A stretch of DNA of 60,039 nt, the filler included, from Asterionella formosa (lineage: Eukaryota): assembly GCA_002256025.1 (NCBI GenBank). It is 4 parts of 4 records of this genome, joined end to end, with 100 filler letters (N's around TTAATTAATTAA, not from the genome) between each part and the next. Parts side by side here need not be neighbours in the genome. Positions count along the whole stretch, not along the records: positions 30,096 to 45,023 come from NKIB01005675.1; 3 more parts are not named here. The stretch is one strand, 5' to 3'. The notes below the pieces were generated by a model. It saw only the letters and a program-made list of their open reading frames with translations, was not told the origin of the DNA and ran no database searches. The first letter of the stretch is position 1; the number at the start of each line of letters is the position of its first letter. The position numbers and the translations under genes are program-made. Shown piece after piece: positions 1 to 60,039 of this stretch.

Positions 1-448
1 TACCAGGTACCAGGTTTTTTCGCCGACCTCTGCTAAGAGCAACATGGTAATAATAAGGTTATTTATTGAGTTGTGTAATCTACAAGGGTTTACGTGACCG
101 TATAACTGTCCTGGAATTTCCTAGAAGTGTCGTCCCTACGCTTCGAAGAACATTTTGGTACCATGGTACACCAGGTTACAATTGTCGTCGCCTGAAAATC
201 CAAGCCAAGTCGATAGGATCCAAATCTATCTGTTTTACGAGGGTTTACGTCGCTGTAGGAAGGTTGTAGAACCTCGCATGTAGCGTCAATGTGCTTCGAT
301 GACCATGCAAACCTGAAAATACATAGAAGATTGTAGGGCTATTTACATAGTAGAAATCCAATTTGTGAGATATACGAAGTTCTCAAATGTTTTGGCTCAC
401 AAAATTTATCAAGAAATTTAAGACATTGTCGCAACAATCTTCATTGTC

Positions 449-1127
449 ATGGTCAAGATTGCCATTATCCAGTATTCACTCTACGGCCATGTCTCCACTC
501 TCAGCGAATCTATCGCCAAGGGTGCTCGCGAAGCTGGTGCCGAAGTTGACATTTTCCAGGTGGCCGAAACTTTGCCAGACGGTGTCTTGGAAAAGATGCA
601 TGCACCTCCGAAGCCAAACTACCCCATTATGACGGCCGAAAAGATGCCTGAGTATGATGGTTTTCTTTTTGGAATGTCTGGAAGATATGGCTCTTTTCCG
701 GCACAGATGAAGACGTTCATGGACTCCACAGGCTCACTCTGGATGAATGGTGCCCTGGTTGGAAAAGCAGCTGGAACCTTCGTCAGCGTTGGTACCCAGG
801 GGGGCGGTCAAGAAACTGTTGGTCTAAGTGCCATCCCTTATTTTACTCATATGGGTAAGTTTTTCGGATGTAACTCATTTTTTATTCCTTGTTGCGTGAA
901 TGCTTATTATTACCATTATGCTTCCATTAGTAGGCATGGTCTTTGTACCCCTTGGATATGTCGAGCCAAAGGTTTTTACCTTTGATGAAGTCCACGGATC
1001 TTCTGCGTATGGATCAGGTACTTTTGCTGGTCCTGATGGCTCTCGTAAGCCTTCCCAGTTGGAGCTTGATATTGGTGAGAGTCACGGCAAACACTTTACC
1101 AAGATTGCCACCAAGCTTGCAGCTTAA
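449..1127 (+). CDS. wrbA: Flavodoxin-like NAD(P)H:quinone oxidoreductase (WrbA/FQR1 type); 2 exons, intron 855-933
   Basis: Motifs YSLYGHV, GRYGSFPAQMKTFMDSTG and STQGGGQET-like GTQGGGQET, with C-terminal GSSAYGSGTFAGPDGSRKPSQLEL. An intron GTAAGT...TAG joins ORF 449 to ORF 900 in frame (HMG|MVFVPLG). Confidence 0.95.
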
Positions 1128-3992
1128 TTGTTGATTGACACTACCAGCCTATGTTAATAGCCTATCTGACTTAACCTATATCTAACCATCATGCTTGGAA
1201 TGGTCTAAAATCGATTTCGTTACCATTTCTAACATCAATATTTCCGCTGAAAGGCAGACATTTGAAAGGTGATAGGCAGAGCTGATATTTTTCATAATAG
1301 TCCATCATGTATTCATACTCATCGTTTGTTCTGGTGGTGAAAAAACTAACAGATTGGCAGATATATAAAGACAACACACTGTACCTCGGAGCTAGCTATG
1401 GGTAGAATACTACTACTTAAGTGCTACAGTGTGAGGTCTCATTAGTATCTTAATAGCTAAGGTGCGTAACTCGTGATATGAATAATTTGGTTCACATGAA
1501 TTAACGCCACTTTCTCAGAAAATAATGTTGCGCTTAACGGTTTCATGTAAATTTTAACAGTTAACATTGAACTCAAGATTGAATAAGTTGATATTTTAAA
1601 TAATTCCTTTCGAAGTTCAACTAATATTCTACTTGGAAGGATAACTAATTTGAGATGCGCATAATTTACAAAAATTAACTAAATGAATAGTGTCTACCTT
1701 CATGCAAAGATGCTCAAAGTTTTACGTCTGTATACATGAAGGAAAGTAATATAAACTATTCTGTATAGCTAGTTTGCTTAATCTTCCCAACGATGAACAG
1801 GAGCTATGGCTACTCTGTTGATGCTTTCAGTTTAAATACCCATACTTTGACTAGCTATAGGAATGACTGCTAGTTTAGTACAATAGGGACTACTGTTCTA
1901 TCCGTATTACTAATATCATGCTACAAATGCAGCTGCGTACAAAGGAATGTATCTTTACACCGACATAAAAGTATAGTTAATCTTGTTTTATAATAAACAA
2001 TGTACATTGAATTCATTCTTAGCCGACTGACAAAAGATACTAGTTTTGACTAGATATCTTGTTCGCTAGGTACTTCATTCCATTGTTGGCATCAACATAT
2101 CGTCTTTTATATTGCTTACCTTGAATACCAGTCCTTTTTTGCATTAGTCATGTCAAATGCATGTTCAAAGGGCAGATCAATTTGAGTTGTGTTCATGAAT
2201 TTTTTGGATATAACAAAATAATTTCGAAAATATAAATCTCAAAATCAATGGCTCTGGAGCCAAAATCACTGCAAATGTGTGAAGTATGCATCTACAGTCC
2301 AGATTAGTTTTATGTGATAAACTACCTAGTTTGCAACAATAGGATCATGTTCTCCAGAACTGCATTCATATGTAGCATTAGGGGCAAAAAAGGATAAGCT
2401 GTGTGTATCGTGATGCATCATGACAAATTTGATGATAGCACCACCCTTCGAAACACTGTAACTAGCTAGCTACTGCAAGGTTGTTGAGGAGGGCACCATA
2501 GAGTACTTATTCAACAGGGATTGAGAAACACAATCTGAAGTGATGGTTCAGGCTGCTGGAAGAGCCTGACTTGCTTGCAGAGGATAGTTCCGAACAGCAG
2601 CAGAACATTGGCATAAGACAAATGGCACGCCAATCAACAATTATCAGCAATTAGTTCCCAGGTAAGCGGCCAGCTAGTATGAACAATTTGACAGTGATGA
2701 CCTTGGTAGACGACCTAATATCCTTAAGGGGCACTCCCACCAAGAGCGATCTGAAAGGATGAGGAGAGGGACCATCAGGAGTGTGATAGGTGGAGGAACC
2801 ATATGAAGAGAACCTAACTAGAGGTTCCATATTCATTTAGGGGGTCACTATCCAAGCCAGCCAGTCAATTTTGGCTTGGCAACAGCTATCAAAAGGATCA
2901 TGGGTCAAAGAAGTGGATCACATGACCGAGGGGGAGGAATTCAGGTGGCTGGCGGACTACTATGTGCTGCAAGCCACCAGAAGAACAGCATGGTCACTTG
3001 GGATGACCTATTAGCTAGTAGGGGGTTAAGGATTCATAGTGGGTGCCGAGTGGTGCATGCAGAGAGGCACAGAATGATGGGAAATAGATTGTGCAATGAA
3101 CTCTCATGACAACAAGATATAGGGATAATCATGGGCCACTGGTATCAAGTAGCCAGTCAGAAGAACCGCAGAGGGAGGAGGGTGGTGGTGTGCACCCACA
3201 GGTAGGAATGGGTGCATCATGATGGTGTGGTGGTGCTGGGTACCACAAGCAAAGGAGTTGATCCACCAAGCTTGCCATAATCAGCATTGTTCACATCAGT
3301 TGGCAATGGAGATTACATGACTGACCTTGTAATCCAGGAGTGATCAACAACCTGTAAGGAAGAGGAGAGATAATAACTTGTGTCTGATTGTTTTAGATAA
3401 AGTTAATTGGCAGCAGTATTGTTGCATGGCTACTAAGAAGGAACATGTGTGAAGTACCAACAAAAGAGACCCGCTCATGTAAAAGCCTGTCATTGAAATA
3501 CCGGTATGTCACATGATCTACCGGCATACTGTTCTGTCCTCAGAGAAATTGCCGATTTAATCGTGCGCGCCTTTCGCCCCTTGGAAATCAAGCTCGTTTT
3601 ATTGTTGGTTGTGTTCCTGGGAACACTATTATACATTCTTCTATTACCGGTATGCATACGGTAAATGCTTGGCTCATAAAGCGAAACCTGTAAAAATATC
3701 CACACTTTTCGAAACGGAATGGAAGCCCCACCGGAGTATCAGAGGAACGATACGGGTGCTGATGTCGAGGTTGCTGTTCCAATTGATAATGGTGAGCTAA
3801 AGAATCGCAGTCCTGTTTGAGCGATGTATTTAGTGTTCATTGCACCTGCACTCACCATTTGCTTTTCATTGTTAATTCTACATATTTCATCATACAGACA
3901 CGAAGGCCCAACAAAAGCTCGTTATTCCAACTTGTTCCACTACTAGCACCTCTGATAAATGTTCAACCGTGACCCTCTCGGAGTCGTCGGTA

Positions 3993-5021
3993 ATGGAAGC
4001 GGAAGAGAGAACAGCTGAAACAGATCTGCCAACGAGTGACAGGTCGACAGAGGTGGAGGCCTTGGAACCTCCAGCGACAGAAAGCGGTGCTGAGAGTGTT
4101 CTGAACGCAAGGCGAAGACATCGAAACAAGAAGATATTTATCGCTTTGTGCATGCTATGTTTTATTATTTATCTCATTGTCGATGCGGTTACAATGGGCA
4201 ATGTTCGAAGTGCACTTAAAAGCTTTCTCAAATGGATCGAAGCTAATCCAATTCTGGGTATTTTTGTATTCATGTTTGGCTACCTTTTATCTGTTGGTGA
4301 GTTGCTTTTTAGTACATGATTAGGGGGCGAACTAGAGTTTCGAGTACTCACTTCGTTTCAATAACTTCCAGTCCTTGTGATACCTGGATCGATCTTGACG
4401 TTGGGTGCCGGGTTCGTCTTTGCAAAGGCGTTTGGTTTGGCATTGGGAGTCGTGCTTGCTTCATTGTCCGTATTCCTTGGGGCATCGCTGGGAGCCATGC
4501 TAAGCTTCTTGTTGGGCCGTTACTTGCTTCGAGACTGGGTACAGGGCTTAGCCACGAAGTATTCCATTTTTGAAGCTTTAGAAATTGCGTTGAAGGAGAA
4601 AGGTTTCCGTATCATGGCGTTGCTGCGGTTACTCCCAATTATTCCTTTTATTGTTCTCAACTATATCGCTGGTGTGACATCCATATCGTTTTGGGACAAC
4701 ACTTTGGCCTTGTTTTTTACCTTACCAGGAACAGTCATCTACGTTTTCTTGGGGGCGTCCGCCGGGAGTCTTGCGGCTAGTGCCGGCTCTGGTGGCTTAA
4801 CACCCTTGACTATTGCCCTTATCGTTGGTGGGGTCATTTTTGGAATTTTTGCGATTTTGTTCATTACTTTCTATGCCCGAAAAGAACTCAACCGTGTGAT
4901 GGCAGCTCAGCAAGCCGATCAAGATGATGTTGAGCTGGTCGACAGTGCGCCTGTGGAAATGAATGATGATGTGAATCAAATGGAGGAAAGTTATTCAATA
5001 AGTGGAGAAGATGCAGTATAA
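3993..5021 (+). CDS. TVP38: TVP38/TMEM64 (VTT, SNARE-associated) membrane protein; intron 4297-4371
   Basis: IPGSILTLGAGFVF...GASLGAMLSFLLGRYLLRD...LLRLLPIIPF..LNY..G. Intron GTGAGT...CAG restores the frame. First ATG is at 3993. Confidence 0.9.
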
Positions 5022-5476
5022 TTTAAATGTTAACAATGCCATGCTGAGGAGTTCCACAAATTACCACTGTAAAATATTAATGCATTTACGAAATCTGTGA
5101 ATCGCCGCCTGAACACTCTATAATTAAGAGCATTTTACTAGGTCAACTGTGTTTGGTAAATCTTCTGTGCATGCATCAGATTATTTCCATTTTTCACATC
5201 TCTACGTTCAGGTTTCATCGCCAAGCACCGTTGTTGAGAACCATTCAAATGAGTTCTTCGCTTGAATGAATTGGAAATTTATCAACCTACGATGAGAATT
5301 TGACCACTATATGAACTAGTCCAAAAGAAAGAAAGTACTTGCAGAAATGACCATGTCACGCCTAGCTGCTACATTGCTTTCATCGTGGCGTCTTTCATAC
5401 ATTTGTGTCGATCCTGATAATATTGTGCTTGTTGGCGAAAGCTTTGTTCAGACCCATCTAACAAATTTGCCTCCTT

Positions 5477-7534
5477 TCATTGCACGGGTTTCCCAACCAA
5501 ATATCTTGTTTCGTAGCGCTCGTGAGGGTCATCGTTAATGCTGAAAGGTAACGTCAAGCCCCTCGTGCGTTTCAGTTGCCAGAGACGTCCAATTAATACT
5601 CCAGTGGCCAATGATATCATCAAGAAAAGCATGGATATTGCAAGCAACGCCGAGAAACTAATGTAGACATTCGAGGTTGGCGCTTGCGTTTTTTCGTATT
5701 CAGTTTCCGCTAGGATTTCATCAATGTTAACGCCAGTGAATGTCAAAAGATCAGCACTCTTATCCTGTGGTTTTAGTAAAGTCGGCAAAGCCGATGGAAA
5801 ACTCGGCTGGGAGACTGGCTTTGATGATGCTTCATGAACGACATTCGGAGAGTCCGCTGGTGCAAATGGAGACATCGCTGGTGACAATGCAAGAACGGGG
5901 CTTGAACTATTCGGCGGTGAAAGTGCCATTGGCGTTTCTTTCGAGGCTGACGGTATTGTGGGGCTAGTTGATGTTGGCTTCGATGACGAGGCCAATGTCG
6001 GGTAAGGGATAGGTAATGGCACCACCGAGCTGACGACTGATGGAATCAAGGATTTGGATAATATTGGAAAATGGGAAGTTCCCATGATTGGTGTTCGTGT
6101 TGGAACTAAAGTTGACACAGAAATCATTGACGGTGATATTGTCGGTGAGATATCATCAGGCCCGAATTCTATTCTTGTGATCTTACCAAAGCCATCGGCA
6201 AACCACAACTTCGAACCATCAATTGAAATCGAGAAACTTCCTTCAATCCTTTGCCGGCACGTTATGTCACCTGTTGCCACTATACAGCTGTGCTCCGCAA
6301 GTAATCTTCCCGTGAGTGCATCAAACTTTTGAATCAAGCCTTGCGACACATGTACAACGATGATAAAATTGTCATCATCAGATATTTTTATACTGCTTAA
6401 TGTCGGCGAAGTTCCTTGTCGTGTCCAAATCATGTTACCAGAGAATGCGTCAAGACAAATTATTGTGATCGAATCAACAATATTGTATACCAGCTTTCCA
6501 CTTGATGAAACAACGACCTTCGATTGCGTTTCTGGTGACGATTGAAAAGTCAGTTCAGAAGGTCGTAAAAGCACACTAAGAGGATAGGTTGACTTACGTG
6601 GACTTGCTGATCTTTTACCATCAGTTGTTATTGAATAGTCATGGCTCCAACTCGGGGATTTGGCAAAAGATTTACCGCTTGTCCACCCATTGAAAACGCT
6701 ACCTCCACCCTCAATCCACAATGACTTCCCATCTCGAGAAAGCGTAGGCGCAACAGTTGTACTCCATGGAGTTCTCCGAAGTCCCTCAACGGTACCGTCA
6801 CTGTATTTGTACAGTGTTCCAAAGCTCGCAGTCCCATCATTCCATGATTCGCCCCAATACACAGAATCTTTGCCATCTGCCGTGGAAATCGAAGCAGGCC
6901 CGAATGGAGCTTGTATGTCGGCAAACCCAAAACCACCTGCACCCTGCAGAGGAATTTCAGTAGAAATACTGACCCCGAATACATTATCCTCAATCATGGT
7001 TAACTTTCCAGCAAGATAGTCGTCCCCTGTATTATGGGTCACGTATATGCGCCTACCGTCAACTCCAATCTGAGGGGTTCCCATGGCAATCCCATCTATG
7101 ATAACTTGCCATCGTTGCAGCCCTTCTGAATTCACAGCAATGATCCTACTTGAAATGGTGTCTCCCACATCGAGGATTGCGTAGACCCCGTAGACGACAT
7201 GTCCATCTTGCTCATACAATTGGGCGTTCGATCGACTTTCTGTTTGCCGGTCCGTCAAGGACAAAGGCTTGTAGACTATTTCAGTGATATTACTAGGTTC
7301 AAGATTCGTCAAGAGATGCAGATACCCATCATCTGTGGTAACCCAAAGCGAGGATTCGTCTTGAGCAGCGATTACGCCATTGCCGTGTCGAACGGAACCG
7401 CTGCTGATTGTACCACTAGCTTCCAGCTGGTATTCCCATAATGTGGAAGGTATTGACAATGAATTGCTGTGACGGAGAGCGAGACTAAGGCACAGCCCCA
7501 AGAGCTCTGGTATTCTTCGTCGTGGTCGCTTCAT
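5477..7534 (-). CDS. Type I membrane/cell-surface protein: signal peptide, PQQ/WD-like beta-propeller, Pro/Ser/Thr stalk, one C-terminal TM helix; probable in-frame 66-nt intron 6532-6597
   Basis: Hydrophobic N-terminus; repeats such as IIAVNSEGLQRW, CLDAFSGNMIW and KFDALTGRLL; PTISPS/P-S-rich region; TM segment ISFSALLAISMLFLMISLATGVLI. GTAAGT...CTGAC...CAG lies inside the ORF. Confidence 0.75.
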   Translation of the reverse strand: MKRPRRRIPELLGLCLSLALRHSNSLSIPSTLWEYQLEASGTISSGSVRHGNGVIAAQDESSLWVTTDDGYLHLLTNLEPSNITEIVYKPLSLTDRQTESRSNAQLYEQDGHVVYGVYAILDVGDTISSRIIAVNSEGLQRWQVIIDGIAMGTPQIGVDGRRIYVTHNTGDDYLAGKLTMIEDNVFGVSISTEIPLQGAGGFGFADIQAPFGPASISTADGKDSVYWGESWNDGTASFGTLYKYSDGTVEGLRRTPWSTTVAPTLSRDGKSLWIEGGGSVFNGWTSGKSFAKSPSWSHDYSITTDGKRSASPRKSTYPLSVLLRPSELTFQSSPETQSKVVVSSSGKLVYNIVDSITIICLDAFSGNMIWTRQGTSPTLSSIKISDDDNFIIVVHVSQGLIQKFDALTGRLLAEHSCIVATGDITCRQRIEGSFSISIDGSKLWFADGFGKITRIEFGPDDISPTISPSMISVSTLVPTRTPIMGTSHFPILSKSLIPSVVSSVVPLPIPYPTLASSSKPTSTSPTIPSASKETPMALSPPNSSSPVLALSPAMSPFAPADSPNVVHEASSKPVSQPSFPSALPTLLKPQDKSADLLTFTGVNIDEILAETEYEKTQAPTSNVYISFSALLAISMLFLMISLATGVLIGRLWQLKRTRGLTLPFSINDDPHERYETRYLVGKPVQ

Positions 7535-7894
7535 GCTGTGTAAGATGGTTCAGGGATTGTAATGTATCGAAGGATTGTCGTAACGGATGGCGATTAAGGG
7601 GAAAGGAGGAGCAGCAGCATACATCTGACTGCAGTCGAATGTTTGCTTCAGTTTCCACGCTTTTTTCGACCGATTCGAGTCAATGACAAGAAACCTTGGG
7701 CATGCACTTTTACTCCTCAAGTCTGACATCTTCACAGTATTGGCCAGCGGATAAGGTGCACAGTACAGTTGATGTTTATGAAGTTCAATGTATTGTACAT
7801 CGTGAGCGTTGATGCGTTGAACGGATCAAGTATGATGCAGGCGGCAGACGAGGCGCACGGTGGTTCATATCAATAACCCATTAAGGATACCAGG

Positions 7895-7982
7895 CAAGTT
7901 GCGGTAATTGTGCTGAAACATAAACTTTAGCTATCTTTATCCCATATTAAATTGTTTATTTAAGCAAAATGACCGCAGCTTG
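7895..7982. mobile_element. ~88-bp inverted-repeat (MITE-like) element, copy 1
   Basis: Ends CAAGTTGCGGTAATT...AATGACCGCAGCTTG. Core TTTATCCCATATTAAATTG is shared with copies at 19314, 22895, 47693 and 47930. Confidence 0.75.
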
Positions 7983-8454
7983 AAAGGGAGATATTAAAAT
8001 ACCTCCATTACATGCATGGTGAGTGAGAATTAGACTCTACTGGTAAAGGGACTTAAGTCGTCCTATTCGTCTGGTGATCGAGATATTTAGCTGAATCTTG
8101 TCTTGAGTAAAGAACGTGTTTTAAGGGACTGTCCAGGTGATGATTCTACCTGGTACCTGGTACCAGGGTACCCACCGACATAAAACCCGAGCGAGCTGTA
8201 TTTAATTGTACCAGGTATCGGTATATGCATACCATGTAGATCAATAAAGTCGCGTGAAGTTTGAAACGCTGCCATTGGGATGGCTGACAGGATTGTGCCT
8301 TTGAAACCTATCTGGTGGTAGAGGTTCTATCTTTGGCATCAAAGTAATGGAAAGGATAATCATGCACAATCTATTTCTAGCTATGAGCATTGTCACAGTG
8401 TGGCATCCTCCCTTTCATCAGAAGGAAGCACTTGATCACATGCATTGGTTTTCA

Positions 8455-8772
8455 AAAGAGGCCAAGTATGAGTGACTTGCAGTGGATGATTTGATTGCTC
8501 AACAAAAACACCTAAGCATGAGTCATTAAGCAATTCAATTGCAAGCAGTGTTCAAAGGATTTGAAACACTTTTTGCTGGAAAATTAAAGAAATATTTAGG
8601 AAGAAAATCCATTTGGAAATCAAGGATAGAACAAGACCAGTACACTGTAAACCTTTTTCCAGTACCTCATTAACACTCAGAAGTGTTGAAGAAAGAATGT
8701 AAAAGGCTGTGTGAAGGGGATGTGCTAGAACTGGTGGAAGCAACTGAACATGCCTACCCAACCTTTATTGTT
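8455..8772 (+). mobile_element. Decayed Ty3/Gypsy pol fragment (segment just N-terminal of the RT core)
   Basis: Manual translation across 2 frameshifts and 2 stops: KEAKYE...QQKHLS...FETLFAGKL..Y/IHLEIKDRTRPVHCKP/FPVPH*..VLKKECKRLCEGDVLE...EHAYPTFIV. This matches the Gypsy pre-RT pattern (P.....YPVP....K.E..RL...GVL....S.WASP.F.V). Confidence 0.7.
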
Positions 8773-8896
8773 CTATTTTCCTATCAAAGGGGTTAACAGC
8801 TTTGATACAGAAACCATAGTACTGGTTGCTTTGCAAGCAGGGTTTCACATATGGCCTGGGGTATTGCAAAGCAGTGTGGGTCTCCTTGAAACACAA

Positions 8897-10867
8897 TCAC
8901 CTCTTCTTAATAACCTTTCGTCGTCGAACAAGCTCTGGACTACTTTCTCTTTTTTCTGGAAGCGTGCTTTTAAACACAACATTGTGAAGGGCGTTACTGT
9001 CACGCAGCCAGAGTTGAAAGTGCATTAATGCCGGATCCATTTCTGCAAACAGTCCACTACCCATGGGGTGCTTGCGGTGAAAGGCAGGAATCTGGCTAGG
9101 GTCAGAGACATGTTCCAAAAAGAGATGTGCATAACACATTGCAAGTAACAGAAAACCAAGCAAAAGACAAGTAAAGATAAATTTCCAGGACACATGGTTT
9201 GAGATGGGCGCTGCCTGGTTTGTAGAAAATGGCAAGCGCTTCTTCATCAAGGATCGCATCCGCTCTAATGATATTAATCGTTTCTCTTTACGTATCATGG
9301 CCAATGTTTCCAAAACCAGTAACGGGTTGGATAAGCCACTTGTTCTATTCAATACGAATTTCTTCTTGCCCTCCATAATTGCCCGAATCACCGCTCGTGC
9401 TATATCATTGCCTCTCGCCGATGTAACCCATCCTCCTTTCGCAAAGGCATCAAGTTTCTGGTCCTTCTTGGGGATACAGATCAACGGCAATCCTGTTACT
9501 ATTGATGGCAAAGTAGAATATTGATCACAATGAGACACCACGACGGCCATTCCAGTATGTCGCGTAATGGCCTCCAATATATGACTGGATTCCACTGCCA
9601 AAAACGAAGGAATGAGTTCAGGGACGTAAGGTACTGGCCATCCTTCTACTAACATGACAGCCCTCAAGTCAGCTTTCAGCTGAAATGCTAAACATTCAGG
9701 TGACCCTTCCTTTAGGTCGCATGCCAAAGATGCCTGTTGTTGAAAGGACATGCGAGCCAAATTAATGCCTCTAAGGATCGCTCTGGATTCGGTCAGCGTG
9801 AGATCCATTGGCATAATTGCAACTGTTATATTGTGTCTCATGGGAAAGTTACGGTCGCAAGAAACGCATTGAGGTGTAAAAGGAAAAATTGGGCGAATAT
9901 TTGCAGGCAATGAGTGTTTGTAATCAATGGGAGGGTATAGGAGCACTTCAACCGCAGAATCGAAATAATCTGAAGGTAATGAAAAGAGCTTAAGACCTAG
10001 ATGCTTTCGAATTTGATTCATTTGCGAGAATTGCCAACCAAGGCGGAATTGTTTTACACGTCGTTGCAAAGCGTCCCAAACTCCTTGCCAAGGTGGATTT
10101 TCTCCTGTTATTAGATCCAGGTGGTTTGGAGTTGCAAGCATAACGATGGGTACCTTTAGGAGTTCAGCCCAAAAGACTCCTGCTGCATTTGATGCGTCCA
10201 CCTGAAGCGATAGTCAGCAGAAGGGTGATGCGGCTTTGTCCTATATAACTCAGACTAAACTCACCAATATCAATTCATATTTGATTGATTCTCTTGAAGT
10301 TTCTTGTATCGTCTTCAAAATAGGTTCAACCAATGACACTTGCGCAAAAGGTGATTTGTCTTCTACCAAACTCGAACGGTGCAATCCACCCTCACAGAGG
10401 CCCAAATCATTCAATTCAATCGACTTTCCCAGCAAGGGTTTGTTACCCGCCATCACTACATCGCAGGGCATTGCATTCATGATGGTAATGGCAATCTTGG
10501 AAATTATATCTGTCGGGGTATCATTCCGGCAGGAGCTGTCGTGAAGATAATGTACGTCCACAAAATGCCCTCGTATGATCCAATTGGCCGCCAGTGTCAC
10601 GAGCGGATGGACCATACGCTCGCGCGAGATATCCATCCATGGGCTTATTACAATAGCAATTCTGGACGCATTTGTTTGTGACTTTGAATGGTAGGAGGGT
10701 CGGTATGACTGGCATATTTCGCACGTGCTGTCTCGCAGGGCAGCCATCATCGTGTCGGGGCTGGAAAAAAGGTCACCCCAACATCGTCGCTCGACTTGGG
10801 CGCTGGTTAGCGAGATGAAGAAAAGAAGGGCCAATATGGCCGAGAAAATGTTGATTGTTTCATTCAT
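8897..10867 (-). CDS. UDP-glycosyltransferase (GT1)-like membrane protein with a degenerate signature; intron 10202-10264
   Basis: Signal peptide; PLVTLAANWIIRGHFVDV; spliced junction YELIL|VDASNAAGVFWAELLKVP; UGT-signature-like VVVSHCDQYSTLPSIVTGLPLICIPKKDQ; C-terminal TM. Intron is GTGAGT...CTGAC...CAG. Confidence 0.65.
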
Positions 10868-11570
10868 TGTAGAGCGCTTATGGATATACCGCTATTGTTA
10901 TGAAGAAAATGCAGCGCTACACCGACATGGTCATGGCGGGACGAGCCAAAGAAATGAGAAATGTATTGTGCGGCATGGTTAACAAAAGGATGCAGGAAGT
11001 ATACCACTTTGGATCAAAACGTATCTTTTTAAAAAAAAAACATTAGTACGGGATCAAAATTCTGGCGCATGGTAATTCGATCGATCAGAAATGATCATAT
11101 CACCAAAAGCACCATCAAAAACGTTAAATGTTTTGGTTTTATTGCATTCTTTCGAAGCTGCCCGGTAGAATTAGCTAGTAAAGTATCCCTTTTAGCTTTT
11201 CGTAAGCATTAGCGACAGGTAGTCTACATACTGTACTAGACACCAGGCACCGGTACGCCCTCCGGAGTACATACATGTACGTACAGCCATACATAGAATA
11301 ATAATTTTTAAGCAATACAAACCGGTACCGGTAGTTTCATTTGCTTATGATGATAATTTATATTCATACCGGACGATATTAGAGTACCTATAAAACAAAA
11401 TGAAAAATAAATAATAACAAGCACAATGCACATCATACACAGGACCGGCAGTAGTGTTTCCCACACCACAACAGCCTTGTCTCCATTCTAAAAGAAATCT
11501 CATGACATGGACCAACCACATCGCTATCCTCAGCTATTATAAACACAACTTTAGCCATTTTTCTGTCCGC

Positions 11571-12353
11571 ATGTCTTCTTTTCACCTCTCAGCCAAAGAC
11601 AGCAAGAAACGCAAGTCGTACGGCTTACAGAAGGTTTCAAACGTTTTTGGTGGGGGAGACTCGTCTTCGGAAGAAGACGACAAAGGCAAGAATCATGTCA
11701 ATCGACAACTTCGCCACGAACAAGATGCCCTCCGTCAACGAGCTGCATCGGCGATGTATGACTTTGACGGTACATATGAAACACCAAAGACTTTGGTAAG
11801 CGAAGTCAAGGACAACAAACCTCGATACATTACCGATCTTTTACAACAAGCTAAACGGCGGAAACAAGAACGAGAGCTTGTGCATGAACGCAAGGTGGCA
11901 AGAGAGCTAACCGAAGAGGATGCTGATTATGCCGGAAAAGAGAAATTCATCACGTCGGCATATAAGCAAAAACTAGCGGAACGGGAAGCGTGGACTCGAC
12001 AAGACAAGCTACAAGAGGAACAGGAGCGACTCGAGGATGTGACGAAACAGACTAGTTTGGCTGGCTTTTATGCGAATTTGAATCAGAATGTGGCCTTGGG
12101 AGGACGGGTTGCAAAAGCAGAGGAGGAACCTGAGAAGGAGGAGTTTCCAAATATGCTTATTTTGACAGATGGCGTTGAAAGAGCCGAGAAGGATCTACCA
12201 ACAACGGAAGCCGAACACAAACCTTCAACATCAGATCCTCCCACTATATCAATGCGACAAATCAGGCTAGAGAAGATGGAAATGGCTCGGGCAAGATACT
12301 TACAACGACGAGGTATGACTCCAGAAGAAGCGACAAAAGAGCGTCTCCAATAA
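11571..12353 (+). CDS. NSRP1: Nuclear speckle splicing regulatory protein 1 (CCDC55/DUF2040-like)
   Basis: YDFDGTYE...KPRYITDLLQQAKRRKQERELVHERKV..E......YAGKEKFITSAYKQKLAE and C-terminal ARARYLQRR. First strong ATG is at 11571. Confidence 0.85.
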   Translation: MSSFHLSAKDSKKRKSYGLQKVSNVFGGGDSSSEEDDKGKNHVNRQLRHEQDALRQRAASAMYDFDGTYETPKTLVSEVKDNKPRYITDLLQQAKRRKQERELVHERKVARELTEEDADYAGKEKFITSAYKQKLAEREAWTRQDKLQEEQERLEDVTKQTSLAGFYANLNQNVALGGRVAKAEEEPEKEEFPNMLILTDGVERAEKDLPTTEAEHKPSTSDPPTISMRQIRLEKMEMARARYLQRRGMTPEEATKERLQ

Positions 12354-12452
12354 TCAAAGAACTCGTTTCACTTCTGATACCCACACGCAGTAATTACTCG
12401 TTCGTTACTTGTTATGCTACTCGGTTTGTAATGGTCCTCTCTGATGACATGC

Positions 12453-12986
12453 TCAAAAAGTAGCCCCATCAGCTGGCTGGCGCAATCTTCTGTTCTGATC
12501 CGAGCACATTTCATTTCGGATGGCACCGAGCACTTGTTCAATTCCCATGTTACGGTTCCAGTTTCGAATTGCATTGATCTTGTTCGGAATGACAACCCCC
12601 GATTTGGGGTCCACGCACGTCATGTTGACTTTGCTAACAAATCTGACTTCTGGAGGAACCGCGGGGTACTTTTCAGGGCAGTGGATTCGCAATTCATAGA
12701 AGCGCCCATCGTGTTGGGTCTGGATAATGTTGTGGAAGGGTGAGTTATTAAATTACCCCTAACCCTATAGATCTGAAAGCCCGTGCTTTTTGCAATAAAA
12801 CTAAGAACTTACGCCGTGAGGACCCAGTATACCGCCGTTCCAATGCGAAAGAAAAGTATCACCGCTGTCGACGAGACCAAATGAAATTGACATGTCCCCT
12901 ACCCCTTTCTCACTTCTCTCAAGCTCTTCGAGGAGCTTGAAATTACGAGGGACAATTACAACTTCTCCTGCCGGTGTCTTTTGCAT
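12453..12986 (-). CDS. MMS2: Ubiquitin-conjugating enzyme E2 variant (UEV1/Mms2); intron 12720-12812
   Basis: VPRNFKLLEELERSEKGVGDMSISFGL...WNGGILGPHG|TQHDGRFYELRIHCPEKYPAVPPEVRFVSKVNMTCVD...LRQPADG. Intron is GTAAGT...CAG. Confidence 0.95.
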
Positions 12987-14336
12987 TTGCTCGCCTGATT
13001 TTCTATGTACCTTTTTGTTTGCTATTTCTGTAAGAAGGCTAATACTGGTGTGAAGGACCAGCAGTACCATTTCTACGGTACCTGCTGGTACCTCGTACTA
13101 GGGTACCAGGAGAACGTAACACAAAAGATCTTCCGGTCGTACATACCGGTTCTACTGTATTGATTACTGGTATTCCTTCGTCTGGCTGACGCCGCCTATC
13201 ATAGTGTGCTTTACTATGCATACCATACCGGTAGTGGATGCCACCAGTAAATATTAGCTTACGTATTAAGGACCATGGTACCTGGTACCAATCCTACTAT
13301 AACATAGCCTGCGTACCGGTAATCAATTTCGCCCGCGAAAACAGAGATACCGGTAGCTCGTGTAATGGTGTACCTGTCCTGTGACATTCACCATGTAGGT
13401 GGACAATACTATGTTTTGCCAGGCAGCATCATTGGATTGCCGGAAGTTCTTTCTATTCTTGATGACTAGACTGATAAAGACAAGATTGCAATTGCAGTCA
13501 ATTTGTTATGCGATAATAGAGAGGGCACCAGAGCAGAAGGAATGCCTTGTTATCAAGTGGGGTACTCCTTCTGGTTGTAAATAATTATGGCGATTGTTAA
13601 AATTTCTCTGGGGCGATTTTGACTCCTACAATTTTCTCCAGCTCAATTGCCCTATTGAGCACAAACTCATAAGCTACAGATCGATGTATAGTGTATAGGT
13701 AGTAAATTTAAGATTGGCAACAACAAATCAAAAGCATGTTTTTGGGCTTTTTTGATTTTCACTCAAAGCTATCATCTAGAGAAAAATGTTGATGCATGAG
13801 GATCCATTTTTCTTCGAAACATCTACTCTCAACATACGTACGAAGTATGACACAACAGTAGAACCTTGCGTTCAATTATGGAATCCGCAACCCCGAAAGT
13901 GGCGATGATGGGAAGGAAGAAAATGACGGTATGCCCTCGTTGTGAGAAATGTATCCGTTAAATATCAGGAGTTATGGTCCATATAAGTGCAACAGCTGTA
14001 GAAAGTATACCAAATGACACTTATTCTATTCACGTTATAATTATGATGGTGACAAGTTGCATTTTTATGAAGCTGAATGACTTCTATCTCTTTCAAATTT
14101 GTACAATTGAATACAGTACTTACAGGAAGACCAAGCTTCTGAGCCAACTTGCAGTAAATTTGTCGCTGATGGCGATGTGGTATCAACTTGCTTGAAAGCT
14201 GTTGCTGATAATATCAAAGGGTGAGTAGTATTTTAGTATACATTTCTGGGACAGTGCCTGTTACTAGGTTTCATTATCTCCATTTGTGAATGATTCAAGT
14301 GTGTGCTTCCAGATAGTATGATAAAATCGATTTGAT

Positions 14337-14565
14337 TGACATCGAACTTTTGGCTGTTCCAAGGCGCCAGGAGAAAACCTATCCGGCCGCTTTGCCCGCC
14401 TGCCCCAACGATGTGGGGTGCTTGGGGGGCATCATGGGAGGATTTGAACTCCTCCCACCAGTTCATGTACTCGGGGATGTTTTTGAGGCACCCTGTCATC
14501 CATAAATGACCTGGTATCCAGTGAGACACCCTGCCCCTTCACCTGGGCGAGGTAGTGTGATGTCA
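14337..14565. mobile_element. GC-rich 229-bp island with TG...CA inverted ends; possible solo LTR
   Basis: Starts TGACATC and ends GATGTCA, in an AT-rich context. Flanks TGAT/AGAT match only 3 of 4 bases. Several internal hairpins. Confidence 0.3.
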
Positions 14566-14951
14566 AGATTTAGTACTGCGTGCATATTAGTTCAGTCGAA
14601 CTAATCAATCTTGAATAATATTCCAGCCAAAATCCCGTATTGAAATGCTGTGAGAATTTGAACAGCATTGATTGCCAAGAACTATATCAGCAAACCAAGG
14701 TAAATATTCGAATGGAGAATGTTCTAAGTAATCAATATTTCAATGAAGGAAAGTTATATATGCAATGCAGATAGCATTGAATATTCACGATTGTTCTACT
14801 AAGTGAGTGGAGTTGAGTTGTCAGTTGAGAATTGAATGTCTAACAACACAATGAATATCTATATACAAATTTGGGAAGAGATCCTTAATAATTGGTCATG
14901 TGAACGATTACAAGATAGATCAAATAAGCTCACAATAAGGTGGGATTAGAA

Positions 14952-15051
14952 NNNNNNNNNNNNNNNNNNNNNNNNNNNNNNNNNNNNNNNNNNNNTTAAT
15001 TAATTAANNNNNNNNNNNNNNNNNNNNNNNNNNNNNNNNNNNNNNNNNNNN
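14952..15051. other. Artificial scaffold-joining spacer (N44-TTAATTAATTAA-N44)
   Basis: Identical 100-nt construct also at 29996-30095 and 45024-45123; gives stops in all six frames. Confidence 0.97.
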
Positions 15052-15632
15052 ATAAATTCACAATTCACACTACCGAATTGTTCTGTGGTAGTTGTATTTG
15101 GCAAAAAGTTAAAAACCAATAGTTGTAGTGGTGCTTGTCGAGCAGCTGCAGTGGCTGTTACCAACGTTGTAGAGAGCGATACCAATTCTTCGATGGAGGA
15201 TGCCAGCTCTTCCCCCTTTGGACCAATCAACGTCATATCAGTAGCATAGACTAGTGAGGCAGTACTTATGGAAAGTGGCTTTAGCAGTACAAAGAAGAGT
15301 TGATCTGCCAAGGCTTGGAGTGTTGTATCAATTTGATCGTATCGTTGAAATGTGCTTTCTGGATACAACCCATCGATATCACTTGGATCCGTCACTGTCA
15401 CTGTCGTCGTTGTCGCTGTCATCCATATTGTATGCGGCGTTGTTGCTGCTGTTGTTGTTTCTTTCCGTACAACCGCTCCAAATGATGGGCGTGGTTTATG
15501 AATATTCGTATTGGCAGCTGATGGAAGGAAGGCGCAGCATTCTGAATGATGGTGGAAGAAAGTCAGCAAGAGCAGTGTCACTGTCGAAACTGACAATATG
15601 GATTCATTGTTCCACCTCCTCATATTATTCAT
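15052..15632 (-). CDS. 5' part of an unknown protein with signal peptide + 'AF' plastid-type presequence; cut by the scaffold end
   Basis: Hydrophobic TLLLLTFF then CCAFLPS, followed by a Thr/Ser-rich transit-like segment. The ORF runs into the spacer. Confidence 0.55.
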
Positions 15633-15889
15633 ATTAGTTTCTGTACAGTACTTTGTATCGTTCGCGTCGGCTTTCTATCAAAACTAGTGAGTGTAGTGGA
15701 CTAAATTTTTGTCCAGATCATCAAGTACCGTATGGGTTTCCGGCCTGAGAGTCGACTCAGTTCTGCTTGCCCATGATGGCTCCTAATGTTGTCCCTTTAT
15801 GTAGTATTTGGAACGCAGTACTGATAGTACTTACTATTCGAATTGCAATGATAATACGGAATATTTATATACCAGAATAATAGTCCCGA

Positions 15890-16121
15890 AATTCTACCAA
15901 GGTAGTATTTTCTCGTAGGCCTCGGTAGTCTTCTACTGAGGACAGAAAATACCTCCAAGGTATTGGCAAATATTTACGTGGTCAGTATGAGGTATGTAAC
16001 AGGTCAAAATTCTACCATGTAGAATTTTTGGTAGAATTTGTTATCTCGTTTTGGTAGTATATTCTACCAATCATAATAACGAGGTTAGGGTTAACAGTGA
16101 TATTTTCAAGAAAATTCTACC
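15890..16121. repeat. Cluster of short hairpins built on ATTCTACC/GGTAG
   Basis: ATTCTACC-AA-GGTAGTAT, CCTCGGTAG-TCTT-CTACTGAGG, AATACCT-CCA-AGGTATT, AAAATTCTAC-CAT-GTAGAATTTT and TTGGTAG-TATATT-CTACCAA. Confidence 0.6.
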
Positions 16122-16651
16122 TGCAAGGAAAAGGAGAGCAATACCGGTACCTGTATATGTTCTATCTACCGATAATTTCGGTAGTCCATAATTACTTCAT
16201 TCTTAAAGTTCCTTTAACCCGTCTCAACTGTAATAATCACTGTTAATGATACTCGCTGCTTTTCTATACAAGGATGCATGGACGCGAGATTGAGATACGA
16301 GGATGATGGACTTTCGAATGGTAAGGCAAAAGATGGCAACAACACAGTATGCCCTGCTCGCTCACACTCCCATCGAACACAACACAGCAACAATCCTGCG
16401 GATTCAACAGCACATGGTACATCCGTCACGTGGAAACATCGCCCTCCAAGCACTGTAAAATGCCGTCACCACCCGAAGGTCGGTCGCTTCCGTTGCATTT
16501 CAGGCTATGTACCAAACCGTTCACACCGCGGACCAGCCGCCGCAAAACATGGCTGATTCTGGGATTCAAGACAAGTTGAGGACGGATCTGTTGCTGGGAG
16601 TGGAATTCAACTAAACAGAATGTGGGACCGAAAGGATAGATCCTGAACTCA

Positions 16652-17150
16652 AAGTGGTTGTTGCGTGAATTCAACAGACTGCCACACTTTCTTGAGCATC
16701 GTCTTGAACCTTCATATACACCAAAACTATTTGAACTGTTTTACTCAGTCTGAAATTGTGACGACTTTTGGAAGAATTTGATGCTCGTGGGTGGTTCACT
16801 TGGAGCAGTTTTATTGGTCTTTGCTGCACTTAACAATGCTTTTTTACTTCACTTCAAGATTGGCAATTGGAATCTTCTAGTATGGTATGTTGGTGTGCTG
16901 GGTATAATTAACTCGACAGGAAAGGCTATGCTCCCAGATCCAAAGATTCACCCCTGATACACTCGCAACATCTTTGCCAAGGTTGAAAACTGCCTTGCTT
17001 TCGCAGTTTGTAGTTCATATCCATTTCTATCCTGATATTTGGAATGGGTGTGGTTGGTTAAAAGTGTACATAACCATGTACCATGCACAAAACTATTTGC
17101 TTGTCCATGAAGGTTTAGTGGTGATGGCGTTCCTCCAGTTGTGGTGGTTC
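16652..17150 (+). pseudogene. ATG9: Decayed fragment of autophagy protein ATG9
   Basis: Manual translation with frameshifts and a stop: KWLLREFNRLPHFLEHRLEPSY/YLNCFTQ/LMLVGGSLGAVLLVFAALN..LLHFKIGNWNLLVWYVGVLGII..GKAMLPD.../HIHFYPDIW. This matches the ATG9 core W.FREFNELPH.F..RL..SY and the later H.HY.P..W. Confidence 0.75.
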
Positions 17151-18350
17151 CAATGGACATGACAGCACCATCTACAGTTGGAACTAGTGTGAATGTTGAG
17201 GGGCAAATTCAACAATTAACAAGCAGGCAACGATTTGCAATTATAGTTGGACCTCATTATGGTTCTGGCCTACAAGCAACTGTATGTAATCCCAGCAAGG
17301 CCCCAACAAAGTTGCAAGGACTTTGTGAAGTTGGAATTGCAGAGAGAAAGTCAGTCAGGCTATTTACAAGGCTTGAGAGGGGGAGGAATAAATGATTTTA
17401 TTATTGGGTAAGTTACAGAGCAGATTACCAGTAGTTGTGGTTAAGTGCTCATACAATGATCAACAGAATATATGAGGCATATTGTCAAGAACTTTCATTG
17501 ACCCACATTTTCAACAAAATGCTTATTGATTGATACAATGGTGGAAATCCACAACTACGTGTTTAGTTTATTACTACCACATTAACTAGCATGCACATTA
17601 TTACATTCTCATTGTTTCCATGTAATGTTATTCATTTGATATGAGTTGATTTACCGATGTGTTAATATGATACACAAAATTAATGATCACTCTGCATACC
17701 GGTATACCGGTACGTATATTGAATTGCACGACGAAGTACCTGGTACCTGGTACATGGTACCTGTAATGAGTAAAGGTACCTGGTGTCAGGTACAGCAACT
17801 GGTACTGATGGTCATGCTGATGAGCGATATGCAAACATTCATGATCAGGTACTGGCTTTGTACAGTGTGCTAGTAAATTACTAGTGCACTAGCTTCCACT
17901 ACGGGTAGCATTCTCCATCGAATAAAAAGTGAATACCTATATAATAATGAAGGAAAAACATAGATAACAAATAAGGTATAATATATTATAGTCATACATA
18001 TGGATATAAAACAGATGGTATTGTGATGTAATGCTCAGCCAATTCCAACCAATTGTGGTTTCATGATGAACGCAGTATCAGTCTCCTTTATTCTTGTGAA
18101 GACAAGAAATTGAAATTATAATCACATTTAAATAGCGCCTTAAGACCACTCTTGTTACCCTGCATGGTTTACACTTAAGGGTAATCTAGTTCATTCACTG
18201 ATCTTTGCCGGGTTTAATTCTAGCTTTGAAATTTTTTAAAGATTACTTATGGGATACTGCTTCCTAGAGTATAAGTCTTTGTTTAGTCTAGGTGACCCTT
18301 TACCATGTCAAAACATGTTGAGCACCTTTGCTTGCATTGTCTACTAGCTA

Positions 18351-18790
18351 ATATGCAAAGGAATGTAAAAATCACCCCAGAAATTGGCAAGGAAATGACA
18401 GAGCAGATTTCTACAAATGTAGAATAAACATCTCAATTGCTTTCTGGCATTTTCAATGCAAATACTATAGTAAGTTATCACTGCAGATACCATTCATATT
18501 TACAATGACTTATGCTCTTATTTGGCAGATCAATGTGAATTATTTCAGGGGATGTAAAGGATTGTGCTAATTGTGAATGAATCTAAATTTTAGTATCATC
18601 GCAAGTGTGTCAACAAAATATGCAAAGGAATGTAGCAGAATTATTAGCCCAGAAATTGACCGGGAAATGATGCAACAGATCCTATTGTATGTAGAATGAA
18701 ACATCGCAATTGGTTTCTTACACTTTTCAATGCAAATGCTATCAATATATCCATATAAAGTTATCATCGCAGATACCATTCACATAATTT
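18351..18790. repeat. Diverged direct duplication of ~150-170 bp (period ~267)
   Basis: ATATGCAAAGGAATGTA...CCCAGAAATTG...ATGTAGAAT...TTTTCAATGCAAAT...AAGTTATCA..GCAGATACCATTCA occurs at ~18351 and ~18618. Confidence 0.75.
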
Positions 18791-19313
18791 CCAATGTATG
18801 TACCGGTAAGTAAATTAATTATCTACCGGTATCACTCAATTTTGTTCGTTATCAGCCATTCTGGATCAGATTTGTTGTAAATAAATAGCGAGCAATTGAT
18901 AATGTATAACGGTATAGAGATAAGATAGATATACATTAGCAAACACCGGTATGTACATCATTTACAGGAAGCAATCATGTCGATCGCTGGCTTGGGAAAG
19001 CGACGTTAAATAGAATAGGGGCAATATGTAGGATCTTTACGAGGTCCTCAAGAAACCTCGTAGGATATCTGAGAAGGTGATACGAGCTCAAACACGTCAT
19101 GTGTTTGTTTTTATGGACCGATATGCTAATAATGCATATGTATACCGGTACTTACATACCAAACAACATGATATATAGTAGCAATACGGATATGCCCATT
19201 GTTCTGGTAAACAATACACACCCGTGCCGGTATGAAGATGCATAGACTACAACTACCACTTAACCAGTATTCTAATTACTAAACCTGGTACCGGTAACCC
19301 CTCTCTGGTACGA

Positions 19314-19410
19314 GCAAGTTGCAGAAATTGTGCTAAAACGAAAACTTTTTTAGCTTTTTTGTATGCCATATATTGAATTGTTTTTTTTAAGCAGAATGAC
19401 CGGAACGGGC
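19314..19410. mobile_element. ~88-bp MITE-like element, degenerate copy 2
   Basis: GCAAGTTGCAGAAATTGTGCTAAAAC...CCATATATTGAATTG...TAAGCAGAATGACCGGAAC. Confidence 0.6.
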
Positions 19411-19717
19411 ATGTATCGTATTTCATTGTGGTTGTTACGCAATGTGCTACTATCTGATGATACCAGGTAAAAGGTCTGGTACAAACCAACGACATGGCTG
19501 CATGAAATTTCACCTACCGGTACCTGGTACCGATATCCACACAGAACAATGCTATGAAGTAACTGACAAATTACTTTCAAGATATAATTCAAAACATTGT
19601 TGGAATCCATCTTTGCTTCCAATTTGTTTTTGATCGGACGACAAATCTTTTGTTTTCGACGCAATGCATATCAATACTCGGAGTAGTACATAATATCTAT
19701 CCTGTCTACATCCCAAC

Positions 19718-21046
19718 ATGTTGTCCTCCCTCTTTCAACGAAACATGAAGCCAAGCGCCCTCCTGATAAGTCCTTCTAGAGATGGCTCCTCACACGAGGG
19801 CACTCCTGCTCTCGAAATGGAATACGAATATCCCGAACAAGAGTCAGCTCAGCTAATTTCCCCAAGGAAACTTGGGACTCCAAGGACTCCCAAGGATGTG
19901 GAAGCTCCCCCTAGCGAAGAAGATCCCGTCAAACCTCCCTCTACAATAGAATCGACTTCTGTTATTACCAAAACTGGTCTGCAAGTTCTTGTTCTACTCG
20001 CCGTGCAAAACTGCAGCAAGAATTTATTGATGCGACACGTTATGAAGGACCGACCCGATTTTCTCACCTCTGCGGCTGTCTTGGGATGTGAAGCCACCAA
20101 ACTCACTTTGTCAGTACTGTACATTCTGATCATTGATAGAGGCTCTTTGGAAAGTATTTATCAATTCCTAAAGGACGACTTCAGAAACATGCTCTTATTG
20201 AGCGTCCCGGCTGGAGCCTACAATCTTCAAATGTCACTCGAATACGTGGCTTTGGCCAATTTAAATGCTGCTGTCTTTTCGGTATTGGTGCAGACCAAAT
20301 TGCTAGCAACGGCCACTTTTTCTTCTCTCATTTTGAAAACGAAATTGAAAGTGGTTCAAATTATTAGTTTGCTACTCCTCACTGTTGGAGTTATGCTCAT
20401 CAACATTGATAACATTGGTACAACTGCGGAAGATGCAAAGAATGTAGCAATGAAGGGAATTATTGCGACGTTAGGTAAGTTTGAATTTAGAGGAGTGCGG
20501 CAGAATAATTTTTTGCCCATTAGTAAATGGCTGATTTACAAATAAAAGGAATCGCTCCTGACACTTTGAATTTTCTCCAACACAGGAATTGCATTGTCAT
20601 CAGGGTTTGCTTCTGTATACACGGAAAAGGTTATTAAAGCCCAACGCAGCAAGACCATTACCCGTCAAAACTATTCCCTGGCATATTTGCAAGTGCAACT
20701 AGCTTTAGCCTCCATGATTATTATTGGTTTATGGGCTGTGGCGACAGACTACAAGAAGATTATGGAATTCGGTCTTTGGCACAACTTTACGCCCGGCGCG
20801 TATTTTTCTATTTTCAACTCTGCCATTGGTGGTTTGACCGTAGCAGCTGTGTTAAAGTACGCAGATAGTGTCTTGAAAGGATATGCAACTGCCATGAGTG
20901 TCGTGTTGACTGGGGTGGCCAGTATGATACTATTTGACACCACGTTGAATGCGGTGTATGCATTGGGAATTATTAATGTGGTTTGCGCTGTGCTATTGTA
21001 CAATGCGAAGAATTTGGACCGGAATGTTGGATGTTACTCGAACTAA
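19718..21046 (+). CDS. Nucleotide-sugar transporter (SLC35A; UDP-Gal/UDP-GlcNAc/CMP-Sia-like); intron 20475-20585
   Basis: LAVQNCSKNLLMR, SVPAGAYNLQMSLEYVALANL, QTKLLATATFS, LSSGFASVYTEKVIK and GGLTVAAVLKYADSVLKGYAT. Intron is GTAAGT...CAG. Confidence 0.93.
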
Positions 21047-21248
21047 TAATGTTTGGGACTGACAGGACGGGGTGTTGATGTATTTGAATGTCACCATTTT
21101 TCAAGAGGCAAATACCCGTATTCAATAATGCTTATCTGTCGATTCATAATTTTGTACACATGAATATAGCACGTATAATAGTAATTGTTGAAGCTTGTCT
21201 ACACATGAAGACTGTTTGAGCAATGGCATGACATGGCATCGAATTAGA

Positions 21249-22556
21249 CTAATACTGTTTCCTAACGCCAGTAATTAGAACCCAACCATTGAGTTCTTGT
21301 TCGAGCACAACATGACTAAAATCTTCCTCATATGCCTTAATGACCATCTCTGCTTGAGTAGCTAAAATCCCACTCAATCCCAAAACTCCATCTGGTTTGA
21401 GGAGTCCTGCCAGTGTGGGTGCCAAAGTGATCAAGGGTACTGCCAAAATGTTTGCCACCAAGGCATCATAAATAGGGCCAGTTTTATCCTTTGGTAGTTC
21501 CTCAGCGTCAGCATCTTCATTGATATGATGACTCTTGACCAATAACATGGATTTGGATTCCATATCGTGCATTTCTTCCTGTTTCAAGAAACTTGGTAAA
21601 TATGATTTCATGTTGAGATTATTAATTGCAGAATTCTGATTCGCAATTCGTACTGCATCCACATCAATGTCAACTCCAATTGCTTCTACCGCATTATTCG
21701 AAAAGGCTGACACTGCCAATCCCAATACTCCTGATCCTGTTCCATAATCCATCACCTTTTGGATGTTTGGTTGTTGTTGCAAGACACGTTGAATCCACCC
21801 AAGACACAATTGAGTGGTCGGGTGTTCTCCTGTCCCAAAGGCAATTCCACCCTCCAATCGAATTTGCACAATAGATTCATCTGCACCAGCAATACATTCC
21901 AAAACATGTTCGTCGGTATGCCAAGGAAATCTCAAAACAATGCCATTGACAAGGATTGGTTTCCAACTTTGTTGTACATGAATGACCCAATCCCTATCAA
22001 CAACGTCAGATACAGAACTAGAATGGAGTGGAATGTTCAATGCGTCTTGTACCAATTCAGCCACCCATTCCAAACTAGCACTACTAGCAAAGTGCGCCTG
22101 CACATGACATTTTTTCCAAATGGGCACCACGGATCCATCCATGATTGGGTCCGGAAAGTATCCTGGCTCTTGATAAATGGCATGTTCCATATCCGTCCCA
22201 TAATCAGCATCCGTAATACTTGTACTACAAGCACCTAATTCCATTAGGAAATCACATAATAATTGCGGTTGATGTTGCTCTCTTGATAAGTTTGCAAACG
22301 TCATACTCCGAAGTGCAGCTGGTGACAATGGTGTAGTATTAGTTGCCGTACTGTCATCCAATTCACTGTTTGTATTCGTATTCGATAACGCTGAATGTAG
22401 GAGCATTGCTCCTTTCGGTACTGGTACTGACAATGGTTGTCGAGTGGTGGACCGTGATGTTATTATTGCCGATACTGATACACCAAAGGCTGCCATTGAT
22501 GTTGGCATGATGGAACCAAGGATTAACAAAATCAAAATGAAGGAGAGTCTCATCAT
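21249..22556 (-). CDS. prmA: Ribosomal protein L11 methyltransferase, probably plastid-targeted
   Basis: DWV...QQSWKP, LEGGIAFGTGEHPTTQLCL, VMDYGTGSGVL, GVDIDVDAV, YDALVANILA and LSGIL. N-terminus is a signal peptide followed by MAAFGV. Confidence 0.93.
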   Translation of the reverse strand: MMRLSFILILLILGSIMPTSMAAFGVSVSAIITSRSTTRQPLSVPVPKGAMLLHSALSNTNTNSELDDSTATNTTPLSPAALRSMTFANLSREQHQPQLLCDFLMELGACSTSITDADYGTDMEHAIYQEPGYFPDPIMDGSVVPIWKKCHVQAHFASSASLEWVAELVQDALNIPLHSSSVSDVVDRDWVIHVQQSWKPILVNGIVLRFPWHTDEHVLECIAGADESIVQIRLEGGIAFGTGEHPTTQLCLGWIQRVLQQQPNIQKVMDYGTGSGVLGLAVSAFSNNAVEAIGVDIDVDAVRIANQNSAINNLNMKSYLPSFLKQEEMHDMESKSMLLVKSHHINEDADAEELPKDKTGPIYDALVANILAVPLITLAPTLAGLLKPDGVLGLSGILATQAEMVIKAYEEDFSHVVLEQELNGWVLITGVRKQY

Positions 22557-22894
22557 GTTGATTGGTGTGTTGGAATAGTTAGTGCACAACAAGAAAGTAT
22601 TATTATTAGTGTATAATGATAGCGGTGGCTTTGCTATAAAATTGTCGTTTCATACTCCGGAGTACATGTAATGAATAGTGAGGATTGAGGATTGAGCTAA
22701 AAGGCAACCATACAACATAACATCGCTCGCATCGAACACATAATTGAACGGGAAATACAACGTAGCATGGAAAATAGTTGAATGGCTCTGAAACAATCTG
22801 GATCACACTCATTGGTAACTACAACAGGGGCAATACCACTACTGGTACTACATACCGGGATGTGATCACGAGTACCTGGTAGCTAGGAGGACCT

Positions 22895-22984
22895 GCAAGT
22901 TGCGGTAATTTTGCTTAAACTAACAATTCAATATGGGATAAAGATAGCTAAACTTTTGGTTTCAGCAAAACTTCCGCAACTTGC
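22895..22984. mobile_element. ~88-bp MITE-like element, copy 3 (opposite orientation to copy 1)
   Basis: GCAAGTTGCGGTAATTTTGCT...AATATGGGATAAA...AGCAAAACTTCCGCAACTTGC. Confidence 0.75.
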
Positions 22985-23567
22985 TGGTGGTATCTTCCAT
23001 TCGTTAAGTGCTTCTTCAGCTTTCGTCCTTTTTTTCCATCTCGAACGAATTTCACACGTGGAAGTTGGCCAACAGGAATGTTACAAGAACTTACTTGTAC
23101 GATACCNNNNNNNNNNNNNNNNNNNNNNNNNNNNNNNNNNNNNNNNNNNNNNNNNNNNNNNNNNNNNNNNNNNNNNNNNNNNNNNNNNNNNNNNNNNNNN
23201 NNNNNNNNNNNNNNNNNNNNNNNNNNNNNNNNNNNNNNNNNNNNNNNNNNNNNNNNNNNNNNNNNNNNNNNNNNNNNNNNNNNNNNNNNNNNNNNNNNNN
23301 NNNNNNNNNNNNNNNNNNNNNNNNNNNNNNNNNNNNNNNNNNNNNNNNNNNNNNNNNNNNNNNNNNNNNNNNNNNNNNNNNNNNNNNNNNNNNNNNNNNN
23401 NNNNNNNNNNNNNNNNNNNNNNNNNNNNNNNNNNNNNNNNNNNNNNNNNNNNNNNNNNNNNNNNNNNNNNNNNNNNNNNNNNNNNNNNNNNNNNNNNNNN
23501 NNNNNNNNNNNNNNNNNNNNNNNNNNNNNNNNNNNNNNNNNNNNNNNNNNNNNNNNNNNNNNNNNNN

Positions 23568-26500
23568 CCTGGGAGTTGTGCTTGTTGCCCTTTCGGATGC
23601 GACTATAGGAGATAATGTTAAACTGCCACCACCGCCGCCACCACCAGTACGTCTTGGTGGTAAAACTGAGCCACAACAACCACTATTATCAACCACGATA
23701 CAGCCACCGGAACCAATCGCAATCATTGGAACAAAAAAGGATGAAACAAAATTGCCAACGTCACTTTTAATCAACAATGCCATATCGTCAACTGGAAATG
23801 AGTATGCTACCATCAACAATTATAAGAATCTAACCAAGAATACACAAGTTACAAGGATGGATTCAAAAGAACAACAACAACAACCTCCTCCACCACCAAG
23901 AACAATTCCCATGCAGCATAACAACTTGTTGCATCATTCACAACAGCCACCGCCACCACCACAACAACAACAACAACAACAACTGCATCCTCCTGATTCA
24001 AAAGTGAGAAGACAGCAACCACCACCACCACCAACTTCTACTCATAGTATTCGACCCATTGGGTCAGTAGTGGGACAACAACAATACAATACCATTATGC
24101 GACAACCATTCCCTCGCACACCATCACAACCACCACAACAACAAGAACAAAAACAGCCAAACTCTCCACTTTGGAAATCACTATGGCAACGAGTAGAACG
24201 AAGTTTAGATGTATTGGCTGACATGGAAGATGTGGTAGCAGATCGAGCTACTCAATGGCTAGCCAAGCCAGCATCTTCATTGATACCTCATCGTCATAAT
24301 TCAAAACCAACATTGCCATCCAGGCCAATTGTAGGGACTCCCAAATCTACAATTTCTTCGCCTACAACAACAATTCGCACATCGCCTCCTACTACTACTT
24401 CTAGTGCATCGACACCACGCACATTGAACAAATTCGAAATTGCCAAACAACAAGTAAAGGCATTGAAAGAAAATGCGGCCTCAGAGCAGTCATTATTTCC
24501 AAAATCACGAAGTGTCAACTGGGATCAACTCAACAAGGTAGGACGGAGGAGGAGTACAATGATTCATACTAATGGTGGAGCATCACAGCCATCATCAAGT
24601 ACGTATCCAATCGAACCTGACATGACACGTCGCAGGGAAAACATGTTTACAACAGCAGCAGCTGCTGCTGCCACTCATCGCAATACTAATCATGTAACAT
24701 CTGCTATTACAACCACTGCTGTGCGTCCTTCCATATCTTTGGACGACAATGACGAAACGTTATGGTCAAAACTAATCGGAAGATTACCGACTTTACCAAC
24801 AATGCCACTTTCCAAATTCTTTGGGAAAGGAAGCAGTTCCTTTCAAAGGCTTTCAAGAGAAACTATGGAAGCATGGAAGGAAGAAGATAATGTTGCACAC
24901 AGAGTCAACAAACGCGTAAGGCAGTCGACAATATCGGATAACAGTGGTGTACCCTCATCGTTTACTCCTCCTATTGATGACATGCTTGCTAGATCGGCGA
25001 ATGGAAAATCAACGTCTCTGCTTTTAAGTCGAAATACGGCACAGTGTCATACCATTGGCCGTTCCAAAGCTATCTTTGACATTGCATGCTTGGGTTTCAT
25101 ACTGCTTGGTACACATGCGCTAGTACCGGCGCTGCAATCATTTTCACTTTCGTGGTCATCGACAACCTTCTTTTCTGAACTCGCAACGGCATTACTAGTA
25201 TCCAGTGATACATGGGCATATTACGCATTTGTAGCCGCAATTCTGACGGCATTTACAAATTACGTCGTATTTGATGGAACAGCTCGTGCTCTATCGACAC
25301 AAGTGGGACAACTGGTTCGAAGTGATACTCAATATTGTCAACTGTACATGCGACTTGTCACGTCCACTCCAGTAGAGAAATCAACACAAGAACGTTTGAA
25401 AGCTGCTGCCAGATCTCAAGTATTGGCCGCTATACAATTGGCACGGCTCAAGTCATTTGTTGACTTTTTGATGGCCACGCTTGTCATTATGACTGTATCG
25501 ATTCTTCGGCCGATGACTTTTGCTCTTTTGGGTGGAATTGCAGAAATTGTAGCCCTTGAGGATTGGCACAGCCATTGGCCATTACCATGGTCGTCACTTT
25601 TTGAGCATGTCAAAGGAATTGTACTCCCTTTGGGCAAAACACTGACGGCACTTGTTGTTGGTGAAATTCAACACGTTATAGATCATCCAATGAAAGCTGC
25701 ATTCCAAATAGCTACATTTGCGGCCCTTCTACTAGTGACAATACTACCGTCGATGGAGCAACAAAGGAAAGTAGCTCGAAGCATTGATGATGATGAGGTA
25801 GATGAAGATTCCGCCCCATCACTTTTCGGCTCAGTCAAAACTATTTCTAATCTTGGTGTCTCAAGTGCGTCGCGTCTTGGCTTGCTTTCCAAGAGTGGTG
25901 CATTGGAAGGTACTCTGGAACGATGGAGGGCATCCATTGCTCAACCAATTCCGAGTGCCAGCTATTCCTCCTTTTCCGCCTTTTTCCGTCTCTTTTCGTA
26001 CACGATTATTTCAGGAGCGATCCTTATCGCACCAATTATAGTTTCCTTACTTGCTGGTGTGCCTGGACCATCGAAAGTGTTACGGCCGACTTCTATCCTA
26101 CAATGGGATTCAGCCTTGGATGTATCCATTGTGTTACTCTTCACGTTTGGCCTTACGTGGCGTGCCATTCGTGCGGCTGTAGAAACATCTACGCTCAAGC
26201 CTCATGTCGCAAAGTTTGTGCAAAATCTAGCCGAGGCGGTTGACGAAGTTACAAGTTCGAATCGATCGGGGATGACAAAATTGGGCACCTCCATGTCACC
26301 TGTCAAGGGACTATGTGTCACTGATTTGTGGACAGCCCATACCACAAAACGAGCATGGTCGGTCCGAGGAGCCAATCTGGAATGCCCCGCAGGTCAAGTT
26401 CTTGTAATTCTTGGTGAAGATGGGTCCGGCAAGACTCGGTTGCTTACCGCAATTGCAGAAGCTCTAGTGTTCCCAGCCAAAAAGTCACTATCAAATACAA

Positions 26501-27210
26501 AGGTACGCGGTATCGTTTCCATTGGTGGATTGGATGCTATGAAATGGGATCGCTCCGAATTGAAGAAAAGATTGGGCCTCTTCTTGAATGACGTTCGCAC
26601 TATATCAGACAATGCCGAATTTATGTCCGGCTTTACTCTGGAAGAAATCCTAGAACCAATGGATGGACTTCTCAGCTCCCATAGTCCAGGAACAAGAGAG
26701 CGTAGCGCAATGAATATTGCTCTGGAAATCACCGGATTATCGACATCTCTACTACCTCGATTGCCGTCAAAGTTGTCTACGGTGGTTAGCGCAAATGAAG
26801 ACGAGCTAGCTCCGTCACCGACACGGCCTAGATGCAACTCATTATCCCCTTCAGAATGGTCCAAGCTATTGCTAACTCGTGTCTTGGCACAGACCATTTA
26901 CGACAATGATTATTCTTCCAGAACTGGGTCTTCTGAGAATTCCTTGGTTGGGTCACTTTTGGTTCTTGATGATGTAACGGCATACATGTCAGAACTAGAA
27001 GAAACTCGAACGTTGGCGGCTCTTCGTCGGACAGGAGCTGCCACGGTACTGACGTCGCACAAGTGGGCTACTGGTCGTTTTGCAGATCGAATTGTGGTAA
27101 TTAAGGATGGTGCTGTTGTGGAGAGAGGATCACACATTGAATTGCTCAATCGAGGTCCTCAACAAAGTCTGTATGCACAAAAGTGGTATGCCATGACAAG
27201 CTCGTACTAA
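23568..27210 (+). CDS. ABC-transporter-like protein: long Pro/Gln-rich N-terminal region, TM helices, one degenerate C-terminal NBD; start codon hidden in gap 23107-23567
   Basis: Walker A GEDGSGKT; signature region LSPSE; Walker B LLVLDD; H-loop TSH; ABCB-like tail ADRIVVIKDGAVVERGSHIELL...LYAQKW. Confidence 0.8.
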
Positions 27211-27432
27211 AAACCCAAAACTAGGTCATTTGATTAAAACGCGAATTTTTGAATACACATACATTGGCCTTGCCCTTGATGACTGAATTCGCTTGTTTGA
27301 TTCTCGAAGTCGTTCATAGCAATCGCGACACTTGACTTCGAGACACTGTTTCAATCAAGCGGAATATATGTAGTTTCAAATACAAACGTTTTATTTGGGA
27401 TATGTATAGTTCGTGCATTAGGAGGTTCTTGT

Positions 27433-29764
27433 TCACGCATAAATAGCTTCAATAACATCACTATACTTCTTCGCCGCGACATCCCGCTTGAGCTTCAAGG
27501 TGGGGGTCAATTCCCCTCCATCGACACTGAAATCAGTCGACAAAAGCACCCATTTGCCCACTGTTTGGGCTCGAGATGCGGCCTTTGAATTAGCCTCCTT
27601 GACTCCATTATCAAAATAATCCTTCCATTTGGAACATTCCCTTGCTTCGTCCGTGGTTGTCGCAGTCGATCCAATGGCAATGGATGTTTCGATGGCCACG
27701 TCTGACAATTTGTGGGTCGGAACACCGTGCTCGTCCAAATGGACTTTTAAACAAAGAATCACGCTCAAAAACTTGCGTTTGTCGCCAATCACCATACAAT
27801 TGCTAATGGCATGCATGGCAAACTTCAATTGATCTTCAATGAGCACAGGAGGAACATTCTCTCCGCCAGCTGTGATAATGATTTCCTTGATACGTCCAGT
27901 GATGGAGAGAAATCCGGATGGTTTGGGAATCCTAGGATCGTGGTCGTCGTCAATCTAACACAAGAAAAATGGTAAGTATTATATAAGTGACAAGGAATAA
28001 GGGTAGGGATTCCCCACGAAAAGTATCCCACATACCTTGACAACATCTCCACTGTGCAGCCACCCTTCAGAATCAATAGCTTCAGCAGTCTTGTCCGGCA
28101 TCTTCATGTAACCAGCAAAAATGTGACGGCCCCGATCTGTGTTTAAATGTCAAGGAATAATTACATGAGAAATTCAATAACAAAAAATTGACACAAATTG
28201 AGTTCATGTGCACCCGATATGGTACGTACAACAAAGCTCTCCAGTTTCAGGATCTAATTTGGTTTCTGTTCCCTGCAAGGGTCGTCCAACCGTCCCAAAC
28301 TTAAAGGCCCGTAATGTGTTGACAGAATGTGGTCCAGAGCATTCGGATTGTCCAAATAGTTCCATTATGGGCAAATCCAAAGATGCAAAGTACTTGAGAA
28401 TTTTGACTTCAATGGGAGCAGCAGAAACGAAAATTCCCTTGCAACGGTCCAATCCCAAGGCAACATGAACCTTGTGCACTAGTTTTCGTGCAATGAATGT
28501 ATTCATGGCTGTGATGGGATAAAAGAAATCAAAGGATGCGCTGTCTGCTGCACCGTACTCGTTGGATTCCCAGTAATGAATGATTTGGTCCTTGGCCCAT
28601 GTAGACATGGACTTTTGAACACCAGTCATGGACTTGACGACATGCATCATTTTTTCGTAAATCTTTTCAAAGACACGTGGGACGGCAAAGAAGAAAGTGG
28701 GTCTCACTTCCTTGAGTGTCATTCCCAACGAACCCTTGAGAGCATCTGGCATGGCAAAGTAGGTCGTACTTCCTGTGACGAGTGGCATATGAATGTCGAT
28801 GAGTTGTGCCGCCACATGACTAAGCGGCAAAAACGAGATCATCGAGTCAGTTTCGTCAACGCCGTTGGGAGTACAGGTCAATGTGACACGAACGACCCAA
28901 GTAATGTTATCGTGTGTGATCATGACGGCTTTTGGAGGTCCTGTTGTGCCAGAGGTGTAAATCAAAGTACATGTTTGATTGGGGGCGAGGGCGTCCTTGC
29001 GAGCTGTCAAATGTTCATCAGATACGTCTGTACCGAGGGTGAGGAAGGTATCAAAAGTGTACACTGGCACCGAAGGGCAGGTGGTTTGAATATCAGGTGG
29101 TAAATCTTCCGATCCCCACATGACAATTGCCTTCAAGGCAGGCAGGTCTTTCGCAATTCCAATGTATTTCTTCAACTGATGGATGCCATCCACAACAATA
29201 ACTTTGGCAGCTGAATGGCTTGAAATGTACTTGCAAGCATCAGGCAAGTTGGTTGTGTAAATTCCAGCGGCCACACCACCTGCAGCAATGGCTCCTAGAT
29301 CCGAGACGAACCATTCTCTTGAATTGAATCCAATAATGTTGATAATGTCAAAGGGTTCAAAGCCTAGGGACATCAATGATTTAGCAAAAGCGTCGACCTT
29401 GCCTCTGTATTCCTTCCAGGTCCACATTGTGTATGGTTGCTCGGATGTTTTGAGATCCTGCAGTGTGTATCAAAGAGTGCTGGGTTAGCAACTATTGGTG
29501 GACCAGTCGAGCCAATATGCTCCCTCCTACAACTGACATGACACAGTGATAGAATGTATGTAACCATACGATCGTATCATTCCTGTCAATACATACCTTG
29601 ACGGGAACCTTTTCATAGAGGGCAGGTTTGTCTCCGTGTTTGGCCACAACTTCGTCAAAGTATTGCATCACCGTTTTTGGTTCCAGAGCACTGAATCCAT
29701 CGCTTCCCATACGAATCTTGACGGCTTGATGAATGTCCGACGTGTAGAGCGGAAGGTCTGCCAT
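27433..29764 (-). CDS. ACSBG: Long-chain acyl-CoA synthetase, bubblegum (ACSBG) type; 4 exons, introns 29458-29596, 28137-28229, 27955-28035
   Basis: [80 protein letters not shown] and [17 protein letters not shown]. All introns are GT...AG and restore the frame. Confidence 0.93.
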
Positions 29765-29995
29765 GTTGTTACTGTATTGAGTCGTCCGGGCAAGGAGTTC
29801 TTGATATGTAATAATAGATGATGGGAGAGAAATTGGCAGAGTTGAAATTATAAATGATTGCTGTTGATGATTACGTACCAGCAGTTGTGATTGTTCGACG
29901 AACACAATCGACTGTGTACATACGACGGTAAAGGAATTCGTATGTATGCTGATGTGAGACTTTGTTATGTGTTACTCCCACCAAGATCAGCCATT

Positions 29996-30095
29996 NNNNN
30001 NNNNNNNNNNNNNNNNNNNNNNNNNNNNNNNNNNNNNNNTTAATTAATTAANNNNNNNNNNNNNNNNNNNNNNNNNNNNNNNNNNNNNNNNNNNN
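29996..30095. other. Artificial scaffold-joining spacer
   Basis: N44-TTAATTAATTAA-N44. Confidence 0.97.
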
Positions 30096-31961
30096 AAGTA
30101 ATTTCTTAAGTAATTTTTATTTAAGGGCAATATGGGGCACATCGAATTTTTCGGCAATAAAATTGCCGATTTTAGCATGACAACCAGAATATCGGTAATA
30201 TGCATAGAGATGGTACAACAAGCGTAAAACACACGAGAATGATTGTAACATGCAACATCAATGAAAATTGAACATAATGTTTGGAGCAACCAAAGTATGA
30301 AATGCGATGTAATAAGTAGCATCAAATGAGAAATAGAAAAAAATTTGGGTAAGAAATGAAATAAAAAATAAGAGTTCCAATGGAGATGTATGCATTGTGA
30401 ATCATTGTAGTACTTACACAGGCAGCATTGACTTTCCATCGCCATACAATCGAAGACTGAAAGAAGAAGAAAAGCTCAACCCAATGTAGACCTGCATCGT
30501 TATTTAGCGTCAATGGTCTGGTTGCTGCAACCATGCGCATCGCTGTAGTAGCCTGACACCAGTAGCAGTATTTCCGCCACAGTCATTCCTCTCCGCCCAC
30601 CAAACAGAAAACCCCGATCATTCCATTCTGAGCAAGCATGATCGCCATGCTGCTCCAGCATTATTGACTCTCTCTAGCTGAGTATTCATGTAGCTTCTGA
30701 TATGAACTCGCAGTAGAAATGCAGCAAAGCGCGTTAGTACAAGAAAAGCATTGCTTGGCGGCAATATTGACATCATTGTCAATGACTGTACAAATCAACA
30801 AATGCGATCAACAACGGCACAATACCTCATCTTCAATGAGTATTCATTGATAAATGCATTGGTTCTTATGTAGATACATACAATCGAAAAAAAACGACAG
30901 TATGTAACGAGAAACGACGATGGAAGCGATCAAAACAAACCATGGAAGCAATCAAATCGGAAAGTCGACAAATACGATCTACAATCCACATTCAGTGTTT
31001 CACTGTTGTACTTACCAATCCACTTCAACTAGCATAACAAGCAGCAGACTATGAGATCAAAGAAAGACGAATGTTGCCTATTGCAAGCCCGAATAGAGCA
31101 AAGGCAGGCAAGATAGAGTGAGAACTATATTTGTGAGGACGAAATAGGGCATACGGTACGTGAAATCAATGAATATGTGAACGATATAATTCAACATTTC
31201 AGGTCTCGTAAAAATTATATCGAGTCTACAGAGATAATATTATTACGTGTTCAAAGTAAGCGTTAAAGCATAGCTTAAACCATACATGGTTGTTTTTAGT
31301 ACCACGTACGTATGTAGACTAGATGACTGCCGGTAACCGGTAGAATATCCGTTAAGCATCATTACATACATGACCGGAGCAAAAACTTGCTACCAACATC
31401 AGATGTATCGATATCATCGTTCGTCCGACGAAATATGGACGATGCGACTACATGAATGCCTCGAGAAGACAAACAATCCAACAATCAACCGCATCCTTCA
31501 GGCAAAGAATCGCTACTGGCGTCATCGCAGAACTGATTTCGCTTCAAACCGGTCATGATGGACAACGATTGGCATGGTGAAAGGTGAGTTACCGGAGTCC
31601 ACTTTTCAGGAGACGAACAAAAACGAGGTGAATTATAGATATAAATTATTAGAATCTGAATAGTATATAAAATGGTTTCCTTAAGTAGACCCCTTGCCGA
31701 TTTCGGCAATCCCAGGGCTGGAAAACCGAGGGGCAATTGGTGTCTGTTGTCTTGCCAAAATACGAACGTATGAAATATACAAAATATATATTAATGATGG
31801 GCAATATCGGACCTTTGGCAATTTTCGAGGTGAAGATAGGAAATATCCAAAATATATTTTGTATGATGGGCAATAGTAGGCTAAAATTGACAGTTATGCT
31901 AAATTTGTGGGCAGTAGGTAAGCGAATGACGCGACGATAGCTAGAGCGGGAATTGCCTCAA

Positions 31962-32103
31962 CAATACCCTTCTGGGCGGCTACTTGCCTTCTCGTACACA
32001 TGTGTACTCGACTGGGTTGGCACTCGTAGGGTGACCTTCTCGCGCCACCCAGACTCGAACACATGTATACTCGCAGGCAAGAGACCACCTCGGGCGTGTA
32101 TTG
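31962..32103. repeat. Long fold-back with periodic CTCG/CTCG internal loops
   Basis: CTCG at 31991, 32007, 32023, 32039, 32054, 32070 and 32089. The spacers between them are mutually complementary in nested order. Confidence 0.8.
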
Positions 32104-32919
32104 CCTTCAGTACTCTTTAGCAGAGAAACATTACAACGTGCCCCAGGTAAGCAAAGTCATTCAATAGTAGTGAACAGGCACAGTGTGGTGGAAATATGTA
32201 TGACCACTACATATGTATGTTGAACAACCCAGGATTTATACCGGGCAGCCAACAGCTACCTGCTGGCTGGTGACAGCTAGCAGTAAAACCAACAGGGTAT
32301 GAAATAAATTACATAGCACATATTACTAGTAGAATAAAGCACCTAGTAAACCTTTTTCTGTGTCCGGCAATGATTGGGTTTGTCGTGATTTGCAATGCAG
32401 TTGTTTATATCTGTCATGTCATATCTGATGAAACCCAAATCAGCAGAATTTATTAGCAAAATCTGCAAAATCGGCGCCATTTATTTAGTTTTTCGGGTTC
32501 CTTTATTCATCAGATTTGAAGCGATAACTCGCAGTATCTCTATATATGAGCGCTTGTTTTGTGACACACTCCACTGTCACGACCATCTTTTCGGAGTCGT
32601 GGATACAAATTTCAAGGCAATTCGGAGGCAATTTAACTTTAATTAAATGTTTTCTAAGCTAAGAAAATCACCATCCTGACCCCCGGTAAAGTAGGGGTGT
32701 TTCCAATACGCCTACACTACGTACACGGGTAGTACTACTAGTATGCATAATACCAATGGTAGCGTAAGGCATTACCAGGAGTACCTACTACACACTGATT
32801 GCTCTGTTCACCACAGTTTCCTTTACACTGCTGTTTCACCAGATTTTAATATGACAAAAAGTCTTATGAAAAAGTATTTTTACCTCATAATGACTTATAA
32901 TTGTTTTTTGAATTTATTC

Positions 32920-34573
32920 ATGCAGCCTTTCGCAGAACATTTGCAAGACACACTAACCATGCTTTTCCTTAAAGCATCCACAACCATTTGTGCATTCTTT
33001 CAGACACCTACACCTTCGTTTTGACTTGCTATCTTGAGGATAACACAAAGCATGAGCTTGCTGCATACTCATTTTTCTACAATTTTCACAAGCAAAAGTT
33101 CCATCAAGTATGGCTTGTCTCTTTTCATTCAAATATGGTGAAATGGCTGCCTCATTTGAATGGACAATGTATATCGTCTCATTTCTCCCTTTTCCAGAAC
33201 ACATAATGCCATGATCAGTTACTACTTGTATTCCTTGTCCAAGTTCATTTGTAGATAGGGCGAAGACAATGATTGGAATTCCATGTGGATTGCTTACATC
33301 TCTGCAGTCCATTTTAAGTGTAACTATAGACCCAAAAGTTGCTTTTTGCCTTGACTTCATATGTCTGCCTTTCATGTATTTGCTTTGATCCTTCTGTCGT
33401 TGTGCTCTAACATATTGTGCATGTTTTTGTCTTGCATTTTTCTTTGATTTCAACGGATTATTAGAGCTGTTGAAACAAGTGATTACCTAGACTTTTGTTG
33501 TGTTGCAGATTTTCATCTTTACTGTGGCAGTAGACGTGGAAAGACTGCTCTTTTCTCTCGGGTTTTTCATCATCGCTACTGGTTTCATCATAATCATTTG
33601 TTGATTGAGTTTGAACACTGCTGCTGCTAACATCAGGTCCTTCCAAAATTTCAGCAAAACGTTGTGAAAAGTCACAGCCACTGAAAGTGGTGTCACAGAC
33701 ATTGCCAACCTATGGCAATGTAAACTCCATGGAGATCTCCTTCTTTCACACTGTCTCTCTTGAAAACATAGAGGCTTTTTATTAGATTGCCTTCCACATC
33801 TTTCTTTGATCTCACTGTATACTTTTTTACAAGTGAATAACCAATTGGATGCTATTGCGGTATCTCTGGAATATCCCGGTTTTCAATACTAGACACAACT
33901 TCATTGTATTTCTCATCAGTCATGTCACATGATCTATTTTTCCTGTTCCTATTGTGTTATACGCAATTTCATTGTATTTCTCATCAGTTATGTCACATGA
34001 CCCTGCTTTTCCTGTTCCTGGTGTGTTCTTTTCCTTTGTTCCTGCTGTAATTCTTGCAGTCTTTTTCTTTGTTCTTGATTTATCATTTTCGATTCTCTTT
34101 CCAGCCCATGTTGAAGTCGTTGTTCCGGCTTCCGCTCTTGGAGTTTTTCCTGCTACCATTGACTTTTCATTCCTTGTTGCAGCCATTGTTCCGGTTTACG
34201 CATTGACTGGAGTTGTACCTGTGCCCGCCTTTTCATTCCTTGTTGCTGTTGCTGTTCTGCTTTCCGCATTGACTGGAGTTGTACCTGTGTACGCCTTTTC
34301 ATTCCTTGTTGCTCCAATTGTTCCGGTTTCCACATGATCAACTGGGGTTGTACCTGTGCACGCCTTTTCATTCTTTGTTGCTGTCTTTGCTCCGGTTTCC
34401 GCATTGACTGGAGTTGAGCCTGATCCCGCGTTTTCATTGAAAAAACCAAAAGCTACAGCGTTGAAATGCGTGCGATAGGATTCTCTCATTCTTTGTGCAT
34501 CACCAATACTGACAGTGGCATTGCCATGATCATTGGACGAAGATGTAGAAACGTATGAGAATTCGCTCACCAC
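32920..34573 (-). pseudogene. Decayed ORF, probably transposon-associated, with 22-aa repeats and a Cys-rich C-terminus
   Basis: ORFs 34196-34573 and 33920-34186 are in one frame, separated by a single TAA (GAA in the sister repeats). The downstream piece has FGSIVTLKMDCRD...HGI...VVTDHGI...CRCLKECTNGCGCFK/..CKCSAKGCMN, reminiscent of C-termini of integrase-like DNA-transposon proteins. Confidence 0.45.
34164..34437 (-). repeat. Coding tandem repeat, 66-bp unit x4 (one unit 69 bp)
   Basis: TTTTCATT anchors at 34164, 34230, 34296, 34365 and 34431. Unit encodes ~NEKAGTGTTPVNAETGT.AATR. Confidence 0.9.
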
Positions 34574-34962
34574 ATACTCTTCATCACTACTGTCTTCATT
34601 GCGATTCTTCTTCTAAGAATTCATCTCAAATCAGAGGAGCTTTTCCGGAATATATGTACAAGATGAAGGGCTGTGAGCAATCAATAGATTTAGTTGTGCA
34701 TTGACTTCTATTGAAGATTCACTGCAAGTAAGTAAGTACACGTGGCTACAGGTAAGCATTTGACAGGAAGGTCCGGTAATCAGCGCACATAGCATGCAGG
34801 TTGCTCGTTTTCTGTTGATCGATTCACGTAGTACGAGAAAAAGGAAGGGGTATACCCCAAAACTTGTCGAACCCCTAAATTTTGCGCCACTCCGATGTTC
34901 TTTAAATAGTTGTTTACATAGACATTAAGCCGTTACTCGTTTTATTGTCAAAATGAACTTGA

Positions 34963-35462
34963 AGTCAGCAGACAGGAGTCAGCGAGTTTTAATCAAAATT
35001 TCAGCGAATCAAGTCAGCAGTCAGCAGTTAGCAAGTTGAAGTCAGCATTTTAAAGATAGACTAGTAGCGGTACATGGTGGTAGCAATATCACGAAGTAGA
35101 TAGCAATGAATTTATTTAGGCATCAATGTCGATTTCACAGTTAATTGTCATGTACGGAGTACCAGGTACCAGGTACTTCTATGTTACTCCCGATAGTATA
35201 CAGTATGAACGTAGAAGGCATCACATTTAGTATCCCATCAAGATGATGCATTTCCTTCGTTATTCTAAAATGAAAAGTAGACACAATTCGTACACCCGTA
35301 ACGGTAGTCGGTCTCTTCCTATGTACAAAGTAGCTTCTTTGACGTCAGCATATTGAAGCTAGCAGTCAGCAGTCAGCGAATATTTCAAATTTTCAGCAAA
35401 ACAAGTCAGCAGTTCTTAGCAACAAGAAGTCCGCAGTCAGCAAGTTGAGGTTGGTAGTCAGC
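34963..35462 (+). repeat. Two clusters of AGTCAGC motifs (subterminal-repeat-like)
   Basis: Multiple AGTCAGC at 34963-35047 and 35343-35462, sharing the context AGTCAGCGA...CAAA.TTTCAGC.AA.CAAGTCAGCAGT. Confidence 0.7.
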
Positions 35463-35852
35463 GATTCTGCGGTGAAAGGTGGCAGCGCTTTTCAGTTTGA
35501 AAGTTTATAACGCTTACAGGTAATCTAAATAAATTGAAATAATTTGAGATTTTCATCATTTTGGAATTGGTGAGCCGGACAGACTTCCAATGAAGTAGGT
35601 TGAAACCGCTACGTGGAATTTTTAGTATAATAGTGCGCGCAATTTGCTGATTGATTGCTATCACTCGCTACTCAGCATACTACGTTAAAAAACGGATTGA
35701 TTATTCAAATATTTTGACATGTTGATGATAATTTTACGTCCTGCTCCTACCTAAATAAATCTAAGTTTTGATAGACAAAAGAGGTTTTGGGTGAAAAAAA
35801 TTACCCAAAATTTAGATAGGAGGAATCATGAGGCCTGCGTCAGAAATATATT

Positions 35853-36360
35853 TGATGAGGATAAACGACTACTGTTAGCAGACAGTAGTATATCTAGCTA
35901 GTACTGTAATGACTGCACAATCTGCACAACCGACAGTCGTGGTGAGGAATTCCATGGAACAAGAAGGTCAGATCAGGAAAATATATGCTGGATTCGTAAA
36001 TGGAATAGCAATTCCTACAGAGCAAGTCCAACATGCAAGATTAAATGATAAGACTGAGAGGAGTGGAATCGCAAATCGTATGAAATAGACCAATGAGAAA
36101 GAGTGGATTGAGGTGAAGAACAAATCCAAGAAAGTAAGATTCGTGAAACAAGATCAATTTGGTAAGACCAAGTAATTCGGCAGGATTGATAGAATTTGGT
36201 AAGATTGATAGAAAAAGTAATCTGATGTAATCACAACATTGAAAGAGGTTAATCTAAAAGTAGACTAAAGTGTTGTCAAAAACTAGCTAGTAGTGGAGAA
36301 CTAGTAGTACTGGACACTAGACGTGTAAGTACTATCAAGGAGATCTGGAACATCTCAACA
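35853..36360 (+). repeat. 5' LTR (508 bp)
   Basis: TGATGAGGATAAAC...CATCTCAACA; differs from the 3' LTR by 6 substitutions and one 4-bp indel by my count. Confidence 0.95.
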
Positions 36361-36424
36361 AGTTTTAATAAAAAATTGCTTTTGGAAGTTAAGGTCGCAA
36401 AGACAAGAAGTAATTGTGCAAAGG

Positions 36425-39400
36425 ATGAGTGAAGCAAAGAAGGCTGGAACAGTCCTGGAGTCGGTCAAGGTCATTCCTTTCTATGGAACTGACACTACAA
36501 AGGGGGGAGTTGAACCCCGAGAATTTTTCAAGAAGGCTGAGGTATTTGCTGCCACAAACGGTTTCAAGAAGGTGTTACTCGAAGAAGGAGTTCTTCCAAG
36601 TTGGGCAGAGAAAAAAGATTTGACAAAAGAAGAGATGGAGTTGGTGAGACAAGATGGTGAAGCAAAGCATTTTCTTATTATGTCATGCAGAGGTGACGCT
36701 TTTGCAATCATTGAATCATATGAAACAGCATACCAAATGTTTCAAGCTCTCAAGGACCGGTACAACTCAAAGAAGACAAAAGATTTGGTAAAAGCAACAA
36801 CCAAACTTGAAAACTGTTACATGAAATCAGACATAGATGATCCCTACCTTTGGATTGTCGAAATGGAACGATTGAGCAGAGAAGTGGAAAAGTGCGAAAA
36901 TGGATCAAGACGCAGTGAAGAGCAAATGCAACCAACCATATTAGCAAGACTACCAAAACAAAGATATGAATCAGTGATTACATCTCTAAATGGAAACATT
37001 GGTACAAAAGGATTTTACAATAAGGAATTCATAGCTGAGATCATTGGCCACTATGAGTTGTTTGTGGAGCCATTCAAAAATCGTCAAAATCGCGAAAATC
37101 AAGATCAAAGAGAGAACAAGGAAAGGGGAAAGCATCCGGTTCTGAATACTACAAGTGGAAAAGGTGCCTGGAGAACCTTTAAAGGTAAATGCAACAAGTG
37201 TGGAAGACAAGGCCACAGCAGAAGCAATGGCAACAGCCACAACAGTGGAGAGAAAGACATTGAAAAACCGGAGGTGAAGTGCTACAGCTGCGGTGGATTT
37301 GGACACATTGCAAGAGATTGTCCAAAGAAGGAAGAGTCTGGTATGTTTGTTGGTATGACAATCCATGGAGCTGATATCCAGGAGGATGATGTCAAGAAGA
37401 ATCAAGAAGCTAAAACAGAGTATTTTGACACAAATAAATTCGCAATTGAATTTTTGCAAGAAATTGCAGACTATAACAGGAAGAAGAGAAGTGTCTTGAA
37501 AGACATAAGAGAATTTAAGTGGAAACCAAGAAAATACAACAACATCCAACAAGGGAAAAGCCAAAAGAAGAAAGTAGAGAAAAAGACCATGAGCTGGGCT
37601 GATATGTGTGAGACAAGTGATGAGGAAGATATGACGATGTCGACAAAAATGAGAACAGAGGAATTGTTCTTGATGAGAAAGACCTTATTTACCAGATGGA
37701 CAAAACAAGCCATGGAGCAGAATGGATGTGGGATGAGGAAGTTTTTGCTACAAATTCATTGAAAACCATGAGCCCTGTCACAGAGAGTGTACATGAAAGT
37801 TGGCTTGTTGACTCAGGGGCAACAACCCATGTGTCCATCAACACTATAAAAATGAGTAATTTGCAGACTGCAAGTGAAGGTGAGCATGTGAGGGTTGGAA
37901 GCAATGAAACCCTTAAGGCAACAGCGATTGGTGATATAACTCTGGAGCAGAAGGACACAAAGAAAACACTGAAATTGGAAAAAGTGATGGTTGTTCCCGG
38001 TTTTGCTCGAAATTTGATAAGTGTCGGCAGGTTGACAGAGGAAGGAAACGAATTTGTGGCTGGAAAAGAAGGATCCAAGATATTTGATGATTCTGGTGGC
38101 ATCATGAGTTTTGAGACAGGAACCGATGGTATGGCTTATCTGATTGCACAGCGTGTTGCTAGAGCAAAAGAGGTCTACAATATTGAATAAATTAAAAATG
38201 ATGATGGAATGATTAAGATACAGAAGAAAGAAATAATGAACATTATTGAGGCACACAGAAAATTTGGGCATGCAACAGAAAAATTGTTGCGAAAAATGCT
38301 GCAGGCACTTAAGATCATACCAGTTGGGAAAATGTTGGTGTGTGATGGCTGTGCACGAGCAAAAGCTACCCAGAAACGAACAAACAAGGTGACTACAGTG
38401 GTAGCAGAAAAACCTGGCGAGAAAATCTATATGGATACAAGTGGCCCATATTCAGAGACAGTGATGGGGTCACGTTATTGGTTTAAATTTGTTGATGACA
38501 AAACAAGGAAGTCATGGGATTTTTATGAAGCAAGAAAAAATGGCATAACAAAGGTACTGAAGGAAATTTTGGACAAGTTGAAGGCTGCTGGGAAGCCAGT
38601 ACAATATCTACGGTGTGACAATGCGGGCGAGCATATTTTTGAATTACGAAAAATATGTGAAGGAGACTATGGAATTCAGTTGGAGTACACAGTACCTCAC
38701 ACACCACTGCACAATGGAGTGGTGGAAAGGATGTTTTCACGTCATGCAAAACGTGCGCTGTCAATGATGATAATTTGCTGCATGGACCAAAGAGATGCAA
38801 GCTAAATTATGGGCTGAAGCGACAAAAACAGCAGCAATACTAGGAAAATCCCTTCCAAACACCCGAAGTGCAGTACCACCTGATGAGCTATTTTTATGGA
38901 AAACCTAGTGACATCTACACACACTTGATTGAGTTTGGAAGAGTTGGTTATATTACAAACAGGTCCACAATGAAAGGGAAGTTCAAAGAGAAAGCAAATC
39001 CCATGGTAATGATTGGCTATGGTGAGAACCATGCCAGGGCTGTGTATGGCATGTTTATGACCCTGAGTTGATTTTGGAGGAGCCAGAACCTCCAGAAGTG
39101 ATTGAAGAACCTGATGAGGACAGTCCCTCTATCCATATAATTCCCACATATGAGGATGAATTGGCAGAATCCACATCAAACCTGGATTTTAGATTGTCTG
39201 GAGCAGGGAGGAAGTATGAGGAGGAAAAGAAAACTTTAGAAGAAAAAGACTCAAGAATTGAGCAAGAAAATGAAGAGGATGATGAAGAAAGGAGTGATGA
39301 GTCAAATTCGAAGCAGACAGACGACAGTGATGTTGATGCCTTGTCAGAAATTTATAGACGAACAAATGCTCCAGAAATGGAAATGTATGGAGCAGATGAG

Positions 39401-41269
39401 ACTGTGGAAGCTGGTGAGCAAGCTGAGAGACCACAACACAATTCGACAAGGTTGAAAAATGAAATGAAACGGCTGGGAATTGAAGTGCCAATCATGATTG
39501 AAGATGGTGAAATTGGAATAAGAACACGCAGTAAGACGGATCAAGTGGCATTCAATGCAACACTAGTAGTGTCAGATCCTGGAGAACCTAAGACATTTCG
39601 GAAAGCCATGGATGGTAAAAGCCGTGACAAGTGGGAACCATCAGCAAGAGCAGAAATCAATAACTTTTTATCAAGAGATGCATGGTGGCATAGGTTTCCA
39701 AGAGAAAATCTGAAGGACCGTAAGCCCATACCTGTGAAAAGGATAGTCAAGGTGAAGGAGGAACAAGATGGTTCAAAAAGGTTCAAGAGCAGGATTGTGC
39801 TGAAGTGCTATGTGATGATGGTCCCAGGAGTGGACTATACGGAGTCTTTTTCGCCAGTCGCAACAGATACAACAGTCAGGACAGCAATTGCTATGGCTTT
39901 ATATTGCTCGCCAGAATGAAGAATGGACCATTGAGATGATAGACATCGAAGCAGCGTTCTTAAATGCAGAATTTGAATCAGACAGGCCAGTATAGTATGC
40001 AGAATGGCCAGAAGGCATGGTGGAACTTGGATTTATTACAGAAGAAGAAAAGAAGGAGTTTTGCACCACACTGACAAGAGCCATGTTTGATGGAGTCGAT
40101 GTCCAAAGACTTTAATGAAGACACTGTGCAAATACTTAACAAAGGAAATGAAGATGACTCAGAGCTTGGTGGATCCATGTTTATATTACTGGAAGAGTAA
40201 AGTAGATGAAGTCATTCTGATGGCTGTGGTACATGATGATGACGTTTTTTTGATTGGAAGAAAGACAAAAATTGAACTTCAAGTTGGAAATACAGAAGAG
40301 GTTTAATATTTCGGATTTGGGAATATTGAAGAATCATCTTGGCGTATAGTATGAATGAAAAACTGATAAAAATGGTGAAATCTACATTGTGGGTAGTATG
40401 ACAAAGTTGGAGGATGAAATTATTGAGTCATTCGAAAATATAATTGGGAAGAATGTTAAGGAGACAGAGACACCAGGATATCCAAACAAGTTCCTAAGGA
40501 AGGATCAAGGAGGAGAACCAGTAAAAATGACGGAATAACGTTCTTTGGTTGGAAAAGTAATGTATTTGATGACAAAGTTGGCACCAGATTTCACGAGAGT
40601 TGGCACAACATCTGTCAAACCCAGGCGAGGAGCACTGGAAAGCACTTGAAAGACTGGTTGGAAAAATTAAAGCAAGATACTATGATGGGTTGACATATCG
40701 GAGCCCAAAGGAGCTGAGGCCTATATCAAATGTGGACTCAGACTATGCAAAGAATATTGATAGCAGGAAGAGCGTTTTTTCTGGTCTACATACAATCGGT
40801 GGTACATTGGTGAACTGGGAGTCAAAGACACAACATGTAATTACATTGTAAAGCACAGAAGCGGAGTATATCAGTTTGGCAAAAGGAGCATGTGAGAACA
40901 AGTTCATATCCATGCTACTTGCTTGAAGAAGTGATGCAATATCCAAAAGAGGAGAATTTGTTTGTTGGGCTTGTATAGAAAGACAATTTAGGAGCTATCT
41001 ATTTGGTACTAAAGACCCAACATGTGGGTGCAAGGACAAAGCATATTGATGTCAGGGCACATTTCATCCGAGAACTTGAAGATCAAGGATATTTGATGGT
41101 ACATTTTGTACGATCGGAAGAGAACTCAGCTGACATACTAAGCAAGAACGGTCCAGAGAAGTTGCACACAAAGCACGCAGCAAGGATAAGAAATGGGAAT
41201 CTTGAATGTTGGAGAGAGGATGTCGAGGATAAACGACTACTGTTAGCAGACAGTAGTATATCTAGCTAG
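36425..41269 (+). pseudogene. Copia gag-pol polyprotein with many stops and frameshifts
   Basis: Zn knuckle CYSCGGFGHIARDC; protease WLVDSGATTH; integrase HRKFGH..CDGC, YMDTSGP, LRCDNAGE, NGVVER; RT PGVDYTESFSPV with VHDDD at the YVDD position; RNase H VDSDYA and RTKHIDVRAHFIRE. Confidence 0.93.
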
Positions 41270-41732
41270 TACTGTAATGACTGCACAATCTGCACAACCG
41301 ACAGTCGTGGTGAGGAATTCCATGGAACAAGAAGGTCAGATCAGGAAAATATATGCTGGATTCGTAAATGGAATAGCAATTCCTACAGAGCAAGTCCAAC
41401 ATGCAAGATTAAATGATAAGACTGAGAGGAGTGGAATTGCAAATCGTATGAAATAGACCAATGAGAAAGAGTGGATTGAGGTGAAGAACAAATCCAAGAA
41501 AGTAAGATTCGTGAAACAAGATCAATTTGGTAAGACCAAGTAATTCGGCAGGATTGATAGAATTTGGTAAGATTGATAGAAAAAGTAATCTGATGTAATC
41601 ACAACATTGAAAGAGGTTAATCTAAAAGTAGATTAAAGTGTTATCAAAAACTAGCTAGTAGTGGAGAACAAGTAGTACTGGACACTAGACGTGTAAGTAC
41701 TATCAAGGAGATCTGGCTGGAACATCTCAACA
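41221..41732 (+). repeat. 3' LTR (512 bp)
   Basis: TGTCGAGGATAAAC...CATCTCAACA, directly after the polypurine tract. Confidence 0.95.
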
Positions 41733-41903
41733 TATATTTACTCACAGCTAATTTATTTTAAAGAACAAAATTACAGTACCGGTACTCACCAGATTTTGAG
41801 TGCTCATATCATTTCAGCTGAAATGACGTAACATATCGTGATCCGATTATTATTACTAGTCTTTATTATGCTCGCCTATATACCTGGCTAAATAGTGTGA
41901 ACC

Positions 41904-44075
41904 TGTTGAAAGGTCTCGTACTTCTTCCCGTCTGACTGGTTCCTCTTACATAGGACTTACCTGTTATACCACTAGTATTGTTATCTTCTTTCTGCTGCTA
42001 GCCTTCGTGCTAGTTTTCGCTATTGACCTTACTCTGTCAATTCTCACTGTTTCTTAATTGTAAGCTTAAACTAAAATTAAGTTTCAATCCCATTCATCAC
42101 ACTTCGAGAACCTGTTCTTCGTGTTCCCTTTTCGTTGATGTAAACCTTCTTTTGATTGATCTAAGTCATCAATCTCGTTAGCAACCTTCTTGACATGGGA
42201 ACGCACCATTTGACTCATTGGACTATAGTCGAGTCCACAGTCCTTGTGACTCATTATAGCCATTGAGGCTATATTCTTGACATCCTCTTCGTTACGATGT
42301 TCAAGAAGTTCTAAAATTGTACCACTCAGTACAGGTCCAGATAACCTTGTAAAAATCTGCTCTTTGACATTCTCCGTCAAAATGTCTGCTGGATTGTTTT
42401 CTGATCTTAGAAAAACAATATGCAACTCACCCTCATCTATCATGTTCTTGACATGATGAAACTTAATATCAATGTGTTTTGTTCTTTTTCCAAGTTGTTG
42501 ATTCTTTGCTGTGAATATTGCACCTGTATTATCCTCACATAAAATGCTTGGTAGGATATTTTTGCCACCTGTCACTTCGTTGAGTAACATTGCAATAAAT
42601 TTGATCTCTTGAGCACATTGCGACATCGCAACGTATTCTGCTTCTGTGCTTGACAGCGTAATGGATGACTGGCCCTTTGATTGCCAACTGATCAACGCAC
42701 CACCAATGGTAACCAGAAAACCCGTATTACTTTTCCGGCTTACCTTATTAGCAGCCCAGTCACTATCAACATATGCGATAACCCTTAATTCCTTAGGTTT
42801 TCGAATCTTGAGAACTCTGTCCAATTTGCTTGATAAGAATCCAACAACTCGTGAAACTCCATCCCAGTGTTCTTCGCCTGGACAGCTTAAATACCACGAT
42901 AATTCACATACTGCATTGGCACAGTCCGGGGAATCTTTCTTAGTAGACCATAATAATTTCCCAACAATCTTGCGATATTCCGCCTCCATAATAGTTTCTC
43001 CATTATTGGCTCCTAATGTTTTTCCTGGTGCGCCTGGTGTCACATAAGACTTTATCTTCTTACCAGTAAGCATCTCATATTCCAGTGGCATTTCAGTACG
43101 AAATTTCTTCAGCTGTACTTCCCAGTATTCTCCAAATTTGTCATACTTGCGCATATATTCCACACCTAAATGTTTTCGTAGGGGACCTTGTTCCGTGATA
43201 TTAAAATCCTCCTTGATCATATTTTTCATGTAGTCCACTGCATTTCTGGTACCACAAATAATTCCATCATCCACGTAGTTTGCCAACAGCCCTTCAACTT
43301 TTCCATCGTTGTTACGGTAGATAAACAACATTGGGTCTATTTTGCTTTTCGTTATTACTGTCTTGCTGGTGACGCATTTCGCAAATGTCTTGGACCAGCA
43401 TCTTGTAGCTTGTACAATTCCATACATAGCCTTAATTAGTTTGCAGATATGTATATTCTGATCAATCTCTGTCAATCCTTCTGGGGGTCAATATAAATGT
43501 CTTCGTCGACGTCAGCATTTAAAAACGCTGCTTCAACATCGATTGCTTCCGCTATCCAACCATGGTACAAAGTAACAGCCAGAACAGTTTTTATTGTAGC
43601 ATCACTTGCAACAGGAGCAAATGTCTCAGTAAAATCGACTCCCGGGATTTGTTCATATCCCTTCACAACCAACCGTGCCTTGTATACTGTCTTGCTGGTT
43701 CTCACGTCCTCCTTCATACGGAAGACCCACCTTGTCTTAAGAGCTCGCTTGTTCACGTCATTTCTCTTAACTATTTTCAACACTCCTCTTGCTTTGAAGT
43801 TTTCAAATTCTTTCTTTATAGCTTTCATCCACTCTTTGCGATCAGGTCTTACCATTGCCTCATTATAACTATTTGGTAAACCTGGGTCCGATGCAAGACT
43901 TACATTGAATACGAAATTTACTTCAGTTTCCTTTTTCGAAGAAGCTTCCTCCTCAATCACATTTGGTAGTGAAGTGTCTGGAGTGAATTTAACACTTTTA
44001 GTTGGATTATACAATGAGTCCAACTTCCTCATTTCTCGTTCCAACTTTGCCTGTTTAGATAGGAGCGTAGTTGGG
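41904..44075 (-). mobile_element. Second, 5'-truncated Ty1/copia element: RT-RNase H plus a probable 3' LTR (41904-42282)
   Basis: YKARLVVKGYEQIPGVDFTETFAPV, IDVEAAFLN, KAMYGIVQA, YVDD, YVDSDWA, SSTEAEY and RTKHIDIK; one frameshift at ~43473. On the minus strand, GAAGAGGA is followed by TGTCAAG...CCTTTCAACA. Confidence 0.9.
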
Positions 44076-45023
44076 TATTTACATCTACAACGCCGATTAC
44101 TGGTACAGCCGCCACAAAAAAAACGCTAGTCAAATATGATCACCCAAATTAATTATTTGGGTGGCCCAATATGACGAATTTACCTACGTACATAATTTAA
44201 GGGTATGACATCACAAAAAAATATGATGCATCATACAATATATATGGACGGAGTGAACTAAAATAGTTTCGACAACTTCCATAATTATTTTAGAAACCCA
44301 CATAATTTTTGGGGCCAACTGACAATATTTTCTTGCGACAGGAAGAAAAATTTGTTCAGTAATAATCTCTATAATACGGTACTTTTCTCGACAATTCGCA
44401 ACATTTCCGTTCACAAATATTCTTCACTCTGACTACCATTAATTCTGTTAGTTTGCTCCCATTTTATCTTTACTTTGATCACATTAATACCTCAAGGTTA
44501 AAAAAATATATATGCTAGTCAAACAAATAATTATGTGTAACCAATTCACTTTTTCAATTTCATTCTACAATCGCAAAATCAATCAAATTAATCGCTTCGC
44601 TATATAGTAGTTTATATTGATACTTTCTATAGAACGTGATTCTCAAACCAATACGACAAGCAATGGATGTTCATTCTTGCAGCTGGATGCTGTAACAACT
44701 CACAAGATTGCCTGGCTACTCATACTTGCAGGAGTCCCTGTTGCTAGTATCGGTAGATCAATTCATAGCAAATGAGCCGGCTGCTCATTCTCATTGCTCA
44801 GATTGATTGTCTGCTGTAGAAACAAGAGGGCAACAGCATTTGCAGAGTGAGTTGATGAGATATCAAAAGTTGCGAAGCCATGATTTCGGTTCTGTGTGCT
44901 CCTTACCATGTTCCCCAATGGCCATCCCAGCCCTCATCAAATTGATTGTCTGCAATCAGTGAACAACGGTCGCAGAGTGAGTTCATGGACGAACAATTTT
45001 TACAAAGGCATCGTTCTTGTTGT

Positions 45024-45123
45024 NNNNNNNNNNNNNNNNNNNNNNNNNNNNNNNNNNNNNNNNNNNNTTAATTAATTAANNNNNNNNNNNNNNNNNNNNN
45101 NNNNNNNNNNNNNNNNNNNNNNN
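45024..45123. other. Artificial scaffold-joining spacer
   Basis: N44-TTAATTAATTAA-N44. Confidence 0.97.
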
Positions 45124-46843
45124 TACAAATGTACTAGCACCAGTACTCCGAGTGGTACCAGGCTACCAGGTACCAGATACCATGGAGGGACCGGTAGCGC
45201 ACGTTCTGTTCGCACCTTTCAATTTCGACACACTCCCAAGAGATCGTCTCATGCCCGCCAGACAAGATAGACTGGCATTTTATTCCAAACTCTCTCAAGT
45301 AACTTTCTTCATTGTTAAACTATCATTCATAAAATCCAAGTCATCTTTCTGATACTCGAAATCGTGTTTACCTACTCCCACCGGTAATGGTATTCAGCAA
45401 ATGGATGACGATTTGCTAATGGAATACACCAATCAATAACTTCCAGTCATAGTCAGCAGTTTCTAGTTGTAGTCAACAAATTCTTGTTGCATGTCATGGA
45501 TCAGCACCAATCATAAATAAAGAGTCATTTTGAAAATGTCAATGGACTCAAACAAAATTTCGTTCAACCTACAGATTACTGTAGTGTACTAGCCTGCTGC
45601 ATACTGTGAAAGTGTCAAATCTGTTTGTAACTTCATTCGTTTGTTGAATTTCGCATCATCTAAACTATGTGAAGCAATGCGCTGTCAACGAATTCAATTT
45701 TCGTGGTCAATATTAGTGTTCGTTATTACAATTATTTTTTACGATTGTATTATCAACGTTGCTTGTGTTAGATATTTTTACCAAATAGCATAGTGTAATT
45801 TTCATTTTCCATGGAGAAATTCGTAATGATGGTCAAGGCAGAGACGGCATGATACAGGATTCTCCGTAGTGTTTATTATACAGAAAGAAATTGCAACATC
45901 TAGGCTAAATAATTATATAGTAGCGTCTATGACAAGGGCTACCTCGGGAACTCTGAAAAAAATCTATGTAGCCATCATGGTATATTTGTGATAAGTGATA
46001 TGTATGATATTGCAAATACGGTAGTACTACTTATAGCGGTACCCCGGTTGTAGTAGGTTGTTGCATCTGGAATGATAATGACTGTGATCAAGTTTAGTGT
46101 AGATATGATGTTACATATGCTTATATGCATTATTGGAGAGGCTATCAGGGGGTAGTGGTTGTGTTCGTTCATGTATATACTTCATAGGAATGAGGGTCAT
46201 TCAGACAATCTATTCTCATTCGCAAGTTCTAGGCATTGTCATCAAATTCTAGTCATAGTCAGCAGTTTCTAGTCGTAGCTAGTACTGGGCAGGTTGTAGG
46301 TGAGACATATGGCAAAAGCAAACGAAGACATATGTGCAGACGAGCACATTCCTGAGGAAAATCTGACAATCTGTCCTGCGTCACATCTTAGTCCTTCAAG
46401 AAAATGGTTGTGACGGTTGAAGGACTAGCCAAGTGGCAGGAGAACGTTTTACAAATACGGATTTGAATCAGTTTAGGGTTGCGGCCCGGCCGGCTTAACT
46501 CTAGTTCGGAGAAAACGTCGATAGGGTTGTAAAAACAGCAGGGGGGAACACTACTATGAATTCCCATGATTCGAGTTTGTAATTAAACAGGAATCGGCGC
46601 CAGATTGATAGAGTTCCATTTTAAACAAACAAAAAAGATATTTAATCGTTAATACTTTATTTACGTTGCTGAGGAGTGTAGACATAATTTTGCTCAACAA
46701 TGCCAAAACACGTATATAAATCAGGAGTATGCTATCATGTATACTCATGGCTCTTGTTTATACGTTGATAATGAATCTAAGTTGCTGTTTGTAGTTTTAA
46801 TACCACTACTCCATACACAAAGGTGTATACCGGTATTTAAATC

Positions 46844-46927
46844 AGTACCGGAATCCCAGAGTAATGGTATTTTGGTACTCAGAGTACTGGAATCCCAGAG
46901 TAACGGTATTTCGGTACTCAGAGTACC
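46844..46927. repeat. 39-bp tandem duplication (2 units)
   Basis: AGTAC(C/T)GGAATCCCAGAGTAA(T/C)GGTATTT(T/C)GGTACTCAG at 46844 and 46883. Confidence 0.85.
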
Positions 46928-47354
46928 AGCCAGGTAGTACATTATCTTGGTTCATGATGATACTAGTACCGGTACTGATTTTACCTACCACCAGTAAACA
47001 GTACATCTAATACGTGTGGTTCAAGTGTGGCTGGCGTGATTTTACAAGACCGGAATACTTCAGCCAATCTGAAACAGGTGAGTAAATTCAATTCAACTAA
47101 TCAGAATATGTGTAGTGATGCGGGAGCTTACCCTGGAGTCTTTTCGACCTTAGAATTATACAGCAAAAACATACCTACGCAAGACTAAAAGTATACGAGA
47201 AGGATTTTGCATGTACAAATTCTGATTCCAATCTTTTGGCAACTGTTGAAAAAGCCGATCGGGTCGACTTTTTGGAGGAGGTTCACTCAACATCTACGGG
47301 GTTTCATGAAGAAGGAAATAGATAGCCGTTTACCCTATAACGTCAGGAGTTAAC

Positions 47355-47478
47355 TTCTGCAGAGAAGTGGCACCAGTTATCCCTCGTAGATTTTTTGAAA
47401 AGCTTCATAACCCCCTTTTTTGACTATTTTTTGGATAGTTACGATTCCAAGGGGGATAACTGCCACTTCTCTCCAGAA
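47355..47478. repeat. ~28-bp imperfect inverted repeat around a ~70-nt loop
   Basis: TTCTGCAGAGAAGTGGCACCAGTTATCCC ... GGGATAACTGCCACTTCTCTCCAGAA. Confidence 0.75.
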
Positions 47479-47692
47479 ATGAGGTCCCTATCATATCTGA
47501 ATTTAGAACATACCCCTTAAGTGGAGCAATGACTTTATCTAGTAAGCATATGCAAAGTGGTCGGATTGTTGAAAGCTAATTTTACCTTTAACCATTCTAT
47601 TTAGATGTATTTTATGTGTGGATTGAGGTTCATCATAAATATGTTTTGGGAAAAAAAAGACCTTGCACTGTGTAACTGCGGGGCATCAGTCT

Positions 47693-47780
47693 TAAGGTTG
47701 GTAATTTTGGTGAAACTAAAAGTTTAGTAATCTTTATCCCATATTAAATTGTTTATTTAACTTACATGACCGCAACTTGC
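47693..47780. mobile_element. ~88-bp MITE-like element, copy 4
   Basis: GGTAATTTTGGTGAAAC...TCTTTATCCCATATTAAATTGTTTATTTAA...ATGACCGCAACTTGC. Confidence 0.75.
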
Positions 47781-47929
47781 TGGTATATATATGTACACTA
47801 CATTTGTGTGATGCAGGGGATCATACATACGGTAGTAGAAGTACTGAAAAAGGTTTTCTCGGGGTTGTCAAACTTACAGACGACATCGTAGTATCTTCTG
47901 CACTTGATTCCCAGGACTACTGGTACATG

Positions 47930-48019
47930 GCAAATTGAGGTCATTTTGCTTAAATGATCATTTTAATATGGGATAAAAACAGCTAAACTTATAGTTTCAG
48001 CAAAATTACCGCAACTAGC
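47930..48019. mobile_element. ~88-bp MITE-like element, copy 5 (inverted relative to copy 4)
   Basis: GCAAATTGAGGTCATTTTGCTTAAA...AATATGGGATAAA...AGCAAAATTACCGCAACTAGC. Confidence 0.75.
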
Positions 48020-48272
48020 TCTTATACTGGTACCGGTAATACTGTGTTTAATGGTGTATAAGACGTAGAAAGAAGTGTCCGTTATTGGCGGTTCGCGCAA
48101 TGAGCAGCAGCCTGCCGGCCTCTCCTATTGGCCGTTGTTATTTCCGGCTCACAATTTCCTTTCATGTGACTAGCAGCACATTTCATTCTTTGCCGTCGAT
48201 CTCGTGCGCCATTTTCATAGAGACTCAAACGTTTGCCAACAAAATCCAAACAAAAAAAAGGTTTTCAAAACC

Positions 48273-51200
48273 ATGGGAAACGCACCGTCCACTTCTCAAG
48301 AACAACAGCTGCAAGCAGCATCGTTTGATGAATCTCGATTCACGCAAATTAGTCCTTCGTCGACATTGTCCAATCCATCCAACTTTGGACGTCACCGTCA
48401 GCCACCACCGCCACAACAACTTCAGCGTTCCTTGTCTCGAGTTGCAGTTCGTAATCAACCGACTTCCAATGGACATCAACACAATCAAGATACTATCGGA
48501 GAACAGAATCTACAATTGTTGAGAAAGAAGAAGAAGAAAAAGAAAAGGTCCCACAAGAAAGTTACACAATGCTTTGCTGGCTGCTTTCAAGAAAGTGCTC
48601 ATGTGGTGGACAAGGTCAAAATCATGACTCAAAACTGCACTACTGCCACTACCACAAAGATGAAAGCCTTCAAGGCTTCTCTCAAGACTAGCGCCATGCC
48701 CTCGGCCCAAGAGCACGTAGCAACGGCAGTGGTAGATCCAAATGTTATCATTCATCCACCGCCGCTTCCGACTGAAGTTTCCTTTTTCTTTCAACGATCA
48801 GAAGAAACTACACCTAAATGTCGATTGTTGGATCATGAAGCATTTGATGAAACCATGACAGGTGCCGTGCATCAAGAAGAAGACTACTTTGATCGATTGG
48901 CGACATCTGCTGAACCATCGCCTTACATAAATCATCATCATTCCAGGTCTATGTCCTACGAACAAAGAGTTTCACGACATATTTCGGAGTATGACGTTGG
49001 ATGCTTGTTTGGTGATGGAGCAATGGACAACAGTATGAGTAGTCCTAGTCCCACAGTCAATTTGCGATACCTCAATCCTGATGAATCGGCATTAATGTCC
49101 CTCTATTTGGATGAAGAAGCAAAGAATAGAACCATGGAAATGAGTTTTATGACAAGTCCTGTATCTGCCATGTTGCGCCGCTCCATGCAAGAACCTCCAA
49201 CTCCAGTACTAAAAGATTCGACATTCATGTCGTTGTATGTTCACGAGAATGACAATGCTGTAAATATCAGCTGCATGGAAAGTCCAATCGTTGCCAACAA
49301 AACACCGTCCAAGTTTGTCCTTTTGGAGACTGTATTATCACCTACTCCGACTACAGAGTTTGTCATGTCGCCCATGGAACAACCAACTCCACAACCTTCC
49401 ATATTTAGGGAACGTAGTGATACGAAAAAGCATCCGGTGGTGAATGAAACTAAACTACCCACGATGAATGGCATCATGGCGAACCAGCCGAAACTAGCAC
49501 CAGTGGTGTTGAGTGACAAGAAGCAGAAGCTACCACCACCAGTAGTTGTGAGTGACAAGAAGCAGAAGCAACCACCACCAGTAGTTGTGAGTGACAAGAA
49601 GCAGAAGCAGCCACCACCAGTAGGTGTGAGTGACAAGAAGCAGAAGCAACCACCACCAGTAGTTGTGAGTGACAAGAAGCAGAAGCAACCACCACCAGTA
49701 GTTGTGAGTGACAAGAAGCAGAAGCAACCACCACCAGTAGTTGTGAGTGACAAGAAGCAGACGCAACCACCTTATATGTTGAGAGTTGCTGATGTTCCGG
49801 CATTGGTGGATGATGATAGCCTTATGTTGAGAGTTGCTGATGTTCCGGCATTGGTGGATGATGATAGCCTATTTTTGGAATCAGACGATGCTTCAGTTGA
49901 TTCCGACGCACCTCTACGCTTGAGAACTGATGAAGAACTCCTTAAAACTGATACAATACCCAAAGTCAATACATTGGCTTCCTACATGCTGTCGTCTAGG
50001 TCTTTCGAAAAGAAAAAGCACTTTGACCCTAAACGAAGCATGGACGCTTTAAACAAAGGCAACGCTGTTTGTCATAATGAGACACAAGACTATCGCAATA
50101 TTGCCTTGTCAACGTCGGAAACATCAGACATTCCGGATATCATGCCTGTACAGTCGCGTGAAATGACATTTTCTTCTCCAGCCCCAAATCATCGCATGCC
50201 CCTTTTGAGTCCTGGCATGGATTCTATCATGTCTACTCCGGGAAAATCTCCCGTTCCCCTCCTCTCCAATCAGTGCCTGTCAAATGCAGCATTTTTGTTT
50301 TCTCCCAGCTAAGCTGGCGGTAACGCAGCCCCCTTACCAGCCCAAAATCATTGCATGCCCCTCATGAGTCCTTGCATGGATTCTATCATGTCTACTCCGG
50401 GAAAATCTCCTGTACCCCTCCTGTCCAATCAGTGCTTGTCAAATGCAGCATTTTTGTTTTCTCCCAGCTATGCTGGCGGTCAAGCAGCCCTCTTACCTAA
50501 ACCTGGTGCTCTTGCTGTCACCGCATTCTCCATTTCAACCTTTCCGTCTCGAAGCCGACTTGGTAGTGCTTCGTCTCGATCCCAACACTCTGTCACGATT
50601 CCAGTGGCCGGAACAAGCACGCTTTCTCGATCCAGTTGGTCGCAAAGCGTTCAAGAATCTTCCCAAGGTCGTTCTCAACAACAGAATCTCAAGCAAGTAA
50701 GATTCAGTGATACTGATAATTTCTGTGACATTGAAACCTTGGAAAGATCGTCAGTGACACACATGGCTGGAAAATTCGTTAATGCTGATATTCAGACAAA
50801 GATTTCCGATCTCTCTGAGACCTCTAGCATGTTTGGTGCTGCAAATTTCAAAGGCTTACCTTTTTCGAACGCTGGGGACAGGACCCCTGAGAAAGCAAGT
50901 GAAACGGCAAAAACACATTGGTCCTACCGGCAAGGCGACACCAACAAGATGACTACACCAGTTTCCTATAAGTCGAACCCGGGGGTTCCGTCCAAGTCTC
51001 CCATGCTTCGTTTTCGGTTTGCAAAAGAGAAGTTTGCTAACCCTGAAGCAAAGAAGGTTCCAGCCAAAAAGACACCTCCTAAGAAGTTTTGGAATCGAAC
51101 TCCGAAAAAGTCTCTTGTGTCTACTCGCATTGCTGATCTTCATTATCAATTAACCAAGAACGCTCGTACTGGAAGCATGCGCAGGACCGAAACTGCTGCG

Positions 51201-51896
51201 TCGATCCAGTTGACCCGGAGTAATGATGAATTCGAATCTGCTCAACGGGTAGTGAAGCGAAGTAAGGAGCGTATGAGCATGCAGACCGCTCCGCCGCCTA
51301 TTATAAATGAATTCCCTTATGATGAAACTTTTGCCAAGGAGAATGAGAGGAGTTCCATCCCTTCTCGTTCGAGTGCAAGTGTTTCCCGGTCTGCGTCGGA
51401 TTCAACTGTGGTGTCATCATCAGTTGCTAGCGAGAGTATCGATGTATTCACCATGCTACGAACCAAGTCTCTTCATCACAACGACAAAATTATTGGTAAT
51501 GATGATGATGACAGTGTCTCGGACGACGATGCGTTTGCTACCCTTTTGGCCCAGCCAACAGAGGAGGACGACGATGATGACGATGAAACCGCCCCCACTG
51601 TAATTCGTCCAAAAGGTTCATCGCAAGTTGAGTATACTTCTCGATTCACAATGAATGCATACACTTCATCCAATACCGACGACAAAGAAAATACGTCGTT
51701 GCACAAATCTGCTCTGACCACCTCAAAAGTGAATCCAGAGTTAGTCCGCCATCCACAAAATCTTCATCTATCTCCTCTCCAACGCACCCCCTTGCAAACT
51801 CGCCGATGGCGCTCCCTTGCAGCTGCCGTACAGGAAAAGGAGAAAATTCGGACCAAGTTGCTAACCGAGCGAAGTGTCAATGGTCCGCGACGATGA
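48273..51896 (+). CDS. Large low-complexity/disordered protein of unknown function, possibly N-myristoylated; interrupted by one in-frame TAA at 50310-50312
   Basis: Starts MGNAPS; poly-K stretch; many SP/TP sites. ORFs 48204-50312 and 50355-51896 are in the same frame. Confidence 0.65.
49500..49871 (+). repeat. Coding tandem repeats: 39 bp x7 (SDKKQKQPPPVVV), then 48 bp x2 (MLRVADVPALVDDDSL)
   Basis: AGTGACAAGAAGCAG every 39 nt from 49512 to 49746; ATGTTGAGAGTT at 49776 and 49824. Confidence 0.95.
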
Positions 51897-51993
51897 GAAA
51901 GGCACCTGTCTAGTATATGTAAATCGTTTAATGTGGTTACCCCAAGAAATTGATTTATTATTTTCGTTGTTGAAGGCTTTTTCAACTATAAAT

Positions 51994-53499
51994 TTAACTT
52001 TCGGGGAGACCTGATGCAACAATCCTTAATGTTGCCTTCGTTCTCATCTGTTTTGCTGCCTCGTTTAAGGCGGCAAGTACCTGTTTTGCTGTGGGTCTAC
52101 GGTGAGGATCTTGCGAAAAGCATTGTTCAAAAACATGGACCATCGTTATGGTAGCCACATCGGTTCGTCGCATGACTTCCTTTCGCAGTCTTGGGAGCTT
52201 TCCTGCCTCGAGTTGCTGTACCATGGCCGTATGATTTGAGCCAAGATCGGCATAGGGATTCTCACCATTTAAAATGGCATAAATAGTAGCACCCAAGGAA
52301 AATAAGTCCACATCTACACTCAAGTTTCCGTCCTTCCAAGGGGGCTGGTATGGTTTTTCACGGGCCAAAAATTGGGGCAATTGGAACAAACATGCCCTTT
52401 GGGACGTATGGTTCCGTCGTAGTAAAATAGATTCATCGAAATCATTCATTTTGATTATACCTTTAACCAGCAAAAGATTGTCTGGTTTTAAATTTCGAAC
52501 AACTACAGTGGATTCGTCCATGTCGTCTGTAGTGTGCAAGTCCACTAAAGCCGATGTTAGTTGTTGAGCCATGCGTAGTTTGGCTATGGGTTCTAAGAAA
52601 TACAATTTCTCTAACCATTCCGTTGATTTGTTGTCTCCCAATTCTGCCAATGACGAAAGTCCGCAATATCCAAAAATATTCATAACATAAGGTGAACTTG
52701 TCAGACGTTCGCTAATGACAGCATCTGTTCGCTGAATCTCATACTCCGACTGTCGGAATTCGGCTCGATGGAACAAGATGGTGCGAAGGACAGCATGACC
52801 ACTTATTGAATACGTCACACGCCTCCCACCCACTCCCATTAGTGTAGCTTCGTTTTCTAAAATGTTTATGTCATGAAGTAGATTGCACGTTGGAAAGTGG
52901 TTGGAATGCCATTTCGCCATGGGCATGGTACATGTCTCCTCGTCAAAGAGTTTTCTCCTTGATGACCTTGTTGGAATGATCTGATTCTGCAAATTACGAG
53001 TCAAAGTTGATGCTCTTGTTGTAGCATTGAAATTTTGGATTGCGGGATGTGCCTTGTTCTCTGGACGACGAGGTGGTGGCATCATACTCGTACTCCAGCG
53101 ATCAAATGGCACAACTGAGGATACAAGGGATAAATTGGTGAAGTTCAACAGGCCTACGAGTCGAGGATGATGATGATAATGATGATGATTCATTTTTCTC
53201 AATAGTATCCTCTCAAATTGCTTCGGCTGCAGTTTGCTATTTATTCCTTGTCTTGTCCGAGAGGTTTGGGAATTAATCAACGGGGTCCAATCGATGTTTA
53301 CATCGTCATTTTCTTGCTGGACTAACAAACTAGATTTGCAGCAGAGTAGTAGTAGACCAATATGGATTGCGAATCCCATCACCAATAGAATCAAATAACA
53401 ACGAGGAAGTCTACGTTGTTGCTGTATCATGATTGAACGATGCTGATGCTTTGAAACAGGAAATACTACGTTTTGGAGTGGATGATGATGATACTGCAT
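51994..53499 (-). CDS. Type II membrane, secretory-pathway protein kinase-like protein (PKDCC/VLK-like fold); probable pseudokinase
   Basis: N-terminal TM; C.PM..W....PTCN..H; ERLTSSPYVMNIFGYCG; VRNLKPDN; KMNDFD; DLFSLG; CFSQDPHRRPTAKQV. Confidence 0.8.
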   Translation of the reverse strand: MQYHHHPLQNVVFPVSKHQHRSIMIQQQRRLPRCYLILLVMGFAIHIGLLLLCCKSSLLVQQENDDVNIDWTPLINSQTSRTRQGINSKLQPKQFERILLRKMNHHHYHHHPRLVGLLNFTNLSLVSSVVPFDRWSTSMMPPPRRPENKAHPAIQNFNATTRASTLTRNLQNQIIPTRSSRRKLFDEETCTMPMAKWHSNHFPTCNLLHDINILENEATLMGVGGRRVTYSISGHAVLRTILFHRAEFRQSEYEIQRTDAVISERLTSSPYVMNIFGYCGLSSLAELGDNKSTEWLEKLYFLEPIAKLRMAQQLTSALVDLHTTDDMDESTVVVRNLKPDNLLLVKGIIKMNDFDESILLRRNHTSQRACLFQLPQFLAREKPYQPPWKDGNLSVDVDLFSLGATIYAILNGENPYADLGSNHTAMVQQLEAGKLPRLRKEVMRRTDVATITMVHVFEQCFSQDPHRRPTAKQVLAALNEAAKQMRTKATLRIVASGLPES

Positions 53500-54301
53500 A
53501 TTAAAATTGATTCAGTGATTCATTGTTTCAATGTCTTTTCTCTGCAGCGTACGAATGCAATCGATTCCGCTGTTGGGGTACCGTGGTACCTTGTACCTTG
53601 AAGTATGCGCATCTTGCTAGGGTCACCTCAATTTTGCGCTGAAGATCTCATATATCATGCATTCATTCTCGGCGTTGCGAGCGATCATGATATATACGCA
53701 CCGGTCGTATAATGAAATGAGACACGAATGAAACAAGAACGAGATCCAGAAGCAAGATACTGGTTTCCCTATATATACATTGACGTTTCCTTCCTGACCT
53801 CATTGTACTATAGCTATTATAGATGGTACGTTCCACAATAACGCACGACACATTACACCATACGTACTTATGCTGGCAATAAGTATTTATTTAAATAAAT
53901 ACAGCAGCGCGTGCTCTCGTGAAAGAATTTTGGAATTATGTAAGGCATGTTCCTGCATTTGAACCCTTCCAGCTGCTGATCTTATAGTAACAGAGGAGGT
54001 ATGAAATGGAAAAATGTATTGCTTGGCCAATTTTTTTGTATCTAACATGCTGGTGATATGTTGCTTCCAGCATTACTTTTTATTGTTCTAAAGAAATGTG
54101 TATCTGTGTGTACCACAACACTAATTTTATAAGTTTTATGTATGTCATATAATTAAATTAATCAACAATGACACCATTTTTATCTTTAATGGCATTGATG
54201 GAAACAATTTTTGGGAGGAGCAAGGGATCAACAGCAATCACTATTATCACTACTCCTGTAATTTTTCTTTTCATCATTTGTAAACAACTGCAATATTAAA
54301 A

Positions 54302-54516
54302 TGTTGCTGCTGTTGCTGCTGTTGCTGCTGTTGCTGCTGTTGCAGCTNNNNNNNNNNNNNNNNNNNNNNNNNNNNNNNNNNNNNNNNNNNNNNNNNNNNN
54401 NNNNNNNNNNNNNNNNNNNNNNNNNNNNNNNNNNNNNNNNNNNNNATGTTGCTGCTGTTGCTGCTGTTGCTGCTGTTGCTGCTGTTGCAGCTGTTGCAGC
54501 TGCTTCTGCTGCTGTT
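54302..54516. repeat. TGTTGCTGC (CAG/CAA-type) microsatellite spanning an assembly gap
   Basis: 9-bp unit is present on both sides of the N-run. Confidence 0.9.
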
Positions 54517-56389
54517 ACTTCTCATGGCATCATTTGATTCTTCAGAAAATGAAAGTTACTCTGTCCCAAGTAAACTGAATGACTAGTGGGTTGCAAGTAG
54601 TCCTACCACTCCTGCTGATTTATTCATTGACAGCAAAGAAGATTGACAATGATAACAAAAGCAAGACATGCCCAGCATTCAACAGATATCTTTACAATGA
54701 CTTCAGCATGTTTGTGTTTACTTTAAAGTAGCCAGATACAGAAAAAAACCAAGGCCATAACTATTACACTCATTAAGAATTGGCAAAAGAGAGTTGACAT
54801 TCGAAATATGATGGGTATGGAACTAAGACTTATATAAAAAACCGAAGCAGTATATGAAAGAAATGGAACAACTCCTAAATCGTCAATATCAACAAGGAAG
54901 TCTTGCTCCTCACCTATTGAAGCGAATTTCTGCTAGAGGATTTATTGATAATGACACCTGATTCAGAATTATCTCCCCCTCCCCCATTGTATGCTTCTGC
55001 ATCTCCGTTCACTGCCAACATTCTATTATGCATGTGTTTAATAATAGCTACAGCAAAGAATTTATTTCCTACTACAAGTGTGCCGGTGACTACCTGTCTG
55101 GTGGTGTAACTCATTTGCCATCCTGTCAGCATAGCTATAAAAGCAAATTAACTGAAACGTCATTTCCAGCTTTTCAATGCTGTTGGCTCATACAGCAAGA
55201 CTCTTTAAAAATGAAAATAATCTGATTATTCCTACTTCTGTGGCGGCCACAGTACTAGTAGCATATATTGGGTGGTATGCAAGAATGCATATTTGATAAT
55301 ATTTTACCCTCCTAACAACTGGGAACATCATCAAGAACCCAAATTCAGCAGCCATTTATTGGTTCTCCAATTCGTTTAATCGGCCTCTCCCCATCTGGTT
55401 TATATGATAGCTAAAAGGAATTGACCCCACGAAAGTACTATCAACTCAGAAGACATCGCTGGCTGATTATCTCATTCAAGTTTTTTAAATGGCTGCTGTA
55501 TCCAGCCAGCCATGAATTTTCAACAAGTAGAATTTGGCAGATCCTGCTGTGGCTACACCTGAGATCATAGTACATCTACCCAGGTACTACTACTGAAGCA
55601 ATTGGCTGATTCTTATCGTCTCTGTTGACTTCAACAACTTGTCCATGCTCGCTCACCATACCGATTTTGGCACCAGGAGCATCTGACCGTTCCTGCCATT
55701 GCTACTCCTCCTCTGCCTCACAACAAGCCATCACTCATACATAACAGCTATGCTACCTTCCTGTTAACAGCCTCTCTTTCCAAACTGAATAGGGAGATAA
55801 CACACTGCCAAGTAGCTCAGATGTTTTTGCCATTGGTGAGAAACACCATCATCATCACCTCATTTCAATGCCAAACCATTCATATTGCAAGACTAACCAG
55901 CCAAGTTTCCTTCGATTGCCCCTACTGGAGACCAATCACTACTATTTTAAACTCTAAATCAGATCATGTTTTAGGCTGTTTTCCTTCCTCCTATTTTCGT
56001 CAGCCAGCATCATTCTTTTGTCTGGTGCTCTAACAAAATCATTCCTGTCTTCCTTTATCAGAAGAACCAAATGAGCGAGTTTCTGGCTGAATTCATTGCG
56101 TGTCCCATAACTTATTTACCAATATAGATCTGGCTCCTGCTGCTTTAGGCACAAAATTCTGAAGTAAGTACTGGCTGACTGTAGTATGAATGTGCAAAAC
56201 TATGGAAATCAAACCAAACCAGTATGGATGAGATAGCAAACATGATCAATTCAAACCAAAAAGGTTATTTAATTGTTATGGGAACTAACAAAAAGGAGCA
56301 TTGTCTGAATTCTTTGTATCGTTTTTGCTAAACCCTACTTTGCATTAGGGTTTTCTACACAGCAATGTCATAATTTGTTTCCTCTTATA

Positions 56390-56756
56390 CTAAAAGTTTG
56401 TATGTTTTATAGCCCATTTGTACTCACCTCTTTCAAGGCAAATATTTCATTGTGCTACGTGCTGGCTGACAAGACCTGTGCTTCCCTAGTTTTGTTAGCG
56501 TAGGTGAGTCCCCAACCACCTTTAGCGAAAGGTGATCATCTTAGCAGCAGCGTTAGGGGAAACTCCGACCACCTAGGAAGGCGGCACAAGCTGCTTGTAG
56601 GGGGCAACCCACTATTTCTTGCACACCAGGCAAGAACGTGCGGGACAGTAAGGAGTGTTGGAGTCGAATCCAACAATTGCTTCTCAAAACAATTGCGGGA
56701 ATCGAACCTCACAACCTCAGATCAAAGGCAACGTGCTTAACCACTAAGCCATTCCC
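56390..56756 (-). mobile_element. tRNA-derived SINE-like retroposon, 367 bp, with a 14-bp target-site duplication
   Basis: Minus strand begins GGGAATGGCTTAGTGGTTAAGC (A box, D-stem GCTT/AAGC) ... GAGGTTCGATTCCC (B box). Exact TGTTTCCTCTTATA at 56376-56389 and 56757-56770. Confidence 0.85.
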
Positions 56757-58758
56757 TGTTTCCTCTTATATTATTACCGGTACGTATGTGCTATTTTATT
56801 TAATGTTCCTTTTCCGGTTTTGTTGATTGATCAAGGGTAATTGCCATAAAAAAGGTTTCATGCTACAATATTATTTGCTATCTATCTCTATTCTATCCTT
56901 TTTTCTTTTGCTTTTGAATATTTCTGCTATACTATAATTCGTTTTGACTTTTAACTCATGTTTCATTCTATTTAGTTTGTTTTTCCAGCTCGACTATAAC
57001 GCACTTTGATACATGTATATGGCTCCGGTATCTACCTACCGGTACTCCTCCTACTCGAGGCCGCTCATCAATATTCGCTTCTGCTTATTAACACCAACGA
57101 CAAATGGTAAACAATAAGCTCGACGGATCCTTCTCATTCACCATAATTCAATTGATTCCTCCATTGTCATGCCTCTAAGCAAAGAAATGATGCGAATTGT
57201 GTAAGTCCGAGTGCGACACCATGAACCGCTTGATTGATTGGGAAAACCAATATTATTAATTTTGTCTCTCGATTTATTTATGAAATATTTACTCATACAA
57301 CACAACACAGCACGGCGACAACTTATGTCGCTACGTTTGTTACTTCCGTCTATGTAGTCTTCTACAATGAATATAAACCTTGTCCAAGTGGTAGAGATCA
57401 TTGCCTTACAGACCTTCAACGTGGGTATCGGACATTCATTGATCGACATGTGTTTGGTATTACAGCACCAACGGACAACGGCATGCAAGGTCGAAGGAAC
57501 AACGACGTCCCGTGACGCAGAAATCGAAACATTGACAAAGAAATACCGCTCAGAGTAAAGATAGCATTCATCACGTTAGGGGTTCCAGACAAAAAAATGG
57601 CGCTCAAGATTTCTAACAACGAAAGAACATAAACCAACTGTTGTCGGAATCGGCGACGGTTTTTTTCAAGGTAGGGCAGAATACAAAGAAATGGTAGATC
57701 ATGTTTTCCAATCTTATTTGGTTAATGGGTACACGCACGTAGATTGTAAAATAGTATCCCGGGAGGATCGTTGGATACCCAATAAAAAACCCACCTTGAA
57801 ATCCGATTTGATCCTGAATTAGATGAACTTTCGCTACTTAAGTCTAGTTGGTTCTCAACGACACGAACTTGTGTGTCGTTTCAATCGTTCCACAAGAGCG
57901 ATGCAGAAAGTAATAAGTGTGCTGGTAGTCTAGCTATTACCTTAAGCGATAAAACAATAGGAGTATTATGAGGATAGTGAAAATTCAAAAATATGTTGGC
58001 CTCATTCTTGTTGAGTAGTGNNNNNNNNNNNNNNNNNNNNNNNNNNNNNNNNNNNNNNNNNNNNNNNNNNNNNNNNNNNNNNNNNNNNNNNNNNNNNNNN
58101 NNNNNNNNNNNNNNNNNNNNNNNNNNNNNNNNNNNNNNNNNNNNNNNNNNNNNNNNNNNNNNNNNNNNNNNNNNNNNNNNNNNNNNNNNNNNNNNNNNNN
58201 NNNNNNNNNNNNNNNNNNNNNNNNNNNNNNNNNNNNNNNNNNNNNNNNNNNNNNNNNNNNNNNNNNNNNNNNNNNNNNNNNNNNNNNNNNNNNNNNNNNN
58301 NNNNNNNNNNNNNNNNNNNNNNNNNNNNNNNNNNNNNNNNNNNNNNNNNNNNNNNNNNNNNNNNNNNNNNNNNNNNNNNNNNNNNNNNNNNNNNNNNNNN
58401 NNNNNNNNNNNNNNNNNNNNNNNNNNNNNNNNNNNNNNNNNNNNNNNNNNNNNNNNNNNNNNNNNNNNNNNNNNNNNNNNNNNNNNNNNNNNNNNNNNNN
58501 NNNNNNNNNNNNNNNNNNNNNNNNNNNNNNNNNNNNNNNNNNNNNNNNNNNNNNNNNNNNNNNNNNNNNNNNNNNNNNNNNNNNNNNNNNNNNNNNNNNN
58601 NNNNNNNNNNNNNNNNNNNNNNNNNNNNNNNNNNNNNNNNNNNNNNNNNNNNNNNNNNNNNNNNNNNNNNNNNNNNNNNNNNNNNNNNNNNNNNNNNNNN
58701 NNNNNNNNNNNNNNNNNNNNNNNNNNNNNNNNNNNNNNNNNNNNNNNNNNNNNNNNNN

Positions 58759-59070
58759 GTTGCCTGTGCCAAGAAAGGAGCATACCAAGTGAGCAAAACC
58801 TGTCACTGAAGAAGAAATGAAGGGGGGCAAGGGGAATCGTTAGATCATGTCTATCAGCGGAACGAAAATTTTCTAGATGAGCAAACTTGTCAGTACATGT
58901 TGGCTTACCATGTCATGCCATTGACTCTGGCCAATTCAGCCAATCCAGCACTACAGCTGCAGTGCTATCATCATATTCCAGTGGCAATTGAAAACTTTGT
59001 AAAGAAGATGAAGATTCATGTGCATTAATGTGCCTTGGACTTTGATCACAAGCTCGTAATGAATGATTGT
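58759..59070 (+). mobile_element. Decayed C-terminal part of an IS630/Tc1-like DDE transposase
   Basis: Broken translation ACAK(K)GAY...RKFSR*A/..QYMLAYH...IENFVKKMKIH..*CALDFD. It resembles the W..AK..YR...R.F.RR...YM.AY tail of this transposase class; the upstream part is lost in the gap. Confidence 0.45.
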
Positions 59071-60039
59071 AAGCATTACATAAATACATGAATCTATGTA
59101 AATATTAATCATTTTAATAGCGCATTCTTACTAGTATATTTCTAGAGTTGTGGTCTTTGCGCTCCATGGCCCATGTAAGGTGGGGCGGTGGATTGTTTTT
59201 GGTGGTGGTCACTCCCTCGTGTGGAAGAAGGTTAAAACATAAATTTTGGTAGCGTTGTTCTCTGAGCATTTCTCCATGATAGCTGCACTGTTTATGTCAG
59301 CTCGAAAATTAGATGGGAAGTGTAGATTGTGTTAGAACCTTCCTTTTGGTCCGCACTTCTTGAATTGCTGCTGTTTTTGCGTTCTTGCTGGTTTTGTGTT
59401 ATAATATGTGTGAATTGATTGTTGGCCTGATGCTGCAAATTTCTGGGATTCTTTGAACAGATAATTTTCTCTTTCTAGAAATCGTAGTTTTGACTCAATC
59501 TAGCTTGCAGTAGTTCCTCCTCCAGACTCTTGCTGAATAAATGTTCATCCCTCCTTGAGATTTCATCCCTTTTTTCGTAATATTCTTCGATTTTCTCATT
59601 GTATTCTGATTGAGCAATTGTATTGTTCCTGCCATGTAAAAAAACAATTTTATTAATACTAATATTGACAACGAAAGGGAAAGAAGTCGCCGATGGTGGC
59701 ACATTGATACACAAAGTTTAGACGATGCACAATTTTAAACGACAAAGTTACAACGAGATCTAACGCACACTTTCAAAGTAGTATGCAGCATGCTACGCTA
59801 TGGAAATCTGTAGGTCGAAGCAATTTCTGTTTGATTCTCTATTTAAATAATATCAATTGATAGTCCATTGACATTTTCAAAATGCCTCTTTTGTTCACGA
59901 CTACTGATTAAAATGGTGACTAAAAACGACTAAATATTTGATTGAAGACGACTAGAACTTGCTGACAATGACTACAATTTTGTGTCTTCGAATAGAATTT
60001 TCTGACTTCTGACTAGAAATTGCTGACAACCAAAAGAAA

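What the first reader, a model, noticed from the sequence alone, without database searches (positions are those of the whole stretch)
31962..32103. Fold-back with a 16-nt ladder of symmetric CTCG/CTCG (minus strand CGAG/CGAG) internal loops
Seen: CTCG recurs at 31991, 32007, 32023, 32039, 32054, 32070 and 32089 (spacings 16,16,16,15,16,19). The spacers differ from each other but pair in nested order: CTTGCCT/AGGCAAG, TACACATGTGT/ACACATGTATA, CTGGGTTGGC/GCCACCCAG, apex AGG-GTGA-CCT, outer CAATAC/GTATTG. Each CTCG therefore faces another CTCG rather than its complement. A simple inverted duplication would give CTCG/CGAG, and a tandem repeat would give identical spacers, so neither explains this. 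Established: 5'-GA-3'/3'-AG-5' tandem sheared pairs closed by C-G are stable motifs in RNA and ssDNA and are often recognised by proteins. Inference: the minus strand forms a selected rod with three evenly phased tandem G.A motifs. It could be an undescribed structured ncRNA or the cis-acting single-strand signal of a mobile element. It lies in a gene-free, TE-rich scaffold.
Basis: partly seen in the sequence, partly recalled or inferred. Interest (0 to 1): 0.8.

Follow-up and report, generated by a model that had tools for sequence, protein, structure and literature searches.

The report
Ladder hairpin ending a diatom transposon
The odd fold-back is real and sits a few bases from one end of a non-coding mobile element present in thousands of copies in a diatom genome, where it most likely serves as the single-strand signal that a rolling-circle-type transposase recognises.

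Summary
Seven CTCG on one strand sit at the stated places. They form a 142-nt fold-back in which CTCG faces CTCG, and chance does not reproduce this (0 of 20,000 sequence shuffles; 0 of 200,000 column shuffles).

The fold-back is not a free-standing RNA gene. It lies 7-9 nt from the end of a very high-copy repeat: 64,039 contig pieces of one DNA run align to the 2,001 bases laid. The host is a diatom.

Translations of 20 other copies, found as spurious ORFs, show same-strand rungs on both arms across the family. They also show a longer form with an extra rung pair, a short form, and rearranged forms.

The element is about 2.1 kb and non-coding. It has no long terminal inverted repeats. It carries a short palindromic GGCAAT-type motif at one end and again just inside the hairpin, plus internal tandem repeats, deletion derivatives and one head-to-tail junction.

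This architecture fits non-autonomous Helitron2/Helentron-like rolling-circle elements best. No transposase was seen, and the TT target was not confirmed.

The middle rung can pair in a shifted TCGA/TCGA register. Which strand is functional is unresolved. I could not run a nucleotide-level covariation test.

The parts
30096..32111 (+). One copy of the repeat element, about 2.08 kb when complete. Its left end (about 63 nt) is lost at the contig end and linker. It has no ORF of 120 aa or more.
   Evidence: Very high depth over 31000-32138, with loose ends at 32110. P0142 matches 30322->30098 at 97% and then continues 21 aa to the element's end. P0136 is a deletion derivative that joins the hairpin side to the 30104-30190 region. 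The linker is at 29996-30095.
31962..32103 (.). The ladder fold-back: an outer stem, three CTCG/CTCG rungs, a degenerate fourth rung (CTGG/CTCG) and an AGG-GTGA-CCT apex.
31991..31994 (+). Rung r1 (CTCG), which faces r6.
32007..32010 (+). Rung r2 (CTCG), which faces r5. It can instead pair as TCGA/TCGA in a shifted register.
32023..32026 (+). Rung r3 (CTCG), which faces r4.
32039..32042 (+). Rung r4 (CTCG).
32054..32057 (+). Rung r5 (CTCG).
32070..32073 (+). Rung r6 (CTCG).
32089..32092 (+). Rung r7 (CTCG), which faces CTGG at 31972-31975.
31995..32006 (.). A perfect 12-nt palindrome, TACACATGTGTA. Its partner at 32058-32069 is 90% alike both as a direct and as an inverted repeat. Deletions between the two give the short form.
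   Evidence: Family D7; joints 32001->32064, 32002->32064 and 32004->32068; short-form ORFs.
31948..31957 (.). GGGAATTGCC, a near-palindromic motif 4 nt inside the hairpin. It is the candidate subterminal inverted (or direct) repeat of the far terminus.
   Evidence: Sequence. The far terminus is read from P0136 and P0142 ('SGNC'), whose degenerate codons are compatible at 9 of 9 positions, of which 6 are determined. This is an inference.
32104..32111 (+). A short tail (CCTTCAG plus 1-2 nt) between the hairpin and the element's end.
   Evidence: Loose ends at 32110 in all 4 runs, with low agreement beyond. Five ORFs share A-E-G-N/S and have different residues before it.
31764..31875 (+). An internal tandem repeat: two units of 68 nt, each carrying GGCAAT.
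   Evidence: Families D1-D4 and D14 (87% over 39 nt).
30152..30168 (.). A small hairpin, CGGCAAT-AAA-ATTGCCG, near the element's other end.

Best explanation
The fold-back is the subterminal stem-loop of a high-copy, non-autonomous, non-TIR transposable element of a diatom, about 2.1 kb long. Its architecture is that of Helitron2/Helentron-derived rolling-circle elements (HINE/DINE-like, or the 'reverse' proto-Helentron layout).

Shown here:
- The hairpin lies 7-9 nt from the repeat's boundary.
- The family has thousands of copies.
- Both arms carry the tetranucleotide on the same strand in many copies.
- Long, window-like, short and rearranged forms all exist.
- The element has no coding capacity, has internal tandem repeats, has deletion derivatives that keep both ends, and shows one head-to-tail junction.

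Inferred:
- During transposition the element is unwound and the hairpin forms on single-stranded DNA.
- The palindrome supplies the structure that a Rep-type (HUH) transposase uses to find or terminate at the end.
- The rungs are non-self-complementary and point the same way on both arms. This makes the hairpins of the two strands different (T.C/C.T on one, sheared G.A/A.G 'CGAG blocks' on the other), so the strand and orientation can be told apart.
- In duplex form the rungs also give a direct-repeat array, one CTCG every ~16 bp, of the kind Rep proteins bind as iterons.
- The palindrome is unstable. Slippage between the palindromic 12-mers or between rungs gives the shorter forms, and the window's copy is one of these.
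For: Repeat and boundary:
- Run X1 laid 64,039 contig pieces on 31000-33000. By identity class (99+, 95-99, 90-95 and under 90%) these were 9,748, 25,111, 25,683 and 3,497.
- Summed depth is 1.2-3.8 million over 31000-32138, against 0.02-0.33 million beyond.
- Loose ends at 32110 were seen in 65, 45, 26 and 5 contigs of X1, X2, X10 and X19, with only 0.38-0.53 agreement beyond that point.

Host: the neighbouring pieces' proteins are nearest to diatom proteins.

Family conservation of the ladder:
- 20 ORF translations of other copies were recovered.
- Of 51 anchored rung dipeptides, 25 are CGAG-only, 16 ambiguous, 7 neither and 3 CTCG-only. r6 is 5 of 5 CGAG-only, r3 is 5 of 5 and r7 is 5 of 7. 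So both arms keep the same orientation.
- By my reading of their residues, P0142 and four other long-form ORFs (TVRVA or GAP.AARR markers) show further rung-compatible dipeptides.

Forms: 7 long, 2 window-like, 6 short, 4 with a centre in the opposite orientation and 1 unclassified, out of 20. The long form is also seen as loose ends at 32034 in 36, 12 and 13 contigs.

Architecture:
- No TIR of 18 nt with up to 3 mismatches, and local alignment finds only 9-11 nt.
- No tRNA-like head.
- No Pfam domain in the two ORFs of 90 aa or more that lie within the element.
- GGCAAT occurs 11 times in 30096-32111, against about 1.2 expected from the window-wide shuffle mean.
- There is a 68-nt tandem repeat.
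- P0136 keeps both ends with about 1.65 kb missing. P0142 shows the far end of the window's copy abutting the hairpin end of another copy.

Literature (passages read):
- Helitron2/HLE2 have short terminal or asymmetric inverted repeats with a stem-loop after the right repeat, or at the 5' end in proto-Helentron/'HLE2-reverse' (PMC11417382).
- HINEs have 12-15-bp palindromic subTIRs, a 3' palindrome 8-35 bp from the end, central tandem repeats and high copy number (PMC4067079).
- Tandem insertions and joined ends are reported for Helitrons (PMC5148889).
- Hairpins are general recognition features of HUH transposons (PMC10288648).
- CGAG repeats form DNA hairpins held by G:C and sheared G:A pairs (PMC10085684, abstract).
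Against: - No Rep/helicase or any other transposase was found. None is in the window, and the genome is not held.
- The TT target and terminal T runs of Helentrons are not seen. The 3' flanks begin with T in the window, and in most contigs with letters that read CAA.
- The candidate inverted repeat is only 9-10 nt. It is nearly palindromic, so it is equally a direct repeat. Its far copy is inferred from degenerate codons of two ORFs, not read as DNA.
- Known Helitron-type stem-loops are 5-20 bp, whereas this one is 142 nt or more.
- The left boundary rests on two ORFs. Continuity of the repeat between about 30322 and 30789 was not shown.
- 3 of 51 rung positions read CTCG, and 4 of 20 copies carry the centre in the other orientation. 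Some copies have therefore lost the uniform ladder yet persist.
- No nucleotide alignment of copies could be made, so stem covariation is untested.
- No function was tested.
Confidence: 0.45

Rival explanations
1. The hairpin is the end signal of a mobile element of another class. One option is a Replitron-like HUH element, which has short direct terminal repeats plus a right-end hairpin. Another is a non-LTR retroposon whose 3' stem-loop is recognised by its partner's reverse transcriptase. A third is an undescribed class.
For: - ATTGCC-type motifs lie at or near both ends in direct orientation, and a hairpin lies at one end, as described for Replitrons (PMC10288648, passages).
- No TIR and no TSD was found.
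- The element is present in contigs of RNA libraries X10 and X19.
- 3' stem-loops followed by short tails are known from stringent LINE/SINE pairs (recalled, not checked here).
Against: - That paper's own protein survey detected no Replitrons in any diatom.
- Deletion derivatives that keep both ends (P0136) and a precise head-to-tail junction (P0142) are not the usual pattern of 5'-truncated retroposons.
- There is no poly-A or microsatellite tail. The consensus beyond 32110 has only 0.38-0.53 agreement.
- There is no tRNA-like head.
Confidence: 0.25
2. The ladder has no function. It would be a by-product of how an unstable palindrome inside a transposon grows and shrinks. Each CTCG pair is formally a 4-bp direct repeat that flanks a nested palindrome. 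Repeated duplication, insertion or template switching at that tetranucleotide could then build the pattern, and amplification of the element would spread it.
For: - Every spacer that sits at or near a centre is itself palindromic: the 12-mer TACACATGTGTA, the AGG...CCT segment, and the G+C-rich apex of the long form.
- Copies differ by whole ladder units, and deletions and inversions end at the 12-mers or rungs.
- 4 of 20 copies have inverted centres.
Against: - The same tetranucleotide, in the same orientation, is kept at rungs on both arms in copies whose translations are only 57-87% identical to the query.
- By my reading of the residue changes (R>Q, P>L, S>L; not counted by a script), most of the 7 'neither' cases look like CpG transitions rather than conversion to a perfect palindrome. 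Quasi-palindrome correction should otherwise erase the mismatches.
- No known mechanism makes such a ladder.
Confidence: 0.17
3. The hairpin acts as RNA, either as a structured non-coding RNA or as a hairpin precursor of small RNAs that silence the element family.
For: - The minus strand folds very stably as RNA (-74 kcal/mol, z -8.1).
- Contigs of two metatranscriptome runs cover the region, for example X19 records 22-24 over 31753-32043.
Against: - Rfam gives no match.
- The RNA libraries may contain DNA, and contigs give neither strand nor ends.
- The position at the element's boundary and the family-wide length variation fit a DNA end signal better.
- The 16-nt phasing matches no known dicing register (recalled).
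Confidence: 0.08
4. Chance, or an assembly artefact such as a fold-back chimera.
For: The hairpin lies in a short contig of a draft assembly that is broken by repeats.
Against: - Contigs of four runs from four studies cover it, and 20 independently called ORFs from other contigs carry it.
- Shuffle tests give 0 of 20,000 and 0 of 200,000.
- Chimeric fold-backs are perfect palindromes, and this one is not.
Confidence: 0.02

Closest known systems
Helentron/Helitron2 non-autonomous elements (HINE, DINE-1-like; HLE2, including the 'reverse' proto-Helentron layout known from the stramenopile Phytophthora)
   Same: Both are non-coding and high-copy. Both have a short palindromic subterminal repeat at one terminus and again just inside a terminal stem-loop, with the stem-loop a few bases from the end. 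Both have central tandem repeats, deletion derivatives that keep the ends, no TSD, and tandem head-to-tail copies.
   Different: The stem-loop here is 142 nt (longer in other copies) rather than 5-20 bp, and it carries a ladder of same-strand CTCG rungs. The repeat motif is only about 9-10 nt. The TT target and terminal T runs are not seen. No RepHel partner is known. I found no mention of diatoms in the HELIANO survey's main text (0 occurrences).
Replitrons (Rep-only HUH transposons of algae, plants and protists)
   Same: Both have short direct repeats at or near both termini, a hairpin at the right end, no TIRs, and non-autonomous copies that outnumber autonomous ones.
   Different: The Replitron hairpin described is an 11-bp palindrome. 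That paper's protein survey found none in any diatom. No Rep gene was seen here.
Subterminal imperfect hairpins of IS200/IS605 and integron attC sites (recalled, not checked here)
   Same: These are single-strand DNA sites in which mismatches or extrahelical bases in an imperfect palindrome tell the enzyme which strand it holds.
   Different: They are prokaryotic, much shorter, and have no periodic ladder.
CGAG blocks in DNA hairpins (AUTS2 promoter; PMC10085684, abstract read)
   Same: CGAG facing CGAG gives G:C pairs plus sheared G:A pairs in stable non-canonical DNA hairpins.
   Different: There the CGAG units are contiguous repeats in a human promoter. Here single blocks are separated by 11-12-bp Watson-Crick stems inside a transposon end.

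Membership tests
Canonical Helitron (HLE1) | 5' TC, and 3' CTRR preceded by a short hairpin 10-12 nt upstream | tested here: not met
   The end reads CCTTCAG(C/T) with no CTRR. The other end, inferred from P0136 and P0142, reads (GC)AATTGCC rather than TC. A hairpin near the end is present, but it is 142 nt.
Canonical Helitron (HLE1) | Insertion between A and T | tested here: inconclusive
   Only a few junctions could be read, mostly through degenerate codons. The window's flank starts with T, and the consensus of other copies starts CAA.
Helitron2 / Helentron / HINE (HLE2) | Short (12-16 nt) terminal or asymmetric inverted repeats, the inner one lying just before the terminal stem-loop | tested here: inconclusive
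   GGGAATTGCC at 31948-31957 lies 4 nt inside the hairpin. The far terminus, read from 'SGNC' in two ORFs, is compatible at 9 of 9 positions, of which 6 are determined. It is shorter than typical and nearly palindromic.
Helitron2 / Helentron / HINE (HLE2) | Stem-loop within a few to about 35 nt of one terminus | tested here: met
   The hairpin ends at 32103, and the repeat boundary is at 32110-32112.
Helitron2 / Helentron / HINE (HLE2) | Insertion in TT, with T runs at the termini | tested here: not met
   There are no T runs at either end. Flanks read so far do not show T|T.
Helitron2 / Helentron / HINE (HLE2) | An autonomous partner encoding Rep-helicase with the same termini | not testable with these tools
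   No genome is held. There is no Rep or helicase domain in the 42 window ORFs scanned: 17 and 25, with 7 scanned in both, out of 96 ORFs of 90 aa or more listed.
Replitron | Short direct repeats at or near both termini plus a right-end hairpin | tested here: inconclusive
   An ATTGCC-type motif occurs at the inferred far end, at 31952-31957 and at 32100-32105. The far end was not read as DNA.
Replitron | Y1 Rep transposase | not testable with these tools
   None is in the window. The survey in PMC10288648 found none in diatoms.
TIR DNA transposon / MITE | Terminal inverted repeats and a fixed-length TSD | tested here: not met
   The 18-nt end has no inverted copy with up to 3 mismatches. The best local alignments are 9-11 nt. 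No convincing TSD was found. Caveat: the window copy lacks its far end.
LTR retrotransposon (solo LTR) | 5' TG...CA 3' ends, a 4-6-bp TSD, and a second LTR or internal region | tested here: not met
   There is no second copy in the window and no TSD. The head-to-tail junction cannot be read as TG...CA at both ends. The window's copia LTR pair at 35857-36360 and 41225-41732 is unrelated.
SINE | A tRNA-, 5S- or 7SL-derived head | tested here: not met
   ARAGORN finds no tRNA-like gene in the window. Rfam finds nothing in 30000-34000.
Known structured RNA family (Rfam 15) | A covariance-model match | tested here: not met
   0 matches at E<=1 in 30000-34000 on both strands.

The most novel reading that the evidence does not exclude
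Diatoms carry a so far unrecognised, very successful lineage of rolling-circle (HUH) transposons. Its end signal would be a long single-strand DNA rod in which 11-12-bp stems alternate with non-self-complementary CTCG/CTCG rungs (CGAG/CGAG on the other strand). On this reading the rungs are the transposase's iterons. They point the same way on both arms, so the enzyme can tell the two strands apart and measure the end. That would be a new solution to strand choice in single-strand transposition.
Probability: 0.3. Interest if true: 0.75.

Novelty: new variant of a known kind. Interest (0 to 1): 0.5.

Why it matters
Terminal hairpins are how HUH-type transposases find their ends, but those described so far are short and simple. 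A 140-200-nt rod with a conserved ladder of oriented mismatches would show how structure and direction can be encoded together in one DNA signal.

It would also mark a rolling-circle-type family as a major genome component in diatoms. The papers read here did not report such elements there: Replitrons were not detected in diatoms, and the HELIANO main text does not mention diatoms. I ran no search aimed at proving absence from the literature.

Practically, the element breaks assemblies. The window's contig ends in a copy.

Tried and rejected
- Whole-genome search: no genome is held.
- Self-BLAST: the hairpin is single-copy in the window.
- Pattern scans for other copies all failed.
  - The flank-based pattern in viral contigs gave 6 chance hits, which I took to be phage coding sequence.
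  - The hairpin pattern in viral contigs gave 0.
  - The two-12-mer pattern in metagenome contigs gave 117 loci. None is homologous by BLAST at word 11 or word 7.
  - The hairpin pattern in prokaryote genome contigs gave 1 chance hit in a Babeliales MAG.
- Because of this, no nucleotide alignment, covariance model or R-scape-type test could be made.
- Searching with the + frame ORF over the hairpin found nothing.
- Two long repetitive proteins, P0131 and P0134, came up. They have 8-9 weak stretches and no related Pfam family. I dropped them as unrelated.
- A first automatic rung tally without local anchoring was noisy because alignments ran across frameshifts. The anchored tally replaces it.
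- TSD search: only chance-level 5-7-mers.
- Atlas look-up of a neighbouring ORF gave no useful taxon.
- Earlier-findings look-ups returned nothing.
This says nothing either way.
- P0127 begins with a stretch holding a YLDD-like motif, which I recall as typical of reverse transcriptases. Pfam found no family. It is kept only as a lead for a nested insertion.

Full report
**The observation**

The + strand carries CTCG at 31991, 32007, 32023, 32039, 32054, 32070 and 32089. It has no CGAG within 31962-32103.

Both strands fold much better than shuffles.
- As RNA, the + strand gives -63.1 kcal/mol (z -6.2) and the - strand gives -74.0 (z -8.1), with 0 of 200 shuffles as good in each case.
- With DNA parameters the values are -27.7 and -34.6.

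The ladder is not chance.
- 0 of 20,000 dinucleotide-preserving shuffles reach seven CTCG, and any 4-mer reaches seven in 5 of 20,000.
- I shuffled the 47 aligned columns of the hairpin, which keeps every pair and mismatch. Three C-G/T.C/C.T/G-C rungs arose in 0 of 200,000 trials, and two rungs in 6.

Four amendments are needed.
- The rungs have unpaired neighbours. There is also one extra C.A mismatch and one bulge.
- In the minimum-energy folds of both strands the middle rung pairs as TCGA with TCGA in a shifted register, rather than as a 2x2 loop.
- The seventh CTCG faces CTGG.
- The window is four pieces joined by N44-TTAATTAATTAA-N44 linkers. The hairpin's piece, 30096-45023, is indeed gene-free and full of transposons. 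It holds a copia element with 98.4% identical LTRs at 35857-36360 and 41225-41732, and a second copia fragment. The other pieces carry ordinary genes.

**Host**

An AMP-binding ORF on the neighbouring piece is closest to diatom proteins. It is 62% identical to Epithemia and Entomoneis, and 56-59% to the other named diatoms (Chaetoceros, Mayamaea, Fistulifera). The best named hit, at 66%, is a MMETSP record whose organism name begins 'Gra'. The pieces were presumably binned together, so I take the host to be a diatom. No whole genome is held.

**Context: a very high-copy repeat that ends just after the hairpin**

Words of 31000-33000 occur in 23 listed runs from 19 studies. Most are freshwater metagenomes, and six are RNA libraries. 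I laid four runs at 85% likeness.
- Run X1 alone placed 64,039 contig pieces on the 2,001 bases. By identity class (99+, 95-99, 90-95 and under 90%) these were 9,748, 25,111, 25,683 and 3,497.
- Summed depth is 1.2-3.8 million over 31000-32138. It falls to 0.33 million in the next bin and to 0.02-0.17 million after that.
- At 32110, contigs run on into unlike sequence: 65, 45, 26 and 5 contigs of X1, X2, X10 and X19. The consensus beyond agrees at only 0.38-0.53. That marks a repeat boundary 7 nt after the hairpin.
- Among the 40 best-supported 'other letter' rows shown, none lies in 31894-32184. This suggests the window's hairpin is close to the family majority, but 180 rows were not shown.
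- Joints 32001->32064, 32002->32064 and 32004->32068 show copies that lack the hairpin's centre.
- Contigs of the two RNA libraries cover the hairpin. This does not show transcription.

**Getting at other copies**

Pattern scans of the public collections found only chance hits, so I could not build a nucleotide alignment.

What worked was indirect. The - strand has an open 70-codon frame across the hairpin. Searching its translation found ORFs that gene callers had predicted on other copies: 7 in the 90%-clustered set and 20 hits in the 50%-clustered set, 5 of which repeat the first seven. Two long repetitive proteins were dropped as unrelated. That left 20 translations in all, 13 of them new. 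I aligned them back to the window with tblastn.

**The ladder is a family trait**

Depending on codon phase, a dipeptide at a rung can allow CGAG only, CTCG only, both or neither. I counted only positions where at least 3 of the 4 flanking residues are identical. That gives 51 minus-strand-aligned rung positions. Of these, 25 allow CGAG only, 16 are ambiguous, 7 allow neither and 3 allow CTCG only.

Rungs on both arms keep the same orientation:
- r6: 5 of 5 CGAG-only
- r7: 5 of 7
- r3: 5 of 5
- r2: 6 of 12

Most of the 7 'neither' cases are changes such as R>Q, P>L and S>L. I read these as CpG transitions (inference). One of the 7 is the junction of a short form.

The three CTCG readings are all at r2. 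They come from a variant ('SLEH') that would make this rung almost fully paired.

**Forms of the hairpin**

By marker peptides, the 20 copies fall into 7 long forms, 2 window-like forms, 6 short forms, 4 with a centre in the opposite orientation and 1 unclassified.
- The long form has one more stem segment, two more rungs and a G+C-rich apex. It is also what the loose ends at 32034 show, in 36, 12 and 13 contigs of X1, X2 and X10.
- In the long form, the 12-nt segment that makes the window's apex is a stem spacer. This explains why the 16-nt period runs across the apex in the window. I infer that the window's form arose by deletion, but the direction of change is not proven.
- The short form lacks everything between the two palindromic 12-mers. 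These 12-mers are at once direct and inverted repeats (family D7). That accounts for the deletions, and plausibly also for the four copies whose centre is in the opposite orientation relative to the flanks.

**The element**

P0142 matches the window at 30322->30098 with 97% identity. It continues for 21 residues that the window lost at its contig end, and then reads straight into the hairpin end of another copy. P0136 has the hairpin, about 20 residues, the 30190->30104-like region, and the same last residues ('SGNC'). After that it diverges.

Together these place the far terminus about 63 nt beyond 30096. They give an element of about 2.08 kb, show a deletion derivative that keeps both ends, and show one head-to-tail junction.

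The element has the following features.
- It has no ORF of 120 aa or more and no Pfam domain.
- It has no tRNA-like head.
- It has no long TIR.
- No TSD was found.
- GGCAAT occurs 11 times in 30096-32111, against about 1.2 expected. Two of these lie in a 68-nt tandem repeat. A pair forms a small hairpin at 30152-30168. One lies in GGGAATTGCC at 31948-31957, 4 nt inside the big hairpin. One lies at 32100-32105.
- The far terminus is read only through degenerate codons. It is compatible with the reverse complement of the 31948-31956 motif at 9 of 9 positions, of which 6 are determined. Because the motif is nearly palindromic, it is also compatible with a direct repeat.

**Comparison with known elements**

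Passages read in four papers give the defining features.
- Canonical Helitrons have 5' TC, 3' CTRR and a short hairpin. Helitron2/HLE2 have short terminal or asymmetric inverted repeats with a stem-loop after the right repeat, a TT target, and a 'reverse' layout (stem-loop at the 5' end) in proto-Helentron and some fungal elements (PMC11417382; PMC5148889).
- Their non-autonomous HINE/DINE derivatives have 12-15-bp, sometimes palindromic, subTIRs. They have a palindrome 8-35 bp from the 3' end, central tandem repeats and very high copy number (PMC4067079).
- Tandem insertions and joined ends are reported for Helitrons.
- Replitrons have short direct terminal repeats and a right-end hairpin, and were not detected in diatoms (PMC10288648).

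The present element meets the layout of the HLE2 group, but not the TT target or the repeat length. It fails the canonical Helitron ends. No transposase could be looked for. I therefore say it works like a Helitron2/Helentron-type non-autonomous element and do not file it as a proven member.

**How the ladder may work (inference)**

HUH transposases act on single strands and often read hairpins. A perfect palindrome gives nearly the same hairpin on both strands. Rungs that are not self-complementary and point the same way on both arms make the two strands different. One strand gets T.C/C.T mismatches. The other gets G:A pairs closed by G:C, the 'CGAG block' shown by NMR to stabilise DNA hairpins (PMC10085684, abstract). 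In duplex form the same letters are a direct-repeat array with a period of about 16 bp.

Which strand is used depends on the element's orientation, and that is open. The + strand would be used in the canonical layout, and the - strand in the 'reverse' layout.

The main rival is that the ladder is a by-product of palindrome growth, since each rung pair is formally a 4-bp direct repeat around a nested palindrome. I cannot exclude this without nucleotide data.

**Verdict**

This is a new variant of a known kind, a transposon end hairpin, with an unusual and conserved architecture. Supplementary files of the cited papers were not consulted. They may hold terminal sequences that bear on the comparison.

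Noticed in passing
window 14952-15051, 29996-30095, 45024-45123: The window is not one contiguous locus. Four pieces are joined by N44-TTAATTAATTAA-N44 linkers, so adjacency across these points is artificial.
   Followed up: yes
window 35857-41732: A copia-type LTR retrotransposon whose LTRs are 98.4% identical (35857-36360 and 41225-41732). It carries gag, Pol beta-barrel, integrase and RT domains in several frames. A second copia RT fragment lies on the minus strand at 42087-44125.
   Followed up: partly
window 32112-33000: The DNA just beyond the element's end is also repeated in the same runs, at roughly 10-100 times lower summed depth. It carries three more GGCAAT motifs, at 32366, 32616 and 32627. 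Its nature is unknown.
   Followed up: no
window 34163-34438: A tandem repeat with a 66-nt period (4.1 copies, 80% matches), or equivalently a 135-nt period.
   Followed up: no
window 7886-7982, 22896-22994, 47700-47780, 47930-48020: A short (~80-100 nt) repeat, 81-86% alike, occurs in both orientations on three different pieces. At 47.7-48.0 kb it forms an inverted pair. It may be a MITE-like element.
   Followed up: no
protein P0127 (from another contig): This ORF starts with a stretch containing a YLDD-like motif, which I recall as typical of reverse transcriptases. It then runs directly into the hairpin end of the element, which suggests an insertion into a retrotransposon. Pfam finds no family in it.
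   Followed up: partly
protein P0128 (from another contig) against window 30789-31065: Its first 95 residues match the + strand of the element's interior (56% over 62 residues). They are followed by the hairpin end on the - strand. This looks like one copy inserted into another in the opposite orientation.
   Followed up: partly
window 54301-54510 and 49481-50497: Short internal direct repeats lie within or near long ORFs that have no Pfam family (48174-50309 and 50313-51893).
   Followed up: no
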